A DNA stretch of 64,000 nucleotides from a virus. The notes under the pieces were generated by a model. That model did not search any database. It had not been told where the DNA came from and saw only the letters and a list, made by a program, of their open reading frames with translations. Where the stretch lies: the IMG/VR virus record IMGVR_UViG_3300028920_000045, positions 32,001 to 96,000 of that record. One strand, given 5' to 3'. This document shows, piece by piece, positions 1-64,000 of the stretch. Made by a program: the position numbers and the translations under genes. Positions within the stretch are counted from its first letter, which is position 1. Every line of letters starts with the position of its first letter.

Positions 1-2
1 TC

Positions 3-116
3 CGGTTGAGGGACGCTTACATCGACACCGCGACCGACGAGGCGGTCCTTGAGTTCTACAACGTCAATGCGGCTTCTCGTTCCGTGGTCTGCTACGGGAC
101 GATCATGGTCAAGTAA
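3..116 (+). CDS. 3' end of a gene truncated by the window edge (hypothetical, probably virion-associated)
   Basis: Open frame ...RLRDAYIDTATDEAVLEFYNVNAASRSVVCYGTIMVK* ends at TAA 114-116, 1 nt before the next ATG; codon style matches neighbours. Confidence 0.6.
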   Translation, partial: RLRDAYIDTATDEAVLEFYNVNAASRSVVCYGTIMVK

Positions 117-117
117 G

Positions 118-642
118 ATGCGACCCGAAGACATCCTCCAGCACCCCACCTTGCACTCGGCTCTCACGGGGGTCCTACCCGATCAGCACCACAAGAAACC
201 CACTCGGGTCGTCGTGTCGAATACCAGTCTCGTCGTCCCCCCTCTTCCGGGTGGTCCGAGTAACTGGGACATCCCTGTCGACTTCGACGCCGTTGCCGTC
301 ACTCTCAACCTCCGGTCCGTCCGAACCGTGGCCGAGGGTGGAGGCAAAGCCGGGGTGATCGGGATTGCGACCAGGTCCATCCTTGAGGCGACCTGTGCGA
401 GCCTCGGGGGATACACCTCGATCTCGATCTCGGGGCAGAATAGCTGGTACTCGAAACCGGGAGGGAGTCTCCTCCTGTCGCACAAGGTCTTCGACAGCGC
501 GGGAGGGTACATCGCTCTCACCGAGGCGTACTTGACCTTGACCGGTCCGACGACGAGAGTCCTCCGAACGACCTGGACGAACTTCGGGTCCAGCAACAAG
601 ACTCTTTCGGTGTCCGGAGTCCTGGGGGTGGTCAGTGAGTGA
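118..642 (+). CDS. hypothetical beta-rich protein, probably virion-associated
   Basis: ATG at 118 directly after the upstream stop; stop overlaps the next gene. Confidence 0.7.
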   Translation: MRPEDILQHPTLHSALTGVLPDQHHKKPTRVVVSNTSLVVPPLPGGPSNWDIPVDFDAVAVTLNLRSVRTVAEGGGKAGVIGIATRSILEATCASLGGYTSISISGQNSWYSKPGGSLLLSHKVFDSAGGYIALTEAYLTLTGPTTRVLRTTWTNFGSSNKTLSVSGVLGVVSE

Positions 643-1879
643 TCGACTTCGAGTCCTCATGGTCTGTCAGGAGGACCCCGCTTTCATCCTGGGAGGGATG
701 GGGCGTCACGTCGGAGAACTCGGCCGGAGTCTGGCCGAGAGGGACGACGTCGAGGTCGAGCTGCTGACCAGCGGTCGGGGAGAAGGGTCGGAGGAGTGGC
801 ACGGGTTCGTCCGTCACCTCTCCGACAAGCTGGTCTGTCGGAAGCCACAGAGCCCGAACTTGAACGCCCTTCGTCTGGCCGACTTCCAGCTCGCCAAGAC
901 CCTCGCTAGACTACTCGCCCAGGGGAAGAGGTGGGACCTCGTCCATATCCACGAATGGAACTCGGTCGAGGTCGGACGAATGGTTCGGGACGCCCTCGGT
1001 GTCCCGATGGTCGGAACCCTCCACCTCTGCCTCACTCGTCTCTCGCAGATCGAGACGTGTCCGACCGATCACGTCGACGAGGACGAGTTCAAGACGGAGG
1101 AGTGGGCGTACATGCTCCAGCAGGAGGCACACCTCGCCGTCGACTCCGACCGGTTTATTGTCTGCTCCAGGGCGTACGAGGAGATCGCCCGAGAGTGCTT
1201 CCTCACCGAGAGACGAATCGAGGTGATCCCGAACGGGATCGACCTCAAGGTCTGGAATCCAGACGCCGGGGTCGGTGTCCGGGCGAGGGCGACTCATAAC
1301 CTCCCTCCGAAGAAGATCGCCCTCTTCGTCGGGAGGATTGCCGACATGAAAGGGATCAGGGTTCTCCTCGACGCCGTCGAGCAGGCCGACGACGAATGGA
1401 TCTTCGTCGTGGTCGGTGAGGTGAACGCGGACACGAAGGAAGCGGCCGACCAGTGGGAAGTGACCAAGAGGATCAAGTCCATCGAAGAGGCCCATCCTCA
1501 ACGTCTCCGCTGGCTCAAGTTCCAACACGGCCAGAACCTCCGGGACCTCTACTCCTGTGCCGATGTCGTGATCATGCCGTCGGTACATGAGCCCTTCGGG
1601 ATCGTAGCTCTGGAGGCGATGGCGATGGGTACACCCTTGATCTCCACCGAGGTCGACGGACTCGGGGAGGTCGTGCTCGACCAGGATGGGAACGAGTACT
1701 CGTTTATCTGTGACCCGAACCGACCCGACCAGATCCTCGAAGGACTGGAGAGGTGCAAGGACCCGAACGTCCGCGAGGAACTCCGTCGTCTGGGACTCCG
1801 TCGAGCTGCCGACTTCGACTGGGACGAGGTTGCGGAGCGGACGGTCCGGGTGTACAAAGAGGCAACGGGAGGTCAGTAA
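635..1879 (+). CDS. GT4-family (GT-B fold) glycosyltransferase
   Basis: N-terminal GGMGRHV loop, HIHEW, IPNGID, FVGRI...KG and the EPFGIVALEAMAMGTP signature. Confidence 0.93.
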   Translation: MSDRLRVLMVCQEDPAFILGGMGRHVGELGRSLAERDDVEVELLTSGRGEGSEEWHGFVRHLSDKLVCRKPQSPNLNALRLADFQLAKTLARLLAQGKRWDLVHIHEWNSVEVGRMVRDALGVPMVGTLHLCLTRLSQIETCPTDHVDEDEFKTEEWAYMLQQEAHLAVDSDRFIVCSRAYEEIARECFLTERRIEVIPNGIDLKVWNPDAGVGVRARATHNLPPKKIALFVGRIADMKGIRVLLDAVEQADDEWIFVVVGEVNADTKEAADQWEVTKRIKSIEEAHPQRLRWLKFQHGQNLRDLYSCADVVIMPSVHEPFGIVALEAMAMGTPLISTEVDGLGEVVLDQDGNEYSFICDPNRPDQILEGLERCKDPNVREELRRLGLRRAADFDWDEVAERTVRVYKEATGGQ

Positions 1880-2379
1880 TGCTGGCAACGATCAGTCACC
1901 CCGATCCGACGGTCCCTCTCGACAAGGCCCGGATCGCCTCGTACAAGCCCGAACTCAACGCAGGACAGGGACGACTCTGGCTCGAAGTCTGGGTCGTCCT
2001 GGGGAAGCTCCTGGACCCCGAGGACGAGGACTCCTTCGTCGAATACCCGGTCCCGTCAACCGGAGCCGCCGCCCTCGAATTCAAGATCGAGGACGGGGTC
2101 CATCCGTTGCGACCGGGAACGGGTCTCGGGAAGTGTGACCAGTGCGGGGAGTGGCACCCGAGGATGTCCGGTCCCTGCGGTCTTCCAGGTTGTGAGGGGA
2201 CCGTGATCATGTACGACGGTTTCTCTCGCATCCGGACACCTCCGGAGGAGATCGACGGGGACTGTTGCTTTCTGATCCATTCCGCGAAGATGCTGGAGTT
2301 CCTGGTCAACGAAGAGGTCCCGGACCCGGATACCTGGGAGATGGTCAAGGTCCTCGACGCGACCCTCAACGGAGGCTGA
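1879..2379 (+). CDS. hypothetical protein with Zn-ribbon
   Basis: TAATG-coupled start; CDQC...CGLPGC motif. Confidence 0.7.
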   Translation: MLATISHPDPTVPLDKARIASYKPELNAGQGRLWLEVWVVLGKLLDPEDEDSFVEYPVPSTGAAALEFKIEDGVHPLRPGTGLGKCDQCGEWHPRMSGPCGLPGCEGTVIMYDGFSRIRTPPEEIDGDCCFLIHSAKMLEFLVNEEVPDPDTWEMVKVLDATLNGG

Positions 2380-2381
2380 TC

Positions 2382-5177
2382 ATGTCGACCGTCCGAATCC
2401 AGACGGGGGCGACCGAGAGGATCGAGTACCTCGTCCGCGACGGGAGTCTGTCTCCCCTCACCGGGAAGTCTGACATCCTGGTCTCGATCCGTCGGATCTC
2501 GGATGGTCAGTACCTCGACTTCGACGACGACACGTTCAAGTCTTCGGGGTGGACGACCAGGCAGACGGCGATGTCGGAGGTGAGCGCGACGTACTCCCCG
2601 GGGACGTACTCGTACGACTTCGACACCTCGTCGATCACGAACCCGACGACCGACGACACGTACGTCGCCCGGGTCGAGCAGAGCCCCGGGACCGACGCGG
2701 CGAACCTCCCGGCCGAGGGAGAGATCAAGGTCGGGGAGTGGGTCGACGACATCGACGCTCCGATCTCTGGCCGGGCCGCTCCCGGTGACGCGATGGACCT
2801 GGTCACCGACGCCGTCGACTCCGACGCCGTTGCGACCTCGGGAGCGAACGAGATCCGAGACTCGATCCTCTCCGACTCGACTCCCTTTGCCGGTGCCGAC
2901 ATCGACGTGGCGATCTCGTCGAGGTCCTCTCATACTGCCAACGACGTACGAGATTCGATCCTCTCCGACTCCACTCCATTCCAGGGGGCGAGGATCGACG
3001 CGGCGATCTCGTCGAGGTCTTCCCATACCGCTAACGACGTACGGGATGCCATTCTCTCCGACTCGACTCCCTTTGCCGGTGCCGACATCGACGCGGCGAT
3101 CTCCAGTCGGTCGAGTCACACCCCGGCCGATGTCGATACCGAACTCTCGGGAACCCACGGGGCCGGATCATGGGAGGACGACTCCCCCACTCCCGGCGAC
3201 GTGGCCGACGCCGTCTGGGACGAGGCTCTCTCCGGACACACCGGACCGGGTACGGCAGGGGAAGCCCAGAGTCACCTCGACGCGGACGTCTCCTCCCGGG
3301 CGACCCAGGCCGACATCTTGTCGGATGCGACTCCCTTCCCCGGTGGGAACGTCGACGCCCAGATCTCGACCAGGTCGAGCCACACTCCCGGGGACGTGGA
3401 CACGGTCCTCTCGGGGACTCACGGTTCCGGCTCCTGGGAGGACGACTCTCCGACTCCGGGTGACGTGGCCGACGCTGTCTGGGACGAGGACCTCACCGGT
3501 CACACCGATCCGAACTCGGCCGGTGAGTCCCTGGGTCGAGTCGACGTTGACGTCTCGTCGAGGTCGAGTCACACCCCGGCCGATGTCGACACCGAACTCT
3601 CGGGGAGTCACGGTTCGGGATCGTGGGAATCCCCTTCGGTCGGTGACATCGCAGACGGAGTCTGGGACGAAGACGTCACGGCTCACACAGGTCCGAACTC
3701 GACCGGCGAGGCCCAGAACAGACTCGACGCGGACGTGTCGTCGAGGGCGGCTCCTACCGACATCCTCTCCGACTCGACTCCCTTCCAGGGTGCGAGGATC
3801 GACGCGGCGATCTCCAGCCGGTCGGACCATACCCCGGCCGACGTGGACACGGTCCTCTCTGCCTCTCACGGGGCGGGTTCCTGGGAGGACGACTCCCCGA
3901 CTCCGGGTGACGTCGCAGACGCGGTCTGGGACGAGGACCTCTCCGGTCACTCGACTCCGGGGTCGGCGGGTGAGCACCAGTTGAGACTCAATGCGACCGT
4001 CGACAGTCGGGCGACCCAGGCCGACATCTTGTCGGATGCGACCCCCTTCCAGGGGGCTCGGGTCGACGCGGCGATCTCGTCGAGGTCCTCTCACACCCCG
4101 GCAGACGTGGACACGGTCCTCTCGGGTTCTCACGGCTCGGGGTCCTGGGAGGACGACTCCCCTGCCCCGGGTACCATCGCGGGGGCCGTCTGGGACGAGG
4201 ACGTCACGACTCACACCGCTCCGAACTCGGCCGGTGAGGCACAGAACCGTCTCGACGCGGACGTCTCCTCCCGGTCGAGTCACACCCCGGCAGACGTGGA
4301 CACCGAACTCTCGGGGAGTCACGGGTCCGGGTCCTGGGAGGTCGACTCCGGGATCATCGCAGACGCGGTCTGGGACGAGGCCCTCTCCGGTCACTCCGCT
4401 CCGGGCTCGACCGGTGAAGCCCAGTCCCACCTCGACGCGGACGTGTCGTCGAGAGCGGTCCAGGGCGATGCGATGGACCTGGTCAACGACGCGGTTGACT
4501 CGGCCAGCCTCGCAACCTCCGGGGTGAACGAGATCCGAGACTCGATCCTCTCCGACTCGACTCCGTTCCCCGGTGGGAACGTCGACGCCCAGATCTCGTC
4601 GAGGTCCTCTCACACCCCGGCCGATGTCGACACCGAACTCTCGGGGAGTCACGGGGCGACCTCCTGGGAGACGGGACCGTCGGTCGGTGACATCGCAGAC
4701 GGAGTCTGGGACGAGGCTCTCTCCGGTCACTCCACCCCGGGGTCGACGGGAGAAGCCCAGGGCCACCTCGACGTCGACGTGTCGACCAGGTCGGACCATA
4801 CCCCGGCCGATGTCGATACCGAACTCACGGCAGCTCACGGGTCGGGTGCCTGGAATACGGGAGACCCGTCGGCCATCGCAGACGCGGTCTGGGACGAGGA
4901 CCTCTCCGGTCACACCGGACCGGGGTCGGCGGGTGAGTCGATGGGACGTCTCGACGTCGACGTGTCGACCAGGTCCTCGCACACCCCGGCCGACGTGGAT
5001 ACGGAACTCACAGCTCAACACGGGTCGGGGTCGTGGGAGGCCGCGTCCGTTGACCCGTCGGCAATCGCAGACGCCGTCTGGGACGAACTCGCAGAGGACC
5101 ACGTCTCGTCGGGGTCGATGGGCGAGCTACAGAACCGAGTCGACGACGGGTCCCCGTTCTCGTCCGGTCACCTCTAA
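2382..5177 (+). CDS. large modular repeat protein, probably a neck/collar fibre or appendage (N-terminal Ig-like domain plus VWDE repeats)
   Basis: ATG 2382 after GGAGG; repeated ADAVWDE, SSRSSHTPADVD and ILSDSTPF modules; lies just upstream of the neck genes. Confidence 0.75.
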   Translation: MSTVRIQTGATERIEYLVRDGSLSPLTGKSDILVSIRRISDGQYLDFDDDTFKSSGWTTRQTAMSEVSATYSPGTYSYDFDTSSITNPTTDDTYVARVEQSPGTDAANLPAEGEIKVGEWVDDIDAPISGRAAPGDAMDLVTDAVDSDAVATSGANEIRDSILSDSTPFAGADIDVAISSRSSHTANDVRDSILSDSTPFQGARIDAAISSRSSHTANDVRDAILSDSTPFAGADIDAAISSRSSHTPADVDTELSGTHGAGSWEDDSPTPGDVADAVWDEALSGHTGPGTAGEAQSHLDADVSSRATQADILSDATPFPGGNVDAQISTRSSHTPGDVDTVLSGTHGSGSWEDDSPTPGDVADAVWDEDLTGHTDPNSAGESLGRVDVDVSSRSSHTPADVDTELSGSHGSGSWESPSVGDIADGVWDEDVTAHTGPNSTGEAQNRLDADVSSRAAPTDILSDSTPFQGARIDAAISSRSDHTPADVDTVLSASHGAGSWEDDSPTPGDVADAVWDEDLSGHSTPGSAGEHQLRLNATVDSRATQADILSDATPFQGARVDAAISSRSSHTPADVDTVLSGSHGSGSWEDDSPAPGTIAGAVWDEDVTTHTAPNSAGEAQNRLDADVSSRSSHTPADVDTELSGSHGSGSWEVDSGIIADAVWDEALSGHSAPGSTGEAQSHLDADVSSRAVQGDAMDLVNDAVDSASLATSGVNEIRDSILSDSTPFPGGNVDAQISSRSSHTPADVDTELSGSHGATSWETGPSVGDIADGVWDEALSGHSTPGSTGEAQGHLDVDVSTRSDHTPADVDTELTAAHGSGAWNTGDPSAIADAVWDEDLSGHTGPGSAGESMGRLDVDVSTRSSHTPADVDTELTAQHGSGSWEAASVDPSAIADAVWDELAEDHVSSGSMGELQNRVDDGSPFSSGHL
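2780..5150 (+). repeat. intragenic shuffled tandem repeat array (9 VWDE units, 7 ILSDxTPF units)
   Basis: Recurrent DNA blocks such as gtctgggacga, cacaccccggc and ctctccgactcgactcc. Confidence 0.9.
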
Positions 5178-5192
5178 AGGGAGGGTTTGACA

Positions 5193-6335
5193 ATGCCGAG
5201 TCTCGCCAGAGGTCAGGAGAACACTCCCGAGATCCTTAACTGGTTCGTCCGACAGAATGGGGTCTTGATCGACCAGTACGAGATCGGGTTCCAGATCTGG
5301 GACCTGTCCGGTGGTGCGCCCGGGACTCTCGTCTATCCGAATCCCGCCGACCCGTCCGAGTGGGAAGACGTCACCTCCGGGACCGGTCACTTCGGGACCG
5401 GGTCGTACTATGCCTATAACAACGACGACTCGGTCGGGTGGACACCCGACCTCGGTGAGCCCCTCGGTGAGCACTGGGTCAAGTGGAGGTGGAAGCCGAC
5501 GGCGTCCTCCCAGTACCGGGAGGACCAGGAGGCTTTCACCGTCCTGGTCGAGTCGGGTGGGTCGACGACGAACGAGTACGTCACCGTCCAGCAGGTACGA
5601 GACGCTGGTCTCCCTCTCGAAGCCGACGGAGGTCCGTCCGATGCTCGGGTCCTCTACCTAATCCAGTTGTACTCGAATCTGATCGACAAGGTGACTCGGT
5701 GCTTCTTTAACTCTCGGAGTCTGACCCTCTACCTCGACGGTCTCGGACACGAGTCCCTCTTCCTCCCCTTCCCGGTGATCTCGGTCTCGACCCTGGAGAT
5801 CAACCTCGTACAAGGGTCGGGCGACCCGATGTCGGACGACGACTTCCGGGTCTACAACCGGGACCTCCGGACCGACAAGATGGTCCCGAGGGTGACCCTG
5901 GTCCGAGAGCGGCAAAACATCTTCTCCGGTGTGTCGTCGGGACTCTTCGAGGTGGGTCACCAGAACCAGAAGATCTCGGGTCTCTTCGGCTGGCTCGAAG
6001 ACGGTGGAGTCCCGGTTCCGATCCAGGAGGCGGTGATCCGTCTCGTCGTGAAGAACGCGGGCAACGTGGCGACCGGTGCCGGTGGGGGAGCCGTCGGAGG
6101 ATGGGGCGGTCGAGGGTCCGCGACCGTTCCGTTCGGTGTGACCCAGGAGAAGGCCGACAAGCACTCGATCTCGTACACTGACCTCGTCGGTCCTCTGGTC
6201 AAGGCGGCAGACGCGACCGCCCTCCAGTTGATCAACGACCCGGTTGCCTACTCCCTGATCATGCAGTACCGGATCAAGACCCCGGCCGTCGGATGGTCCA
6301 GTCGGAACCGTGAACGTGCTATGATGTCTTCCTAG
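5193..6335 (+). CDS. head-tail adaptor/connector (gp6/gp15-like) with extra N-terminal domain
   Basis: YVTVQQVRD...LIDKVT...LYLDG...LFLPFPVISV...VPVPIQEAVIRLV pattern; synteny; SD ggaggg. Confidence 0.7.
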   Translation: MPSLARGQENTPEILNWFVRQNGVLIDQYEIGFQIWDLSGGAPGTLVYPNPADPSEWEDVTSGTGHFGTGSYYAYNNDDSVGWTPDLGEPLGEHWVKWRWKPTASSQYREDQEAFTVLVESGGSTTNEYVTVQQVRDAGLPLEADGGPSDARVLYLIQLYSNLIDKVTRCFFNSRSLTLYLDGLGHESLFLPFPVISVSTLEINLVQGSGDPMSDDDFRVYNRDLRTDKMVPRVTLVRERQNIFSGVSSGLFEVGHQNQKISGLFGWLEDGGVPVPIQEAVIRLVVKNAGNVATGAGGGAVGGWGGRGSATVPFGVTQEKADKHSISYTDLVGPLVKAADATALQLINDPVAYSLIMQYRIKTPAVGWSSRNRERAMMSS

Positions 6336-6346
6336 AGAGGTGACCA

Positions 6347-6757
6347 GTGGTCGCACCGAACCTAATCCACCCCGTTCCCATCGTTGTCGAGCAGATCGAC
6401 AAGGACGAGATCGAGTGGGACGAAGACGCCCAGGAGCCGGTCGGTGCCGAGGAGTACACGTCCGAGGTCACCCTCCAGGCACAGGTACACTGGCGGTCCA
6501 TCGACGACCCCGACTGGACCTGGTCCGGGAGAGACGACTCGACGAAGGGATACGTCCTCTTCCTCTGGGCCGACCTCCGGGCGAGGTCGATCACAATCGC
6601 CGTCGGTGATCACATTCGGAAGATCGGGGACCGAGACGTCGACCTCTACGTCGAGTCCTTCGAGGACGCTGCCCATTATCCCGACCTCGGTGGGGCCGGG
6701 TTCCTCCTGGCCTTCTTCGCAGACCGGACCCCGGTCTCCCATGTCGGAGATCATTAG
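6347..6757 (+). CDS. head closure/stopper protein
   Basis: 136-aa beta-rich protein with IAVGDHI motif, located after the adaptor. Confidence 0.6.
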   Translation: MVAPNLIHPVPIVVEQIDKDEIEWDEDAQEPVGAEEYTSEVTLQAQVHWRSIDDPDWTWSGRDDSTKGYVLFLWADLRARSITIAVGDHIRKIGDRDVDLYVESFEDAAHYPDLGGAGFLLAFFADRTPVSHVGDH

Positions 6758-7479
6758 TGGCGAAGAGAGACCCGAAGTCCGGACGGTTCGTCGGTGGAGG
6801 GAAGGGGAAGTCCCGTCCCCCGAAGACGGGGAGTCGTCCGTCTGGTCTGGCCGCAGGAGCGAAGAGAACGGGAGCCGGAATCGGACCAGGGTCGACGGGC
6901 CTGGTCCTCTCCGGTGACTGGGACATCATGACCAAGACCCTCGACACTTTCGAGGGGACTCTCGCCCGAGAGATCGAGAGGGCGACCGAGATCTCCGCGA
7001 TCAAGGTTCGGGACGAGATCCGGACTCGGATCGACGACCGGAAGTACGAGCCGAACGCCCCTCGGACTCTGATCCTCAAGAACGACCCGGAGGGTCTCCC
7101 CCTGGCAGGGAAGACCCAGTCGGGAGCGGCACTCCTCAAGTCCCTGGCATACGTTCTCCTCCCTCCCTTCGCCGCGATCATCGGAGTCAACCGGTTCGCC
7201 CGATGGAAGGGTCGGGTCAACGTGGCACAGATCGTCCACGACGGGATCACGATCAAGGTCACCCCGAAGATGCGCCAGTACTTCAAATTCCTGGCGTTCA
7301 AGTACTCCGACCTCGGGTTCAAACCACTCCACCCCCGGACGACTCGGATCGTGATCCCGCCTCGTCCGTTTATCGGTGACGTAATGGACGACAAGGGTGT
7401 CCAGGCCGAGGTGAGGAAGAGGTGGGAAGAGGCCGTCGACAATGCCTTCGGTAAGGCCCACGCAAGAGGGATGGTATGA
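6757..7479 (+). CDS. neck/tail completion protein (HK97 gp10 / Mu gpG-like)
   Basis: VHDG...IPPRPFI motif, basic composition, synteny. Confidence 0.65.
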   Translation: MAKRDPKSGRFVGGGKGKSRPPKTGSRPSGLAAGAKRTGAGIGPGSTGLVLSGDWDIMTKTLDTFEGTLAREIERATEISAIKVRDEIRTRIDDRKYEPNAPRTLILKNDPEGLPLAGKTQSGAALLKSLAYVLLPPFAAIIGVNRFARWKGRVNVAQIVHDGITIKVTPKMRQYFKFLAFKYSDLGFKPLHPRTTRIVIPPRPFIGDVMDDKGVQAEVRKRWEEAVDNAFGKAHARGMV

Positions 7480-8735
7480 GAGACCAGACCTTGATCAAAC
7501 GATTCGAGTACAACGAGGGGACGAGGTCCGACCTGGTCTTCTCCGACACGGCCGAGATCTATCTGGAGTCTCGTCTCTTCCAGGGGCCGGGAGTCAAGCT
7601 CCGTCCGGACTCCTCGACGGGGGAGTACCCGACCACGGGAGAACAGTGGGTCCGACATCGGGTGACCGAACCCTTGGCCCTCCTGGGGTGGCAGGGCTTC
7701 GACTATGAAGCCGACCTTCCGGATGGGACCTCCCTGGGGTTCCGTCTCTCCGACGGAGTCGACGACTGGTACTGGGACGGAGCTGCCTGGTCGACCCCGG
7801 GAGCGGGTGACTGGAGCACGGTGCAGGAAATCAACGACAACGTCTCGACCTTCCCGTCGATGCTCGCAACGGCCGACCGGAAGAAACTCCAGGTCGTGAC
7901 AAGACTGGTCTCGACCGATAGTTCCTTGACACCGCGACTCCGGACAATTAAGCTGCTGTATCGAGCACGGATCAACTTCTCGGAGGACGTGATCTTGCGG
8001 TCCCTGATTCCAGCACTCAAGTCCGGGGTCACGACGTTCAAGGACTTCGCCAAGAAGCTCCCTGCGACGACGTCGGTCCTGGAAGTGGGTCCGGGTCAGG
8101 CTCACTCGGTCGCACCGTACGAGGTCGCGGACGTGGTCGGGGTCTGGAATCACACCGACGACCCGGATCACCTCGTCGACCTCTTCGACTCCTTCGACGA
8201 GGGAGCACAGGAGATCGCCCTCACCACCTCCGTCGACCAGGGCAAGAAGATCTGGATCTCGTTCCTCGCACCGACCGACGTGTCCATCGCAAAGCACCCC
8301 GATTATTATGAGGTTGCGACGATCCCTGCCTTGGTCGTCGAGAGACTCCGACCGGTCGGGAAGCTCCACGGCACTCCCGGTCGACGAGACGCCGTGATCA
8401 ATCGAGACCAGAAGACGGCGACCGTCGTGGCCGAGGTCGACGAGACCTCGTACGACGTGGACATCCTCGCCGTCGTGGACCGAGTCGCAGACAGGTTCCG
8501 ACTCGGTGACCGACTCCGACAGTGGGTCGACGAGAACCCCCTCCTCCACCTGGTAGGGCTCGACGACCTTCTCCCGATTCGCCTCATGAGAGATCCGGAC
8601 TGGACGGGTCAACCCGAAGGTTCCGGCCGACTCATGGGGTCCCTGACCGTACGTCTTGATCGCGTTGCCTACCCGCCACCGTCCAGGGAAAGGAACGTGA
8701 TCACAAACTGGCAACCGGAGCTGACCGGCCCCTAG
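7476..8735 (+). CDS. putative tail terminator with N-terminal beta-sandwich extension
   Basis: Immediately upstream of the sheath; C-terminal part has a terminator-like IPALVVE...YDVDILA pattern. Confidence 0.5.
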   Translation: MRDQTLIKRFEYNEGTRSDLVFSDTAEIYLESRLFQGPGVKLRPDSSTGEYPTTGEQWVRHRVTEPLALLGWQGFDYEADLPDGTSLGFRLSDGVDDWYWDGAAWSTPGAGDWSTVQEINDNVSTFPSMLATADRKKLQVVTRLVSTDSSLTPRLRTIKLLYRARINFSEDVILRSLIPALKSGVTTFKDFAKKLPATTSVLEVGPGQAHSVAPYEVADVVGVWNHTDDPDHLVDLFDSFDEGAQEIALTTSVDQGKKIWISFLAPTDVSIAKHPDYYEVATIPALVVERLRPVGKLHGTPGRRDAVINRDQKTATVVAEVDETSYDVDILAVVDRVADRFRLGDRLRQWVDENPLLHLVGLDDLLPIRLMRDPDWTGQPEGSGRLMGSLTVRLDRVAYPPPSRERNVITNWQPELTGP

Positions 8736-8782
8736 TCAACCCAGGGGTCCGCGACAGTCCGGGCGAAGAGAGGAAAAGAAAG

Positions 8783-11170
8783 ATGGCGCAACGTCGTTTT
8801 GGCCCGACCCTCGGCCCGGGGACCGTCGTGATCGAATCCGAGGGGCAGAAGCAGATCTCCCCCTCCCAGCTCGGGACGACCTGTCACGTCGGGGTCTACC
8901 AGAAGGGGAAGGTCGGAGAGGTGATCGAGTGTCTCCGTCGAGGGGACTTCGATACCAAGTGCGGAGGCCGTATCCCGGACTCGACGGCTCCGGACGCGGG
9001 GCAGGACTTCTTCTCCCTGGCAGGGGGAGCCGGGGAACTCGACGTGATCCGGGTGACCGACGGCGACGAACTGTCGGCCGAACGGACCTTCTACACCCGA
9101 CACGACGACGCGGACCCCGGGGCGGGGTCCTTCCTCAACGGTGCCGTCCCGTCCCTCAAGGTGACCGCCCACTCCCCCGGCCGGTGGGCCGGGACCGACT
9201 TCCTGTACGACCAGGAGGTCGCGGACACGGACGTCACGGCGACCACGGTGGACCTCGGTCTCCCGGCCGGGACCCTCGGGGTCGACCAGCTCAAGGGCGC
9301 GGTCATGACCGTCGAGGACATCGCCGGGAAGTCCTACGTCTGCACGGGGAACGACGACGCGGGCCTCTGCTCCTTCGAGAGCCACAACGACATCGCCTCC
9401 GACTGGCCGTCGGGGTCCCCGTCGGTGGTCTTCCTCTGGCTCAACGGGTCCGCGAAGAACGTGTCCGTCGTCTTCGGGAACGGGGTCGAGAACCCGACGA
9501 CCGAGTTCTCGATGGTCGTGTACGAGGACGGCGACGAGGTCCGGACGTACGAGAACCTCTCGATGGACCCGACCTCGGGTCGGTACGTGGAGAACGTGGT
9601 CAACAACGACGGGCTCAACTTCTGGGTCGAGGTCGAGGTCCAGTGGACCGGAGGCGTGACCGCCCTCGCCCGTCCGACGAATTGCTGGAGGGGTGAGTCG
9701 ACCGCCCTCACCGACCCGTCGGACTCCGACCCCGACCTCCTCACGGCCGAGGTGACCGCCGTCTCGTACGACGCGGGCAACACGGGAGACGGGACCGGTT
9801 CGGTCACCTCCTTCACCGACGAGTACCTGGAGGACGAACTCGTCTTCGAGTGTACGACCCTCGGTGGAGACGCCGTCGGCAAGTTCAAGGTCACTTCTTC
9901 GATCTATGGGACGAGCGCAGACGACATCGTGACCTCGGGGACGGAGTACGTGACCGGGACCCGAGGGGTCGGCGTGACCCTGGTCGGTGGTCTGACCGAC
10001 TGGGCCGTGGGCGACAAAGTCACGGTCAAGGTCTACCGGCTCGCCACCGACGACGAGCTGGTCGGCGGGTACCTGTATCCGGACGTCGACGGGAACCCGA
10101 ACGACTCCTTCCGGATCATCGGGAACTCGGGCAACACGATCCGGGTCGCCGTCGGGTCCGACCTCGGGTCGGTCGCCACGGTCGGGGACACCTTCTCCGT
10201 CGAGGCTCCCCAGCGACTCCAGGGAGGGGCCGACGGGATCGGTGGTCTCAAGAGCAACCTCACCCCCTTCGTCGTGGCCTTCGACACGGCGACCTCCCCG
10301 ATCAACGACCTCCGGGGGAAGGGGAAGGGTCTGGTCAAGATCGCAACCCCCGGTCTCTCGAAGTGGGCCGAGGACAACGCAATCGGCTCCCTGGGGGTCC
10401 TGGTCCACAAGGCCGGTCTCTCCTACGCGGAGTCCCGGGCCTACCAGTACCGGGTCGAGGTCCCGCCCGCGACGACCGGCGAGACCGCCGCCGACACGTA
10501 CGTCAACTCGACCGTCGGGAAAAACGACTTCGGTGTCGTCTCCTTCCCGTCGTACTGCTACGTCCTCGACCCGGACTCGACGGACGGAGCCCTCAAGGTC
10601 CTCCCCATGACCGGCATGATCCACGGTCGGGAGGCCGGGGTCGCCCGCAACTACAACGGGTATCACAAGGCGGCGGCGGGTATCGAGGTCACCCTCCCCC
10701 GGGTCCTCAAGCTGACCACGGGCAACACGGTGCTTAACGAGGAGTACCTCAACCCGCGCGGTCTCAACGTGATCAAGAAGGTCGCGGGGAACTTCGTCCT
10801 CTGGGGCGACCGGACCATCGCCTCCGACCCGACCTGGAAGTGGAAGCACCAGAGGGAGCAGATGTCCCATTACATCCTCTCCCTCCTGGAGTCCTTCGAC
10901 TGGATCATCTGGGCGCTCAACGACGAGACGACCTGGCAGCTCGCGTACGCCGCACTCTATTCCTTCTTCCTCCCGGAGTGGAACAAGAGGGCTCTGCGTG
11001 GTGACAACTTCGAGGACGCCTGCTCGATCAAGGTCGACAAGGACATCAACACGGATGCGTCGATGGCCCAGGGCGACCTCAACGCGCAGGTCTCCCTCCG
11101 TCTCGCGGACGTCGTCGAGCGCATGATCATCACGCTCGGGAAGAAGGGGATCTTCGAGGAGGCCGCGTAG
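8783..11170 (+). CDS. contractile tail sheath protein
   Basis: LQGGADG, HKAAAG, LNPRGLNVIK...LWGDRT and NDETTW C-terminal sheath domain. Confidence 0.95.
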   Translation: MAQRRFGPTLGPGTVVIESEGQKQISPSQLGTTCHVGVYQKGKVGEVIECLRRGDFDTKCGGRIPDSTAPDAGQDFFSLAGGAGELDVIRVTDGDELSAERTFYTRHDDADPGAGSFLNGAVPSLKVTAHSPGRWAGTDFLYDQEVADTDVTATTVDLGLPAGTLGVDQLKGAVMTVEDIAGKSYVCTGNDDAGLCSFESHNDIASDWPSGSPSVVFLWLNGSAKNVSVVFGNGVENPTTEFSMVVYEDGDEVRTYENLSMDPTSGRYVENVVNNDGLNFWVEVEVQWTGGVTALARPTNCWRGESTALTDPSDSDPDLLTAEVTAVSYDAGNTGDGTGSVTSFTDEYLEDELVFECTTLGGDAVGKFKVTSSIYGTSADDIVTSGTEYVTGTRGVGVTLVGGLTDWAVGDKVTVKVYRLATDDELVGGYLYPDVDGNPNDSFRIIGNSGNTIRVAVGSDLGSVATVGDTFSVEAPQRLQGGADGIGGLKSNLTPFVVAFDTATSPINDLRGKGKGLVKIATPGLSKWAEDNAIGSLGVLVHKAGLSYAESRAYQYRVEVPPATTGETAADTYVNSTVGKNDFGVVSFPSYCYVLDPDSTDGALKVLPMTGMIHGREAGVARNYNGYHKAAAGIEVTLPRVLKLTTGNTVLNEEYLNPRGLNVIKKVAGNFVLWGDRTIASDPTWKWKHQREQMSHYILSLLESFDWIIWALNDETTWQLAYAALYSFFLPEWNKRALRGDNFEDACSIKVDKDINTDASMAQGDLNAQVSLRLADVVERMIITLGKKGIFEEAA

Positions 11171-11241
11171 ACGGTCGACTCGTTCTCGGATCGTAACCAG
11201 GACCCGAGGAGAAGAGGGTCCGAAGGAGAAGGAGAAGGAAG

Positions 11242-11550
11242 ATGGCGAGCGGTGGCAATCGACTCATGACCGGTGCGTTCTACGGGACGGGTGCGGAGCT
11301 GACCGTCGAGGTCGGGTTCAAGCCGAAGTACGTCCGCCTCCTCAACGTGAGCGGCAACGCCCAGGCCGAGCACGTCAAGGACATGGCCGACGCCTCGGCG
11401 CAGAAGGTCGTCGACTCCGGTGCCGGTGCGACCGACATCTCGACGATCACGTCGGGCGGGATCACCCTGGAGGACTCCGGGTTCAAGCTCGGGGCCGACA
11501 CCGACCTCAACGTCGCCGGTGAGCTGGTGCGTTGGCTGGCGTGGGACTAG
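11242..11550 (+). CDS. small beta-rich virion protein (possible tail decoration)
   Basis: YGTGAELTVEVGFKPKYV motif; strong purine-rich SD; sits between sheath and tube. Confidence 0.65.
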   Translation: MASGGNRLMTGAFYGTGAELTVEVGFKPKYVRLLNVSGNAQAEHVKDMADASAQKVVDSGAGATDISTITSGGITLEDSGFKLGADTDLNVAGELVRWLAWD

Positions 11551-11600
11551 ACCAGGTCAGTCGACCCGGTTCCTAGACCACCCGAGGAAGGAGACAGAGG

Positions 11601-12050
11601 ATGATCGGCAAGGCTTCCCTGGCACCGGATCACATTCCGGTCTCGAAGTACGACCTCCTCGTCGTCGGCATCCCGATCCCCCTGCCCTTCACGGCGATCA
11701 GTGGGATCGAGGAGGAGATCGAGAACGTGGAACTCCCGGATCGGACCACCGCCACGGGTGGTCGGTCCCGGCCCGTGGAGTTCACGGTCACCCTCCCGAT
11801 GCACGAAGACGCGGCTTACCTGGCGATGGAAGAGTGGTATCTGGAGGGCAAGGACCGGGTCGCCCCGACGTACAAGCGTCCCGCGACCCTCCTGGTCCAC
11901 CACCTCTCGAATCCCGTCCCCAGGTCGTTCCTCCTGATCGGCTGCTGGTGCTCCCGTCGTGGTCTGCCCGAACTCGCGGCCGACAACGATGGCGAGATGG
12001 CGACGGTGGAGTACACGATCCGGGCCGACTCGATCAGCCCGGGGACCTAG
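11601..12050 (+). CDS. tail tube protein (T4 gp19-like)
   Basis: 149 aa; FTAISGIEEEIE...EEWY...PELAADN...VEYTI pattern; follows the sheath. Confidence 0.85.
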   Translation: MIGKASLAPDHIPVSKYDLLVVGIPIPLPFTAISGIEEEIENVELPDRTTATGGRSRPVEFTVTLPMHEDAAYLAMEEWYLEGKDRVAPTYKRPATLLVHHLSNPVPRSFLLIGCWCSRRGLPELAADNDGEMATVEYTIRADSISPGT

Positions 12051-12134
12051 TCCTCGACGTCGTCGACGTGGTCGACGGTGACGGTCAACCCTACAACCGC
12101 CGCCTCGTGAGGGTGGCCGACTTGGGGGTACCAA

Positions 12135-12938
12135 GTGGAAACGAAGACGCTCAAGGACCAGGGGTACAACCTCCCCCTCGGTCTTCTCAAGGACGGTTCT
12201 CTCCGCAAGCCCTTCACGTTCAAGCCGTACACGATGGCCGAGGACAAGGCCATCGCCCGACGGATCGACTCGTTCGGTGACGGAGCACCGGAGTCGGTCA
12301 AGGTCTCCTTCGTCCTGTCCCAGCTCCTGATCAACCTCGGGGGCGAGGACGTCTCCGAACTGGAGCAGGGGAAGAGGGACCTCAAGGTCTTCGGACTCGG
12401 GTTCGGGGACATCATGTACGCTTACCTCATGGCCCGGGTCGAGAGTCTCGGTCCGGAGGTGAGGTTCCCCTCGGTCTGTCCGTGGTGCGAGCAGGCCTTC
12501 ACCTTTGACGGTGACCTCCTCTCGGTCGAGGTCCTCACGACGGAAGACCCGACGGAGCTGACCAAGGTCGTCGACCTGTCGGTCCCGTGGAAGGTCCGAG
12601 GGATCAGTGCGACGAGGGTTCTCCTCCGTCCGACGCCCTGGGGGATCTGTCACGGGAAGTCGGTCACCCCGGCCGAGTTCCAGGCGCAAATGTACCAGGG
12701 GGCGATCATCGGGGTCGACGACAAGGACCCCGGGTCCGAAGATCCGATCACCGAGATCGCCATGTCGCCCCTCGACATCGACACCCTCCCGAAGAGACTG
12801 GTCAACGAACTCGACGGGGCGGTCAACGATCTCAACGGTGGTCCTCGACTCCGACTCACGACGAAGTGTCCTCACGACGGATGCGGTCGTCCCGTGACTC
12901 GTCCTCTGCCCTGGGGGTTTGACTCTTTTTTCGGATGA
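12135..12938 (+). CDS. tail assembly chaperone (gp26-like, two CPxC-type motifs)
   Basis: Between tube and tape measure; CPWC and CPHDGC; ends DSFFG. Confidence 0.8.
   Translation: METKTLKDQGYNLPLGLLKDGSLRKPFTFKPYTMAEDKAIARRIDSFGDGAPESVKVSFVLSQLLINLGGEDVSELEQGKRDLKVFGLGFGDIMYAYLMARVESLGPEVRFPSVCPWCEQAFTFDGDLLSVEVLTTEDPTELTKVVDLSVPWKVRGISATRVLLRPTPWGICHGKSVTPAEFQAQMYQGAIIGVDDKDPGSEDPITEIAMSPLDIDTLPKRLVNELDGAVNDLNGGPRLRLTTKCPHDGCGRPVTRPLPWGFDSFFG
12926..12932 (+). promoter_or_regulatory. -1 programmed ribosomal frameshift slippery heptamer T TTT TTC
   Basis: In-frame X XXY YYZ heptamer one codon before the stop; the -1 frame is open into 12935-13141. Confidence 0.75.
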
Positions 12939-13141
12939 TGCGTCCGGGCCTCGGTCTGGACCTGGGGGAGCTGTGCGAGCTGACGTTCAAACTCGCTTTC
13001 CACTCCCAGGGCGGGATCGGTGCCTCGTACGTCGACACCCTTCCGGTGCGGGAGGTCCTCCTCTACCTCAAGAGCCTGGTCCGACAGCAGGAGAGGGAGG
13101 AGAAGTACCTCCGGACGATCATGAGGCGACGAGAGGTGTGA
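12935..13141 (+). CDS. tail assembly chaperone C-terminal extension (lambda gpT-like)
   Basis: In the -1 frame of the upstream gene; DTLPVREVLLYL helix; precedes the tape measure gene. Confidence 0.75.
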   Translation: MMRPGLGLDLGELCELTFKLAFHSQGGIGASYVDTLPVREVLLYLKSLVRQQEREEKYLRTIMRRREV

Positions 13142-13142
13142 C

Positions 13143-15668
13143 GTGGCGACAGAGCTAGGACTCTTCGCAAAGCTCAACTTCCAGGGCGACCAGGCCGTCC
13201 AGGGAATGAAGAGGTCGTCGTCTGCCTTCGCTGGTCTCCGGAAGTCGGCCAAGGGAGCCCAGACCGCCGCCCAGGGTCTCCGTCAATCCTTGACCCCCGT
13301 TGCTATCGGTTCTGCCGCCGTCGCCGGGGCGACGGCCCTGGCCGTCCGAGGTGCGGTCGAGTTCCAGACCGGACTCGCCAAGGTCAACACTCTCCTCGGT
13401 CCTGCCGGTGACGGACTGGAAGATTACGGGATCGGGTTGATCCAGCTCGGGGCCGACTTTGGGAAGACGACCTCGGACGTGTCCGAGGGTCTCTTCCAGG
13501 CGATCTCGGCCGGTGTCGAGACGACGAAGGTTATGGACTTTATGTCCGTGGCCCAGAAAGCCGCCGCCGCAGGTTTCACCGAGACTCGGACCGCCGTCGA
13601 CGGTCTGACCAATATCATGAATGCGTACGGGAAGACCTCGGACGAGGCCCTCTCGATCTCGGACTCGATCTTTATCGCTAACAAACTGGGCAAGACCACC
13701 TTTGAGGAGATCGCCCGGACCATCGGTCGGGTTGCGTCCCAGGCATCGGCGTCGAATATCAGTCTCAACGAACTCCTCTCCGTCGTCGTCTCGGTCACGA
13801 AGGGAGGCATCCGGACATCGGAGGTCATGTCCGGACTCAAGGCCGCTCTCGCCAACGTCGGGAAGCCGACCAAGGACGCGAAGGACGAAGCGGCCCGACT
13901 CGGGATCAAGTTCAATACCGCCGCTCTCCAGGCCAAGGGGTTCGCCGGGTTCCTCGCGGACGTCCAGAGGGCGACCGGTGGGGACATTAAGTCTCTGCAA
14001 AAACTCTTCGGGTCCGTCGAGGCCGTCAACGTGGTCACTCGGCTCACGTCAAAGGCCGGGTTTAACGATCTCAAGGTCTCTCTCGCCGCGATGGAATCCG
14101 GAGCGGGGACGACCGAGGAGGCCTTCCAGAAGGTCGCCCAGACGACCGGGTTCCAGCTCCAGAGGATGTCGTCGGCACTCAAGTCGACCGGAGCGGCGTT
14201 CGGTGCCTTCGCCCTCCCCCTCCTGACCGGTCCGTTCTCTCGGGTCTCGGACCACCTCAAGGACGCGGCCGTCGCCTTTCAGATCTATTCGACCGACGTG
14301 GACAAGAGAACCCCGAAGATGCGAGAGCAGCTCGAAGGGATGTCGACCTCGGTCAAGGAATTCGCAGAGGGTATCCGCGAGGGTGTCTCCTCGGTCAAGG
14401 CCGGGTTCGCCACGGTCCGAGGTGTACTCGGTGACGTGGCCGGTGTCTTCGGATTCGAGGGGTCGTCGAGAGAGATGGGGAAACTCGTCGTCCAGGTCGC
14501 GGCAATCGCACCCGCGATTCTCGCCGCTGTCGGAGCCCTCAAGGTCCTCGGGATGGGTTTCGGTGTCGTGGCGGGTCTGGCGAAGACGGCCGTCGGAACG
14601 ACCCAGATGCTCGCCCCCGCCGCCCGACTCGGAGGTCGAGGTCTTCGAGGTCTCGGTCGACTCCTCGGTCGAGGTGCGAGTCGACTCTTCGGTGGTCGGG
14701 TGATCGGTGGTATCGGAGAGGCCGCGACCGCCGCCGCTTCCACGGTCACTCGACAGGGTACTCCGGTCTGGGTCACGAACGTCTCGGAGTTCGGGTCCGT
14801 GGTCGGAGGTGGAGTCGGAGACGCCCTCCTCGGGAAGACCGGAGCCACGGGTCTCGGTGCGGCCAGTGCGAAAGCTGCCGCCGCAGGAGGTCTCGGTTTC
14901 GGGAGCAAGCTGGCGATGGCGGCTGGACCTCTCGCCCTCCTCACAACCGGACTCGTTCTCTTCGGGAAGGCCGTCGGGGACTCGATCAACCTGATCGGTG
15001 ATTATGAGGGACTCGCGGCGAGGTCTCCTCTCCGGAAGATGATCGCGGACGAACGGAAAGCGGCCAAGGAACGAGCCGACCAGCAGAAGGCCGAGAAACA
15101 GAAGGAGGCCCGACTCAACCGAGAACTCTTCGGGGGGCAGACGACCCTGGAGACCCTCAAGGTCGGACAGACTCTCGGAGGTCGATTCGAGGAGACGGCA
15201 CGTCAACAGCTCCGGTCACAGGCCGAGAAGCTGGCCGCGACGGGAGACGTCTCCAATACGGCGAAGGTCCTCCGGGCGATGGACCTCCCGTTCATCATGA
15301 AAGAGACAGCGGCCGGTCTCCCCGAGATCAGTCTCGCAAAAAAGGAGATGGCTCAACTCGACCAGCTCCGGAACCGGATCGAGAGAGGGAAGACCCTGAC
15401 CGATACCCAGGAGGATCAGCTCGTCCGACTGGGGCAGATGGAAAAGTACCTCTCCGACATCTCCCGAATCCTCGGGGTGACCGTGGCCGGTCAGCGATTC
15501 GAGGCGAGCCTCCAGGTCAACCTCGACGGTCGTGAGATCGCCCAGGCCCTCGTCGAGAGGAACCTCACCGACCTCAAGGGTCGAGGTGAGTCTCCGTCCC
15601 CCGAGGACGAGAGGTTGATCCAGTTCACCGGGAACCCCGAACTCCGGAAGGCCAAGCCGAAGCCGTAG
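13143..15668 (+). CDS. tape measure protein (TP901-type core)
   Basis: Ala/Gly-rich helical protein; GLFQAISAG, LGKTTFEE, KLFGSVEA motifs; C-terminal LDGREIA. Confidence 0.93.
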   Translation: MATELGLFAKLNFQGDQAVQGMKRSSSAFAGLRKSAKGAQTAAQGLRQSLTPVAIGSAAVAGATALAVRGAVEFQTGLAKVNTLLGPAGDGLEDYGIGLIQLGADFGKTTSDVSEGLFQAISAGVETTKVMDFMSVAQKAAAAGFTETRTAVDGLTNIMNAYGKTSDEALSISDSIFIANKLGKTTFEEIARTIGRVASQASASNISLNELLSVVVSVTKGGIRTSEVMSGLKAALANVGKPTKDAKDEAARLGIKFNTAALQAKGFAGFLADVQRATGGDIKSLQKLFGSVEAVNVVTRLTSKAGFNDLKVSLAAMESGAGTTEEAFQKVAQTTGFQLQRMSSALKSTGAAFGAFALPLLTGPFSRVSDHLKDAAVAFQIYSTDVDKRTPKMREQLEGMSTSVKEFAEGIREGVSSVKAGFATVRGVLGDVAGVFGFEGSSREMGKLVVQVAAIAPAILAAVGALKVLGMGFGVVAGLAKTAVGTTQMLAPAARLGGRGLRGLGRLLGRGASRLFGGRVIGGIGEAATAAASTVTRQGTPVWVTNVSEFGSVVGGGVGDALLGKTGATGLGAASAKAAAAGGLGFGSKLAMAAGPLALLTTGLVLFGKAVGDSINLIGDYEGLAARSPLRKMIADERKAAKERADQQKAEKQKEARLNRELFGGQTTLETLKVGQTLGGRFEETARQQLRSQAEKLAATGDVSNTAKVLRAMDLPFIMKETAAGLPEISLAKKEMAQLDQLRNRIERGKTLTDTQEDQLVRLGQMEKYLSDISRILGVTVAGQRFEASLQVNLDGREIAQALVERNLTDLKGRGESPSPEDERLIQFTGNPELRKAKPKP

Positions 15669-15680
15669 AGGAGACGACGT

Positions 15681-16505
15681 ATGTTCTTCGGTATCACCTG
15701 GCGGCTCTGGAACTCGGACACTTGGGACGTCCTTGAGTCCGGGTACGAGATCGGTGGGGAGATCTCCGAGTCCTTCGGACCCACGTACATCGAGCATCAG
15801 GGCGTGGGGATGGACGCCCCGATCCAGCAGTGGGTCAGTGGGAAACAGAAGACGATCAACCTCGACCTCTTCTTCTTCGCGGAGTTCTTCACCGAGGATA
15901 TTATCGACCTCGTCGAGAAGCTCAAGTCGTGGACCGAGAGGGACAAGTTCCTCAAGCCCCCTCGTCCTCCTCGTCTCCTCTTCGATTACGGTGAGGCCTT
16001 CCTGGTCCCCTGCAAGCTAGACGCCGTCGGAGGTCTCCGGTGGGAAGGTGGACTTCGGTACGACGGGACCCCGAGGATTGCCAGGGTCCCGGTCGTCCTC
16101 CGTCGGTGGGTCGACGACATACAGTACGAGACCACCGACCCGACACGTCCCCCGTCCTCGACGGTGTACCATGAGGTCGCCCAGGGCGAGACCTTCGAGC
16201 ACGTCGCCGCGAGACGGTACGGCTCCGAGAACGCCCTCCTCGGGGTCCTGCTCCGACAGGACAACCCGGACAAGGTCGACCTCCGAATCGGTGACGTGAT
16301 CGAGATCCCCGACCTCGACAAGATCTCCCCTCGGTTGATCCAGGGGTCCTCTCCGATCTTCTCGGGAACCGAGGACGCCGAGGAAGCCCTGTCCGAGTAC
16401 TGGGACCTTCGGTCCGGTGCGTCGTCGACCAGTCTCCCAGTCCTCGATCCTCCGACCGACCTGGGAGAGATCGAGTTCTCGGCTCTCTTCACCGTGACGG
16501 AGTGA
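15681..16505 (+). CDS. tube initiator / baseplate protein with LysM domain
   Basis: Follows the tape measure gene; YHEVAQGETFEHVAARRYG...NP...LRIGDVIEIP LysM motif. Confidence 0.8.
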   Translation: MFFGITWRLWNSDTWDVLESGYEIGGEISESFGPTYIEHQGVGMDAPIQQWVSGKQKTINLDLFFFAEFFTEDIIDLVEKLKSWTERDKFLKPPRPPRLLFDYGEAFLVPCKLDAVGGLRWEGGLRYDGTPRIARVPVVLRRWVDDIQYETTDPTRPPSSTVYHEVAQGETFEHVAARRYGSENALLGVLLRQDNPDKVDLRIGDVIEIPDLDKISPRLIQGSSPIFSGTEDAEEALSEYWDLRSGASSTSLPVLDPPTDLGEIEFSALFTVTE

Positions 16506-16509
16506 GACC

Positions 16510-17007
16510 ATGCCGACGTTTGCGACCGTCGTACTCGAAGTCCTGGACGGGTCGACCTGGAGGTCGGCCGTTCCCCAGGACATCGACTTCGGTGAGGTCG
16601 ACGCGGGAACGACCTCGTCCGTCCTCGACCTCCGAGTCCGGAACTGGAGCGACGACGACAGGACCGGGGTCGGGTTCTACCTGGCACCCGAGACCGCCCC
16701 GCTCATGATCGAGGACCGAGTGGTCCTCCTCGACTGGGGTGACGTGAACCAAGGTCTCCAGATCCAGCAGAAGACCGGACCCGGTCCGGGAGACTGGGGG
16801 TCGTGGTCCTCGTTCAAGACCGGGGTCGGAGACTCCGAGGAGGACCTGGTCCTCTTGTCGAAGGACGGAGTCGACCCCGCCCAGTCCGAAGACGGAGACC
16901 TCCCCGCCATCCTCTCCGGTCAGTTCCGGATCAGGATCGACGTCCCCTCGTTCGCACCGTCCAGGTCGAGACGGTACAAGCCGAGACTCAAGGTGAAGTA
17001 CGCATGA
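16510..17007 (+). CDS. hypothetical baseplate-region protein (Ig-like)
   Basis: IDFGEVDAG...LRVRN beta pattern; stop overlaps the next start. Confidence 0.6.
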   Translation: MPTFATVVLEVLDGSTWRSAVPQDIDFGEVDAGTTSSVLDLRVRNWSDDDRTGVGFYLAPETAPLMIEDRVVLLDWGDVNQGLQIQQKTGPGPGDWGSWSSFKTGVGDSEEDLVLLSKDGVDPAQSEDGDLPAILSGQFRIRIDVPSFAPSRSRRYKPRLKVKYA

Positions 17008-18227
17008 CCTCCTGGGACGTCCAGCTTCCTCCGTCCTTCTCTCTCGACGTGAACGGGACGAGAATCCAGGACGACGTCGGACGGATGGTCAAGTCCATCC
17101 GATACACCGACGCAACCGACGGAGCCGACGTCCTGGAACTCACCCTCGACGATCCGACCCTTTGGCTGGTCGACTCGAAGATCTTTGCCGAGGGGAACGT
17201 CGTCGATCTCTTCCTGGGGTACGGACACGTCAACCGGTTCGTCGGTCGGGTCCTGATCTGGGAACCGCCCAGGGCGTCGGCTCCGAGGAACGGTCGACCG
17301 TCGACGACAGTGATCGGACACAGCGCGACCCGCTGGCTAATGGAGTCCTCGAAGAAGAAGAAGGGGCGTCGTATCGGCTCGGCCGAGACGAGGACGTCGG
17401 CCGCGAATCGAGAAGCGGACCAGGAGACCGTCGGGATCATCGCCTGGGACTATGGGTTCAAAGCCCAAGCCGACCGGACACAGCAGAAGAGAAAGGCGAT
17501 CAAGAGGAAGGGCAAGTCGGACTGGCAGCTCCTCAAGGACATGGCTCGACTCAACGGGTTCCGAGTCTGGTGCGAGTGGATTCCGGAGAACCTCGCCGGT
17601 CAGTGGAACCTCTGTTTCCTCAAGCCGGGGAACCAGCCCCGTCGACCCCGGGATCTTCGACCTGGTCAGTACGAGTTTTTCTGGGGAGTCGACGAGACGA
17701 CCCAGAACAACCGACTCCTCGACTGGTCCGCGTCGTTCTCGACCCAGGCCGGGGCGTCCGAGGTCGAGGTTCTCCGGTACGACCGGAAGACGTACTCCTA
17801 TGCCCGGTATATCGCCCGTCTTGAGCAGAAGGGTCGGTCGCACCTCTTCTACGGTCCGAAGGGGAACGAACTCTCGAAGGAGGAGATCACCACGGGATCA
17901 AGGGTTCTCTTTACAGCCTTCGGTCGGCAGCTCCACGTAATCCGAGACCGACCCTTTGCGAACGACGCGGAGGCCCTGGAGTACGCCCGGTCCTGGCTCG
18001 GCAGGAACTCCCTCTCCTTCATTCACCTCCAGGGAACGGTACCCGGCCTTCCGGATCTCCGGAAGTACACGAAACAGAAGATCACGGGAGTCCCGGCGAG
18101 ACTCGCGGGGGAGTACGAGTTCTTCGACATCGTACACGAACTCAACGAAGGGTCCGGGTATACGTGTCGATTCTCCGCGAGACGAGCCGAGGACATCGGA
18201 CTCGATATGTCCGCGTTTAGGGTGTAG
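17004..18227 (+). CDS. baseplate hub (late control D / gp27-like)
   Basis: LFLGYG, KSDWQLLKDMARLNGF, GTVPGLPDL, HELNEGSGYTCRF. Confidence 0.85.
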   Translation: MTSWDVQLPPSFSLDVNGTRIQDDVGRMVKSIRYTDATDGADVLELTLDDPTLWLVDSKIFAEGNVVDLFLGYGHVNRFVGRVLIWEPPRASAPRNGRPSTTVIGHSATRWLMESSKKKKGRRIGSAETRTSAANREADQETVGIIAWDYGFKAQADRTQQKRKAIKRKGKSDWQLLKDMARLNGFRVWCEWIPENLAGQWNLCFLKPGNQPRRPRDLRPGQYEFFWGVDETTQNNRLLDWSASFSTQAGASEVEVLRYDRKTYSYARYIARLEQKGRSHLFYGPKGNELSKEEITTGSRVLFTAFGRQLHVIRDRPFANDAEALEYARSWLGRNSLSFIHLQGTVPGLPDLRKYTKQKITGVPARLAGEYEFFDIVHELNEGSGYTCRFSARRAEDIGLDMSAFRV

Positions 18228-18229
18228 CT

Positions 18230-19369
18230 ATGCCGGTCGAGCAGTGGAAGGCAACGGTCACGGCGAACGACGACCCCCAGAAGAGGGGTCGGATTCGGGT
18301 GACGTGTCCTGCTCTCCTGGACGCGGACGACGACGAAGCCGCTGTCCGAGAGGGAGAGCACCCGGAACCTCCGGAGCTGCCCGACTGGATCGATCCCTCG
18401 TTCTTCTTCGCGGCTAACTACACAGGACGGACGAGCGCCGAGGGACAGTTCACCGAGACGAACCAGCCTGCCGGGTTCTTCTTCGTCCCTCGCATCGGTG
18501 ACCAGGTCGTGATCGAAATTGACACCGACGCCGACGACCTGGAACTCGAAGAGAGAATGACCTGGAGGTTCGCCCTCTACCCGACGACCGACGACGTCCC
18601 GTCTATTTTTCAAGGGGTCTTCTCCGACGAGATCGACGAGAGAACACAGGACCTCTTGTATACCCGGATCTGGGGGTTCTTCTCGTACGAAGGTCACGGC
18701 CTGCTCATGCTCGACGTCCCAGCTAATCAGGGCGGGACTCTCTTCCTGGTCCAGAACGCACAGACGACGTCTCCTGGTCTTTCCCCCGAGCGGTTCCTGG
18801 TTATGGGGGAGATGGACGGATTCGACGACCCGGTCTTCGCAGTGATCGACAGGAACCAGAACGAGATCTCAATCGAGGAGAGCGGCAGGATCATCCTCAA
18901 CTCGGCAATCTACGGGGGGACTCTCTACTTCGACGACAAGATCGTCGGACTATATTCCGAATATGGGTCCGGACATGAGCTAGAGATGGTCACCGATCCC
19001 GGTGCCGGTGAGGATTATATTCGGATGCTCCACCGGAACGGAGGGGTTGAGTTCTACCTGGACGAAGACCGGATCTTTATGGAGGACTCTCTCGGTGAAG
19101 TGGTCGAGCTAAACACCTCCGGAGGTCCGTCGCAGATCTATATCGGGTCCAGTGCGACCGAGCCTCTCGTCCTGGGGACTCAACTCCAGACGATCCTCAA
19201 TTCGATCATGACCTTTCTCTTGACCCACGTACACGAAGGACCAGGACACGCCCCGCCCGATGGGTTCACCGGAGGACTCGGAACGGTGTCCGCTTCGGGA
19301 TGGGCGACCTTGACCGCTCTGATCGCCGGGACCACTTGGCTCTCGGACTTGGCAAAGACGAAGAAGTGA
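18230..19369 (+). CDS. baseplate central spike (gp5/gpV OB-fold, beta-helix, HxH apex)
   Basis: DDPQKRGRIRV, FFFVPRIGDQVVI, C-terminal THVHE. Confidence 0.88.
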   Translation: MPVEQWKATVTANDDPQKRGRIRVTCPALLDADDDEAAVREGEHPEPPELPDWIDPSFFFAANYTGRTSAEGQFTETNQPAGFFFVPRIGDQVVIEIDTDADDLELEERMTWRFALYPTTDDVPSIFQGVFSDEIDERTQDLLYTRIWGFFSYEGHGLLMLDVPANQGGTLFLVQNAQTTSPGLSPERFLVMGEMDGFDDPVFAVIDRNQNEISIEESGRIILNSAIYGGTLYFDDKIVGLYSEYGSGHELEMVTDPGAGEDYIRMLHRNGGVEFYLDEDRIFMEDSLGEVVELNTSGGPSQIYIGSSATEPLVLGTQLQTILNSIMTFLLTHVHEGPGHAPPDGFTGGLGTVSASGWATLTALIAGTTWLSDLAKTKK

Positions 19370-19420
19370 TCGTATCATGCAGACCTGGTTAGACCCCAGG
19401 TCAGGAAGAGGAGGAAGAAG

Positions 19421-19873
19421 ATGTCCGACGAGACGAAGACCGAGACCGCCCCGACCTTCCAGGACGTTGCGAAGGCCGCGCCCGACTTCGACGAGGATTC
19501 CCTCGACTCGTACTGCGAGCGGGTCCGCGCGACCTTCTCCCAGTTCAAGGACGGGCTCCGGGAGAAGAACGAGGAGGTCACGCCTCTCGGGAAGCTCCCG
19601 AAGCCCCCGAAGTACTCCGGCAACGACATCCCCCGGGTCTCGACCTGGAGACTCTGGCTCAAGCGGGTGTACGCCTCATTCGTGATCGTCGAGAACGATT
19701 ACGAGGGCAAGAAGTACAAGATGCCCATGAGCGACGACGGGAAGGAGATCACCTTCGACCCGAGCAAGGTGGTCGAGGTCAAGGAAGGCTGGATCGCCAA
19801 GCACAAGGGCTTCGGGATCGAGTTCTACAAGCCGACCTGGTCCCCCCTCGTCCTCGGGACCGTGGACAAGTAG
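19421..19873 (+). CDS. hypothetical protein
   Basis: Strong SD (gaggagg); highly biased codon usage. Confidence 0.75.
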   Translation: MSDETKTETAPTFQDVAKAAPDFDEDSLDSYCERVRATFSQFKDGLREKNEEVTPLGKLPKPPKYSGNDIPRVSTWRLWLKRVYASFVIVENDYEGKKYKMPMSDDGKEITFDPSKVVEVKEGWIAKHKGFGIEFYKPTWSPLVLGTVDK

Positions 19874-19882
19874 GGGGTCGAC

Positions 19883-20470
19883 GTGACCCAGGAGAAGAAG
19901 AGAGGTCGACTCGGACAGGTCGCCTCGGTGATTGCGTCGGTCGCCGCTCTGGTCGTCGCACTCACGACGGCCTGGACCTCGGTCGCCCCCACCGTGGTCG
20001 AGGACCAGGAGAAGAAGGTCCAGGCCCAGGGGGAGAAGGTCGATCAGTTCTATGCCCTCTTCCGGACCGTGGTCGAGGAGCAGAGGGCGACCATTCGTCT
20101 CCTCCTGGACGAACTCCGGGCAGCTCGTCGGGGGGAGACACCCGTCGAGGTCTCGGCCGGGGTGGGGATGGTCACGACCGGAGGTGGTCGTCGAGTTCGG
20201 GCCGCTCCCCGGGTTCGGTCCGGGTCGCCCCCCAGGGTGACCTCGACTCCGTCTTCTCCCCCTCCGGACCCCGAGATCGAAGAGGTCGGGGAGAGCGAGA
20301 CAGCCCAGGAGGGGCGATCTCCGGACTGGACCCCTCTCCCTCCGTCCCTGGAGCAGTACGTCCAGGAGAGACGACCTCCGGGCGTCCTGGCCCCCGTTCC
20401 GGGTCCTTCCCCAGACGCGGGAGCCGTCGAGACCGAGGTCGAGGCCCCTCCGAGGGTCGAGGAGGAGTAG
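19883..20470 (+). CDS. membrane-anchored protein with coiled coil and Pro-rich tail
   Basis: N-terminal hydrophobic helix VASVIASVAALVVALTTAW. Confidence 0.65.
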   Translation: MTQEKKRGRLGQVASVIASVAALVVALTTAWTSVAPTVVEDQEKKVQAQGEKVDQFYALFRTVVEEQRATIRLLLDELRAARRGETPVEVSAGVGMVTTGGGRRVRAAPRVRSGSPPRVTSTPSSPPPDPEIEEVGESETAQEGRSPDWTPLPPSLEQYVQERRPPGVLAPVPGPSPDAGAVETEVEAPPRVEEE

Positions 20471-20471
20471 G

Positions 20472-20864
20472 ATGGCCGAGCCCCAGGGAGTGAGTCTCCC
20501 GGCTCGACTCACCGGAGAAGGTGGGTTCGTCTGGGTCACCGGAGAGGACTTCGTCCGGGAGATCGTGGTCCGGGCCGTGAGCCCGAATTACTCGGACAAC
20601 CCCTTCGAGTCGATCCCGATGGACGAGGACGCAGTATTCAAGATGGACGACCCCTCGACCAGAGTCCGGGTCCTCGACGCACTCCGTCGGGGGTTTGCCT
20701 ACCTGGAACGGATCGGACTGGCCCGAGCCACCGGGACCCGTCCCTTCGTCTTCCGTGAGACCGGAGTCGAGGGAGAGGCCGAGGTCCAGGTCTCGTACAC
20801 GAACCTCAAGACCCAGGACCCCGGAGTCCTCACTCGTCGACTCCGGTTCTCCTCGACGACGTAG
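20472..20864 (+). CDS. baseplate wedge gp25/W-like sheath initiator
   Basis: 130 aa immediately before baseplate J; GVSLPARL start and VQVSYTNL end. Confidence 0.65.
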   Translation: MAEPQGVSLPARLTGEGGFVWVTGEDFVREIVVRAVSPNYSDNPFESIPMDEDAVFKMDDPSTRVRVLDALRRGFAYLERIGLARATGTRPFVFRETGVEGEAEVQVSYTNLKTQDPGVLTRRLRFSSTT

Positions 20865-20873
20865 GGTGAGATC

Positions 20874-23048
20874 ATGGCGACGGTAACCGTTCCCTCGTTT
20901 CGATTCGCGGTCTTCTTCTACGCGGAGATCCTCTCCGAACTCCGGGCGTACCTCCGGATCAACGTCCCGGAGCTGTCAACCGAGAACGATTACGAACTCG
21001 CCGTCCAGATGCTCAAGTCCTTCGCCCTGGTCGGACACCTCAACTCGGTCCATACCGACGCAGCGGCGAACGAGGCCGTCTTCGGGACGGCGAAACTCCT
21101 GGAGTCCGTCCGACAGCACCTCAAGTTGATCGGGGTTGAGCCCGACACGGCGACCCCCGCCGTCTCGTACATCTTCGCCCGATTGACCAAGGTCTTCGAC
21201 GCGACGACCGAGGTGGTCCCTCCCTACTCCCAATTTGCGACCGCACCGACCGCCGACTCCGTCGGGGTCGTCTTCGAGTACAACGACGACGAGGCCCTCT
21301 CGGTTTCCAGGACCGACGAACTCTCGGCCGTCTTCTCGGACAACGGGGGAACCTTCACCGACTACACAACCGAGGCGGTCTCGGGTGCGTCGTGGTCTCC
21401 CTGGCCGACGGTCGAGGCTCAAGACGCGGTGTACTTCGGTCACGACTCGATCATCTTCTCCGGGTTCGTGGCCGACGTCGACACGGCCGGGGCGGATTAC
21501 GACGGGGTCTGGGAGTTCTATGCCGGGTCCCTGGGGTATCCCTACAGCAACCCCTCGGACGTAACGGACCTCGGGTCGACTCTCCGCTTCGACCTCGACG
21601 GAACCCTCGGGTCCTCGAAAGCAACCGGATCTTTGATCCGAGTCCAGTACAACCCGACGGGTGCGTACGAGGATGTCGAGTCACAGTGGGACGGGGTCCA
21701 TAACTATATCGAGACGTCGACCCTCCTGGGTCAGTCGTCGCCGTCAACCGAAGAGTCCGACTACACGGTCGGGAGCGAGTGGCTCCGGGTCTTCCAGGTT
21801 TCCGACGAGTCCTCTGGGTTCAAGTCGGACGGAGAGGGGTCGGTCTTCTTCGTCCCGGGAAGCTACGTCCTCCCGTACATTCAGCCCGGGACGGTCAACG
21901 GTGTCGAGGCGTACTGGTTCCGATACCGGGTGACCGAGGTCGGTGGCGCTCCGACCGGACCAGACCTCCAGGAGATCGCCCTCTCCGGGCAGTACCAGAT
22001 CATCCGATTCGAGGTGACGCAGGGGCAACGGATCGTCCAGGAACCTCTCGCCGCCGGGACGGGGACGGCGAGTCAACAGTACACCCTCGCCCGGACGTCG
22101 TACATCGGGGGGACTCTCCTGATCACCGTCGACCCGGGGACCGGAGCCCAGGACTGGGAAGAGGTCGACAACTTCCTCAACTCCACCTCGACCGACCGAC
22201 ACTTCACCGTCGAGGTCGGTCAAGACGACATCGTTCTTGTCACCTTCGGGAACGGAGACAACGGGGCAATCCCTCCCGTCGGTTCCGTGATCAATGCCTA
22301 TTATCGGATCGGTGCCGACGTCGACGGGAACGTGGCGGCGGGGAGTATCACGATCAACCGATCCGGTGTCCCCTACCTCGGAGACATCGCCTCCGGTCCT
22401 GGGGTCGGATGGAAACCTGCCCGGGGGTCGGACGCCGAGGACCTGGAGAAGCTCAAGATCGAGGGACCGGCCGAGATCCGGACTCTGGGGAAGGCCGTCA
22501 CCGTCGACGACTTCTCCGTCGTCTCCCTCGACTACCAGAACTCCCTCGGTGCGAAACCGATCTCCCGAGCGTACGCCATCTTCGAGGAACTCGGACCGAA
22601 GACCGTGGGTCTTCACCTCGTCGCCTCGGGTGGGAACTTCCTCACGGCCGACGTCCTGGAGGACGTGGAGAAGTGGTACAACGGGGACGACGATCTCGAT
22701 TACGACACCCGGGTCCTCATGGGGTACCAGGTCGGAGCCCAGAACTATCGACGGAAGACGATCACCGTCGAGGCCACGGTCAAGGCCCGGGGTGTGACCC
22801 AGGGTCAGATCAAGGCAGCTCTCCAGACATTCCTCAACCCACTGGCGACCCACGACGACGGGGTCACCTGGAGATGGGACTTCGGAGAGAAGGTCCCCAC
22901 GTCGAAGATCATCGGAGCAATCGACGGAGTCGCACCGGACAAGATCGAGGAAGTGACCTTGACCGTCCCTGCCTCCGACGTGTATCTGGACCCGGACGAG
23001 CTGCCGTGGGTCACGAACGCGGACCTCACGATCACGGTCGTCGAGTAG
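20874..23048 (+). CDS. baseplate J-like wedge protein with inserted domains
   Basis: TFGNGDNGAIP, YRIG...GNV, KAVTVDDF, FLNPL...WDFG. Confidence 0.9.
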   Translation: MATVTVPSFRFAVFFYAEILSELRAYLRINVPELSTENDYELAVQMLKSFALVGHLNSVHTDAAANEAVFGTAKLLESVRQHLKLIGVEPDTATPAVSYIFARLTKVFDATTEVVPPYSQFATAPTADSVGVVFEYNDDEALSVSRTDELSAVFSDNGGTFTDYTTEAVSGASWSPWPTVEAQDAVYFGHDSIIFSGFVADVDTAGADYDGVWEFYAGSLGYPYSNPSDVTDLGSTLRFDLDGTLGSSKATGSLIRVQYNPTGAYEDVESQWDGVHNYIETSTLLGQSSPSTEESDYTVGSEWLRVFQVSDESSGFKSDGEGSVFFVPGSYVLPYIQPGTVNGVEAYWFRYRVTEVGGAPTGPDLQEIALSGQYQIIRFEVTQGQRIVQEPLAAGTGTASQQYTLARTSYIGGTLLITVDPGTGAQDWEEVDNFLNSTSTDRHFTVEVGQDDIVLVTFGNGDNGAIPPVGSVINAYYRIGADVDGNVAAGSITINRSGVPYLGDIASGPGVGWKPARGSDAEDLEKLKIEGPAEIRTLGKAVTVDDFSVVSLDYQNSLGAKPISRAYAIFEELGPKTVGLHLVASGGNFLTADVLEDVEKWYNGDDDLDYDTRVLMGYQVGAQNYRRKTITVEATVKARGVTQGQIKAALQTFLNPLATHDDGVTWRWDFGEKVPTSKIIGAIDGVAPDKIEEVTLTVPASDVYLDPDELPWVTNADLTITVVE

Positions 23049-23058
23049 GAGCGGCCCG

Positions 23059-24552
23059 ATGGCGAACGAAGAGTCCTTCGAGAGAGACGCCTATCGGTTC
23101 CTGCCCTTCTTCACCCGGAGGGAGGACCAGGACAAGGGGGGCTCTCTCCTCCGTCGGATCTTCGGGGCGGTCAATTCCGTCTGGGACCAGGTCGCGGACA
23201 AGATCGAAGAGATCAGAACTCTCCCGGACCCGACACAGGCTCCGGTCGAGACCCTCAAGCACCGGATGTCCCTGGTCGGCTTCGGTGGACCATTCTCGCA
23301 CGTCTGGTCGGCTCTCGGTGAAGAGGACCTCCGTCGTCTCCTCTTCGCGGCTGTCCCTCTCTGGAGGGCGTCGGGAACCGTGGCCGCAATCAAGATCGCC
23401 GCCCGTCTCCTGACCGGCAAACCGATCCTTGTACGAGACTCGCACTCGTTCCTCCCGGTTTTCACGCAGAGTCCGGGGATCACCTTCGGGGTCAAGTATC
23501 GACCGAGGTACGACGAGGGTGAGTCGTTCTGGCTCGTCGGTCCGTCGACGTCGTCCCCCCACGACATCGACTCGATTGATCTTCACCTGATCGACGAGGG
23601 TCTCAACCGGACTCTCCTCACCGACCTCCTCGGGGCGATTCGGTCTGGCGGTGAGAAGATCGTGATCGTGTACGCCGACTTTGTCGAGGACTGGGAAGGG
23701 ACGGAGCTACGACCGTGGTGGGGGTACTCGTCTGGGGATGTCACGGTCGAGGACCGGTCCCTCCTCCTGGGACCGGGGGACGGTGGCGATCCGGACATGG
23801 TCGCCCTCACCGAGATCTCAACTCTGCCCTTTGGGGACTTCTACTTCTCGACCTCGTTTCTGGTCGAGAACCCGTCGGCGGTTGAGGACAGTTCGTTCAC
23901 GGTCTTTTTCCGGGTCGACCTCGACGTCTTCGGTCCTGACCCGACGGGGTACGCTCTCTTTACTCTCTGCGGGTCCGGACCGTCGGCCGTCAATCGGTTC
24001 TGGCGGTTGATCCGTTTCGAGAACGGACAACCCCCCGCCCTTCTCGCCACTGGTACTCTCGACTGGCTTGGCCCGAATCAGGAGTACCACCTCGGGATTA
24101 CTTGCCGAGAAGAAGGGGTCGGAACCAGGATTCGGATCACCATTGACGGAGTCGTGATCGACGAGGTCGACGACGCGTACTCTGGTCGTCCCCTGGAGGG
24201 GAGCTTCGTCCTAATGAATATCGAAGCCGACGCCTCCCAGACCGTTCGGGTCGGGACGACCGAAGTCCTCCGGTACCCGGGAGACGTCGGACTCGTCGGA
24301 CCGGTCCTCCAGGTCCACCCGACGAGGTACTCCCTGACCAGCGGACAGTCGGTCACCCTCCGAGCCCGGGGCGGGTCCGGGTCCTACGGATGGGACTTCG
24401 ACGAGAACAACTCCGGGGGGACCGTGACGCCCCTCGACGAAGACGAGGCCGAGTACACGGCCGGGACCGTGGTCTCCACCGTGGTCGACCTGGTCAGACT
24501 CGAAGACAACTTCGGCAACACGACGGTCGCAGAGATCACCGTCGAGCCGTAG
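23059..24552 (+). CDS. P2 gpI-like baseplate protein with lectin-like and Ig-like C-terminal domains
   Basis: LPDPTQAP...RRLL...LWRASGT; RARGGSGSYGW Ig-like repeat. Confidence 0.75.
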   Translation: MANEESFERDAYRFLPFFTRREDQDKGGSLLRRIFGAVNSVWDQVADKIEEIRTLPDPTQAPVETLKHRMSLVGFGGPFSHVWSALGEEDLRRLLFAAVPLWRASGTVAAIKIAARLLTGKPILVRDSHSFLPVFTQSPGITFGVKYRPRYDEGESFWLVGPSTSSPHDIDSIDLHLIDEGLNRTLLTDLLGAIRSGGEKIVIVYADFVEDWEGTELRPWWGYSSGDVTVEDRSLLLGPGDGGDPDMVALTEISTLPFGDFYFSTSFLVENPSAVEDSSFTVFFRVDLDVFGPDPTGYALFTLCGSGPSAVNRFWRLIRFENGQPPALLATGTLDWLGPNQEYHLGITCREEGVGTRIRITIDGVVIDEVDDAYSGRPLEGSFVLMNIEADASQTVRVGTTEVLRYPGDVGLVGPVLQVHPTRYSLTSGQSVTLRARGGSGSYGWDFDENNSGGTVTPLDEDEAEYTAGTVVSTVVDLVRLEDNFGNTTVAEITVEP

Positions 24553-24564
24553 AGGAGAGGGAAG

Positions 24565-27500
24565 ATGTCGACCGGTGACAAGCGGATCAATATGTATCCG
24601 AAGAAGGTGGCACCCGAGGACCAGATCCGAGAGGGTTGGCTTGAGTACACCCTGTCGTTGATCTCGGACAACCTCAAGGCCCTGTACCCTTCGTCCGGGT
24701 TCTTCTCGGCTCCGACGGTGGCGGCTGGTTCCGTCGAGGACACCTTCGAGATCTCGTCGTTCACCGGTCTGTACGCAGGAGACGTCGGCCGGTATTTCGA
24801 CTATGCCGGTGGAGACGAGATCCCCTTCGAGAACGCCAACACGGTCGAATACTGGGCGGCAGTACACCTCGCCCTGGTCCCGGTCCTCGACGCGACCGGA
24901 TTGGAGGGGAGTCCCGACTTCGCCACCTTCCGGTATTCCCAGCTCGAAGAGATGGTCGGGTACTTCGTCGAGCCCGACTCGGTCGTGGATACCGGGAGCG
25001 GCGTCAAGTTCTACCTCAACGACGTCCTCACCGGGAACGTCGGTTCGGGTGCCTTCGACCAGTCCGGTCGAGAAGTGTACGTCATGCTCTGGCCCGACCC
25101 GGAGAGTCTCGACCCGGCCGAGGCTTTCCAGCTCAAGACCGTCGCATGGGACACGTCGGACAACACGGTCACGACGACGAACTATCTGGGCGCGACCGGG
25201 ATCAAGGCCGCGTCCTTCTATCGGGTCTTCGTCCCGGTGTGTACGGTGTCGAAGTCGTCCCCGTCGAATCCCGCCCTCTGGACGGTCAAGATCACCGGCA
25301 ACGGCCCGACGGCCTTCCCGTCGGCCTTCGACTACTCGGGGCAGAATATCCTCGGGTTCTCCCCGGCGACGATCACCGCCGCTTTCCAGAGGGAGCACGT
25401 CCTCTCCGGGAGTGCCGACGACGGGCGGCACAAGGACGTCACCTTCGGGACCATGAGGAACCGGACCACGGCCGAGGGCGGGTCGGCAGGAAACAAGTTC
25501 TATCTTCGGTCCGTGAACTCGGGAGACGACGCAAACGAACTCTTCCGGGTCCTCAATAACGCGGGCTCGACCGTGGTCAAGATCAAGGGATCGGGTGAGA
25601 CGACCATCGAAGAGGACTTCTACCTCAACGGGGACTTCGTCCAGTTCCTCGGGAACGGAGAGAACCATTCGATCTCGGGGATCGGATCGCAACGAATCCA
25701 GCCCATGCCGTTCCTCGACTTCCGGTCCTACAGCGAGTCCCCAGACGGAAACGCGAAGGGTGTGAGCCTCGTCGTCTCGGGGTCGACGTACTCGACTCCT
25801 CGACTCATGCTCCACCTCGTTCCGTACCATCAGGGGTCGGACTTCCCGTCGGACATGGTCTGCACGGTCCACGACACGGGACTCGTCGACGTGTCCGGAG
25901 CCGCTGACTTCACGGCCGACCCGGTTCTCCCTCTCCTCTCGACCGACTCCTTCGTCGTGAGGATCGACGGGACCACGAACCGGGACGGAATTTACTCGGC
26001 CGAAGTCATTGACGCGGATACCCTCGACGTACACGAACTCGACGAGTCCTCGGTTTCCTGGTCGGGGGGTGACCAGGCAGGAACGATCACCCTCTACACG
26101 ATCAAGACGACCATCGCCTCGTACGAGACGGGGGGAGGTGGTCTCGACGTCGGGTTCCGGACGTCGTCGTACGACCCGGGCTCCGTCGGTCTCGGTTACA
26201 TGGCCGTAGACAACCCCGCCCCGGTCGGTGGGAATGAGGTCTTCGGGTACGGGTTCGCCCACGTCGACGTGGCGAGAGACGAGATCGTTTTCGCCACCGA
26301 GAGCGGGGGAGCCGCCCGAGGGTGGGCCTTCGGTGGACGGGATAACAGTCCGGTTGACCCCGCCGACACGACGGGACCGAAGGAGAGGTACATCGGTCTC
26401 GACGCCCTGGGGTACTCGGCCGAGGTCGACGACGTCCTCCTCATGACCGGAGAGGAGAACGGCGACGGTCGAGTGTACATCGGTCGCCCGGAGGAGGACT
26501 CCGCGAACTGGCCCTTCCTCCAGTTGACCGAACCGTTCCTCGTCCTCGACGTCGACAGCGGGTCGATCCTCTGGACCGACCTCCGACCGTGGGCGACCGG
26601 TCAGGACCTCGGGACGTCGTCGTACCGATGGGACGTCTTCGTCGAGGACTTCGACATCAATGGGGACGTGACCGGAGACCTGGTCCCCGTGGCTTCGTAC
26701 CAAAACCTCGGGGATGCGTCTCACGTCTGGAACCTGTATTGCGCCAACCTCTTCGGTGACGCGGGAGCGGTCACGGTCGGAGCCCACTTCGAGCCTCTCG
26801 CGTCGAGTACCTACAACCTCGGTCACAGCTCTCGTCCGTGGGCGTACGTCTACGGATGGCGGTACAACATGAGCGGAGACGTCGCCTCCCCGAATCAGGG
26901 AGGATGGACGTCTCACAACTTCCCGAACCTCGACGACACGTACGACCTCGGACGACCGGTCGGGACGGGAGCCGGTACCCGGTGGCGAGACCTTCACTGT
27001 ATGACCGGCACGTTCTACGAAACGCCCGGGACCCTCGCCATCGACTGTCGAGGTGACGCCGACATCGACGGAGACCTGGACGTCGGCGGTGACACGGTCC
27101 TCAAGGGAGACGTGACCCTCGGGTTCGCAATCGGGGACGACGTCGAGGTCCATGCAGGAGAACTCAAGCCCCTGTCTTCCGAGTCCCGGTGGCTCGGCCG
27201 AGCCCACACTAACAACGGGGGGATCACCCTCGCCCTCTGGGACATCCTCGCCTCTCGGTCGTGGTGGGTCGCAGAGAGGATGCACGTCGGGTCCGATTAC
27301 GACCGATTCGGTCCGTGGACTCCGGGCGATGATCCGGACGGCGGGATCGACGTCGAGTACCTGGTCAACCCGGCCGAGGGAAACGCACCGGGCGGGGCGT
27401 GGGGGTTCTCCTCGGTTCCGGACTGGACCCTCGGGGCCAGTGAGACCGACGAGGTCCTCTTCTTCCCGATGGGCGATCTCCCTCACGGGGCGATCCTCCG

Positions 27501-27849
27501 CTCCTTCGAGGGACGGTCCTACACGGACGGGACCCTCTCGAAATTCGACGTCGAGTTCGGGTACTGGTCGGGGGACCAGAGCAACGGATGGGCCTGGACC
27601 TCGGTCCAGACTCTCGACGTCGCCGCCATCGGTACCGGTAACCAGAACTGGTCGACCGGGTCCACCGAACCGAACGACCCGATTGACCTGTCGCAGACAC
27701 CGAGACGTCAGTACGGATTCCGGGTGATCGCTACGACCGGCGTGGGACAGTCCGCGAAGATCCTGTCCCTGGCACTCGACCTCAAGGTCGACCAGGCCGA
27801 TCCGTTCCCGGGGTTCGCTGACTACTCGACGGGTGCGAACCCGAGTTAA
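24565..27849 (+). CDS. tail fibre / receptor-binding protein
   Basis: 1094 aa after the wedge genes; DLG...RW repeats (DLGTSSYRW, NLGDASHVW, NLGHSSRPW), GDLDVGGD, aromatic C-terminal domain. Confidence 0.8.
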   Translation: MSTGDKRINMYPKKVAPEDQIREGWLEYTLSLISDNLKALYPSSGFFSAPTVAAGSVEDTFEISSFTGLYAGDVGRYFDYAGGDEIPFENANTVEYWAAVHLALVPVLDATGLEGSPDFATFRYSQLEEMVGYFVEPDSVVDTGSGVKFYLNDVLTGNVGSGAFDQSGREVYVMLWPDPESLDPAEAFQLKTVAWDTSDNTVTTTNYLGATGIKAASFYRVFVPVCTVSKSSPSNPALWTVKITGNGPTAFPSAFDYSGQNILGFSPATITAAFQREHVLSGSADDGRHKDVTFGTMRNRTTAEGGSAGNKFYLRSVNSGDDANELFRVLNNAGSTVVKIKGSGETTIEEDFYLNGDFVQFLGNGENHSISGIGSQRIQPMPFLDFRSYSESPDGNAKGVSLVVSGSTYSTPRLMLHLVPYHQGSDFPSDMVCTVHDTGLVDVSGAADFTADPVLPLLSTDSFVVRIDGTTNRDGIYSAEVIDADTLDVHELDESSVSWSGGDQAGTITLYTIKTTIASYETGGGGLDVGFRTSSYDPGSVGLGYMAVDNPAPVGGNEVFGYGFAHVDVARDEIVFATESGGAARGWAFGGRDNSPVDPADTTGPKERYIGLDALGYSAEVDDVLLMTGEENGDGRVYIGRPEEDSANWPFLQLTEPFLVLDVDSGSILWTDLRPWATGQDLGTSSYRWDVFVEDFDINGDVTGDLVPVASYQNLGDASHVWNLYCANLFGDAGAVTVGAHFEPLASSTYNLGHSSRPWAYVYGWRYNMSGDVASPNQGGWTSHNFPNLDDTYDLGRPVGTGAGTRWRDLHCMTGTFYETPGTLAIDCRGDADIDGDLDVGGDTVLKGDVTLGFAIGDDVEVHAGELKPLSSESRWLGRAHTNNGGITLALWDILASRSWWVAERMHVGSDYDRFGPWTPGDDPDGGIDVEYLVNPAEGNAPGGAWGFSSVPDWTLGASETDEVLFFPMGDLPHGAILRSFEGRSYTDGTLSKFDVEFGYWSGDQSNGWAWTSVQTLDVAAIGTGNQNWSTGSTEPNDPIDLSQTPRRQYGFRVIATTGVGQSAKILSLALDLKVDQADPFPGFADYSTGANPS

Positions 27850-27912
27850 TCGTTGACCCGGTACTAACCGTCGACAGGGGGTCGACGCGATAGGCCGAGG
27901 AGGAGAGAGAAG

Positions 27913-28581
27913 ATGTCCCAGAGCAAGTCGAAGAAGAAGAAGCGGATCGCCAAGGTCGTCGGGAAGCCCCAGAGACCGGACCCGGCAGCTCCCGTCCCGA
28001 CTCGGAGCCTCCCTCCGGGGGCGGTCCCGGTCCAGGTCCCGGCCCAGACCATGACCACCTCGGGGGACAAGGACCTCGACGGTCGGGCCGACCGTCTCCT
28101 CCGGTCCGACCCCGAGAAGATCGAGGACCCGACCCTCCGTCTCCTGATCAAGACCTGGAGACCGAAGGCACTGACCCACGCCGGTCACACCGGTCGGCTC
28201 GAAAACCTCAAGGCCCAGATCCGGGGAGCCGAGGACGAGATCCAGAAGGCCCGGGGCGGGATCTCCTCGGTCGAGGAGATGATCTTCGAGCGGCTCCGCG
28301 AGATGGACCAGGAGGAGGCCGAGGGCCAGGAGGAGACCGACGACCAGGTCGAGGAGGGGTCCCAGGACTCCCAGGACGGGCCAGGAGACGAGAACTCCCC
28401 CGAGGACGGACAGGAGGACCCCCAGGAGGAGAACGAGGCCCAGGAGGGCGAGGAGACGGCCGAGTCCACCCCGGACCCGGCCGAGACCAAGGGGGAACCC
28501 GAGACGGAGACCGAGACCGAGGACGGTGAGGTTCCGGCCGAGGAGACCGTCGACAAGACCGGGGAGGCCGAGACCGGCTGA
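27913..28581 (+). CDS. hypothetical protein: basic N-terminus, coiled coil, acidic tail
   Basis: SD gaggag; follows the fibre gene. Confidence 0.7.
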   Translation: MSQSKSKKKKRIAKVVGKPQRPDPAAPVPTRSLPPGAVPVQVPAQTMTTSGDKDLDGRADRLLRSDPEKIEDPTLRLLIKTWRPKALTHAGHTGRLENLKAQIRGAEDEIQKARGGISSVEEMIFERLREMDQEEAEGQEETDDQVEEGSQDSQDGPGDENSPEDGQEDPQEENEAQEGEETAESTPDPAETKGEPETETETEDGEVPAEETVDKTGEAETG

Positions 28582-28601
28582 CCCGGTTCCGGAGGAACGA
28601 A

Positions 28602-28961
28602 ATGGAAGACGTGATCGCCAAGGCACTCGGACACCTCCTCTCCTGGGAGGTACTCTCGCTGGCAGGAGGGGTGTACTTCCTCCTCGTCGTGGTGAAGATC
28701 CTGATCGGGCAGGAGGTCAAGGACAAGCCCTTGATCAACCGCCTCCTCTTCGTCGCCCCGTTCCTGGTCTGCGTCGGGGTGGCCTTCGTCCCGGGTATGT
28801 TCTCCGAGGTCTCGACCTGGGGTGGAGCCCTTCGCATGGGTCTCTGGACCGGTGGGGTGTCGATCTTCTATCACGTCTTCCTCAAGTTCCTCCTCGGGGA
28901 CAAGATCCGGAAGGCCATGTCGGACCGGGTCTCGTCCCTGATCGGGAAGGGCTCGTCGTGA
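28602..28961 (+). CDS. putative holin (about 3 TM helices)
   Basis: 119 aa, three hydrophobic segments, basic C-terminus, after the tail genes. Confidence 0.6.
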   Translation: MEDVIAKALGHLLSWEVLSLAGGVYFLLVVVKILIGQEVKDKPLINRLLFVAPFLVCVGVAFVPGMFSEVSTWGGALRMGLWTGGVSIFYHVFLKFLLGDKIRKAMSDRVSSLIGKGSS

Positions 28962-29353
28962 CCATCCTCAAGGAACGAGTCAAGACCCTCTGGCTTCGAG
29001 TTCGTCGGGGAGGGTGGAAGGTCTGGCTCGTCGTCGTCCTGGTCGTGGTCGGTGTCCTCGCGGTCCTCAAGTTCGTCCTCTCCGGTGGGGGTCTCTTCAC
29101 GACGAAGGGCAAGGCCGGGGAGAGGGTCCGCGAGGAAGTGAAGAAGACGGCCGGGATGATCGAGGGTGCCATCGCCGGGACCCGGGAGAGGATCAAGACA
29201 CGAACCAAGGTGATCGAGGAGAGGGAGACCGAGATCGAGGAGATCAAGACCCTCGACTCCGAGGTCGAGAAACTCCGACGTCTGGCCGAACTCTCGAATC
29301 GGACCGTCCCTCGACGTGGCCGGGACCAGGGGCGACGAAGGGGGTCACCGTGA
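28958..29353 (+). CDS. i-spanin-like membrane protein (N-terminal TM plus coiled coil)
   Basis: GTGA overlap; WLVVVLVVVGVLAVLKFVL followed by a charged helix. Confidence 0.55.
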   Translation: MTILKERVKTLWLRVRRGGWKVWLVVVLVVVGVLAVLKFVLSGGGLFTTKGKAGERVREEVKKTAGMIEGAIAGTRERIKTRTKVIEERETEIEEIKTLDSEVEKLRRLAELSNRTVPRRGRDQGRRRGSP

Positions 29354-29871
29354 ACCCAGACACCCGCCGAGGTCCGTTCGGCCGTCCTGGGGGACCTCAC
29401 GTCCTCCTGGTCGTGGTCCTGGTCGGTCTCATGTCCTCGATCCCGGGTCGGGCCTGGGCCGAGGGGATCAAGCTCCTTCCTGGTCTCCGAGTCGACTGGA
29501 CGACCCTCCCCGAGTTCCAGCCCGCTCCAGACCCAGACCCGATCCCGGCCGACGACCCCGGAGCGGTCCTCGTCGAGAAGGGACAGGAGGCTCCGTTCTC
29601 CGGTCTCCTGATCTCGGCCGACCGGATGATCTGGTACGAGGCCGTCGTCGTCCAGAGGGACAAGCTCAAGGTCCAGGTCGAAGAGACCGTCGACCTGGCC
29701 CAGACGATCCAGACCACGGCCCTCGAAGGGATGGAACGAGCCGCGAAAGCCGCCGAGCCCAAGTGGTACGAGTCACCCGAGGTCAACCGGTGGGGAGGGT
29801 TCCTCCTGGGTCTGGTCCTGGTCTCGGGTGTCGTCGGTGTCGCCGTCGGAGTCTCCCAGGCCGTCGACTAA
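29350..29871 (+). CDS. exported protein with C-terminal TM anchor (spanin-partner candidate)
   Basis: Signal peptide ending AWA, Pro-rich linker, GQEAPFSGLL, coiled coil, Gly-rich TM. Confidence 0.55.
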   Translation: MNPDTRRGPFGRPGGPHVLLVVVLVGLMSSIPGRAWAEGIKLLPGLRVDWTTLPEFQPAPDPDPIPADDPGAVLVEKGQEAPFSGLLISADRMIWYEAVVVQRDKLKVQVEETVDLAQTIQTTALEGMERAAKAAEPKWYESPEVNRWGGFLLGLVLVSGVVGVAVGVSQAVD

Positions 29872-29899
29872 CGTGTCCCCTCCCCGCGCCTAGTCCGTC

Positions 29900-29921
29900 C
29901 AGCTCTCGAAGTATCCTTCGA
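29900..29921 (+). promoter_or_regulatory. candidate phage promoter/operator motif (copy 1)
   Basis: cagctctcgaagtatc is identical to 48095-48110; contains the palindrome TCGAAG-TATC-CTTCGA. Confidence 0.5.
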
Positions 29922-29968
29922 CTCTATACCCGGAGCCCTCACACCCTCCGGGGTCGAGGTTGTCGACT

Positions 29969-30202
29969 GTGAAGAAGAACCCCCTCCGAGAGAAGTTCCG
30001 ACCAGGGGTCCGAGACCCCGATGTCGTCTGTCGAGGGAGGGAGATCCTGACCGGGTTCTGTGTCCGTCACCGATGGCGGGTCAACCGGGACGGGCTTCCC
30101 TGCGACGAGGCGAACCAGAGGAACGTGACCCGGTGCGGGGAGTGTGTCCACTATCGGAGCCCGAAGGACGAGGTCGAAGATGATCCGCTTCCGCGTCGGT
30201 GA
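29969..30202 (+). CDS. small Cys-rich hypothetical protein
   Basis: GTG after gaggt; five Cys including CGEC. Confidence 0.5.
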   Translation: MKKNPLREKFRPGVRDPDVVCRGREILTGFCVRHRWRVNRDGLPCDEANQRNVTRCGECVHYRSPKDEVEDDPLPRR

Positions 30203-31652
30203 CGCCCGCACTGTGATCGAGGGAGTCGAGAAGTCGCTTCTCCGGGACCTCGACGAGATAACCTCGTACAAGATCGATGGAGCCCACTTCTCTCCGTCGT
30301 TCCGTCAACGACGGTGGGACGGGAAGACTCACCTCTTGAGGTACTCCCGTCGATTCGGACTCCGGTTGTACACGGGTCTCGTCCCGATAGCTGCTAGGTA
30401 CCTCCGGAACCTCGGACACCGGGTCGAGGTGATCGACGAGAGACGACCTCTCAACCGAACCGTTGACACTCCCCTCCCGTGGCTCGACGACGAGTTCGTC
30501 CTCCGTCCCTACCAGGAGGATTCGGTTGAGGCCATCCTCTCGAAGAACCCCGACCTCCCCGGCCGAGGGATGGTCTCGTCGGCCGTCCGGTCTGGCAAGA
30601 CCGTTATGGCCGGGGGGTTAATCCATCGGACCCAGGCGAGGGCTCTCTTCCTCGTACATCAGGAGAGGCAGTTCGATCAGACCTGGAGGTTGTACTCTCA
30701 CCTCTTCGGCCGTGACCGTGTCGGGATGGTCGGGTCGGGGTACTGGGAACCGAACGACGTGACCGTCGGGATGGTCCAGGCCCTCCACCCGAAGAGGAAG
30801 ACGGCCGAGGTCAAGAGACTCCTCCAGTCCGTCGACGTCCTCGTCGTCGACGAGTGTCACCACCTCAAGCAAGCCCAGACCTGGAAGGACCTGGTCCTCA
30901 AGTGTGACGCCCGGATCAAGGTCGGGATCTCGGCCACGATTTACCTCTCCAGGAAGAAGGAGTCCGAGAAGGCAACGGTCTGGCTCCAGGCCCTCACCGG
31001 TCCCCTCCTCTACACGATCTCGACGAAGAGGTTGATCAAGATGGGCGTCCTCGTCCCGGCGACGATCCGACTGGTCAAGGTCCAGGGACCAGACGTCGTC
31101 GACGTGGACTGGGACCAGGCCCAGAAGAAGGGGATCGTCCAGCACGATCAGAGAAACCGGATCATCGCCCGTATCGCCCAGAGGAGGGTGAGGAAGGGAC
31201 GGAAGGTCCTGGTTATAGCCCGACGTCGTGAGCACATCGACCGACTGATCTCCGAGTTCCAGGAGCACGACCTCGGTGACCTGGTCGTGAGGATCGACGG
31301 ACGGACTCCGAAGGGGACCAGGACGAAGAGGGTCTCCCAGTTCGTCGACGGATCAAAGCCTCTCTTGATCGGGTCCGTCTTCCAGGAGGCGGTCGACATC
31401 CCCCAGATCGAGGACGTGATCGTCGCGGACGGTGGGAAGGACAGGAAGGCCACGATCCAGAAACTCCGGAACCTCACCCCTCACAAGGGGAAGACTGATC
31501 GGGTCTACGTGTACGACATGATCGACTTGCACAACCCGACCTTGGCAGCTCACAGTCGGGCTCGGATCAGTGCCTATCGGTCCGAGGACTGTTTCGACTT
31601 CGAGGTGATCGACTGGTCGAAGAGAAAGACCAGGAAGAAGGGACGACGTTGA
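30180..31652 (+). CDS. superfamily 2 DEAD/H helicase (UvsW-like)
   Basis: LRPYQ, SGKT, DECHH, ISAT and EAVDIP motifs. Confidence 0.92.
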   Translation: MIRFRVGDARTVIEGVEKSLLRDLDEITSYKIDGAHFSPSFRQRRWDGKTHLLRYSRRFGLRLYTGLVPIAARYLRNLGHRVEVIDERRPLNRTVDTPLPWLDDEFVLRPYQEDSVEAILSKNPDLPGRGMVSSAVRSGKTVMAGGLIHRTQARALFLVHQERQFDQTWRLYSHLFGRDRVGMVGSGYWEPNDVTVGMVQALHPKRKTAEVKRLLQSVDVLVVDECHHLKQAQTWKDLVLKCDARIKVGISATIYLSRKKESEKATVWLQALTGPLLYTISTKRLIKMGVLVPATIRLVKVQGPDVVDVDWDQAQKKGIVQHDQRNRIIARIAQRRVRKGRKVLVIARRREHIDRLISEFQEHDLGDLVVRIDGRTPKGTRTKRVSQFVDGSKPLLIGSVFQEAVDIPQIEDVIVADGGKDRKATIQKLRNLTPHKGKTDRVYVYDMIDLHNPTLAAHSRARISAYRSEDCFDFEVIDWSKRKTRKKGRR

Positions 31653-31678
31653 CAGAGTAAGGTGTGACGTGCTAACGG
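31649..31678 (+). promoter_or_regulatory. possible sigma-70-type promoter for the initiator operon
   Basis: Perfect TTGACA, 18-nt spacer, weak TG-c-TAACGG. Confidence 0.3.
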
Positions 31679-31744
31679 TGGACACACTCCGGACCCGATC
31701 CCTAGCTGCACGGTCGAGACCGGGGTGTCCGATCCGAGGAGAAC

Positions 31745-33328
31745 GTGAGTAAGTCTTCTTCGCGTCGACAGACCCGGAAACGGGTCCCGGCCTCTCGTCC
31801 CCTGAAACGGGGTCGCGGTTCTCCCGAGAGGTCGGGGTCAGTGCAGCCCGGAGACGTCGCGCTCCCCGATAGGAGCGGGGGAACCGAGTCCTCGTCCGTC
31901 GGTTCCCCCGCTCCCCTCCCCACAAGTCTCCGACGGACGTCCATCGGACTTCTCCTCGGGGACCTCTCCACTATGACCGACGACCCCGTCGGTCTCCTCC
32001 TCGCCGCGATCAAGGACCACGTCGGAGACCTGGCAGCTCGGGCCTTCGGCGTGGTCCTCCTCTCCACCTTCACCGGACGACAGGTCTCACGGCGGGACCT
32101 GGTCGACCTTGGTCTCTCTGTCCAGAATCTTCGGACCGCAAAGAAGAGACTCCAGGAGTTCGGAGTCTTCTTCGAGTTCGCACGGGGGACGGAGAAGAGG
32201 ACCGACTTCGTCGTCCGTGGATACGACCTCCTCTGGGACACGGCCGAACGTATCCAGGCGAACGGACACTTCGACGATCTCCGGTCCGAAGTGCTCAAGA
32301 TGATCGAGACCGACCTGGGTCCTGTGCCGATACCAAGCGGACCCTTTAGACTGGGAGAAGACACAGTCAATCCGGCCTTTGTGTTAGGGGGCAACACAAA
32401 GGCCAACACAAAGGCGGGGACCAGTTCCTCAACGGGTGATTTTACCGAGACAGGTTCTCCAGTCAATCCAGCCTTTGTGTTAGGGCCAGACGCCTTTGTG
32501 TTGGCCGACGGAACGACCGTGTCTCTGGACGTGGTCTTCGAGGACGTTAACACAAAGGCTGGAATCACTAAACGAAAGTCTCGTCTAAAGGCCCTCCTCG
32601 TACGTACGGGTGAACGTACGTCCGGGTCGCGCGGAGATAGAACAGAGAAAGAAGAGAAGAGAGGGAGGAAGAGAAAGAAGAAGTCAAAGGAGAAGAGTCG
32701 GACGAAACCGCTCCCCGGTGGTCCTCGAAAGACATTCGTCGGTGACCCGGCCGAAGTCCGACGTCTTCTCTCCCTCCGTCGTCCGACCGGTCCTGACCAG
32801 AAGAGGAGGTCGGACCTCGTCCGGGTCCTGTCCGTCCGCTTCGACGGGGTGTACCGGAAGGCCTGGCGGAAGAAGGTCGGACGTCGACCGATGTCAGCTC
32901 GCCCGGGTGACTTCGAGACGGTCGCAATCTGGACGACCCTCCAGGGGATCGACCCGGCCGAGTTCGTCGACTGGGTCACCGAGGAGTATTCGTTCACGGG
33001 TGAGGCCGTCGCCTCCGTCGGGATGATCAGGTCGAGGAAGGTCTGGGACCGGTGGCTCTCGAAGCACCCGAAGAAGAGGACCAGGAAGAAGGGACACGCG
33101 GGGTTCTCGTACGACGAGGACCCGGACGAGGACGACCTCAAGTCCAGACTCGTCCGGGCCGGTCTCGACGGAGCCGAGGACCTCGACGACAAGACCCTCG
33201 CCCGGATCGAGAGACTGTCTCGGGCCACGGTCAAGGCAGGGGGGAAGATCCCGCACACCTCGAAGAGACTCCGACCGTTCGTCGAGTGGGCCTGGAAGAA
33301 CGTGTACCGGAAGGAGAAGAAGAAGTGA
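31745..33328 (+). CDS. putative replication initiator (lambda O-like architecture)
   Basis: HTH-like N-terminal half, low-complexity linker carrying DNA iterons, followed by DnaC-like and DnaB genes. Confidence 0.6.
   Translation: MSKSSSRRQTRKRVPASRPLKRGRGSPERSGSVQPGDVALPDRSGGTESSSVGSPAPLPTSLRRTSIGLLLGDLSTMTDDPVGLLLAAIKDHVGDLAARAFGVVLLSTFTGRQVSRRDLVDLGLSVQNLRTAKKRLQEFGVFFEFARGTEKRTDFVVRGYDLLWDTAERIQANGHFDDLRSEVLKMIETDLGPVPIPSGPFRLGEDTVNPAFVLGGNTKANTKAGTSSSTGDFTETGSPVNPAFVLGPDAFVLADGTTVSLDVVFEDVNTKAGITKRKSRLKALLVRTGERTSGSRGDRTEKEEKRGRKRKKKSKEKSRTKPLPGGPRKTFVGDPAEVRRLLSLRRPTGPDQKRRSDLVRVLSVRFDGVYRKAWRKKVGRRPMSARPGDFETVAIWTTLQGIDPAEFVDWVTEEYSFTGEAVASVGMIRSRKVWDRWLSKHPKKRTRKKGHAGFSYDEDPDEDDLKSRLVRAGLDGAEDLDDKTLARIERLSRATVKAGGKIPHTSKRLRPFVEWAWKNVYRKEKKK
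32365..32563. repeat. six 11-bp iterons GCCTTTGTGTT in both orientations; putative replication origin
   Basis: Copies at 32375(+), 32393(-), 32405(-), 32471(+), 32492(+), 32549(-) in a locally AT-richer segment. Confidence 0.85.
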
Positions 33329-34110
33329 TCGACCTCCAGAGACTCGACCTCGAAATGACCGAGGCGAGGACGAAGATCGCGGACGGGTGTCCGAAGTGTG
33401 ACGGGGTCGGGTGCCACGTCCCGGACGACGAGGACATCGACCCCGACACCCTGGAACCGAAGGTCGTCCCCTGCGAGTGTGTCGTCCGACTCCGTCGAGA
33501 GATCTCCCTGATCGATGGGAACGTCCCCAGGGAGTTCCGTCGTCGACTCAAGAGACATTTTGATCTCTTCTCCGACGGACCGAACTCCGAGGTCGCGGAC
33601 CTCCTCCGGGCGTACGTCTCGAAGTTCAAGGCAGCTCGTCGACACGGACTCGGGTTCCTCTTCTCGGGCGAGAATGGGACGGGGAAGACACTCGCCTCGT
33701 CGTGGCTCTTGACCAGGGCCATCGCCCGGGGGTACTCGGTCTTCTACTCGACCGTAGAGGAGTGGCTCCAGGCCGTGACCCAGGGGTACCGGGACGAGGA
33801 GTTTGCGGAGTGGGTCGACTCGAAGAGGGACGTCGACTTCCTTGTCCTGGACGAACTCGGGAAGGAGCACCGGGCCAAGGGGTCCGACTTCGCACTGGCG
33901 CAAATTGATCGGTTGATCCGTTCCAGGTCCTCGGGTCTCCTCCCGACGGTCGTGGTCACGAACCTCGGGGTCGACGAACTGGAGGACGCCGTCGGGTCGT
34001 CCCTGGCTTCGATCCTCCGAGGTCGTCGATTCCGGACCGTCGAATTCGAGCCCGGTGATCACCGTGGGTCCGTTGACTGGGAGGAGTTACTCGAAGATGC
34101 CGAAGACTAG
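33325..34110 (+). CDS. DnaC/IstB-like AAA+ helicase loader
   Basis: CPKC...CEC Zn motif, GENGTGKT, LVLDELGKE, VVTNL. Confidence 0.9.
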   Translation: MIDLQRLDLEMTEARTKIADGCPKCDGVGCHVPDDEDIDPDTLEPKVVPCECVVRLRREISLIDGNVPREFRRRLKRHFDLFSDGPNSEVADLLRAYVSKFKAARRHGLGFLFSGENGTGKTLASSWLLTRAIARGYSVFYSTVEEWLQAVTQGYRDEEFAEWVDSKRDVDFLVLDELGKEHRAKGSDFALAQIDRLIRSRSSGLLPTVVVTNLGVDELEDAVGSSLASILRGRRFRTVEFEPGDHRGSVDWEELLEDAED

Positions 34111-35464
34111 ATTCGACGTCGACCTGGAGAGGTCGGTCCTGGCCCGATGTCTGGAGGACCCCACGTTCCTCCGAGAGACGGTCGAGGTCGCGGCGCACCA
34201 CGACTTCTCGACCAAGCCCCATGCCTGGGTCTTCGCTCACCTGTCCCGTCACTACAGGAAGAGACGGGAGGTCATGAGTGGTCGGTCCCTGGTCGCCCGA
34301 CTCCGGGCCGAGATTAGGGACTCGGACACCCGTGGTCTCCACGCAAAGGCCATCCGGGAGATCGTCGACACGAAACCCGTTGACGCTGGAGCCGCCCTCG
34401 ACCTCCTCCGGGACTTCGTCCGGTTCCAGAGGATGCACTCGACCACGGTCACCGTCGTCGAGAAGCTAGAGAAGGGAGACCTCGACGGGGCCGAGGCCGA
34501 GTTCGTCCGACAGTCCAGGGAGAGAGTCGGTCGAGTGAGGTACGACTCCCTCGACTGGTACGGGTCCTTCGACGAACGAGTCGCGGACACCCTCCGGGAG
34601 ATCAAGGAAGGGAAACGTCTCCGGATACGGACCGGGATCAGGAGCCTCGACCGGATCATCCTCGGACAGCACATCGGGGAACTCGGGATGATCCTCGCCA
34701 CGACCGGGAAGGGGAAGACCATCCTCCTCCTCAACTTCACCGTCGCCGCTGTCCTCCAGGGGTTCGGGGGGATCTTCTTCGCCCTGGAAATGCCAGCTCG
34801 ACAGATCGCCCGACGACTGGACTCCCGCATCCTCAAGGTCCCGTACACTCACCTCCGTCAAATGAAGTTCTCGCACTCCGACTGGGTCGAGATCGAGGGG
34901 ATGATCAGTCGGAGGGAGTCGACGTTCAAGGACAAGATCCAGATCGTGTCGGTCCCCGTGTCGAAGTGTACGACGTCCCTCCTGGAGTCGATCATCGAAG
35001 AGAGGCGGGCCGATGGTCACCCGGTCGACTTCGTTATGTTTGACTCACTCGACCACGTCAAGTCGGACGTCCGTCGACGGTACGAGCAGAAGAGACACGA
35101 AGCCTCCGACGTGTACTGGTGGGCCAAGGGTCTTGCGATGGGTTCGGAGTCAACTCCTGGGTTTGCATCCTGGACGACCTGTCACGCCGGTCGGGAGTGG
35201 AGGTACCGTATCGCCACGCCCGAGGCGACCTCGGAGTCGTACGACAAGTCGAGGATCGTGGACGTCGCCCTCTCGGTGAACCAGACCAGGGCCGAGGAGA
35301 AGGCCGGAATCCTGACCGGGTATCTGGCGAAGTACCGGGACGGACCGTCCTGGGTCCGTATCCCGATGTCGACGAATTATCAGCTCATGACGTACCGGGA
35401 ACTCCGGGAGTCCGAACGAGCGGCGATCATGGGAGAAGACGAAGAGGAGGAAGACGCGGCATGA
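34097..35464 (+). CDS. dnaB: DnaB-like replicative helicase
   Basis: RTGIRSLD, ATTGKGKT, FALEM, MFDSLD, AKYRDG. Confidence 0.88.
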   Translation: MPKTRFDVDLERSVLARCLEDPTFLRETVEVAAHHDFSTKPHAWVFAHLSRHYRKRREVMSGRSLVARLRAEIRDSDTRGLHAKAIREIVDTKPVDAGAALDLLRDFVRFQRMHSTTVTVVEKLEKGDLDGAEAEFVRQSRERVGRVRYDSLDWYGSFDERVADTLREIKEGKRLRIRTGIRSLDRIILGQHIGELGMILATTGKGKTILLLNFTVAAVLQGFGGIFFALEMPARQIARRLDSRILKVPYTHLRQMKFSHSDWVEIEGMISRRESTFKDKIQIVSVPVSKCTTSLLESIIEERRADGHPVDFVMFDSLDHVKSDVRRRYEQKRHEASDVYWWAKGLAMGSESTPGFASWTTCHAGREWRYRIATPEATSESYDKSRIVDVALSVNQTRAEEKAGILTGYLAKYRDGPSWVRIPMSTNYQLMTYRELRESERAAIMGEDEEEEDAA

Positions 35465-35898
35465 AGAAGAAGACGAAGAGGGACGGGGTCGAGGTCCTGT
35501 ACGAGTACTCCCAGGAGAAAAGGGTCTGCGTCTTCTGTCCGAAGATGGAAGGAGGGGTTCCGGCCGTCGCGGAGAGAGTCGTCCAGGATCACCCCGGGTC
35601 GACTCACGCTGACCTGGTCAAGCAAGGAGGCCCGGACGAGAATCGCTGGTTTGAATTCCGGGTCGTGTATCCGGTCCCCGAACGGGGGCAGGATCTTGAC
35701 CTGGCCCCAGACGGGGACCCGTGCGCGGTGTACTTCGACTGCCAGTCGCCGGGTCACGATCAGGACAAGTCGTACACTCGGATGCGGATTGTCCCGAGGT
35801 CTTCGACGGTCGACGACCTGGTCGGTGTCGCACTCTCCGTTATGAATGACCCGAAGACGGATCGACTCGCCGTGATCCGAATCGAGATCCAGGACTAG
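35461..35898 (+). CDS. hypothetical protein
   Basis: ATGA overlap with the helicase stop; fills the gap to primase. Confidence 0.6.
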   Translation: MKKKTKRDGVEVLYEYSQEKRVCVFCPKMEGGVPAVAERVVQDHPGSTHADLVKQGGPDENRWFEFRVVYPVPERGQDLDLAPDGDPCAVYFDCQSPGHDQDKSYTRMRIVPRSSTVDDLVGVALSVMNDPKTDRLAVIRIEIQD

Positions 35899-35902
35899 GC
35901 CG

Positions 35903-36889
35903 GTGAGGGTCGACTTCGAGGAGCACCTCTCGACCCTGTCGGAGACTCGTATCCGGGGAGGGAAGTCCGGTCCTCAAGTCCTGGTCCGTGACTGTCCCCT
36001 CTGTGGCGACGACGGGTGGCACCTCTACGTCAACGCTCGCACCGGGTACTGGAAGTGCTTTAAGTGCTCCCAGTCGGGGTCGTACCTCCGACTCGGAGCG
36101 GCCTTCTCCGGGATACCCGTACATGAGGCAGCTCGGAGTCTCCGGGGTCTTCCTCGTCGTCGGGCTCCGGGGTACTCGTCCCTGGAGAAGATCAAGGAAC
36201 GACTTGACGCTCTGACCTGGGACCACCTCCTCCCTCCCCCGGAGATCGACGTCCCTCTTCCGGCCGAGTTCCTCGGGTGTCGAGTCGAGGGAGGGTGGAG
36301 GGTACCTCGACCGGTGAAGAAGAGAGGATTCCGTCGGTCGACCTTGGCCGAGTTCGGTCTGGGGTTCTGTCTCCTGGGGAAGTACCGGAACCGGATCGTC
36401 GTCCCTATCGTGACCGGGACGAGTCACGCCTTCCAGTCTAGGGCGTTCACGAAGGGTCAGGACCCGAAGTACCTCTCCCCGTCGGTGGACATGAGTCGAC
36501 TCCTTTTCGGGGAACCGTGGCTCGGTCCTCGGGAGAGGTTCGTCGTCGTGGTCGAGGGAGTCTTCGACGCACTCCGTCTCTGGGAGTACGGACTCCCCGC
36601 CGTGTCGACCCTGGGGAAGACGGTCTCGGAACGACAAGCCGTCCTGATCGGTGAGAGGACGGAGAAGGTGATCCTCTTCTACGACTCGGACGACGACGGG
36701 ATCTTCGGTCCTGTGTCAGAGGCAACCCGTATACTCTCGTCCGTCGTCCGAGAGGTCAAGGTCGCCTGGCCTCCGGAGGGGAAGGACCCGGACGAGTGTA
36801 CGAGAGACGAGGTTGTCCAGTCGATCAAGGACTCCAGGAACGGGGCCGACGTCTCGTCTGTTCTCGGACGTCGAGTCGGTCGACTATAA
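35903..36889 (+). CDS. DNA primase (Zn finger plus TOPRIM)
   Basis: CPLC...CFKC, PKYLSP, EGVFDA, DSDDDG, KDPDE. Confidence 0.92.
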   Translation: MRVDFEEHLSTLSETRIRGGKSGPQVLVRDCPLCGDDGWHLYVNARTGYWKCFKCSQSGSYLRLGAAFSGIPVHEAARSLRGLPRRRAPGYSSLEKIKERLDALTWDHLLPPPEIDVPLPAEFLGCRVEGGWRVPRPVKKRGFRRSTLAEFGLGFCLLGKYRNRIVVPIVTGTSHAFQSRAFTKGQDPKYLSPSVDMSRLLFGEPWLGPRERFVVVVEGVFDALRLWEYGLPAVSTLGKTVSERQAVLIGERTEKVILFYDSDDDGIFGPVSEATRILSSVVREVKVAWPPEGKDPDECTRDEVVQSIKDSRNGADVSSVLGRRVGRL

Positions 36890-36953
36890 GTCCCCTAGAA
36901 GTTTTTAGAGCGCAAACACGCGGGACCTCTACGGAACCCGCTACAATCCGGGG

Positions 36954-36982
36954 TTGACTTCCTTGTCTGCTTCGAGTATGAT
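36954..36982 (+). promoter_or_regulatory. sigma-70 early promoter
   Basis: TTGACT-17 nt-TATGAT in an AT-richer intergenic gap, followed by SD gaggag and ATG 37021. Confidence 0.85.
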
Positions 36983-37020
36983 CCCCGGCGAGAGTGGAGA
37001 CCCGGACGGGGAGGAGACCA

Positions 37021-38256
37021 ATGCCTAGAGGACCAGTCGACAGAAACGGGAACCGACGGATCAAGTGTAAGGAGTGCGGGACCTGGCATCATGCCCTCGC
37101 CCCCCACCTCGGGAAAAAACACGGGATGTCCGTCGAGGAGTACATCGACAAGCACCGGGACCCGGATTCCGGTGTCGCCCCCTTGACGATCTCCGAGTAC
37201 GCCTCGAAGGAGATCGACAGGAACCGGAAGAAGAAGGGGAAGAGGGAGCGGCCGACGTCGAAGAAGAAGAACAAGGTCACCCGTCCCCCCGAGGTCCTCG
37301 ACATCGGAGGATGGGAGGTCGAGATCAGACCGGACGACGACATCCCCGACTCGGCCCGCGACGACATCCCCGTCCACGACGAGCACTGGGAGGTCGACGA
37401 GGACTTCTTCTCCCGAGTGGCCGAGGCGATCTTCCTGGACGAAGTCCTCATGATCGTCGGTCCGACTGGAGGAGGGAAGACGTCCGGGGTCGGGGAGTTC
37501 GCCTCACTGGTCAATGCGCCCTGGGTTCGTATCCAGGGGGACAAGGAAACCTCGGTCGGAAAACTCTTCGGGAAGACGAAGGTCGTGACCGACCCGGAGA
37601 CGAAGAAGCGGGTCACGGTCTTCGTCGAGGGGATCATCCCCCGGGCTCTCCGTCTCGGGTACTTCATTGTGATCGACGAGGTCGACGGACTCGACGAGGA
37701 CATCCGACTCGCCCTCCACGAAGTTCTCGAAAAGGACGCCCAGGGTCGACGTCGGTGTACCCTGGAGACGAACCTCGACGACGAGGTCGCCCGGGTCGTC
37801 TGGGCTCACCCTCGGACCAGGTTCTTCCTCACGGGCAACAACCTCGGATCGGATCTCATGGGTCTGTACGGGGGGACGGACTCGGCTCCGAACCTCGCTT
37901 TCCTCGACCGGTGTGAGAGAGTCAACGTGACGTACCCTCCGAAGGAGGTGATCTCGTCCATCGTTCACAATAAGTCGGGAGGTCTCGACGTTCGGTACTG
38001 TGATCTGATCGCCAACGCCGTACACGAGATCCTGGAGGCCCATGTCAACGCGGGTTTGACCTGGGTCTTCTCGATCCGTCGGGCCGTCACTCTCGGGCTC
38101 AAGTTCAAGTTGTACGAGGAGAGGGGTCTCCCGAAGTCGGACGCGGTCCAGAGGGTGATCCTCGACAACGTCCCGACCCCCGACATTCGGAACGACGTCC
38201 GAGGGATCATACAGAGGGTCGGGCTTCCCGTTCCGACGGTGAGGGCGACACCGTGA
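37021..38256 (+). CDS. MoxR/CobS-like AAA+ ATPase with N-terminal C2H2 (Ros/MucR-like) Zn finger
   Basis: CKEC...HL..KHGMSVEEY; GPTGGGKT; IDEVD; HPRTRFFLTGN; AFLDR; SIR. Confidence 0.9.
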   Translation: MPRGPVDRNGNRRIKCKECGTWHHALAPHLGKKHGMSVEEYIDKHRDPDSGVAPLTISEYASKEIDRNRKKKGKRERPTSKKKNKVTRPPEVLDIGGWEVEIRPDDDIPDSARDDIPVHDEHWEVDEDFFSRVAEAIFLDEVLMIVGPTGGGKTSGVGEFASLVNAPWVRIQGDKETSVGKLFGKTKVVTDPETKKRVTVFVEGIIPRALRLGYFIVIDEVDGLDEDIRLALHEVLEKDAQGRRRCTLETNLDDEVARVVWAHPRTRFFLTGNNLGSDLMGLYGGTDSAPNLAFLDRCERVNVTYPPKEVISSIVHNKSGGLDVRYCDLIANAVHEILEAHVNAGLTWVFSIRRAVTLGLKFKLYEERGLPKSDAVQRVILDNVPTPDIRNDVRGIIQRVGLPVPTVRATP

Positions 38257-40448
38257 AGACGACCAGGACGAAGTCGAAGCCGATGGTCTCGGGGTACTTC
38301 GGGACCCTGGCCGTGGTCCTCTCCAGAGAACTCGGGGTGAAGGTCATTCCGTCCGACGGTGCCTGTTGCACCGATTGTCGTACGACCATCGCCCTCCCGA
38401 TAGCTGCCGAGCACCTCCCCGACGACTCGGCCCGAATCCTCGACGGACTCCTCGACCATGAGTCCGGACATATCCGGTGCGTCAAACTCGACGAGGAACT
38501 CGGACGAGTTCCCATCGACAAGGTTGAGCCGCCGGGGACGTCTCCTCAACTTCATACGATAATGAACGGGTTGATCGACGGTCGTGACCAGATCAAAATG
38601 ACCCGACTGTACCCGGGTGTCTCGGAGAACTTCGATCACTCGTACCGGTGGGGACGGGACAGTCACCTCCGGAACGTCGAGGAGTACGAGAAGACCGGTA
38701 ACCCGGCACTCGCCCCCTCCCTCTTCCGCAACGTGGTCTGCGTTCTGACCTCGATCATGAGGGGGTACGATCCGAGTCCCTGGGGTGAGGAGGCGAACGA
38801 CCTGGTCCGGACTCACCTGGCAGACGAGGTCAGGGACGGGCTCCGACTCGTCGACGAGTTCGGGTCACCCGAGGAGTTCTTCTCCCTCTCGAAGCGGGTC
38901 CTCTCGAAGCTGGGGGACCTGGCCGAAGAACCGCCGCCTCCTCCCCCCGGTCCGGGTGGGGAGGGCGATCCGACTCCGGGAGAGGACGACGACGGTGACC
39001 CGTCCGGTGGTCAGGGTGGCGAGGAGGACGAAGACGACGACCAGGACGGTGAGGGTGAGGGAGACGAGGACGAGGACGGAGACGCCCAGGGCGAAGGGGA
39101 CGACGAGGACGAGGATGGTCCCCAGGACGACGGAGACGGCCCAGGAGAGACGAACGGGGACGAGGACGAGGGCGAGGACGAGGGTGAGGGTGAGGACGGG
39201 TCCGGGTCTGGAGACGGCCAGGAGGACGACGAGGACGGCGACGACCAGGACGGTGAGGGAGACGACGAGGTCGACGACGACCAGGACGGTGAGGGAGAGG
39301 GTGGGGGAGACGAGGACTCCGACTCCCGAGGTGGGGAGCCTTCGGACAAGTGCGAGGGTGAGGTTGACTCGGTCGATCCCGATTACGGTGACGGAGGAGG
39401 AGGGATCGGTCCCGCTCTCCGGACCGCCCTCAAGGAAGACCTCGAAGCCCTGGAGTGCGACGACGACCCGGTCGACGGAGCTGCCAGACGTCACCTCGAC
39501 GAGCAGTGCAAGAGGTCCCTCGGTCGGGTCCATATCCCGCACCCCGTTGCCCTTGCCGCCGACCGGGTGTGCGACCCCCTGGAGTTCACCTCGGCAAGCC
39601 GACAGGAACTCCTCAAGCTCTACCACTCGATCAAGAACCAGGTCACTCCGGAGATCGGTCGACTCCGGTCTCAACTCCTCCGAGCCCTCAAGTGTCAGCA
39701 GGCGAAGAAGCTCCGGGTCGAGCAGGAGGACGGGGAGTCCCTCCACGACGGGTCACTCTACAAACTGATCTCGGGTGGGGACGAGAGGGTCTTCCGGAAG
39801 AGACTCCCCGGACTCAACCTCGACACCGACCTCTCGATCCTCACCGACCAGTCTGGGTCGATGTCGGGAGGAGGGAAGATCGAGACGGCCCGGAAAGCCG
39901 TGATCGCCCTGACCGAGACCTGTGCGTCGATCAAGGTCCCGGTTGAGGTCCTCGGGTGGGACACGGGCGAGACCGTCGTCTATCCGAATCCACCGTACAA
40001 CCGGGGCGAGAATCAGAGGTATCGAGTCTATAAGACCCACGACGAACCTCTCAACGACACGGTCCGGGCTCGCCTCGCGTCGATGGGTTCCGGTATCCAG
40101 AATTGCGACTCCGAGGCCGTTGCGTGGGCGGCTGACCGACTCCAGTTGAGGAGGTCGAAGAGGAAGGTCCTCCTCGTCCTGTCGGACGGACATCCCGCCT
40201 CGTCGACCGTCGACTCCGGAGTCGACGGAGTGAATATCCGACGGGTCGTCGACCGGGCCTTCGACGCCGGGATCGAGGTCGTGTCCATCGGGATCAAGAC
40301 CGACGCACCGAGGTATTACTATCCGGTCTCGATTGTCCTCCACGACATCTCGGCTCTCTCGAAGACCTTGGTCGGAATCCTGGACGCCCTTCTTCGACAG
40401 GGGAAGAGGGTCGTCCGCAAGATGGACCGGACAGAACTGGGAGTGTAG
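38253..40448 (+). CDS. CobT-like vWA-domain protein with HExxH N-terminal domain and acidic linker
   Basis: DHESGH; D/E/G-rich linker; MIDAS DQSGSM and LSDG. Confidence 0.9.
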   Translation: MKTTRTKSKPMVSGYFGTLAVVLSRELGVKVIPSDGACCTDCRTTIALPIAAEHLPDDSARILDGLLDHESGHIRCVKLDEELGRVPIDKVEPPGTSPQLHTIMNGLIDGRDQIKMTRLYPGVSENFDHSYRWGRDSHLRNVEEYEKTGNPALAPSLFRNVVCVLTSIMRGYDPSPWGEEANDLVRTHLADEVRDGLRLVDEFGSPEEFFSLSKRVLSKLGDLAEEPPPPPPGPGGEGDPTPGEDDDGDPSGGQGGEEDEDDDQDGEGEGDEDEDGDAQGEGDDEDEDGPQDDGDGPGETNGDEDEGEDEGEGEDGSGSGDGQEDDEDGDDQDGEGDDEVDDDQDGEGEGGGDEDSDSRGGEPSDKCEGEVDSVDPDYGDGGGGIGPALRTALKEDLEALECDDDPVDGAARRHLDEQCKRSLGRVHIPHPVALAADRVCDPLEFTSASRQELLKLYHSIKNQVTPEIGRLRSQLLRALKCQQAKKLRVEQEDGESLHDGSLYKLISGGDERVFRKRLPGLNLDTDLSILTDQSGSMSGGGKIETARKAVIALTETCASIKVPVEVLGWDTGETVVYPNPPYNRGENQRYRVYKTHDEPLNDTVRARLASMGSGIQNCDSEAVAWAADRLQLRRSKRKVLLVLSDGHPASSTVDSGVDGVNIRRVVDRAFDAGIEVVSIGIKTDAPRYYYPVSIVLHDISALSKTLVGILDALLRQGKRVVRKMDRTELGV

Positions 40449-40491
40449 GAATGGACGGGGTCTCCTCTCTCTCTGCTTTCTCTCCCCGTCC

Positions 40492-40530
40492 ACGGGACGC
40501 CCGGGATGGTCTCGGGCGTCCCGTCTTTCT
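40492..40530 (+). terminator. probable intrinsic terminator (second of two adjacent hairpins)
   Basis: acgggacgcccggga-tgg-tctcgggcgtcccgt stem followed by ctttct. Confidence 0.65.
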
Positions 40531-40551
40531 CCCTAACCGGAAGGGTTGAGC

Positions 40552-41409
40552 ATGGCACCCGGACTCGAAGAACTCCGGTCTCGGTTCTCGAAGGTCGGAA
40601 AGGCCGAGAGAGAGAAGAAGGCCGAAGAGGAACGGATCGCTCTCCGGGAGCGAGAGGTCAAGATGGTCGACCTCACCCTCAAGGGACTGGTCGACGCCCG
40701 GTCCGAACTCCGACTCCAGAACGAGGAGGCGGTTCGTCGAGGTGGAGAGGGTGTCGACGTCCCCGACTGTCTCGGGTTCTGTGAGGCCAGGAACCGGGAG
40801 AAGGCCAAGAGGGATACCTGTCGGGCCTGCGGGGTCCGTGGGAATTGTGAGTCGACCGACCGAGACCTCGGGGTCTGGAAGAACCTCAAGGCGTACGCTC
40901 CTCGGTGCTTCATACAGGGGCTCAACCGGAAGGACAGGAAGAACCGTATCCAGTGCAACGCTTGTCCGTACAAGACCCCCTGTGTCGGCCATCGGGAGTA
41001 CCGGGCTCTCCTGAAAAAGAGGGAGTTCTTCCAGAAGAAACAGAAGGAGAAGGAAGAGAGGGACCGGAAGGAAGAGGAGGCTCTCGCCCGAGCTGCCAAA
41101 GCACCAGACGAGATCAAGACCGACGTCGTCTTCGAGCGGTACGAGTATCGCGGGCTCACGGCCAAGGGCCGACGGTCCGAGAAGTTCTGGGAGGTCGCTC
41201 GTCGAGGACGGTTCCTCCTCCGACGGTGGGGGAAGATCAGGGGGACGAAGGTCGACCGTCTCCTCAACGTCTACTCGTCCGATACCGTGGCTCAAGAGAG
41301 GATGGACGAACTCACGTCCCAGAAGACGGGCAAGGGGTACCGGTACGACAGCCGACCGACTCGGTCCGTCGTGATCCGCCCCGACTCGAAGACCTGGGTC
41401 GAGGCTTGA
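40552..41409 (+). CDS. WGR-domain protein with two Cys4 modules
   Basis: EKFWEV...RWGKI...KGY WGR pattern; two C-x15/16-C-x2-C-x5-C motifs. Confidence 0.75.
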   Translation: MAPGLEELRSRFSKVGKAEREKKAEEERIALREREVKMVDLTLKGLVDARSELRLQNEEAVRRGGEGVDVPDCLGFCEARNREKAKRDTCRACGVRGNCESTDRDLGVWKNLKAYAPRCFIQGLNRKDRKNRIQCNACPYKTPCVGHREYRALLKKREFFQKKQKEKEERDRKEEEALARAAKAPDEIKTDVVFERYEYRGLTAKGRRSEKFWEVARRGRFLLRRWGKIRGTKVDRLLNVYSSDTVAQERMDELTSQKTGKGYRYDSRPTRSVVIRPDSKTWVEA

Positions 41410-41419
41410 CGGAGGACTC

Positions 41420-41737
41420 ATGCCAGAGTATACGAAGTGTCCCCATTGTGGATTTGCCGTCCCGATCCCCGGGACCAGGAAGAAGAGGACGACGAGGGTG
41501 ATCGCTGGAGTGCCTGGTCAGTGGGAACCGACCGACTACCAGGGAGCACGGAAGGGGGACGAGGTCCTTCTCGTTTTCGGGGTCGGGAAGAAGTCGCAGA
41601 CCACTCGGGGCAGGGTCGTCCGGAAGTACCGGGGGATCTATCTTCGGACCATCGGACCGCAACCGACGACTCGTACGTTCTTCGATGTCCCGACCGTGGA
41701 CTCTGCGACGTCTGTCTTCCGGAGGGTGAGGACGTGA
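41420..41737 (+). CDS. small Zn-knuckle hypothetical protein
   Basis: SD ggagg; CPHC. Confidence 0.6.
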   Translation: MPEYTKCPHCGFAVPIPGTRKKRTTRVIAGVPGQWEPTDYQGARKGDEVLLVFGVGKKSQTTRGRVVRKYRGIYLRTIGPQPTTRTFFDVPTVDSATSVFRRVRT

Positions 41738-42459
41738 CCCGTTCCAGGAAGATCCCTCCGGAGAGGGTCCGACCCGAGGTGGCCGTCTCCCCGGAGAACG
41801 TCCGGAAGTACGTCCGACTCCTTCGGACCCAGGCCATGAGACTCGCCCGAGCCGAACGGACCGGGATCGATGACGCCGACCAGGAGATCGCACTCCTGGT
41901 TATGGAGGCTCTCCCGAAGTACGACCCCCACCGGGCGACGGTCCGACAGTGGGTCCGACTCTACGTCACCGGCCGGGTCCGAGACCGGGTCGCCTCGGCA
42001 TCGGCCGTGAAGAACCGTCCGACCGTCTGGACGTACGACCAGGTCTGGGGATGGTACCGTCAACCGGCCCAGGCGACTCCCGGGATCGAGGAAGACCAGG
42101 AGTCCGAAGATCTGACCACGACCGAGGACCAGTTCTTCGAGTCCGAACGTCGTGTCCGATTCGAGGAGGCCATCGCAGAGGCAGAGTCCGAACTTCGACG
42201 AACGGTCCGACCTGGTCAGGCCGACATCGCCGTCAAGGTCTTTCGGACTCGTCTGGAGGAGGCGACGGAGACGGGACGACAGAGACGACAGAACCCCCGG
42301 GCGACGGTTGAGTCCCTGGGGATCTCGTACTATGAGGAGAGACGACTCTGGCTCCAGGGTCGGACCCTCCTCCGGAGAGCACTCCGACAGAGAGGAGAAC
42401 TCGGAGCCCCGGAGAGGGTCCGACCCCGAACTATTCACCACAAGGGCGAACGCCCGTAA
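41734..42459 (+). CDS. phage RNA polymerase sigma-70-family factor
   Basis: Region 2 pattern DDADQEIAL...EALPKYDP.RAT.RQWV; degenerate region-4 HTH (ESLGISY). Confidence 0.75.
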   Translation: MTRSRKIPPERVRPEVAVSPENVRKYVRLLRTQAMRLARAERTGIDDADQEIALLVMEALPKYDPHRATVRQWVRLYVTGRVRDRVASASAVKNRPTVWTYDQVWGWYRQPAQATPGIEEDQESEDLTTTEDQFFESERRVRFEEAIAEAESELRRTVRPGQADIAVKVFRTRLEEATETGRQRRQNPRATVESLGISYYEERRLWLQGRTLLRRALRQRGELGAPERVRPRTIHHKGERP

Positions 42460-42486
42460 CTGGAGAGAGAGGGAGGACGAGGAACG

Positions 42487-43707
42487 ATGGCGAAGAAGAA
42501 GAAGACGAAGTCCGAGGACGAGCACTCGATCCCGAAGTGTCTGGGGTTCCATGCCGGGGACTCGACCTGCGACGGTGACCCCGAGGCGGCTGACCCGGAG
42601 ATGCGGGAGAGCTGCCCGGTCCGGGAGGAGTGCATCCGGCTCCAGTCCTACGCCACCGAGACCGGGGAGGACGCGGACGAGCTGATCAAGGGCCACGCCT
42701 CGGTCGAGTCCGTGGTCCGGATGCTCGACGAGCAGGAGGACGACGACTCCGACGTCGAGGACGAGGACGACTCCGACGTCGAGGACGAGGAGGAGGACGT
42801 CGAGGACGAGGAGGAGGACGTCGAGGACGACTCCGACGTCGAGGACGAGGACGACGTCGAGGACGACGTCGAGGACGAGGACGAGAACCAGGAGTCCGAG
42901 GAGGACGAGGAGGAGGCCGAGCCGATGCCGACGAAGAAGACCAAGGACAAGACCAAGGACAAGACGACGACGAAGAAGGAGTCGACCAAGTCGAAGACCA
43001 AGTCGACGAAGAAGACCTCGAAGAAGTCGTCGAAGAAGAAGACGGCCCCCGCCAAGGACGAGACCTCGAAGAAGTCGTCGAAGAAGAAGACGGCCAAGGC
43101 CAAGACCAAGGACTCGGGGTCGAAGAAGACCTCGAAGAAGAAGACCGAGCCCGAGAAGCCCGAGTGCTTCGAGGACGAGACCAAGTACAACGGGAACGTG
43201 GACCCCTGCAAGTCCTGTCCGGTCGGGAAGGAGTGCAAGACCCGGGTCTACACGAAGCGGACCCTCGCCCGTCGGAAGGCGAAGAAGAAGGAGACGGCCC
43301 AGGAGCCGCCGAAGAAGCCGAAGACGACCACGACCAAGGGGTCGACCCCGAAGTCGCCCCAGACGTCGGCTCCGGTCGCCACGGACGGCAACCCGGTCCT
43401 CGGGGTCGCCCACTCCCAGGGGTGGGACGTCCAGGACTTCGGGACGTACCAGGAGGTCGGTCGGTTCGTCGGCCGGGGCCAGACCCCCGAGGTCTTCCTC
43501 CGGGTCTTCGAGGACGGGGCGTTCCTCCGGGTCGCCACCTCCGACACCTCCCCGGCCGGTCTCCGGGCCGACCCGTCATTCCTGGTCGAGACCCTCAAGG
43601 CGAAGAAGTCCGACGCCCCCGGCTTCGACTTCGACCTGGAGGTCAAGACCAAGGGCGTCCGGAAGTCCCTGATCGAGACCCTGACCGACGAGCCCTCGAT
43701 CATCTAG
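42487..43707 (+). CDS. charge-block disordered protein (acidic tract, H1-like Lys-rich tract, two Cys4 modules)
   Basis: EDEDDSDV repeats, KKTSKKSSKKK repeats, PKCLG and PECFE modules. Confidence 0.8.
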   Translation: MAKKKKTKSEDEHSIPKCLGFHAGDSTCDGDPEAADPEMRESCPVREECIRLQSYATETGEDADELIKGHASVESVVRMLDEQEDDDSDVEDEDDSDVEDEEEDVEDEEEDVEDDSDVEDEDDVEDDVEDEDENQESEEDEEEAEPMPTKKTKDKTKDKTTTKKESTKSKTKSTKKTSKKSSKKKTAPAKDETSKKSSKKKTAKAKTKDSGSKKTSKKKTEPEKPECFEDETKYNGNVDPCKSCPVGKECKTRVYTKRTLARRKAKKKETAQEPPKKPKTTTTKGSTPKSPQTSAPVATDGNPVLGVAHSQGWDVQDFGTYQEVGRFVGRGQTPEVFLRVFEDGAFLRVATSDTSPAGLRADPSFLVETLKAKKSDAPGFDFDLEVKTKGVRKSLIETLTDEPSII

Positions 43708-43717
43708 GAGGTCCGAC

Positions 43718-44335
43718 GTGGCCCCTTCCATCGACGACCTCCGGAAACGATACCGTCCCGGACGTCGGAAGAAGGACGACGAGACCGAGACCTCTGGCCG
43801 TGGTGGTCGGGGGTCTCGGTCAACCCGTCCTTGTATCCGGTGCAAGGGCCAGGGTACGGTCGGGGGGGACGAGTTCTCGAAGACGGCCGAGGTCCGGTGT
43901 CCTCGGTGCGGGGGGACGGGGATCGATCCCGACACACCCCACGAAGAACGACGGCCCCGACGAGCCGGGACCGAGGTTGACCCCGAGGACCTCTTCCGTA
44001 CTCCCGACGAGAGGAAGAAGGCCAGGCAGAAGAAGGTCAACCCGAAAGCCCTGGCCGACAAGGTCCGGAAGAAGACCGGGAAGAAGTACAAGATCGTCGA
44101 CGACGGCCGTGGTCACAAGGACGCGGTCCTCTACTTCGGGAAGTACTCCGGGTCGAAGGTCTCTCACCTGGTCGCGGACGAGGATGGACGGAGCTATCTT
44201 CTCTGGGTCCTCAAGGAAGGATTCGAGGACGAACTCAAGGAAGTCGTCGTCCACCGTCTCCACCTCGAAGGGTACGACCCGGCCGAACGGATGTCAGACC
44301 CCCGAGGTACCCTCCCCCGTCGGACCCCTTTCTAG
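43718..44335 (+). CDS. DnaJ-type Zn finger plus FGKY (ExoX C-terminal-like) domain protein
   Basis: CIRCKGQG and CPRCGGTG; LYFGKYSG...YLLWVL. Confidence 0.75.
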   Translation: MAPSIDDLRKRYRPGRRKKDDETETSGRGGRGSRSTRPCIRCKGQGTVGGDEFSKTAEVRCPRCGGTGIDPDTPHEERRPRRAGTEVDPEDLFRTPDERKKARQKKVNPKALADKVRKKTGKKYKIVDDGRGHKDAVLYFGKYSGSKVSHLVADEDGRSYLLWVLKEGFEDELKEVVVHRLHLEGYDPAERMSDPRGTLPRRTPF

Positions 44336-44353
44336 CACCTCGGAGGTGCCGTC

Positions 44354-47300
44354 TTGAGTCCCACTGCTGACCCCTGGGTCAATCTTCACGTTCACTCTAT
44401 GTTCTCCCTCCTCGACGGGGTCGGGTCGTATGAGGACTATGCGAAGAGGTTGATCCGGTGGAGGGAGAAGGTCGGACTCAAGGGACCGGGGTACCTCGCC
44501 GCGACCGAGCACGGGTCGATGCGGGGGATCGTCCGTCTCCAGAAGGTCGCAGAGGAGAACGACCTCCGACCCATCTTCGGGATCGAGTTCTACACGGCCG
44601 AGGACCTCACCGTTAAGTCTCTCTCCGACGCGGACAAGAGTCTCGTCCAGAAGGAACCGTTCCGGGAGAGACGGTCGTTCCAGGCTCGACTCGAAAAGTA
44701 CCGGGGAATCCGACCCCGGTGGCACCTCACCGCCTGGGCCTTGAACGAGACCGGACTCCGGAACCTGATCCGTCTCTCCTCGATTGCCTGGATAGACGGG
44801 TTCTATTACAAGCCCCGGATCGACTTCCCCACCCTGGAGAAGTACTCGGACGGGATCGCCATCGGGTCGGCTTGCCTGGCCGGTCCTCTCTGTTCTCCGG
44901 TCCTCGACGGTGAGCCGTTGGTCGCCGTCGAGAACGCGGTCTTCCTCAAGGACGTCTTCGGTGATCGGTTCTACGTCGAGATCATGGCGAACGGTATCCC
45001 CGAGCAGGACCGGGCGAACCGTGCTCTCGTCCGTATCGCCCGACGACTCGACCTCCCGTTGATCGCCACGGTGGACAGTCATTACACACAGCCTCGGGAC
45101 TGGAGACTCCAGGAGGCGCTACTCTGTGTCCAGACGAACGACAAGATCGCCAACCCTAAACGGTTCCAGTTCTCCTCTCGGGACTTCTGGTACAAGACCG
45201 GAGACGAAGTCCGAAAGGGGTTCCGCCAGTACCATCCCTGGCTCAAGACCTCGGTCGTCCGACGGGCGATTCGGACCACGGCCGAACTCGCGGAGAGGTG
45301 CGAGGCGACCTTGACCCTCGACCCCTTGGCAGCTCTCCTTCCGACGCCGTCCGACCGGGACACGACACCCGAGGAGGACTTCGAGGCTCTCCGGGACCTG
45401 TGTGTCGAGGGGTGGGTCTGGAGACGGATCGAGGACCGGGCCAAGTTCGTCGCGGGGGTGAGGAAGTCCTCGGTCTCTCGGGTCGTGAAGGAGTATAAGA
45501 AACGACTCGCCCACGAACTCCGAGTCCTCCGGGAGAAGAAGTTTTCCCGGTACATCCTGGTCCTGTATGACCTGGTCCAGTGGGCGAGGGATCAAGGGAT
45601 CTTTGTAGGACCAGGACGAGGGTCGGCGGCGGGGTGTCTGGTCGCGTACCTCGTCGGGGTGACGTCGATGGACCCGGTCGAGCACGGACTCCTATTCGAG
45701 AGGTTCCTCCCTCCTGGTCGAGTGGACTTCCCGGACATCGACGTCGACTTCGAGAAGGAGAGACGACCCGAGGTGATCCAGTACCTCGTCGACAAGTACG
45801 GTCGAGGGAGCACGGCCCAGATCTCGACGTACTCGACCATGAAAGGGAGGGGTTGTTTCCGGGACGTTGCCAGGGTGTACTCGGTCTCCACGACCGAGAC
45901 GAACCGGGTGGCCTCTGCCATCCTCCAGAGACTCCCAGGACACGAACGAGAGGACCACTGTATCGAGGACTCTCTCGATACGTCTCCCGAGTGCAAGGCC
46001 TTCCGGAAGAAGAACCCGGTCGTCTTCTCGGTGGCCGAACGTCTGGAGGGGACCATCCGTCAAGTCGGTCTCCACGCGGCCGGGGTCGTGGTCACTCCGA
46101 ACCCGCTGATCGAGATCGTCCCTCTGGAGTCACGGGTCGACCCAGACACGAAGGCCCGGGTCCCGGTGATCGCTGTCGACTTCCGGGACGCCCAGGAACT
46201 CGGGTTGATCAAACTCGACGCTCTCGGTCTCAAGCACCTCACGGCAATCCGTCACTCCCTCCAGGCCGTCGAGGATCTGTACGGTGGGGCGATCACCCTG
46301 GAGGACCTGGAGTCGGAGCACTACCAGGACCCGAAGGTCCTCGGCGCGTTTGACGATCCGGCGAACCGGGTGGGGGTCTTCCAGTTTGACTCTCCGACCA
46401 TGTCGTCGATCATGACCTTCCCGGTGACCAGATTCGAGGACCTGGTCGCACTCAACGCACTCAACCGTCCCGGGGCCATGAGGTCAGGACTCGCCCGACG
46501 GTACGCCGCCCGAGCCCGGAAGGGAACCAAGCCGAAGAAGGTCCATCCGATCCTCGACCGGATCACGTTCCCGACTCTCGGGGTCCTTTGCTACCAGGAG
46601 CAGGTGACCAGGGTCTTCGTCGAGCTGGCAGGGTACGACCCCGGGGACGCCGACAAGATCCGGAAGAAGATCGGAAAGAGTGAGGGTGAGAAGGCCATCG
46701 CTCCGGAGAAGACGAAGTTCGTGACCGGTGCTGTCGACCGTGGTCTGGACGAGGACAAGTCGAAGGTCCTCTTCGCCCAGATCCTCAAGTTCGGCGGGTA
46801 CGCTTTCAATAAGTCCCACGCCGCTGCGTATTCGGCTCTGGCATACTGGGAAATGAGACTCCTCGTCGAGTTCCCCGACACGTTCTTCCTCGGTCTCCTC
46901 CAGGCCGAGGATCAACTTCCGAAGGTCGCCCGGTATATCGAGACGTCGTCTCGGCACGGTGTCGACGTTCTTCCTCCGGACGTGAACGAGTCGACGACCC
47001 GGTACCGTCTGGTCCACCGCAACACGATTCGATGTCCCCTCAACGGACTCAAGGGTATCGGTGCGAAAGCTGCCGACTCGATAGTCAAGGGTCAACCGTT
47101 TCGGTCCGTGGCCGACCTGGTCAACCGAACGGACTCCCGGGCCGTGACGTCGAAGGCCCTGGAGGTTCTGGCCCAGGCAGGAGCCCTCGACTCCCTGGTC
47201 CCGAATCGGAGGTACCTGGTCGAGAACGCAAAGGACCTGGCCGAGAGGATCAGGAAGAAGGACGGCGAGTCGGTCGACACCGAGGTCAGTCTCTCCGGTT

Positions 47301-48082
47301 CGTCTCCCGACTACTCGAAGACGGAGAGGATAAGACGGGCGGTCGAGATCGGGGTGTACGGACCTGGTCACTCGCCCCTCGATGCGTACACCGATCTCTG
47401 GGAAGAACTGGAGTCTCACGGTGTCGAGTTCGTCCGACTCGGTGACATCGACTGGAACGAGGCTCTCGTCTGGGTTCGGGCCGTTGCCCGTGAAGCCAAG
47501 GCGATCACGACCGACGACGGACGGGTCGCAAACATGGTCCTCACCGACGGGTCTGGTCCGGACATCCGGGCGAGGGTGGAGACCAAGGAACTCGACCGAT
47601 TCGAGAGAGCCGCCACGAAGGCACAAGGAAAGGCCGTCCTCGTCCGGGCAGGACTCAACGCGAAGTCGAAGGGTCTCCGAGTACTCAAGGTCTTCCTGGC
47701 CGAAGACTTCCACGCACACTGGCGGTCGAAGGAACTGACCGACGAGGAGAAGAGGGTCTTCCGTCACCCCCTCCACGGTATCCGTCCGAGGTACAACGTG
47801 AGGAAGGCCATCGCAGACGAGGACGTCGGTCTCCTCTCGTTCGTCGGTCGGATCGAGTCGGTCAAGATCTGGGAGGACAGGAAAAAGAAGAAGATGGCCT
47901 TCTTCGATGTCCAGGCGTGGACAGGGTCGATCCCGGTCGTCTGTTTCGGGTCGTCGTTCCCCTCGTTCAAGAACGCGATCTATACCGGAGCCGTGGTCAA
48001 GGTCGAGGTTCTCCGAGGAGACGGCCCGTCCTGGGTCCTCGATTCGGAGTCGGGTTGCTCGATCAAGGACCTCGGACACTGA
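44354..48082 (+). CDS. dnaE: DNA polymerase III alpha subunit (family C)
   Basis: HVHSMFSLLDG PHP domain, GPGRGSAAG, PDIDVDF, HAAGVV, YQEQV, FNKSHA. Confidence 0.97.
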   Translation: MSPTADPWVNLHVHSMFSLLDGVGSYEDYAKRLIRWREKVGLKGPGYLAATEHGSMRGIVRLQKVAEENDLRPIFGIEFYTAEDLTVKSLSDADKSLVQKEPFRERRSFQARLEKYRGIRPRWHLTAWALNETGLRNLIRLSSIAWIDGFYYKPRIDFPTLEKYSDGIAIGSACLAGPLCSPVLDGEPLVAVENAVFLKDVFGDRFYVEIMANGIPEQDRANRALVRIARRLDLPLIATVDSHYTQPRDWRLQEALLCVQTNDKIANPKRFQFSSRDFWYKTGDEVRKGFRQYHPWLKTSVVRRAIRTTAELAERCEATLTLDPLAALLPTPSDRDTTPEEDFEALRDLCVEGWVWRRIEDRAKFVAGVRKSSVSRVVKEYKKRLAHELRVLREKKFSRYILVLYDLVQWARDQGIFVGPGRGSAAGCLVAYLVGVTSMDPVEHGLLFERFLPPGRVDFPDIDVDFEKERRPEVIQYLVDKYGRGSTAQISTYSTMKGRGCFRDVARVYSVSTTETNRVASAILQRLPGHEREDHCIEDSLDTSPECKAFRKKNPVVFSVAERLEGTIRQVGLHAAGVVVTPNPLIEIVPLESRVDPDTKARVPVIAVDFRDAQELGLIKLDALGLKHLTAIRHSLQAVEDLYGGAITLEDLESEHYQDPKVLGAFDDPANRVGVFQFDSPTMSSIMTFPVTRFEDLVALNALNRPGAMRSGLARRYAARARKGTKPKKVHPILDRITFPTLGVLCYQEQVTRVFVELAGYDPGDADKIRKKIGKSEGEKAIAPEKTKFVTGAVDRGLDEDKSKVLFAQILKFGGYAFNKSHAAAYSALAYWEMRLLVEFPDTFFLGLLQAEDQLPKVARYIETSSRHGVDVLPPDVNESTTRYRLVHRNTIRCPLNGLKGIGAKAADSIVKGQPFRSVADLVNRTDSRAVTSKALEVLAQAGALDSLVPNRRYLVENAKDLAERIRKKDGESVDTEVSLSGSSPDYSKTERIRRAVEIGVYGPGHSPLDAYTDLWEELESHGVEFVRLGDIDWNEALVWVRAVAREAKAITTDDGRVANMVLTDGSGPDIRARVETKELDRFERAATKAQGKAVLVRAGLNAKSKGLRVLKVFLAEDFHAHWRSKELTDEEKRVFRHPLHGIRPRYNVRKAIADEDVGLLSFVGRIESVKIWEDRKKKKMAFFDVQAWTGSIPVVCFGSSFPSFKNAIYTGAVVKVEVLRGDGPSWVLDSESGCSIKDLGH

Positions 48083-48094
48083 CACGAACCCTGG

Positions 48095-48110
48095 CAGCTC
48101 TCGAAGTATC
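48095..48110 (+). promoter_or_regulatory. candidate phage promoter/operator motif (copy 2)
   Basis: 16-bp identity to 29900-29915; intergenic, upstream of the SD. Confidence 0.5.
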
Positions 48111-48143
48111 AGAGGGACACGAACCCCAGGAGGAAAAGAGACC

Positions 48144-48692
48144 ATGCCCGAGAAGATCGTGATCAAGATCAACGGAGAGGATGTCAACGTCACGTCCGAC
48201 CTCGTCGTCGGACCGGACCTCGACAGGGAACTCGACCGGGGGTCGGCCCTCGTCGCCAAGTACGGCCGTCTCCTGTCGAGAGCCCAGAACAAGGAAGCCC
48301 AGTGCCTCGCGGAGTACCGGCACTGGCGAGCCCGACAGACCGAGACCATCCTCCAGGCCGACCCGAAACTGGCCGAGTGGAAGGTCAAGGCCAAGGTCGA
48401 GAGCCTCCCCCAGTTCCTCCAGCACAAGGAAGACATTGCGTCGGCCGAGGAGGAGACGCACGGTCTCTGGGGTGTGTACGAGGCCGTCTGCCGACGGTGT
48501 GACCTCCTCCAGTCCCGGAACTCCAGGGACGTCCGGAACCTGTCGACTCTCGGGACCGACGGTCTCCCGGGCGAGGAGGAGATCGACAAGGCCGAGAAGA
48601 CCCGACGGGTCAGTGAGATCGTCGGGCGGAAGAAGAAGTCGAAGACCAAGGGCGCACCGACTCGGGAGCGTCCGAAGAAGACGCGGTCCTAG
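48144..48692 (+). CDS. UvsY-like recombination mediator
   Basis: All-helical protein with KLAEWKVKAKVES pattern, next to SSB and RecA. Confidence 0.55.
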   Translation: MPEKIVIKINGEDVNVTSDLVVGPDLDRELDRGSALVAKYGRLLSRAQNKEAQCLAEYRHWRARQTETILQADPKLAEWKVKAKVESLPQFLQHKEDIASAEEETHGLWGVYEAVCRRCDLLQSRNSRDVRNLSTLGTDGLPGEEEIDKAEKTRRVSEIVGRKKKSKTKGAPTRERPKKTRS

Positions 48693-48716
48693 TCGGACCA
48701 GAGAAGGAGAGAAGAC

Positions 48717-50009
48717 ATGGGAACTGACCTCGACAAGCTCCGGAAGTACAAGAAAGACAGAGCCACGGGGAGGAACCTCCTGATCCCCGAGGGCGACTCC
48801 CTCGTGTACATCGCCCCGCCCGCCCGGGAGGACTGGGACCTCCCGTTCCTGGAGACGGCCGTTCACTTCGGGTTCCCCGGTGGTCCGAAGCTCTGCCTCA
48901 ACTCCGACCGGAACCCGCTCCTCAAGGACCCCGAGTTCCTCAAGGTGGCGAAGAAGGCCGGGGTCGACGTCAACGGTCCCTGCAAGATCTGTCAGAAGCT
49001 CTCGGGGAAGCCCGGGAAGCCGGGTCTCTGGGACACGGACAAGGAAGCCGCCCGGAAGATCTCCGCGAGCAACCGGTTCCTGATGATCGCCGGTCGCCTC
49101 TGGGGTCGGAAGGACTCGACCGACTCGTACTCCCCGGTCGAGCCCTTCGAGCTGAAGCCCCTTCCCGTCGGCAAAAAGATCTGGGAGGCCGTGGTCGACA
49201 TCTTCCTCGACCTGGAGGTCGACCTCACCGATCCCCTCGCCGCCATCCTGATCAAGTTCCACCGGGAAGGGACGGGCCTGGAGTCCCAGTACAACATCAC
49301 CGCCGACCCGAAGACGACGAAGAAGCCCCTCCGTCTCGGGAAGGCCGAGCGCCGGATGATCCGGGAGGCGCTCGCGGAGGGGTCCGACTGTGATCCCTAC
49401 CTCGCCGCCCTGGAGTGGTACACCTCCCCCGAGGAGATGTCCGCGCTCCTGGAGGGGGTCGACCTCGACGACGACGACGAGGACGACGACGACGACGACG
49501 AGGTCGAGGCCAAGCCGCCGAAGAAGTCGAAGAAGACCTCGAAGAAGAAGACCTCGAAGAAGAAGTCGAAGAAGAAGCCCACGTGCTTCGGGATCGACTA
49601 CTCCTCCGACGACGAGGACTGTGAGGACTGTGAGTTCCGGTCCGAGTGCGCGGACGAGTCCGGGCACGAGTCCGACGACGACGAGGACGAGGACGAGGAC
49701 GACGAGGTCGACGAGGTCGAGGACGACGACGAGGACGACGAGGAGGAGGACTCCGACGACGAGGACTCCGACGACGACGACGAGGACGAGGACGACGAGG
49801 ACGACGAGGACGACGAGGACGAGGACGACTCCGACGAGGACCTGGAGGACCTGGAGGCGGCTCTCGACAAGAAGACCGGCAAGGGCAAGAAGTCGAAGAA
49901 GAAGCCGGTCAAGTCCTCGAAGAAGAAGACCTCGAAGAAGAAGACCTCGAAGAAGACCTCGAAGAAGAAGTCGAAGAAGACCCCCGCCCGCAAGCGGCCG
50001 AAGAAGTAG
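48717..50009 (+). CDS. gp32-like single-stranded DNA-binding protein with long charge-block tail
   Basis: HFG..C...CKIC Zn motif, DLTDP...IKF.R.GTG...Y; acidic and Lys-rich tails. Confidence 0.75.
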   Translation: MGTDLDKLRKYKKDRATGRNLLIPEGDSLVYIAPPAREDWDLPFLETAVHFGFPGGPKLCLNSDRNPLLKDPEFLKVAKKAGVDVNGPCKICQKLSGKPGKPGLWDTDKEAARKISASNRFLMIAGRLWGRKDSTDSYSPVEPFELKPLPVGKKIWEAVVDIFLDLEVDLTDPLAAILIKFHREGTGLESQYNITADPKTTKKPLRLGKAERRMIREALAEGSDCDPYLAALEWYTSPEEMSALLEGVDLDDDDEDDDDDDEVEAKPPKKSKKTSKKKTSKKKSKKKPTCFGIDYSSDDEDCEDCEFRSECADESGHESDDDEDEDEDDEVDEVEDDDEDDEEEDSDDEDSDDDDEDEDDEDDEDDEDEDDSDEDLEDLEAALDKKTGKGKKSKKKPVKSSKKKTSKKKTSKKTSKKKSKKTPARKRPKK

Positions 50010-50031
50010 CCGTCCCGGTGCCAGGTTCCCA

Positions 50032-50113
50032 GGCAGAACCCCCGGTCCAGGAGAAACGGTCCCTCTCGTTCCCCCGGACCCTCGACCCCCGCCCGGGGGT
50101 TCTGCCGTTTCTT
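50032..50113 (+). terminator. long stem-loop (terminator or processing site)
   Basis: Perfect 14-bp inverted repeat ggcagaacccccgg/ccgggggttctgcc followed by gtttctt. Confidence 0.65.
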
Positions 50114-50126
50114 GAGGAGGAGTGAG

Positions 50127-51224
50127 ATGGCGAAGTCGAAGAAGAGGACTCGGCCGAAGAGGAAGAAGTCGGTCGCACAGCTCATGGTCTCGGCCGACTC
50201 GGAACTCATGGTCGGTCAGTCGGCCCGAGACGCCGGTCGTCTTCGGGGTGTGATCCCGACGGGTCTGGAGTCGGTCGACATCGCCATCGGTCGAGGAGGT
50301 CTCCCCCAGGGCCGGGTGTCGATGATCCAGGGGGACGAGGGTGGAGGGAAGACGACGTTCTGTCTCTCCTGCTGTCGGTCCGTCCAGGAGCGGGGAGGGG
50401 TGGCGATCTATGCTGACCCCGAGAGGAAGCTCGATCTCGGGTACGCCGAGAAAGTCGGGGTTGACCTGGACGAGCTGATCCTCGACCACCCGAGAACGAT
50501 GGAACGGTTCGCACTGACCCTCAAGAGGTCGGTTGATCGTCTCCTCGACATCTGCGAGGAGGAGGGGGAAGAGATCCCGGGGTTGATCGTGGTCGACTCG
50601 ATCACGGCCCTCGACACCTTCCTCGAAACGTCTCTCGAAGACCTGGCCGGTCAGGGCAAGCCGAGGAAGGGGAGGAAGAAGGGAGAGGGGGTCGCCCCGA
50701 GGGTCGGTGCTCAACCGTTGGCGATGTCGGTTCTCCTACGGAAGATCGTCCCGGTTCTGGCCGAGTCGCCTATCGCACTCCTCCTCGTCTCACAGCTTCG
50801 GACCAAGCTGACCCACTGGGGAGCCCAGAACGACTCGACCTGTGGTCGTGCTCCGAAGTTCTATTCCTGCCTGATTATCCAGGCTCGTCCGGAGTCGGAG
50901 AACGAGTCGGGTTCAAGAGTCGGGGAGCGGGTCGAGTTCTACGTCGCCAAGAACCAGATCGCACAGCCGTTCAAGTCGGGACAGTACTCGATCCTCGGAG
51001 CCCGGGGTCTCGACCGGGAGAGGGACATCCTCGACGCGGCCGTGACCCTGGACCTTGCCGAGAGAGCTGCCAAGGGCGGGTGGATTACGTTCTCGGACGA
51101 CACCCCGTTCAAGGGTCTCAAGGTCCAGGGACCGAGGGGTCTCCGGGTGAAGATGCGGAAGAGACCGGAACTCGGGGACGAGATCCGAGCCGTGATCCGG
51201 AAGACGGCCGGGTGGGAGGACTAG
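50127..51224 (+). CDS. recA: RecA-family recombinase
   Basis: IPTG...GGLPQGR, GDEGGGKT, VVDSITAL, SQLR, KNQIAQPF. Confidence 0.93.
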   Translation: MAKSKKRTRPKRKKSVAQLMVSADSELMVGQSARDAGRLRGVIPTGLESVDIAIGRGGLPQGRVSMIQGDEGGGKTTFCLSCCRSVQERGGVAIYADPERKLDLGYAEKVGVDLDELILDHPRTMERFALTLKRSVDRLLDICEEEGEEIPGLIVVDSITALDTFLETSLEDLAGQGKPRKGRKKGEGVAPRVGAQPLAMSVLLRKIVPVLAESPIALLLVSQLRTKLTHWGAQNDSTCGRAPKFYSCLIIQARPESENESGSRVGERVEFYVAKNQIAQPFKSGQYSILGARGLDRERDILDAAVTLDLAERAAKGGWITFSDDTPFKGLKVQGPRGLRVKMRKRPELGDEIRAVIRKTAGWED

Positions 51225-51225
51225 G

Positions 51226-51501
51226 ATGGGACAGACGAAGGGTGAGATCGAGACCGAGGTCCTCTCTCTGGAGACCAGACTCCGAGAGGTCAGGGACCAG
51301 ATCCGGGTACTCTCCGAGAAGACCAGAGCACAACCTCGAATCCGGATCGGGAAGAGTAAGAAGGCCGAGGCGAAGAGACAGGACCGCCTCGACCGTCTGG
51401 TCAAGGCACGGGTTGAGAAAGACCAGATCACCCGCGCCCTCAAGAGAGCCCGACATCGCCTCGTGAGTCACGTCAAGGGCGAGATGTCGAAAGGGGGGTG
51501 A
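51226..51501 (+). CDS. small basic coiled-coil protein
   Basis: Fills the gap; stop overlaps the next start. Confidence 0.6.
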   Translation: MGQTKGEIETEVLSLETRLREVRDQIRVLSEKTRAQPRIRIGKSKKAEAKRQDRLDRLVKARVEKDQITRALKRARHRLVSHVKGEMSKGG

Positions 51502-52742
51502 CGGTGAGTCCGAAGAGAGCAAGACCGAAGAAGAAGGCCAAGCCGACGAAGACGACGGTCGTGGCTTTCTCCGATCTCCACGCCGACAACGGGATGTCGA
51601 TGTCGAAGTACGACGACCGTGGGGTCTCGGACAGACTGACCGACGCCCTGGACATCCTCGACCGTGTCTGGAGGTTGGCCGACAACGTCGACGCAAACGC
51701 CATCCTCTTCCTCGGTGACCTCTTCGAGAGAGCCCGGGTCGACTCGATCACCTTCACCGAGGTTGCGGCCCGACTCCAGCTCCTCCAGGCGAACCTCATG
51801 ATCCCCCTCTTCCTCATGCCCGGGAATCATGACCTCGTCGCCAAGGACTCCCCCCGTTCCTCGGTCGACATCTTCGACGCCCTGGAACTGCCTCACACCT
51901 TCGTCGCCTCGTACGAGAACCCGCTCTTTACCCCGGCCGGTGAGGAGGCGACTCGGTTCCTCGGGTGTCCGTACGAGAGACCGACGGTCGCCCGCCGTCG
52001 ACTGGCCGATGTCTTGACCTCTGGGACGGCCGAGCCCTTCTCCAGAACCGTCCCCCTCCTCCACCACGACATCGACGGCGGGAGGGTCGGGACGTACTCC
52101 CCGACGGACACGGTCGGTCGGGACATCTTCTCTCACTTCCCTCTCTCGATCTCGGGCCACTATCACACCCCCCAGATCCTCACCGTCAAAGGACGGCACT
52201 TCTACCCCGGGAAGAAGGACCCGTACTCGGCCGAGTCGATGCGACACGGACTGGTCTACCTCGGGTCTCCACGTCACCTCGACTTCGCAGACGAGGGAGA
52301 GCACGGTGCCTGGATCTTCGAGTTCGTCGACGGCAAGTTGACCGAGGCCGAACTCTACCCTCTCGACGCCCCCCGGTTCCTGACCGTGGACTTCCAGTCC
52401 AGTCTCGACCCGAGTGAGGCAGCTCGTCTCGTCGACGGCAAGACGGCGTCGTACATCCGGGTCCGGGTCAAGGGTCCACGTCACGCCGTCGACGGTCTCG
52501 ACCGAGAGGTGTACGAGGGAGCGTTCGTCGAGGCTCTCTCCGACAAGTCGGTCGTCCGGGCCTTCTCCTGGGAACCCCAGATCGAGGCGCACCACGTCAC
52601 CCGGGTCGAGGTCGACTCGACTCTCGGTCTCGACAAGATGATCGAGGCGTATGTCGACTCGGACTCGGTCGCCCTCGGGGAACTCGACGAGGACGAGGTC
52701 CTCGACTATGGGAAGAGACTTCTCGCGGAGGTGCGGAAGTGA
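51498..52742 (+). CDS. sbcD: SbcD/Mre11-like (gp47) nuclease
   Basis: SDLH, GDLF, GNHD, GHYH, YLGSP. Confidence 0.92.
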   Translation: MTVSPKRARPKKKAKPTKTTVVAFSDLHADNGMSMSKYDDRGVSDRLTDALDILDRVWRLADNVDANAILFLGDLFERARVDSITFTEVAARLQLLQANLMIPLFLMPGNHDLVAKDSPRSSVDIFDALELPHTFVASYENPLFTPAGEEATRFLGCPYERPTVARRRLADVLTSGTAEPFSRTVPLLHHDIDGGRVGTYSPTDTVGRDIFSHFPLSISGHYHTPQILTVKGRHFYPGKKDPYSAESMRHGLVYLGSPRHLDFADEGEHGAWIFEFVDGKLTEAELYPLDAPRFLTVDFQSSLDPSEAARLVDGKTASYIRVRVKGPRHAVDGLDREVYEGAFVEALSDKSVVRAFSWEPQIEAHHVTRVEVDSTLGLDKMIEAYVDSDSVALGELDEDEVLDYGKRLLAEVRK

Positions 52743-54697
52743 TCGTCCTGGAGAACGTGACCTTCGGTGGGTTCCTCGGATACGTCGACCGGTTCACTGT
52801 CCCTCTCCGGAGTCGGGGCTTGACCTTGATCGTCGGGGAGAACGTCGGTCGGTCCGGGTCGGACAGCAACGGGTCTGGGAAGACCACGGTCTTCGACGCC
52901 GTGACGTGGGGACTCTACGGGGAGACGGTGACCGGCGAGAAGACCGAGGAGGTGATCAACCGTCTGTCGAAGAAGGCCACGGTCAGGGTCGTCCTCACCG
53001 ACGAGGACCGGGAGGTCTCGTACCGGATCACCCGGACTCGGAAGAAGTCGGGCGGGACTCTGGAGTTCCTCCAGGTCGACGACCCCGAGGACGAGGAGGG
53101 GATCGACCTCAAGGGTTCGTCGATGTCAGAGACCCAGGAGAAGATCGACACTCTCCTCGGTCTCGACTCCCTGGCCTTCCGGACCTGTGTTCTCTTCGGT
53201 CAGGGAGAGGCCACTCGGTTCGCCTCGTCGTCGACGACCGACGCGGAGAGGAAGAGGATCTTCCGTTCGGTCATGCGACTCGAAGAGTGTGAGCGGGCCA
53301 GGGCTCTCGCGGCCGAGAAGAAGAGGGACCTCGACTCCCGGGTCACGACCAGGTCGACCGACCTCCGTCACGCCCAGGACCGACTCGACGAGATCGAGGA
53401 GGACCTGGAGTCGGCCGAGGAGAAGGTGGGGACCTGGTCGGAAGACCGTGACCGTCGACTCCAGGAGGTCGACGAGGAGATCGAGGACCTGGAGTCTTCG
53501 GCCGAGGACCTGGCCGGTGTCCGGAAGGAACTCAAGTCGACCTCGAAGAAGAAGAACAAAGCCCTCGACCGAGGTGAGGAGCTGGTCCGTCTCCAGGGCA
53601 AGGTCGACGACCTCGACCGGGAGATCCGGGAGAAGAGGTCGGAGGAGTCGGAGATCAAGTCCGAGGTCTCCAGGGTCAAGGCCACGGTCGAAGCTGCCGA
53701 GTCCCGTCTTCTGGAACTGGACCAGGCCCAGGAGGAGGGTCGGTGCGAGTCCTGCGGGTCCTACCTGGACTCCGACCAGGAGAACGTCGGCTTCGAGGAG
53801 ACCAGGTCCTCGACCCGCCGTCTCCTGGAGACGTCCCAGGAGGCGCTATCGGAGGTCGAGGGGTCTCTCGATACCTGTCAGGGGGAGATCGAGGCTCTCC
53901 GGGGACGTCGGGCGGTCCTACGGGCCAAGATGGACGACCTCGGGGACCCAGGACAGGAGGTTCGGGATCTGGAGAAGACCGAGAGGCGGCTCCGGGAGGA
54001 GGAGGACCGTCTCCGGGGAGCCGAGTCCGAGGTCAAGGTCAAGAGGGAGTCCCGGGAGTCCATCGCCCGGGAGACGAACCCCCACGTCGAGGAGGTCACC
54101 CGGCTCAAGGAACGGAGGTCCCAGGCCCGACGGAAGGTCGGTCGACTGGAGATGGACCTCGACCGTCTCCGGGAGGAACTCGCCCTCGCCTCGTTCTGGG
54201 TCAAGGGGTGGGGGTCGAAGGGGATACAGTCCTTCGCCATCGACCACGCCCTCCCGAAACTCTCGGCCGCTTCCCAGGAGTACCTCACGACCCTGTCGGG
54301 TGGAGACCTGGAGGTCGACTTCGACTCGGTCTCGAAGACGAAGAAGGGGGAGGTCCGGGACACGTTCCGGATCATTCCCAGGGTCGAGGGGGACGAGGGA
54401 CTCAAGATCTCCGGTGGACAGAAGACCAGAATCGAACTCTCCACCTCCTTCGGTCTGTCCGACCTGGTCGCGGAGAGGGAGTCGGCGTCCATCGACTGTT
54501 ACTTCCTCGACGAAGTCTTCGACGCCCTGGATCAGACCGGCAAGGACCGGTTGATCGATCTCCTCCGGTTGCTCCGGTCCAGGCGGTCGACTATCCTGGC
54601 CGTGTCCCACGATCCGGACGTCGTCCGTCACTTCGACCGGGTGATCCGGGTCCAGAGGAAGGACAAGGTCTCTCGGATCGTGGAGGGTGCGGAGTGA
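52739..54697 (+). CDS. sbcC: SbcC/Rad50-like (gp46) ATPase
   Basis: NGSGKT, coiled coil with CESC hook, ISGGQ, LDEVFDALD, SH. Confidence 0.93.
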   Translation: MIVLENVTFGGFLGYVDRFTVPLRSRGLTLIVGENVGRSGSDSNGSGKTTVFDAVTWGLYGETVTGEKTEEVINRLSKKATVRVVLTDEDREVSYRITRTRKKSGGTLEFLQVDDPEDEEGIDLKGSSMSETQEKIDTLLGLDSLAFRTCVLFGQGEATRFASSSTTDAERKRIFRSVMRLEECERARALAAEKKRDLDSRVTTRSTDLRHAQDRLDEIEEDLESAEEKVGTWSEDRDRRLQEVDEEIEDLESSAEDLAGVRKELKSTSKKKNKALDRGEELVRLQGKVDDLDREIREKRSEESEIKSEVSRVKATVEAAESRLLELDQAQEEGRCESCGSYLDSDQENVGFEETRSSTRRLLETSQEALSEVEGSLDTCQGEIEALRGRRAVLRAKMDDLGDPGQEVRDLEKTERRLREEEDRLRGAESEVKVKRESRESIARETNPHVEEVTRLKERRSQARRKVGRLEMDLDRLREELALASFWVKGWGSKGIQSFAIDHALPKLSAASQEYLTTLSGGDLEVDFDSVSKTKKGEVRDTFRIIPRVEGDEGLKISGGQKTRIELSTSFGLSDLVAERESASIDCYFLDEVFDALDQTGKDRLIDLLRLLRSRRSTILAVSHDPDVVRHFDRVIRVQRKDKVSRIVEGAE

Positions 54698-54909
54698 GGA
54701 TACTCGTCGGTCCGTGTCTGGAGTGCAAGGTCGACGACCGGCTTCTCTGGGTCGTCGAGCTGACCATCCCCGAGACGGGTGGAGGAGAGGGGTCCATCGT
54801 GTACGAGTGCTTGACCTGTCACACCCGACACTCGGCAGAGTTCCACCTCCCTCCGGTATCGGGTCGGCTTGCTCGTCCTGGTCTGTCCTCCGTCAAGAGG
54901 GGTGCGTAA
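54694..54909 (+). CDS. small Zn-ribbon protein
   Basis: GTGA overlap; CLEC...CLTC. Confidence 0.6.
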   Translation: MRILVGPCLECKVDDRLLWVVELTIPETGGGEGSIVYECLTCHTRHSAEFHLPPVSGRLARPGLSSVKRGA

Positions 54910-55133
54910 TGGGGATCATCCTCAAATCGGGCGAGACCCTCGCCGTGGTCTTCTCGGACTCGGTCGAGGGAGAGGACCGGACATTCGAGGAGGTCGAGGA
55001 CCTGGTCAACGCCATCCGGACCACGGCCGGGGCCAGAGGTTTCGAGGTGGAGATCTGGGGACCGGAACCGTCGGCCGAGAAGTTCCTGGCCGACCGTCGT
55101 CTCCGAAGGGAGAGGGAGAGTGAGTCCGAATAG
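54909..55133 (+). CDS. hypothetical protein
   Basis: TAATG coupling. Confidence 0.55.
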   Translation: MGIILKSGETLAVVFSDSVEGEDRTFEEVEDLVNAIRTTAGARGFEVEIWGPEPSAEKFLADRRLRRERESESE

Positions 55134-55758
55134 GGTGAGACCTTGCTGGTTCGTCCGGGTCGTGTACTGGATCGGAATGACCGTCGTCTTCGGTCTGGGT
55201 CTGTACTACTCCTGGAGTCGTCGGTACCGCCGTCTCCGTCAACCGGGGTGGGAAGGACACGTCGAGAAGAGACTCACCGTCCGGGCCGTCCTCGACCGTA
55301 TCCGCGAGAGGAAGTGGAGACAGGACGGACTCTCCGAACTCGGTGACGCCATCGGCTTCCCCAGGTTCTTCGACGAGGCGTCCGACGAGGAGAGGTCGTC
55401 TCTCGGTCAGGATTGCGACGAGTACGGGATTTTCGCTCTGGACGCCGGTCGAGACGGACTGGAACTCAAGGGGGAGACCTTCCGCCCCGTCGGGTTCCTC
55501 TCGGTGATCGGGTGCCAGGGGTGGCGGCGATTCTGGAAACAGAAGGGACACAACGTCGCCGTCTTCCAGGGCGAGCCTCGGTTCGGAGGTGAGGTCCAGG
55601 GAGAGTACTACCACTTCGGGAACTGGGGCTTCCTCGGACCGTTCGATCAGGTCGACGACCTCTGCGAGATGATCGCCCGACGGATGGACTCTCACCTCAT
55701 GGGGTACTCGCTGGTCGACGGGGACCTCGACCTCCTGGAGTGGAGGTTCCTCGCATGA
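55120..55758 (+). CDS. membrane-anchored transglutaminase-like cysteine protease
   Basis: N-terminal TM; GQDCDEYG, GHNVAVF, GNWG triad-like motifs. Confidence 0.55.
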   Translation: MSPNRVRPCWFVRVVYWIGMTVVFGLGLYYSWSRRYRRLRQPGWEGHVEKRLTVRAVLDRIRERKWRQDGLSELGDAIGFPRFFDEASDEERSSLGQDCDEYGIFALDAGRDGLELKGETFRPVGFLSVIGCQGWRRFWKQKGHNVAVFQGEPRFGGEVQGEYYHFGNWGFLGPFDQVDDLCEMIARRMDSHLMGYSLVDGDLDLLEWRFLA

Positions 55759-56339
55759 GCAGGAAGAGAGACGAGAGGTCGAAGGCCGCGACCGGGACGA
55801 AGAAGGGTTCGGTCTTCGAGAGGGACGTCGCCCGGTTCCTCTCCCTATGGTGGGGAGACGACAAGGACCTCGGTGCGAAGGAACTCTCGTTCCGTCGGTC
55901 CCCCGGGTCTGGAGGTGTCGACCCCCAGGAGTGGCCGGGTGACGTGATCCCGACGAGACGGATTGTCCACAAGTGGCCTCTCGTCGTCGAGTGCAAGGCC
56001 CAGGACTCCGAGTTCGGTGACCTGATCGAACTCCTGTCCGCTCCGAAGTCGAGGTTCTGGGACTGGATCGACCAGGTCAAGAGGGACGCCCAGGGGGTCG
56101 GTCGGTCCTGGTTCCTCTTCGTCCGTCGTGTCCGGTACCCGTGGCTCCTGGTCCTCGACGTCCGGGACTGGCTCAAGGTCCGGGCCGTGGTCCAGGACGT
56201 CGCCCGACTCACGCACTTCCGTCTCACCCGTGAGGACCGACAGGTCAACGCGATCATCGTACGAGCCGACCAGTTCTTCGACCTGGTCACGCCCGACGAC
56301 CTCCTGTCGGTCCTGACCATTCGGGAGACGAGACTCTAG
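55755..56339 (+). CDS. Holliday junction resolvase (Hjc-like PD-(D/E)XK)
   Basis: KKGSVFERDVA, GSGG, GDV, VVECK. Confidence 0.85.
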   Translation: MSRKRDERSKAATGTKKGSVFERDVARFLSLWWGDDKDLGAKELSFRRSPGSGGVDPQEWPGDVIPTRRIVHKWPLVVECKAQDSEFGDLIELLSAPKSRFWDWIDQVKRDAQGVGRSWFLFVRRVRYPWLLVLDVRDWLKVRAVVQDVARLTHFRLTREDRQVNAIIVRADQFFDLVTPDDLLSVLTIRETRL

Positions 56340-56347
56340 GGGGAGAC

Positions 56348-57328
56348 GTGTCAAAGCCAACCTTGATCGTCGATGGGAATAACGTCCTCTATCGGATGTC
56401 GTACGCTCTCTTGACCCAGTCTCTCTCGGTGATCCTCGACGAGACCCGAGTCGAGACCGGGCCGACGTTCCTCACGTTCAAGACCCTGGTCGAGATCGCG
56501 GACGAGTACGACGCGGTCCCCTTGGTCTGCTGGGACCCGGAGTCCGGACGAGGTCGTCTCCAGAGACGGAAGATACACAAGGGATACAAGTCGGGACGGG
56601 AACCGGCGAACGAGATCGACCGGGACTTCCATCGGGAGGTCACGGACCAGAGGGAGATCGTCCAGACCATCCTCGGGACGGCCGGGGTCTTCCAGACGAG
56701 AGCCCTCAAGGGGTGGGAAGCCGACGACGTGATCGCCCGACTCGCCCGACAGCTATCCCGACGAGGACGTGAGGTCCTGATTCTGTCAAACGACAAGGAC
56801 CTCGTCCCTCTCCTCGCCCTCCCCGGTGTCCGGATCGTCGCCATCGGTTCCCGGAAGTGGTCTCAACCCGGAGAGAGGTACGAGGTCCGCGACGAGGAGT
56901 GGGTCAAGGCCCAGTACGAGGGACTTACCCCGGACAAATGGATCGAGTTCCGGTCTCTGGCCGGTGACCCGTCCGACAAGGTCCAGGGGGTGAAGGGGAT
57001 CGGGAAGGTCTGGGGAGTCAAGCTCGTCCAGGAGTACGGGTCTGCCCTCGAAGCGGTCCAGGTTGCGGAGAAAGCCGAGAAGGCACTGGGAGGGTACGGG
57101 CTCCTCCTCGACAAAGGAGGGGTCCGTCGGAAACTCCTGGGACAGACCGACCAGGTCAAGGCAGCTCGGAAGGTCTTGACCTTGAACTATCGAGCGCCCT
57201 TCGAGTGGTTATCCCGAGAGGGAGACCGGAAGAAAACCCAGGCTTTGATCCGACGGTACCGGTTCCGGTCATTCATGGCCGGGACTCTTCGGGTCCAGCT
57301 CAACGGACTCCTCGATGCGATTACTTGA
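56348..57328 (+). CDS. 5'-3' exonuclease / flap endonuclease
   Basis: VDGNN, YKSGR, EADDVIA, SNDKD, GDPSDKVQGVKGIG. Confidence 0.95.
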   Translation: MSKPTLIVDGNNVLYRMSYALLTQSLSVILDETRVETGPTFLTFKTLVEIADEYDAVPLVCWDPESGRGRLQRRKIHKGYKSGREPANEIDRDFHREVTDQREIVQTILGTAGVFQTRALKGWEADDVIARLARQLSRRGREVLILSNDKDLVPLLALPGVRIVAIGSRKWSQPGERYEVRDEEWVKAQYEGLTPDKWIEFRSLAGDPSDKVQGVKGIGKVWGVKLVQEYGSALEAVQVAEKAEKALGGYGLLLDKGGVRRKLLGQTDQVKAARKVLTLNYRAPFEWLSREGDRKKTQALIRRYRFRSFMAGTLRVQLNGLLDAIT

Positions 57329-57911
57329 CCGACTCCGACGGAACGTCGAGGGGTGTGACCTCTGTCCCGACCTCGTCGAGTCCAGGACGAGGATCGTCTT
57401 CGGTGACGGACCGGACGACGCCGACTGGGTCGTGGTCGGTGAGTCCCCCGGTGCGACCGAGGATAAGGTCGGCTCACCGTTCCGGGGGAAGGCCGGTCGC
57501 AAGGCTCGGATGGCGATGGTCGACGAGGGTCTCGATCCGGAGTCGGCGTTCTGGACGAATGTCCTCCTCTGTCACCCCGAGAAGAACCGGGACCCTCGAC
57601 CCGAGGAGGTCCGGAACTGTTCTCTCCGTCTCCTCCTCACCCTGTCGATCCTCCGACCGAAGGTGGTCCTCACGTTCGGTCTCCCGTCGTTCAAGGCTCT
57701 GGCCGGGGTGACGGGTCGGGTGTCGATGTCGGAGTACCGGGGACGTCGGTTCCGGTACCGGGTCAAGACCAGGTCGGGGGGATACCTCGACACGGTCCTC
57801 GTCCCGACGTATCACCCGGCGTACATCGCACGACCGACCGGGAAGCCGTACGAGGCCGACTGGAGGGAGGACCTCCGACTCGTCCGACGTCTTCTGGAGA
57901 GGTCACCGTGA
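57315..57911 (+). CDS. uracil-DNA glycosylase, family 4
   Basis: CDLC, GESPG, PFRGKAG, TNVLLCHP, TYHPA. Confidence 0.93.
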   Translation: MRLLDRLRRNVEGCDLCPDLVESRTRIVFGDGPDDADWVVVGESPGATEDKVGSPFRGKAGRKARMAMVDEGLDPESAFWTNVLLCHPEKNRDPRPEEVRNCSLRLLLTLSILRPKVVLTFGLPSFKALAGVTGRVSMSEYRGRRFRYRVKTRSGGYLDTVLVPTYHPAYIARPTGKPYEADWREDLRLVRRLLERSP

Positions 57912-58195
57912 GCAATCCCAGGACCATCGCAAAAGAGCTGCCTCCGGAAGCGGAGGAGATCCGACGTCGACTCCGACGAGAGAAGGCCGAACTCCGACGA
58001 CAGGAGGAGAAGGTCAGGTCGACCCATGCGGAACTCTGGGTCGTACTACAACGGCACTTCGACCTCGACCTCGACGGGTGTCACTACCAGATCGACGCCG
58101 ACGGTCAACTCCTCCAGGTCCTCCAGAGAGACCGACCAGGTGACACCTCAACGCGCGTCCGGACTCGACGAGACCCGGACTCCTCGCTACACTAG
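57908..58195 (+). CDS. hypothetical coiled-coil protein
   Basis: GTGA overlap. Confidence 0.55.
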   Translation: MSNPRTIAKELPPEAEEIRRRLRREKAELRRQEEKVRSTHAELWVVLQRHFDLDLDGCHYQIDADGQLLQVLQRDRPGDTSTRVRTRRDPDSSLH

Positions 58196-58206
58196 GGAGC
58201 CGTGAT

Positions 58207-58995
58207 ATGACTAGACAGGACCAGGAACGACTCAAGGTGATCGACCGACTCCTCCGGGAAGACGTGGTCGACAAGATCGTCCCCTCCCCGCACCGGTCCG
58301 AGGGGTGGGGCAAGGGACGTCCGGATCGACCGACTCCCTGGGGGGTCGTGGTCCACTTCACCGGGGGACCTCACGGGACCGCTGCCAAGTGGTTCCAGGA
58401 CCCCCGGGCCAAGGCGTCGGCCCATGTCGTGATCCAGAGGGACGGGACCGTCGTCCTCTGTGTCCCCGTCTTCGACCGGGCCTGGCACGCAGGAGACTCG
58501 GTCTGGAAGGGAGAGCGGTACTGTAATCGGTTCACCTTCGGGATCGAGCTGGAGAACTGGGGACCCATCGTTCGTCGAGGAGACGGATACTTCGTCTGGC
58601 CCCCGGTCGATCCGAAGACCAAGGTCCGACAGTACCGTCGTCGGTTCCGAGGGACGGGTATCCATCATGCCCCGTTCCGGTCCGACTTCGAGTTCTGGGA
58701 GTCGTACGACCCCAGGCAGATCGACGCACTCGTCGAGGTCCTCAAGATCCTGGTCGCCCCTCCCGGTGACTGGACTCCTCTCGACGTGGGGAACGTGGTC
58801 GGGCATGAGCAGGTCGCACCGGGCAGGAAGATCGATCCCGGTCCTGCCTTTCCGTGGAAGGAGGTCGTCGCCCGGGTCTTCGAGATCGACCCGTACCTCG
58901 ACACGGACGCCGACCCAGACGAGGACGAGGACGACGAGCACTTCTTCCAGATCCTCGACGGGACGTCGAAGGACAGAGGGGACGGTGTCGCATGA
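58207..58995 (+). CDS. N-acetylmuramoyl-L-alanine amidase (AmpD-like); candidate endolysin
   Basis: VVHFT, SAHVVI.RDG, AWHAG, GIELEN, GHEQVAPGRKIDPG. Confidence 0.93.
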   Translation: MTRQDQERLKVIDRLLREDVVDKIVPSPHRSEGWGKGRPDRPTPWGVVVHFTGGPHGTAAKWFQDPRAKASAHVVIQRDGTVVLCVPVFDRAWHAGDSVWKGERYCNRFTFGIELENWGPIVRRGDGYFVWPPVDPKTKVRQYRRRFRGTGIHHAPFRSDFEFWESYDPRQIDALVEVLKILVAPPGDWTPLDVGNVVGHEQVAPGRKIDPGPAFPWKEVVARVFEIDPYLDTDADPDEDEDDEHFFQILDGTSKDRGDGVA

Positions 58996-59618
58996 GTCCC
59001 CTCACGACAGTCGTCTCGTATCCGGAGAGGGGTCCGTTCGGTGACCACAAGTTCCGGGGGAATTGCTCCGGGTATCTGGTCAAGGACCTCGTCGAGTACT
59101 TCGAGCCGAAGACCCTCCTCGACCCGATGGAAGGTGGAGGGACCTCACGGGAGGTCTGCGAGGCTCTCGGGGTCGAGTACGAGGGACACGACCTCGCCCA
59201 AGGCGACGATCACGACGTCTTCGAGAAGCCCTGGGGGGACCGTCGATTCGACCTGGTCTTCTGGCATCCCCCGTACGCGTCGATGATCAAGTACTCGGAC
59301 AATCCACTCGACCTCTCCGGTCTCACCGTCCCCGAGTTCCGTGAGGCTCTGATCGCTGTCGCGGACCTCCTCTTCCGCGAGGCCGTCGTGGACGGCGGTC
59401 GACTCGCCGTCCTGATCGGGACCATGAGGAAGAACGGACGGATCTTCGCCTTCGCCCGTGACTTGATCACGGACTGGAGGGAACCGTCCGAACCGGAGAT
59501 CGTCAAGGTCCAGCACCATGTCACCTCGAAGTCGACTCGGGCGGCTCAACTCTTCGGGAACCGGTTTATCCCGATTGTCGACGAGAGAGTCCTCGTCTGG
59601 AGGAAGCCATGCCCGTGA
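58992..59618 (+). CDS. small SAM-dependent amino-DNA methyltransferase
   Basis: DPMEGGGT motif I followed by HPPY motif IV; 208 aa. Confidence 0.8.
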   Translation: MSPLTTVVSYPERGPFGDHKFRGNCSGYLVKDLVEYFEPKTLLDPMEGGGTSREVCEALGVEYEGHDLAQGDDHDVFEKPWGDRRFDLVFWHPPYASMIKYSDNPLDLSGLTVPEFREALIAVADLLFREAVVDGGRLAVLIGTMRKNGRIFAFARDLITDWREPSEPEIVKVQHHVTSKSTRAAQLFGNRFIPIVDERVLVWRKPCP

Positions 59619-59791
59619 TCGGCCGAGAGTCTTTCAAAGTCCGTTGCATCCGATGTCAGTCCGACAACGTCGTCGAGAAGAAGGTCCGTCCTCCCTCGAC
59701 GGCCGACAAACCAGCACAACACGGACCGGGGTACTTCCGCGTCCAGAGGACGTGTCGGAGGTGCGGGTTCGTCTGGGAGAAGAAGACATGA
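59609..59791 (+). CDS. small Zn-ribbon protein
   Basis: CIRC...CRRCGFVW. Confidence 0.6.
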   Translation: MPVIGRESFKVRCIRCQSDNVVEKKVRPPSTADKPAQHGPGYFRVQRTCRRCGFVWEKKT

Positions 59792-60237
59792 TCGACACTC
59801 TGATCGACCGAGTCCTCGACCCGAAGTTTCTGGTCAAGGTCCTGGTCTTCGGATTCGCGGTCCTCACCCTGATCACGATAAGGACCGACGTGAGGAACGA
59901 CGAACTCGTCGACCAGGTCGAGACCCTCCGGGCCTGTCTCGGTCCCGTCGAAGGTCGTCCCCTCGTTCTCGACGGGGAGGTCGACCCGTGCGCTAGAGTC
60001 GTGGACCTGGAGAAGAGGGTCGACTCTCTGTCCTGGAGATCAAAGGGTCTCTTTATGGATTGCTCCGACCTCTCCGAGTCCTGTGTCCGTATGACCGCGA
60101 TCATCGACGACGCCCTCCGAGACTTCATACGGACCCACGTCGACCCGGCCGAGATCGAGAGAGCCCGTGACGGGATCGAGAGGTACGCCCGACGCCGAGG
60201 ACCCCCAGAGGGCGGTGTCGGTGGAGAGGAAGACTAG
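59788..60237 (+). CDS. membrane-anchored coiled-coil protein
   Basis: ATGA overlap; FLVKVLVFGFAVLTLITI TM helix. Confidence 0.6.
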   Translation: MIDTLIDRVLDPKFLVKVLVFGFAVLTLITIRTDVRNDELVDQVETLRACLGPVEGRPLVLDGEVDPCARVVDLEKRVDSLSWRSKGLFMDCSDLSESCVRMTAIIDDALRDFIRTHVDPAEIERARDGIERYARRRGPPEGGVGGEED

Positions 60238-60294
60238 CGGGAACGGGTCCTCTGCTCCCTGGAGTCCCGAACTATCCTCCGAAGGAGTGCGAGG

Positions 60295-60672
60295 ATGATC
60301 ACGGCCCTCGACGTACTGGAAGCCCTGACCGAGACCATGTCGTCGAAGACGACTGTCCACCGAGCGGCTCGAAGTCTGGCCCGTGACCCCGTCTTCCTCC
60401 AGAGGGTAGCCGCCAAGCTGCGGAAGAAGGTCAAGGCCCAGATCGAGGAGAAGTCGTTGACCGAGAACGAACTGACAGGAGACCTCGTCGGGTTCTGCTC
60501 GACGACGACTCGGGCCAGGGAAGCCGCCGTCCGACTCCGGACCGTCTTCCACGTTCTCCACCGACTCCCGGACAAGAAAGAAGTCCCGAGGGTGAAGCTA
60601 CCTCCGGAACTGATCGAGAGACCGAAGAAGAAGCCGAAGACGAAGAAGCACGGAAGGAGAGTCGTCCGATGA
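60295..60672 (+). CDS. hypothetical protein
   Basis: SD aaggag; overlaps the next start. Confidence 0.6.
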   Translation: MITALDVLEALTETMSSKTTVHRAARSLARDPVFLQRVAAKLRKKVKAQIEEKSLTENELTGDLVGFCSTTTRAREAAVRLRTVFHVLHRLPDKKEVPRVKLPPELIERPKKKPKTKKHGRRVVR

Positions 60673-61559
60673 TCGACAAGACGGATCAGTACAATCGTTT
60701 CCTCGGGGGGTGGGTCGGTGCGTTCCTGGGGAACGTCCTCGGGTCGTACACGGAGGGGAAGTCCCCCGCCCAGGTCGAGGACTCCTTCCCCCGGGGACTC
60801 CAGGTCCTCCCGGCTCCGACCGCACCGTCGGGTCTCGCCCGAGTCCTTCGGGAGACGGGTGAGGCGATCTCTTCGAGGACGTTCCCTCGTCCTCCGAGGA
60901 AGTCGGACGTCGGTCTCCTGTCCCCGGTCCTCCGGGCGATCACCCCGGGACTCTCCTCGGTTCCGGCCGGTCTCTCCCCCGACGAGCTGGACGAGTTCGT
61001 CCTCCGGTCCATCGGCCAGGACGACCCACCCTTCCCGGCCCCGTCCGTCCTCCTGGCCCTCTGGTACGCCCGGGTCCTCCGGGTCGTGGTCACGACCGAC
61101 GACGACGGACTCCAGGAGGTCGACGAGTACCTCTTCGGACCCATCGACAAGATCGAACGCCCCTCCCCGGCTTTCATCCGGGCCAAGGACGACGACCAGT
61201 CGTACGTATGGGGAGAGGCTCGTCTCCTCTTGGCCGAGGGTGTCGGGACAGGTCTCGCCACGCTGGAGCGTTTCGACTTCACCGACCCGGTCCTCGATCC
61301 CTACACCCTCGCGGCCGGTGTCGTCGCCTGGGCGACCGACGTCCGGGACGAGACCTTCGCCCGGTCCCTGGCCTTCCTGGTCTCCCGTGGTGGGGACTCC
61401 TCGTCTCTCGGGATGATCGGAGGGGCGGTCCTCGGAGCCCGGATCGGATTCGACGATCTCGACCCCGACCTCCTGGAAGGGCTCACCGGTCTCGACCGTC
61501 TGGTCGAGGAGGGGTCCCGTCTCTTCCAGGCCGCACAGGAGTACAAGTCGGGGGAGTGA
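60669..61559 (+). CDS. ADP-ribosylglycohydrolase-fold protein, catalytic acids apparently lost
   Basis: RFLGGWVGAFLGNVLG..TEG and GGDSSSLGMIGGAVLGARIG match the ARH/DraG termini. Confidence 0.7.
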   Translation: MIDKTDQYNRFLGGWVGAFLGNVLGSYTEGKSPAQVEDSFPRGLQVLPAPTAPSGLARVLRETGEAISSRTFPRPPRKSDVGLLSPVLRAITPGLSSVPAGLSPDELDEFVLRSIGQDDPPFPAPSVLLALWYARVLRVVVTTDDDGLQEVDEYLFGPIDKIERPSPAFIRAKDDDQSYVWGEARLLLAEGVGTGLATLERFDFTDPVLDPYTLAAGVVAWATDVRDETFARSLAFLVSRGGDSSSLGMIGGAVLGARIGFDDLDPDLLEGLTGLDRLVEEGSRLFQAAQEYKSGE

Positions 61560-61560
61560 C

Positions 61561-61902
61561 GTGACTCGGGACTCGAAGAAGAAGTGCGAGCACTGCGGGG
61601 GACCGAACCCGTGTATCCTGGTCCGTCCGAAGGGGAAGCCCGCGAAGTGGTACTGCGTCAAGGTCGGGTGTCAGTCGGCCGCGTCGACGTACTACGGACA
61701 GATCTTCAGCGAGAAAGACCTGGTCGGGATCAGCACTGACCCGGAGCCGCCGAGTCCCCCGACTCCCAGGAAGACCAGGGTCAAGAGGGAACGACCGACA
61801 CCGACCAAGGTCAAGAGGGAGAGGCCGAAGAAGGCCCCGACCCGTGAACGGCCGAAGAAGACCGTCGTCCGAGAGAGACCTCGTCGAGTCGTGAAGGGGT
61901 AA
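61561..61902 (+). CDS. Zn-finger protein with RERP-repeat basic tail
   Basis: CEHC...CVKVGC; four RERP units. Confidence 0.65.
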   Translation: MTRDSKKKCEHCGGPNPCILVRPKGKPAKWYCVKVGCQSAASTYYGQIFSEKDLVGISTDPEPPSPPTPRKTRVKRERPTPTKVKRERPKKAPTRERPKKTVVRERPRRVVKG

Positions 61903-61905
61903 CCC

Positions 61906-62685
61906 ATGCCTGCCGGGAAGTCCGTCCTCAAGCTGCCACGGGCCGAACTCCGACTCCTCGTCGCACTGGTCCGACAGTGGCTCACCGAGCACAAGACCGA
62001 CGCCGAGATCCTGGAGACCATCGAAGAGTACGGGATCACCGACATCCGGGAAGTCCGAACCCTCAAGAGACTGGTCAAGGACGAGGACCGAGACGAGGTC
62101 AAGGGGAAGGAACCCCTCGACGTCTTCGTCGAGTACCGCCGAGACCTTCTCGCCATCGCCCGAGACGCGGACGACTTTATCGAGAGGATGTCGACCAAGG
62201 AAACGCAACAGTCGACGATCCCGTCTGCCCTCCGAGTGAAACTCGACGCCCTCGACAAGATCGCCCAGAGAGGGATCGACCTGGGGATCTTCCGAGCCCG
62301 ACCGAAGGGGAGGGGGGTCCTCCTCGGGGGGATCATCCTGGCCGACCTGTCCGACGAAGAACTCCTCGGAGTGGTCGAGCAGATCACCGACAACGTCCGA
62401 GGTCTCCGAGAGGTAGCGAGTCGACCCCTCCTCCCGGCCGGTGGATACCGTCGGACGAAGACCCCCGCCGATTACAAGCCGACGAAGGACGAGAACGAAG
62501 ACGACGTCGTCGAAGCCGAGGTCGTCGAGGAGGCTCCGGTCACAGTCCCACCCGAGCAGAGGAAAAAGAGGAAGCCCTCTCCTGTCCGTGAGAGACCGAA
62601 GAGGGTCAAGGACAAGATGTCGATCACGACCTCGGACGGGGAGACCGACGGACGAGCCCGACCTCGTCGACGGAGACCGACCTAG
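61906..62685 (+). CDS. helical hypothetical protein (possibly small-terminase-like)
   Basis: HTH-like N-terminus, helical core, disordered basic tail; function is a guess. Confidence 0.55.
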   Translation: MPAGKSVLKLPRAELRLLVALVRQWLTEHKTDAEILETIEEYGITDIREVRTLKRLVKDEDRDEVKGKEPLDVFVEYRRDLLAIARDADDFIERMSTKETQQSTIPSALRVKLDALDKIAQRGIDLGIFRARPKGRGVLLGGIILADLSDEELLGVVEQITDNVRGLREVASRPLLPAGGYRRTKTPADYKPTKDENEDDVVEAEVVEEAPVTVPPEQRKKRKPSPVRERPKRVKDKMSITTSDGETDGRARPRRRRPT

Positions 62686-63443
62686 TGCCGATGCGGATAC
62701 CGTGGGGATGGGAGATCGCCGTCCCGGTCATGCTCAACTTGGCCGAGGTCTGGTCCGAACGTCCTATCGTTCGTCCGTCCAGTGAAGAGATCTCCCAGGA
62801 CGAGGGTATCCCGAACGGTGGACGGTGGCTCTCCCAGGCCCTCGCCAAGCTGGTCCGAGCCAAGCTCCTCACGCACCAGAAGAGGGGGCAGAGAGGATAC
62901 CGTCTCCAGAGGTCACCGTCGAGGATTAACATGTACTCGGTCCTCATGGCAGGGCCGACCCGGTCCGAGGCGAGACCGAGCAACCGGATCTTTGATCACC
63001 GAGTTCTCTTCCTCGACCGGTCCGACCAGGACCGGACCCGGGAGTCGAGAGGACGGAACCCGAGCGCCTGGTTATTCGACCGGACCGAGGACCTCGTCGT
63101 CGAGTTCCTCAAGCGGACGACACTGGCCCAGGTCCTCGCCGTCAACCTCGACCTCGTCCCCCGAGTGGTCTACACCGACGAAGGGAAGACGAACCAGCAC
63201 CTCCGGTCAATCCGGGAGTCGACGCACAAGATCCTCCGAGAGTTCTGTCCCCTGATCGAGACGACGAAGAGTCGACTCCAGGTCTGGCCGTATCGAGACG
63301 TCGCAGACGCCGTCAAGGATGGGTTCCGGGCGTGGTACGAGGACCTCCCCGAGAACCGACGGAGGGAGCCGAGGTACCTCCTGGACCGAGACCTCGGTTC
63401 CCTCCGTCTCTCGATCCTCGACCGGGTGTCCGATGCCGGTTAG
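62685..63443 (+). CDS. Rrf2-family winged-helix regulator with C-terminal extension
   Basis: SEEISQDEGIP..WLSQALAKLVRAKLL..KRGQRGYRLQRSPSRINMYSV; start may be ATG 62691. Confidence 0.75.
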   Translation: MPMRIPWGWEIAVPVMLNLAEVWSERPIVRPSSEEISQDEGIPNGGRWLSQALAKLVRAKLLTHQKRGQRGYRLQRSPSRINMYSVLMAGPTRSEARPSNRIFDHRVLFLDRSDQDRTRESRGRNPSAWLFDRTEDLVVEFLKRTTLAQVLAVNLDLVPRVVYTDEGKTNQHLRSIRESTHKILREFCPLIETTKSRLQVWPYRDVADAVKDGFRAWYEDLPENRRREPRYLLDRDLGSLRLSILDRVSDAG

Positions 63444-63849
63444 GAAGTTTGGGCCGACCCTCCCGGGTACGACCGAGGTGGACGAGTCCCCGATCACGAA
63501 GTACGAGGAGGACCTCAAGCGGGGACGAGTCACGACGAAACAGATCCTCGACGCCCTCGGTGGTCTCGGGGTCATGGTCGAGAACGACCGGGACATCCTC
63601 GACGGTGGTATCCTCTACACCCTCTCGGTCGAGGTCCCAGGAAGTCGAGCGGGCGAGGTCCGGTCCTCCTCGTTCAAGATCACGGACGGGGAAGCCGAGG
63701 TTCTCTCGAAGAGGCGACTCGAAGTCAAGGTCGCATACCGTCTCTTCTGGATCGGGACTCTCGTCTATCTGGACGCCCGAGCCCGACGGGGGAAGGAGAC
63801 CGTCCGCAAGATGTCGGACGGGACCGAACTGGTCGAGGTGGAGCTGTGA
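63433..63849 (+). CDS. hypothetical protein with sheath-like N-terminus
   Basis: MPVRKFGPTLPGT...; overlaps both neighbours. Confidence 0.6.
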   Translation: MPVRKFGPTLPGTTEVDESPITKYEEDLKRGRVTTKQILDALGGLGVMVENDRDILDGGILYTLSVEVPGSRAGEVRSSSFKITDGEAEVLSKRRLEVKVAYRLFWIGTLVYLDARARRGKETVRKMSDGTELVEVEL

Positions 63850-64000
63850 GGTTCGTCGTCCGACAGTTCCGGGCCTGGGAGAGAGCACTCGCCTCGGAGT
63901 TCTGTCACGTCGACCCAGGGGTCAACGTGGCCGTCGTCGAGTCGACCCCCTGGAGGGGACGTCCGTCCTTCGAGGTCCTCGGTGTCCTCCGAGTCCACCT
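63846..64000 (+). CDS. 5' part of a gene running off the window
   Basis: GTGA overlap; frame open to the window end. Confidence 0.45.
   Translation, partial: MRFVVRQFRAWERALASEFCHVDPGVNVAVVESTPWRGRPSFEVLGVLRVH

What the first reader, a model, noticed from the sequence alone, without database searches (positions are those of the whole stretch)
40762..49650. One Cys4 micro-domain reused five times in three unrelated proteins
Seen: P-x-C-[FL]...C-x2-C-x5-C occurs twice in the WGR protein (spacers 16 and 15), twice in the 42487 protein (PECFE...CKSCPVGKEC, plus a variant PKCLG...C-x14-CPVREEC) and once in the SSB tail (PTCFG...CEDCEFRSEC), mostly next to disordered charged tracts. Known: C-xn-C-x2-C-x5-C is the [4Fe-4S] ligand spacing in WhiB-like proteins and endonuclease III. 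Inference: a mobile Fe-S or Zn module acting as a shared docking or redox-sensing tag that links these proteins; I do not recognise it as a described system.
Basis: partly seen in the sequence, partly recalled or inferred. Interest (0 to 1): 0.75.

Follow-up and report, generated by a model that had tools for sequence, protein, structure and literature searches.

The report
Undescribed four-cysteine module of phage SSB tails
A roughly 30-residue four-cysteine metal-binding unit that normally occurs once, in the tail of the DNA-coating protein (SSB) of many uncultured phages, has spread in this 108-kb phage to nine copies on five otherwise unrelated proteins; no domain library I searched describes it, and its metal and function are still unknown.

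Summary
P-x-C-[FL]-G…C-x2-C-x5-C occurs five times in the window at the stated places. It occurs four more times just outside, so the 107,749-bp phage has nine copies on five proteins. All copies are in coding frames, with 8 core motifs against about 0.13 expected.

This is a real domain family. The four Cys, P, F and G are invariant in SSB orthologues from 96% down to about 30% identity, while the charged tracts around them cannot be aligned. Of 71 non-redundant host ORFs, 32 match Pfam gp32 and 39 match PHROG SSB families. Ten other large phage records carry one copy each (one carries two), so the spread here is lineage-specific.

Pfam, NCBIfam and PDB sequence searches do not recognise the module. 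The WhiB and EndoIII membership tests fail. The same Cys spacing binds [4Fe-4S] in WhiB and zinc in the metazoan C-clamp, so the metal is open; I lean towards zinc.

My best reading, at moderate confidence, is a metal-folded docking knob that gathers its carriers at SSB-coated DNA.

This scan has noted Cys4 extensions of phage SSBs on other DNA, made by frameshift or readthrough. Two of my loci show the same layout.

The parts
40552..41409 (+). Gene for the WGR-domain protein (285 aa from the ATG; database protein P0001). Layout: N-terminal coiled-coil-like region, two Cys4 modules, a K/E-rich helix, then a C-terminal WGR domain.
   Evidence: Pfam WGR PF05406, 31.3 bits, residues 205-268. All nine Cys lie inside the two modules.
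40762..40848 (+). Cys4 module 1 of the WGR protein (P-x-C-L-G...C-x2-C-x5-C, spacer 16, one extra Cys, basic loop).
   Evidence: Invariant in the sister phage.
40900..40983 (+). Cys4 module 2 of the WGR protein (spacer 15, basic loop).
   Evidence: The sister phage changes only non-Cys residues.
42487..43707 (+). Gene for a 406-aa protein. Layout: variant module, long acidic tract, long K/S/T tract, canonical module, then an unassigned C-terminal domain of about 110 aa.
   Evidence: No family above threshold in Pfam, PHROGs or NCBIfam. All eight Cys lie in the two modules.
42532..42633 (+). Variant module (C-x9-C-x14-C-x5-C). The canonical second Cys is missing, and a Cys in the loop may take its place.
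43159..43236 (+). Canonical module (spacer 13, C-x2-C-P-V-x3-C).
   Evidence: Weak WhiB match over this stretch only (E 0.1, 13.6 bits).
48717..50009 (+). Gene for a gp32-type SSB-like protein (430 aa). Layout: core of about 250 aa, then a tail with an acidic tract, a K-rich tract, the module, a long acidic tract, a conserved acidic helix and a K-rich end.
   Evidence: No direct Pfam hit. The orthologue P0023 (63% identity) matches L007:9983-11182 by tblastn (E 6e-6), and that ORF scores 39.4 bits on Pfam gp32 PF08804. ESM Atlas: 27 of 30 nearest clusters are of the gp32 set, score 0.93. A RecA-like gene follows, as in L007.
49578..49649 (+). Cys4 module in the SSB tail (spacer 11, strongly acidic).
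   Evidence: The block P288 C290 F291 G292 D294 Y295 D298 D299 E300 C302 C305 C311 A312 is invariant in five orthologues from 92% down to 30% identity. It is the best conserved block of the protein.
49833..49874 (+). Conserved acidic amphipathic helix in the SSB tail (D-E-D-L-E-D-L-E-A-A-L type), a likely separate partner-docking peptide.
   Evidence: Conserved in P0015, P0023 and P0024. Similar D-D-L-M-x-x-M-E-x-A-I ends occur in other module-bearing SSBs.

Best explanation
The unit is an autonomous four-cysteine metal-binding micro-domain of about 28-33 residues. Its consensus is [KRQL]-P-x-C-F-G-x-[FYW]-[DE]...C-x2-C-x-hydrophobic-x3-C, with a C1-C2 spacer of 9-16 residues and a mode of 10. 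It belongs to a family that no searched library describes and that is common in uncultured tailed phages. The family's normal place is the C-terminal tail of gp32-type single-stranded-DNA-binding proteins, usually as one copy per genome.

In this phage lineage the module has spread to nine copies on five proteins:
- the WGR protein (2 copies);
- the acidic/basic 406-aa protein (2 copies);
- the SSB (1 copy);
- a 204-aa protein (1 copy);
- a 281-aa protein (3 copies).

Proposed mechanism:
1. Inferred: the four Cys hold one metal centre, zinc somewhat more likely than [4Fe-4S]. The metal folds the peptide into a small knob, and the conserved Phe and other aromatic residues form its core or contact face.
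2. Inferred: the knob is a protein-protein docking unit of the SSB tail.
3. Inferred: proteins that acquired it are brought to the same receptor, or to each other, at SSB-coated DNA in the replication and recombination machinery.

Shown: the domain exists, it is under selection, and its distribution and architectures are as described. Inferred: metal binding and its identity, and the docking role.
For: The domain is real and selected.
- 8 core motifs against about 0.13 expected, all in coding frames.
- An exhaustive HMM search of 1.84 billion representative proteins found multi-copy relatives. These include a 44-aa stand-alone form and a Pfam gp32 protein with 5-7 tandem C-terminal copies.
- SSB orthologues down to 30% identity keep P, C, F, G and all Cys, while the flanking tracts are unalignable.
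- In sister phages the modules are invariant, but the flanking D/E and K tracts carry indels.

Distribution.
79 matches lie in ORFs of at least 90 aa.
- Columns that the pattern did not fix are also conserved: aromatic at +4, acidic at +5 and +6, hydrophobic at +16.
- 32 of 71 host ORFs hit Pfam gp32 and 39 of 71 hit PHROG SSB families. Other carriers are SAP-domain proteins, a small terminase, DUF3310 and a nucleotide kinase.

The expansion is specific to this lineage. The same profile finds 1 copy (once 2) in ten other phage records of 96-194 kb, and 8 in this genome.

Docking is favoured over DNA binding.
- 56 of 75 modules have net charge of 0 or below, down to -8.
- They sit in SSB tails. 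By established knowledge of E. coli SSB-Ct, T7 gp2.5 and the T4 gp32 A-domain, SSB tails are partner-docking hubs.
- In L041 and L010 the module lies in the -1 frame, overlapping the stop of an SSB ORF that ends in ..DPF / ..KAF.
Against: - No metal, structure or partner has been shown.
- The AlphaFold2 model of the stand-alone module is of low confidence (pLDDT 57), and fold searches gave nothing.
- Several module-bearing SSBs still carry a separate terminal docking peptide after the module, either a ..VPF tip or an acidic helix. The module therefore does not simply replace the classical tip, and its own role in the tail is open.
- The only conserved non-Cys residues are P, F, G and one or two aromatics, which is a small surface for a specific shared receptor.
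- The loop charge follows the carrier: basic in the WGR protein and acidic in the SSB. That fits a scaffold with different uses as well as it fits one common tag.
- No universal co-occurring partner was found. A RecA-like gene is present in 4 of 5 near-complete module-bearing genomes and DnaE in 2 of 5.
Confidence: 0.45

Rival explanations
1. [quoted passage not shown] It would act as a redox, oxygen, NO or iron sensor, or as a cluster-dependent fold switch, that couples the phage's replication proteins to the state of the host cell.
For: - The C-x2-C-x5-C triad plus a distant fourth Cys is the [4Fe-4S] motif of WhiB proteins (PMC5462746). The same Cys-X2-Cys-X5-Cys string also appears in papers on MutY and plant DNA glycosylases (titles listed; those passages were not read).
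- Many copies have the sub-pattern C-x2-C-P-hydrophobic-x3-C. From my knowledge, WhiB and MutY share it.
- The only weak profile hits are to WhiB (E 0.1 in Pfam, E 0.12 to PDB 8dy7_H) and to Cas4 (2 of 75 modules, E about 0.01).
- The carriers are DNA-metabolism proteins, a class rich in Fe-S clusters.
- An earlier scan note (e1-6008522) calls this a sediment phage.
Against: - The same spacing is a proven zinc site in the C-clamp (PMC3896468, PMC4999783).
- WhiB and EndoIII family models fail.
- The C1-C2 spacer mode of 10 is below the 14-22 quoted for WhiB.
- A solvent-exposed acidic unit of about 30 residues, in up to 7 tandem copies on an abundant protein such as SSB, would demand very large amounts of iron.
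- The phage has no IscA or NifU-type assembly genes.
- The Rrf2-family regulator next to the 3-module gene lacks cluster ligands.
Confidence: 0.25
2. The module is a zinc-dependent nucleic-acid-binding knuckle that works like the metazoan C-clamp. It would add DNA contacts to proteins that already bind DNA (SSB, WGR, SAP-domain proteins, small terminase).
For: - The best PDB profile hit of the 75-member alignment is the HDBP1 C-clamp (7dta_A, E 0.13).
- The C-clamp has Cys-X12-Cys-X2-Cys-X5-Cys, about 30 residues and one Zn, and it binds DNA (PMC3896468, PMC4999783).
- Nearly all identified carriers are DNA-associated.
- The two WGR copies have basic loops.
Against: - The match covers only C2-C4 and is not significant.
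- The basic residues that the C-clamp needs between C3 and C4 are absent from most copies.
- 56 of 75 modules have net charge of 0 or below, and the SSB-tail copies reach -8 or -9, which is incompatible with binding a polyanion.
- P-x-C-F-G has no counterpart in the part of the C-clamp sequence that I could see.
Confidence: 0.15
3. The repeats are a chance or compositional by-product of Cys-containing low-complexity tails and have no function of their own.
For: The modules lie next to highly repetitive D/E and K tracts that expand and contract quickly.
Against: - About 60-fold excess over expectation and exclusive presence in coding frames.
- Invariance across orthologues at 30% identity.
- At least 79 in-frame IMG/VR matches, with conservation also at positions the pattern did not fix.
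- A stand-alone 44-aa form exists.
Confidence: 0.02

Closest known systems
C-clamp of TCF/Pangolin and HDBP1/SLC2A4RG (metazoan zinc-binding DNA-binding domain; PDB 7dta)
   Same: - A unit of about 30 residues with four Cys spaced Cys-X12-Cys-X2-Cys-X5-Cys (PMC4999783); the phage module has X9-16, X2, X5.
- An autonomous small domain appended to other DNA-binding domains.
- The best, though non-significant, PDB profile hit (E 0.13).
   Different: - The C-clamp is basic and binds DNA through basic residues next to C1 and between C3 and C4. Most phage modules are acidic.
- The conserved P-x-C-F-G and the aromatic at +4 were not seen in the parts of the C-clamp that aligned.
- It is metazoan transcription factors against phage replication proteins.
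- Homology is not shown.
WhiB-like (Wbl) [4Fe-4S] proteins, Pfam PF02467
   Same: - A Cys-Xn-Cys-X2-Cys-X5-Cys ligand pattern (PMC5462746).
- Frequent C-x2-C-P-V/L-x3-C.
- Small size.
   Different: - PF02467 scores far below its cut-off.
- The C1-C2 spacer is mostly 10, against 14-22 in WhiB.
- The G-[VI]-W-G-G turn and the basic tail are absent; only the WGR copy 1 is followed by G-V-W.
- The module is embedded in large unrelated proteins and occurs in tandem arrays.
Iron-sulfur cluster loop of endonuclease III / MutY (Pfam PF10576) and the Cas4/AddB nuclease cluster
   Same: The C-x2-C-x5-C triad, with a hydrophobic residue two positions after the third Cys.
   Different: - EndoIII has C-x6-C and sits inside an HhH-GPD fold; PF10576 finds nothing in this genome.
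- In Cas4/AddB the first Cys lies hundreds of residues away, inside a nuclease fold. One example is seen in L006:3497-4216.
- No such catalytic domain is present in the carriers.
C-terminal docking tips of SSBs (E. coli SSB-Ct D-D-D-I-P-F, T7 gp2.5 acidic tail, T4 gp32 A-domain)
   Same: - Position at or near the end of an acidic, disordered SSB tail.
- Acidic plus aromatic composition.
- A probable role in recruiting partners.
   Different: - Those tips are short unstructured peptides without metal, whereas this is a Cys4 unit.
- Some module-bearing SSBs keep a ..VPF tip or an acidic helix as well.

Membership tests
WhiB-like (Wbl) proteins | Match to Pfam PF02467 above the gathering score (23.6 bits). 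| tested here: not met
   13.6 bits, E 0.1, for the 42487 protein. The best six-frame hit in the genome is 8.8 bits. No hits for the nine modules scanned singly.
WhiB-like (Wbl) proteins | [quoted passage not shown] | tested here: inconclusive
   X2 and X5 are met in 7 of 9 own copies and in all IMG/VR copies. The first spacer is 10-16 in the own canonical copies, 9-16 across all collected copies, and has a mode of 10 in 76 of 88 IMG/VR copies. Most copies therefore fall below the Wbl range.
WhiB-like (Wbl) proteins | G-[VI]-W-G-G turn and basic C-terminal tail after the fourth Cys (from my knowledge of the family). | tested here: not met
   Read directly. It is absent. Only the WGR copy 1 is followed by G-V-W-K-N.
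WhiB-like (Wbl) proteins | Binds an oxygen- or NO-sensitive [4Fe-4S] cluster. | not testable with these tools
   Needs anaerobic purification, UV-vis, EPR and metal analysis.
Endonuclease III / MutY iron-sulfur cluster loop | Match to Pfam PF10576, C-x6-C-x2-C-x5-C spacing, and location within an HhH-GPD glycosylase. | tested here: not met
   PF10576 has no match in the genome at E up to 10, while 13 of 14 control genomes score over the cut-off. The first spacer is never 6. No HhH-GPD domain is present in the carriers.
C-clamp zinc domain | Cys-X12-Cys-X2-Cys-X5-Cys in about 30 residues (PMC4999783). | tested here: inconclusive
   X2 and X5 are met. The first spacer is 12 in one own copy and in P0024, and 10 in most others. 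The profile hit to 7dta_A has E 0.13 and covers C2-C4 only.
C-clamp zinc domain | Basic residues next to C1 and between C3 and C4, which are required for DNA binding (PMC3896468, PMC4999783). | tested here: not met
   The C3-C4 positions are mixed or acidic, and 56 of 75 modules have net charge of 0 or below. Only the WGR copies are clearly basic.
C-clamp zinc domain | Stoichiometric zinc. | not testable with these tools
   Needs ICP-MS on purified protein.
gp32-type SSB (for the 48717-50009 protein) | Direct match to Pfam PF08804. | tested here: not met
   No Pfam hit for the window protein, P0023 or P0024. The AlphaFold2 model failed (pLDDT 37).
gp32-type SSB (for the 48717-50009 protein) | Homology to recognised gp32-family proteins, and position in a replication/recombination operon. 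| tested here: met
   - Transitive link: window protein to P0023 (63% identity), to L007:9983-11182 (tblastn E 6e-6), to PF08804 at 39.4 bits.
- ESM Atlas: 27 of 30 nearest clusters are of the gp32 set, score 0.93.
- The gene lies between DnaE and a RecA-like gene, as the L007 homologue lies before a RecA-like gene.
Cas4/AddB-type nuclease Fe-S cluster | First Cys at the N-terminus and C-x2-C-x5-C at the C-terminus of a PD-(D/E)XK nuclease domain. | tested here: not met
   Only 2 of 75 modules give weak TIGR00372 hits (E about 0.01). No nuclease domain is present in the carriers.

The most novel reading that the evidence does not exclude
The module is a minimal [4Fe-4S] (or redox-active thiol/zinc) switch that also works as a sticker between or among its carriers. 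By placing it on the SSB, the WGR protein, the acidic/basic 406-aa protein and two others, this phage would assemble a metal- and redox-gated replication compartment. Charge-block tails and Cys4 knobs would hold that compartment together, and its assembly would follow the host's iron or redox state.
Probability: 0.12. Interest if true: 0.85.

Novelty: new variant of a known kind. Interest (0 to 1): 0.6.

Why it matters
SSB tails are the organising hubs of replication, recombination and repair, and they are normally described as metal-free acidic peptides. A conserved, unannotated Cys4 module on the SSB tails of many uncultured phages points to an unstudied layer of replisome organisation or regulation.

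In some phages the module appears to be reachable only by shifting frame at the SSB stop. In this phage it has been copied onto four further proteins.

This phage is a natural experiment. Whatever binds the module should connect five proteins of otherwise unknown relationship. The module is also small enough (44 aa as a stand-alone protein) for direct metal analysis and structure determination. Finally, it would give annotators a new domain model for a frequent piece of phage 'dark matter'.

Tried and rejected
- Single-protein searches for relatives of the WGR protein and the SSB-like protein found nothing in IMG/VR or in cultured phages. The word-indexed search found only the protein itself.
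- The word-indexed search with the module alignment found only this phage's own lineage.
I could therefore not see the genomic context of P0004, P0006, P0010 and the others, or the sister phages.
- AlphaFold2 gave low confidence for the stand-alone module with a 10-row alignment (pLDDT 57). It failed for the whole SSB-like protein (pLDDT 37).
- Foldseek against PDB returned nothing. VIA-align wide returned only Z up to 2.6, which I treat as meaningless.
- tblastn of multi-copy module proteins (P0022, P0004) against 50,697 cultured-phage records found nothing. Module-bearing SSBs match cultured Bacillus and Pseudomonas phage SSBs only over the core.
- A PDB hit to 9sfa_A over the tail was a C-x2-C piece next to a His tag, not the module.
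- Two hits of the exhaustive search (P0007, P0013) were false positives.
- The Rrf2-family gene beside the 3-module gene has a single Cys and no cluster-ligand motif, and the phage has no IscA or NifU genes. These give no support to the Fe-S reading.
- The genome search 'relatives' is not available for a virus record.
- Literature searches for the motif in phages or SSBs found nothing relevant.
- I rejected recent intragenomic duplication, because the copies share no DNA similarity.

Full report
**Setting.** The window is bases 32001-96000 of a single 107,749-bp IMG/VR virus record. The record is linear, CheckV rates it about 95% complete, and it has about 63% G+C. The genes around the finding all lie on the plus strand and form a replication and recombination block:
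- a CobT-like vWA protein (38253-40448);
- the WGR protein (40552-41409);
- a weak sigma-70 region-2 protein (41437-42459);
- the 406-aa acidic/basic protein (42487-43707);
- a DnaJ-type CxxCxGxG protein (43718-44335);
- DnaE (44354-48082);
- a 184-aa unknown protein (48138-48692);
- the SSB-like protein (48717-50009);
- a RecA-like protein (50112-51224).

**Observation.** All five copies are at the stated positions. In the whole genome the core C-x2-C-x5-C occurs 8 times in the plus frames and never in the minus frames. Cys frequencies predict about 0.13 and about 0.3 respectively. Seven of the eight carry P-x-C-[FLY] upstream.

There are four further copies outside the window. One is in a 204-aa protein with a K-rich head and an acidic middle (L001:1220-1312). 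Three are in a 278/281-aa protein that starts 190 bases past the window's end (L002:232-333, 346-432, 568-666). That makes nine copies on five proteins.

Two copies are variants: C-x9-C-x14-C-x5-C at 42532-42633, and C-x13-C-x4-C-x5-C in L002. Apart from the four Cys in the SSB core, every Cys of the five proteins lies in a module. The proteins share nothing else, and the copies show no DNA similarity. They are old, diverged insertions rather than recent duplications.

**Is it a real domain?** Four lines of evidence say yes.

1. An exhaustive profile search of 1.84 billion representative proteins with the nine copies gave 13 hits at E of 0.001 or better. Besides this phage's own proteins and two false positives, the hits include:
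   - small proteins with 2-3 copies (P0004, P0009, P0011);
   - a 44-aa stand-alone copy (P0012);
   - a 441-aa protein with three C-terminal copies (P0005);
   - a marine-sediment protein with a Pfam gp32 domain and 5-7 tandem C-terminal copies (P0006/P0022);
   - a 554-aa distant homologue of the window's SSB-like protein with three copies (P0010).
2. Orthologues of the SSB-like protein at 92, 58, 34 and 30% identity all keep the module. The block P288 C290 F291 G292 D294 Y295 D298 D299 E300 C302 C305 C311 A312 is invariant and is the best conserved part of the protein. The acidic and basic tracts around it cannot be aligned.
3. In sister phages of more than 95% identity, the modules are unchanged or change only at non-Cys positions. 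The flanking D/E and K tracts gain and lose residues.
   - 79 matches lie in ORFs of at least 90 aa, from loci of 28-67% G+C.
   - Columns that the pattern did not fix are conserved: K/R/L/Q at -3, E at -1, aromatic at +4, acidic at +5 and +6, hydrophobic or aromatic at +16.

**Where does it live?** Of 71 non-redundant host ORFs, 32 match Pfam gp32 (PF08804) and 39 match PHROG SSB families. 47 ORFs form one BLAST cluster. That cluster is mostly SSBs of 270-450 aa with the module at or near the C-terminus. Other carriers are:
- three SAP-domain proteins, by Pfam;
- a family of 150-170-aa proteins with two C-terminal modules (I take this to be phrog_34306, which matched six members);
- a small terminase;
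- a DUF3310 protein;
- a nucleotide kinase.

The window's own 430-aa protein gets no direct Pfam hit, but its SSB identity holds by three routes.
- Its 63% orthologue P0023 matches L007:9983-11182 (E 6e-6). That ORF scores 39.4 bits on gp32 and has the H-x12-C-x8-C-x2-C zinc signature.
- The ESM Atlas places residues 1-255 among gp32 clusters (0.93, 27 of 30 hits).
- The gene order SSB then RecA-like is shared with L007.

The L007 SSB has an acidic/basic tail without the module, so the module is an optional insert in such tails.

**Lineage-specific spread.** A profile built from 74 IMG/VR modules plus one copy from this genome finds one copy (once two) in each of ten other phage records of 96-194 kb. 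It finds 8 of the 9 copies in this genome. One module per genome on the SSB is therefore the norm, and nine on five proteins is special to this lineage.

**What is it not?**
- Pfam finds no family for any copy, and NCBIfam gives only scattered weak hits.
- PHROGs gives no module family; it was run on whole carrier proteins.
- WhiB (PF02467) scores 8.8-13.6 bits against a cut-off of 23.6.
- The EndoIII cluster-loop model finds nothing.
- PDB profile searches give only non-significant hits that cover the C-x2-C-x5-C part. These are WhiB at E 0.12 with the 9-copy profile and the HDBP1 C-clamp 7dta_A at E 0.13 with the 75-copy profile.

**Which metal?** The literature shows that the same spacing serves two metals.
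- Cys-X14-22-Cys-X2-Cys-X5-Cys binds [4Fe-4S] in WhiB proteins (PMC5462746). The triad also recurs in MutY-type glycosylases (titles).
- Cys-X12-Cys-X2-Cys-X5-Cys in the 30-residue C-clamp binds one zinc, shown by ICP-MS and chelator/add-back experiments (PMC3896468, PMC4999783).

Spacing alone therefore cannot decide. I lean towards zinc, at roughly 55:35, for these reasons:
- the unit is tiny, exposed and often very acidic;
- it occurs in tandem arrays of up to seven on a protein that is normally very abundant;
- the phage encodes no cluster-assembly genes.

The C-x2-C-P-hydrophobic-x3-C sub-pattern and the DNA-enzyme context keep Fe-S alive as an alternative. The AlphaFold2 model (helices over C2-C3 and from C4 on) is too uncertain to use (pLDDT 57).

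**Function.** By established knowledge of E. coli SSB-Ct, T7 gp2.5 and the T4 gp32 A-domain, SSB tails are docking hubs. Most modules are acidic and aromatic: 56 of 75 have net charge of 0 or below. That argues against DNA binding and for protein contact.

In two loci (L041, L010) a gp32-like ORF ends in ..DPF or ..KAF, and the module lies in the -1 frame overlapping the stop. L041 has the heptamer C_CCT_TTT on the last two sense codons. This matches unchecked notes from this scan on other phages (e1-6038660, e1-5863304, e1-5806205, e1-5956482). It suggests that some phages make both a tip-ended and a module-ended SSB.

There are caveats. Several module-bearing SSBs still end in a ..VPF tip or in an acidic D-D-L-M-x-x-M-E-x-A-I type helix. 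The window's SSB has such a helix at 49833-49874. The module is thus a second element of the tail rather than simply a replacement for the tip.

No universal partner emerges. RecA-like genes lie in 27 of the 120 loci and in 4 of 5 near-complete genomes. DnaE lies in 13 loci and in 2 of 5 genomes.

My best reading, at about 0.45, is a metal-folded docking knob. By its spread in this phage it would bring the WGR protein, the 406-aa protein and two others to the same place as the SSB. The basic loops of the two WGR copies leave room for a DNA-contacting use in that carrier.

**Novelty.** The kind of element is familiar: a small Cys4 metal-binding module appended to unrelated proteins. The family, its home on phage SSB tails and its expansion here are not in Pfam, NCBIfam or the PDB sequence set, and my literature searches found no description of them. 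Other agents in this scan have noted Cys4 extensions of phage SSBs on other DNA. Apart from the layout in L041 and L010, I could not confirm that those are the same family.

**Limits.**
- Both structure predictions were of low confidence.
- My chance estimate for that scan (some tens of matches at most) is rough.

Noticed in passing
L041 (reverse-strand coordinates 3022-4128 for the SSB ORF; module ORF = L041:9099-9425:-) and L010:1957-3162 / 3039-3326: A gp32-like SSB ORF ends in ..KKDPF (L041) or ..NQKAF (L010), and the Cys4 module lies in the -1 frame overlapping the stop. In L041 the last two sense codons form the slippery heptamer C_CCT_TTT. This looks like a programmed -1 frameshift that gives a module-ended SSB isoform.
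   Followed up: partly
window 49833-49874: A conserved acidic amphipathic helix (D-E-D-L-E-D-L-E-A-A-L-D-K-K) lies near the end of the SSB tail. It is kept in orthologues down to 32% identity and resembles the D-D-L-M-A-E-M-E-A-A-I ends of other module-bearing SSBs. It is probably a separate partner-docking peptide.
   Followed up: partly
window 62685-63443: An Rrf2-family winged-helix regulator (PF02082, 34.6 bits) lies upstream of, and near, the three-module gene that starts at window position 64190. Only the DNA-binding part matches. The protein has a single Cys, so no IscR/NsrR-type cluster site is visible.
   Followed up: partly
window 43718-44335: A 205-aa protein has a DnaJ-type C-x2-C-x-G-x-G double knuckle. 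It gives weak hits to Anti-TRAP and DnaJ_CXXCXGXG, and to Q-like antiterminator PHROGs. It lies directly upstream of DnaE and is a different Cys motif from the module.
   Followed up: no
window 38253-40448: A CobT-like vWA protein (CobT_C, 69 bits) is interrupted by a D/E/G-rich acidic tract of about 190 residues. Long acidic and K-rich tracts recur in many non-virion proteins of this phage, and their length varies between sister phages.
   Followed up: no
window 40849-40890: Seven residues after the last Cys of WGR module 1 comes G-V-W-K-N, which resembles the G-[VI]-W-G-G turn of WhiB proteins. It occurs in this copy only and is probably coincidence.
   Followed up: no
L006:3497-4216: A 239-aa protein beside a module-less gp32-like SSB has one N-terminal Cys and a C-terminal C-x2-C-x5-C. 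I read this layout, from the sequence alone, as the classical Cas4/RecB-type Fe-S arrangement. It is a useful contrast to the compact module.
   Followed up: no
L040:5331-6422, L078:5954-6934, L058:5781-6869: A family of proteins of about 330-360 aa in other phages has two N-terminal modules, an acidic linker, a SAP motif (read in L040 and L078; Pfam SAP in 3 of 71 ORFs) and a conserved C-terminal domain. This is a second recurrent architecture for the module.
   Followed up: no
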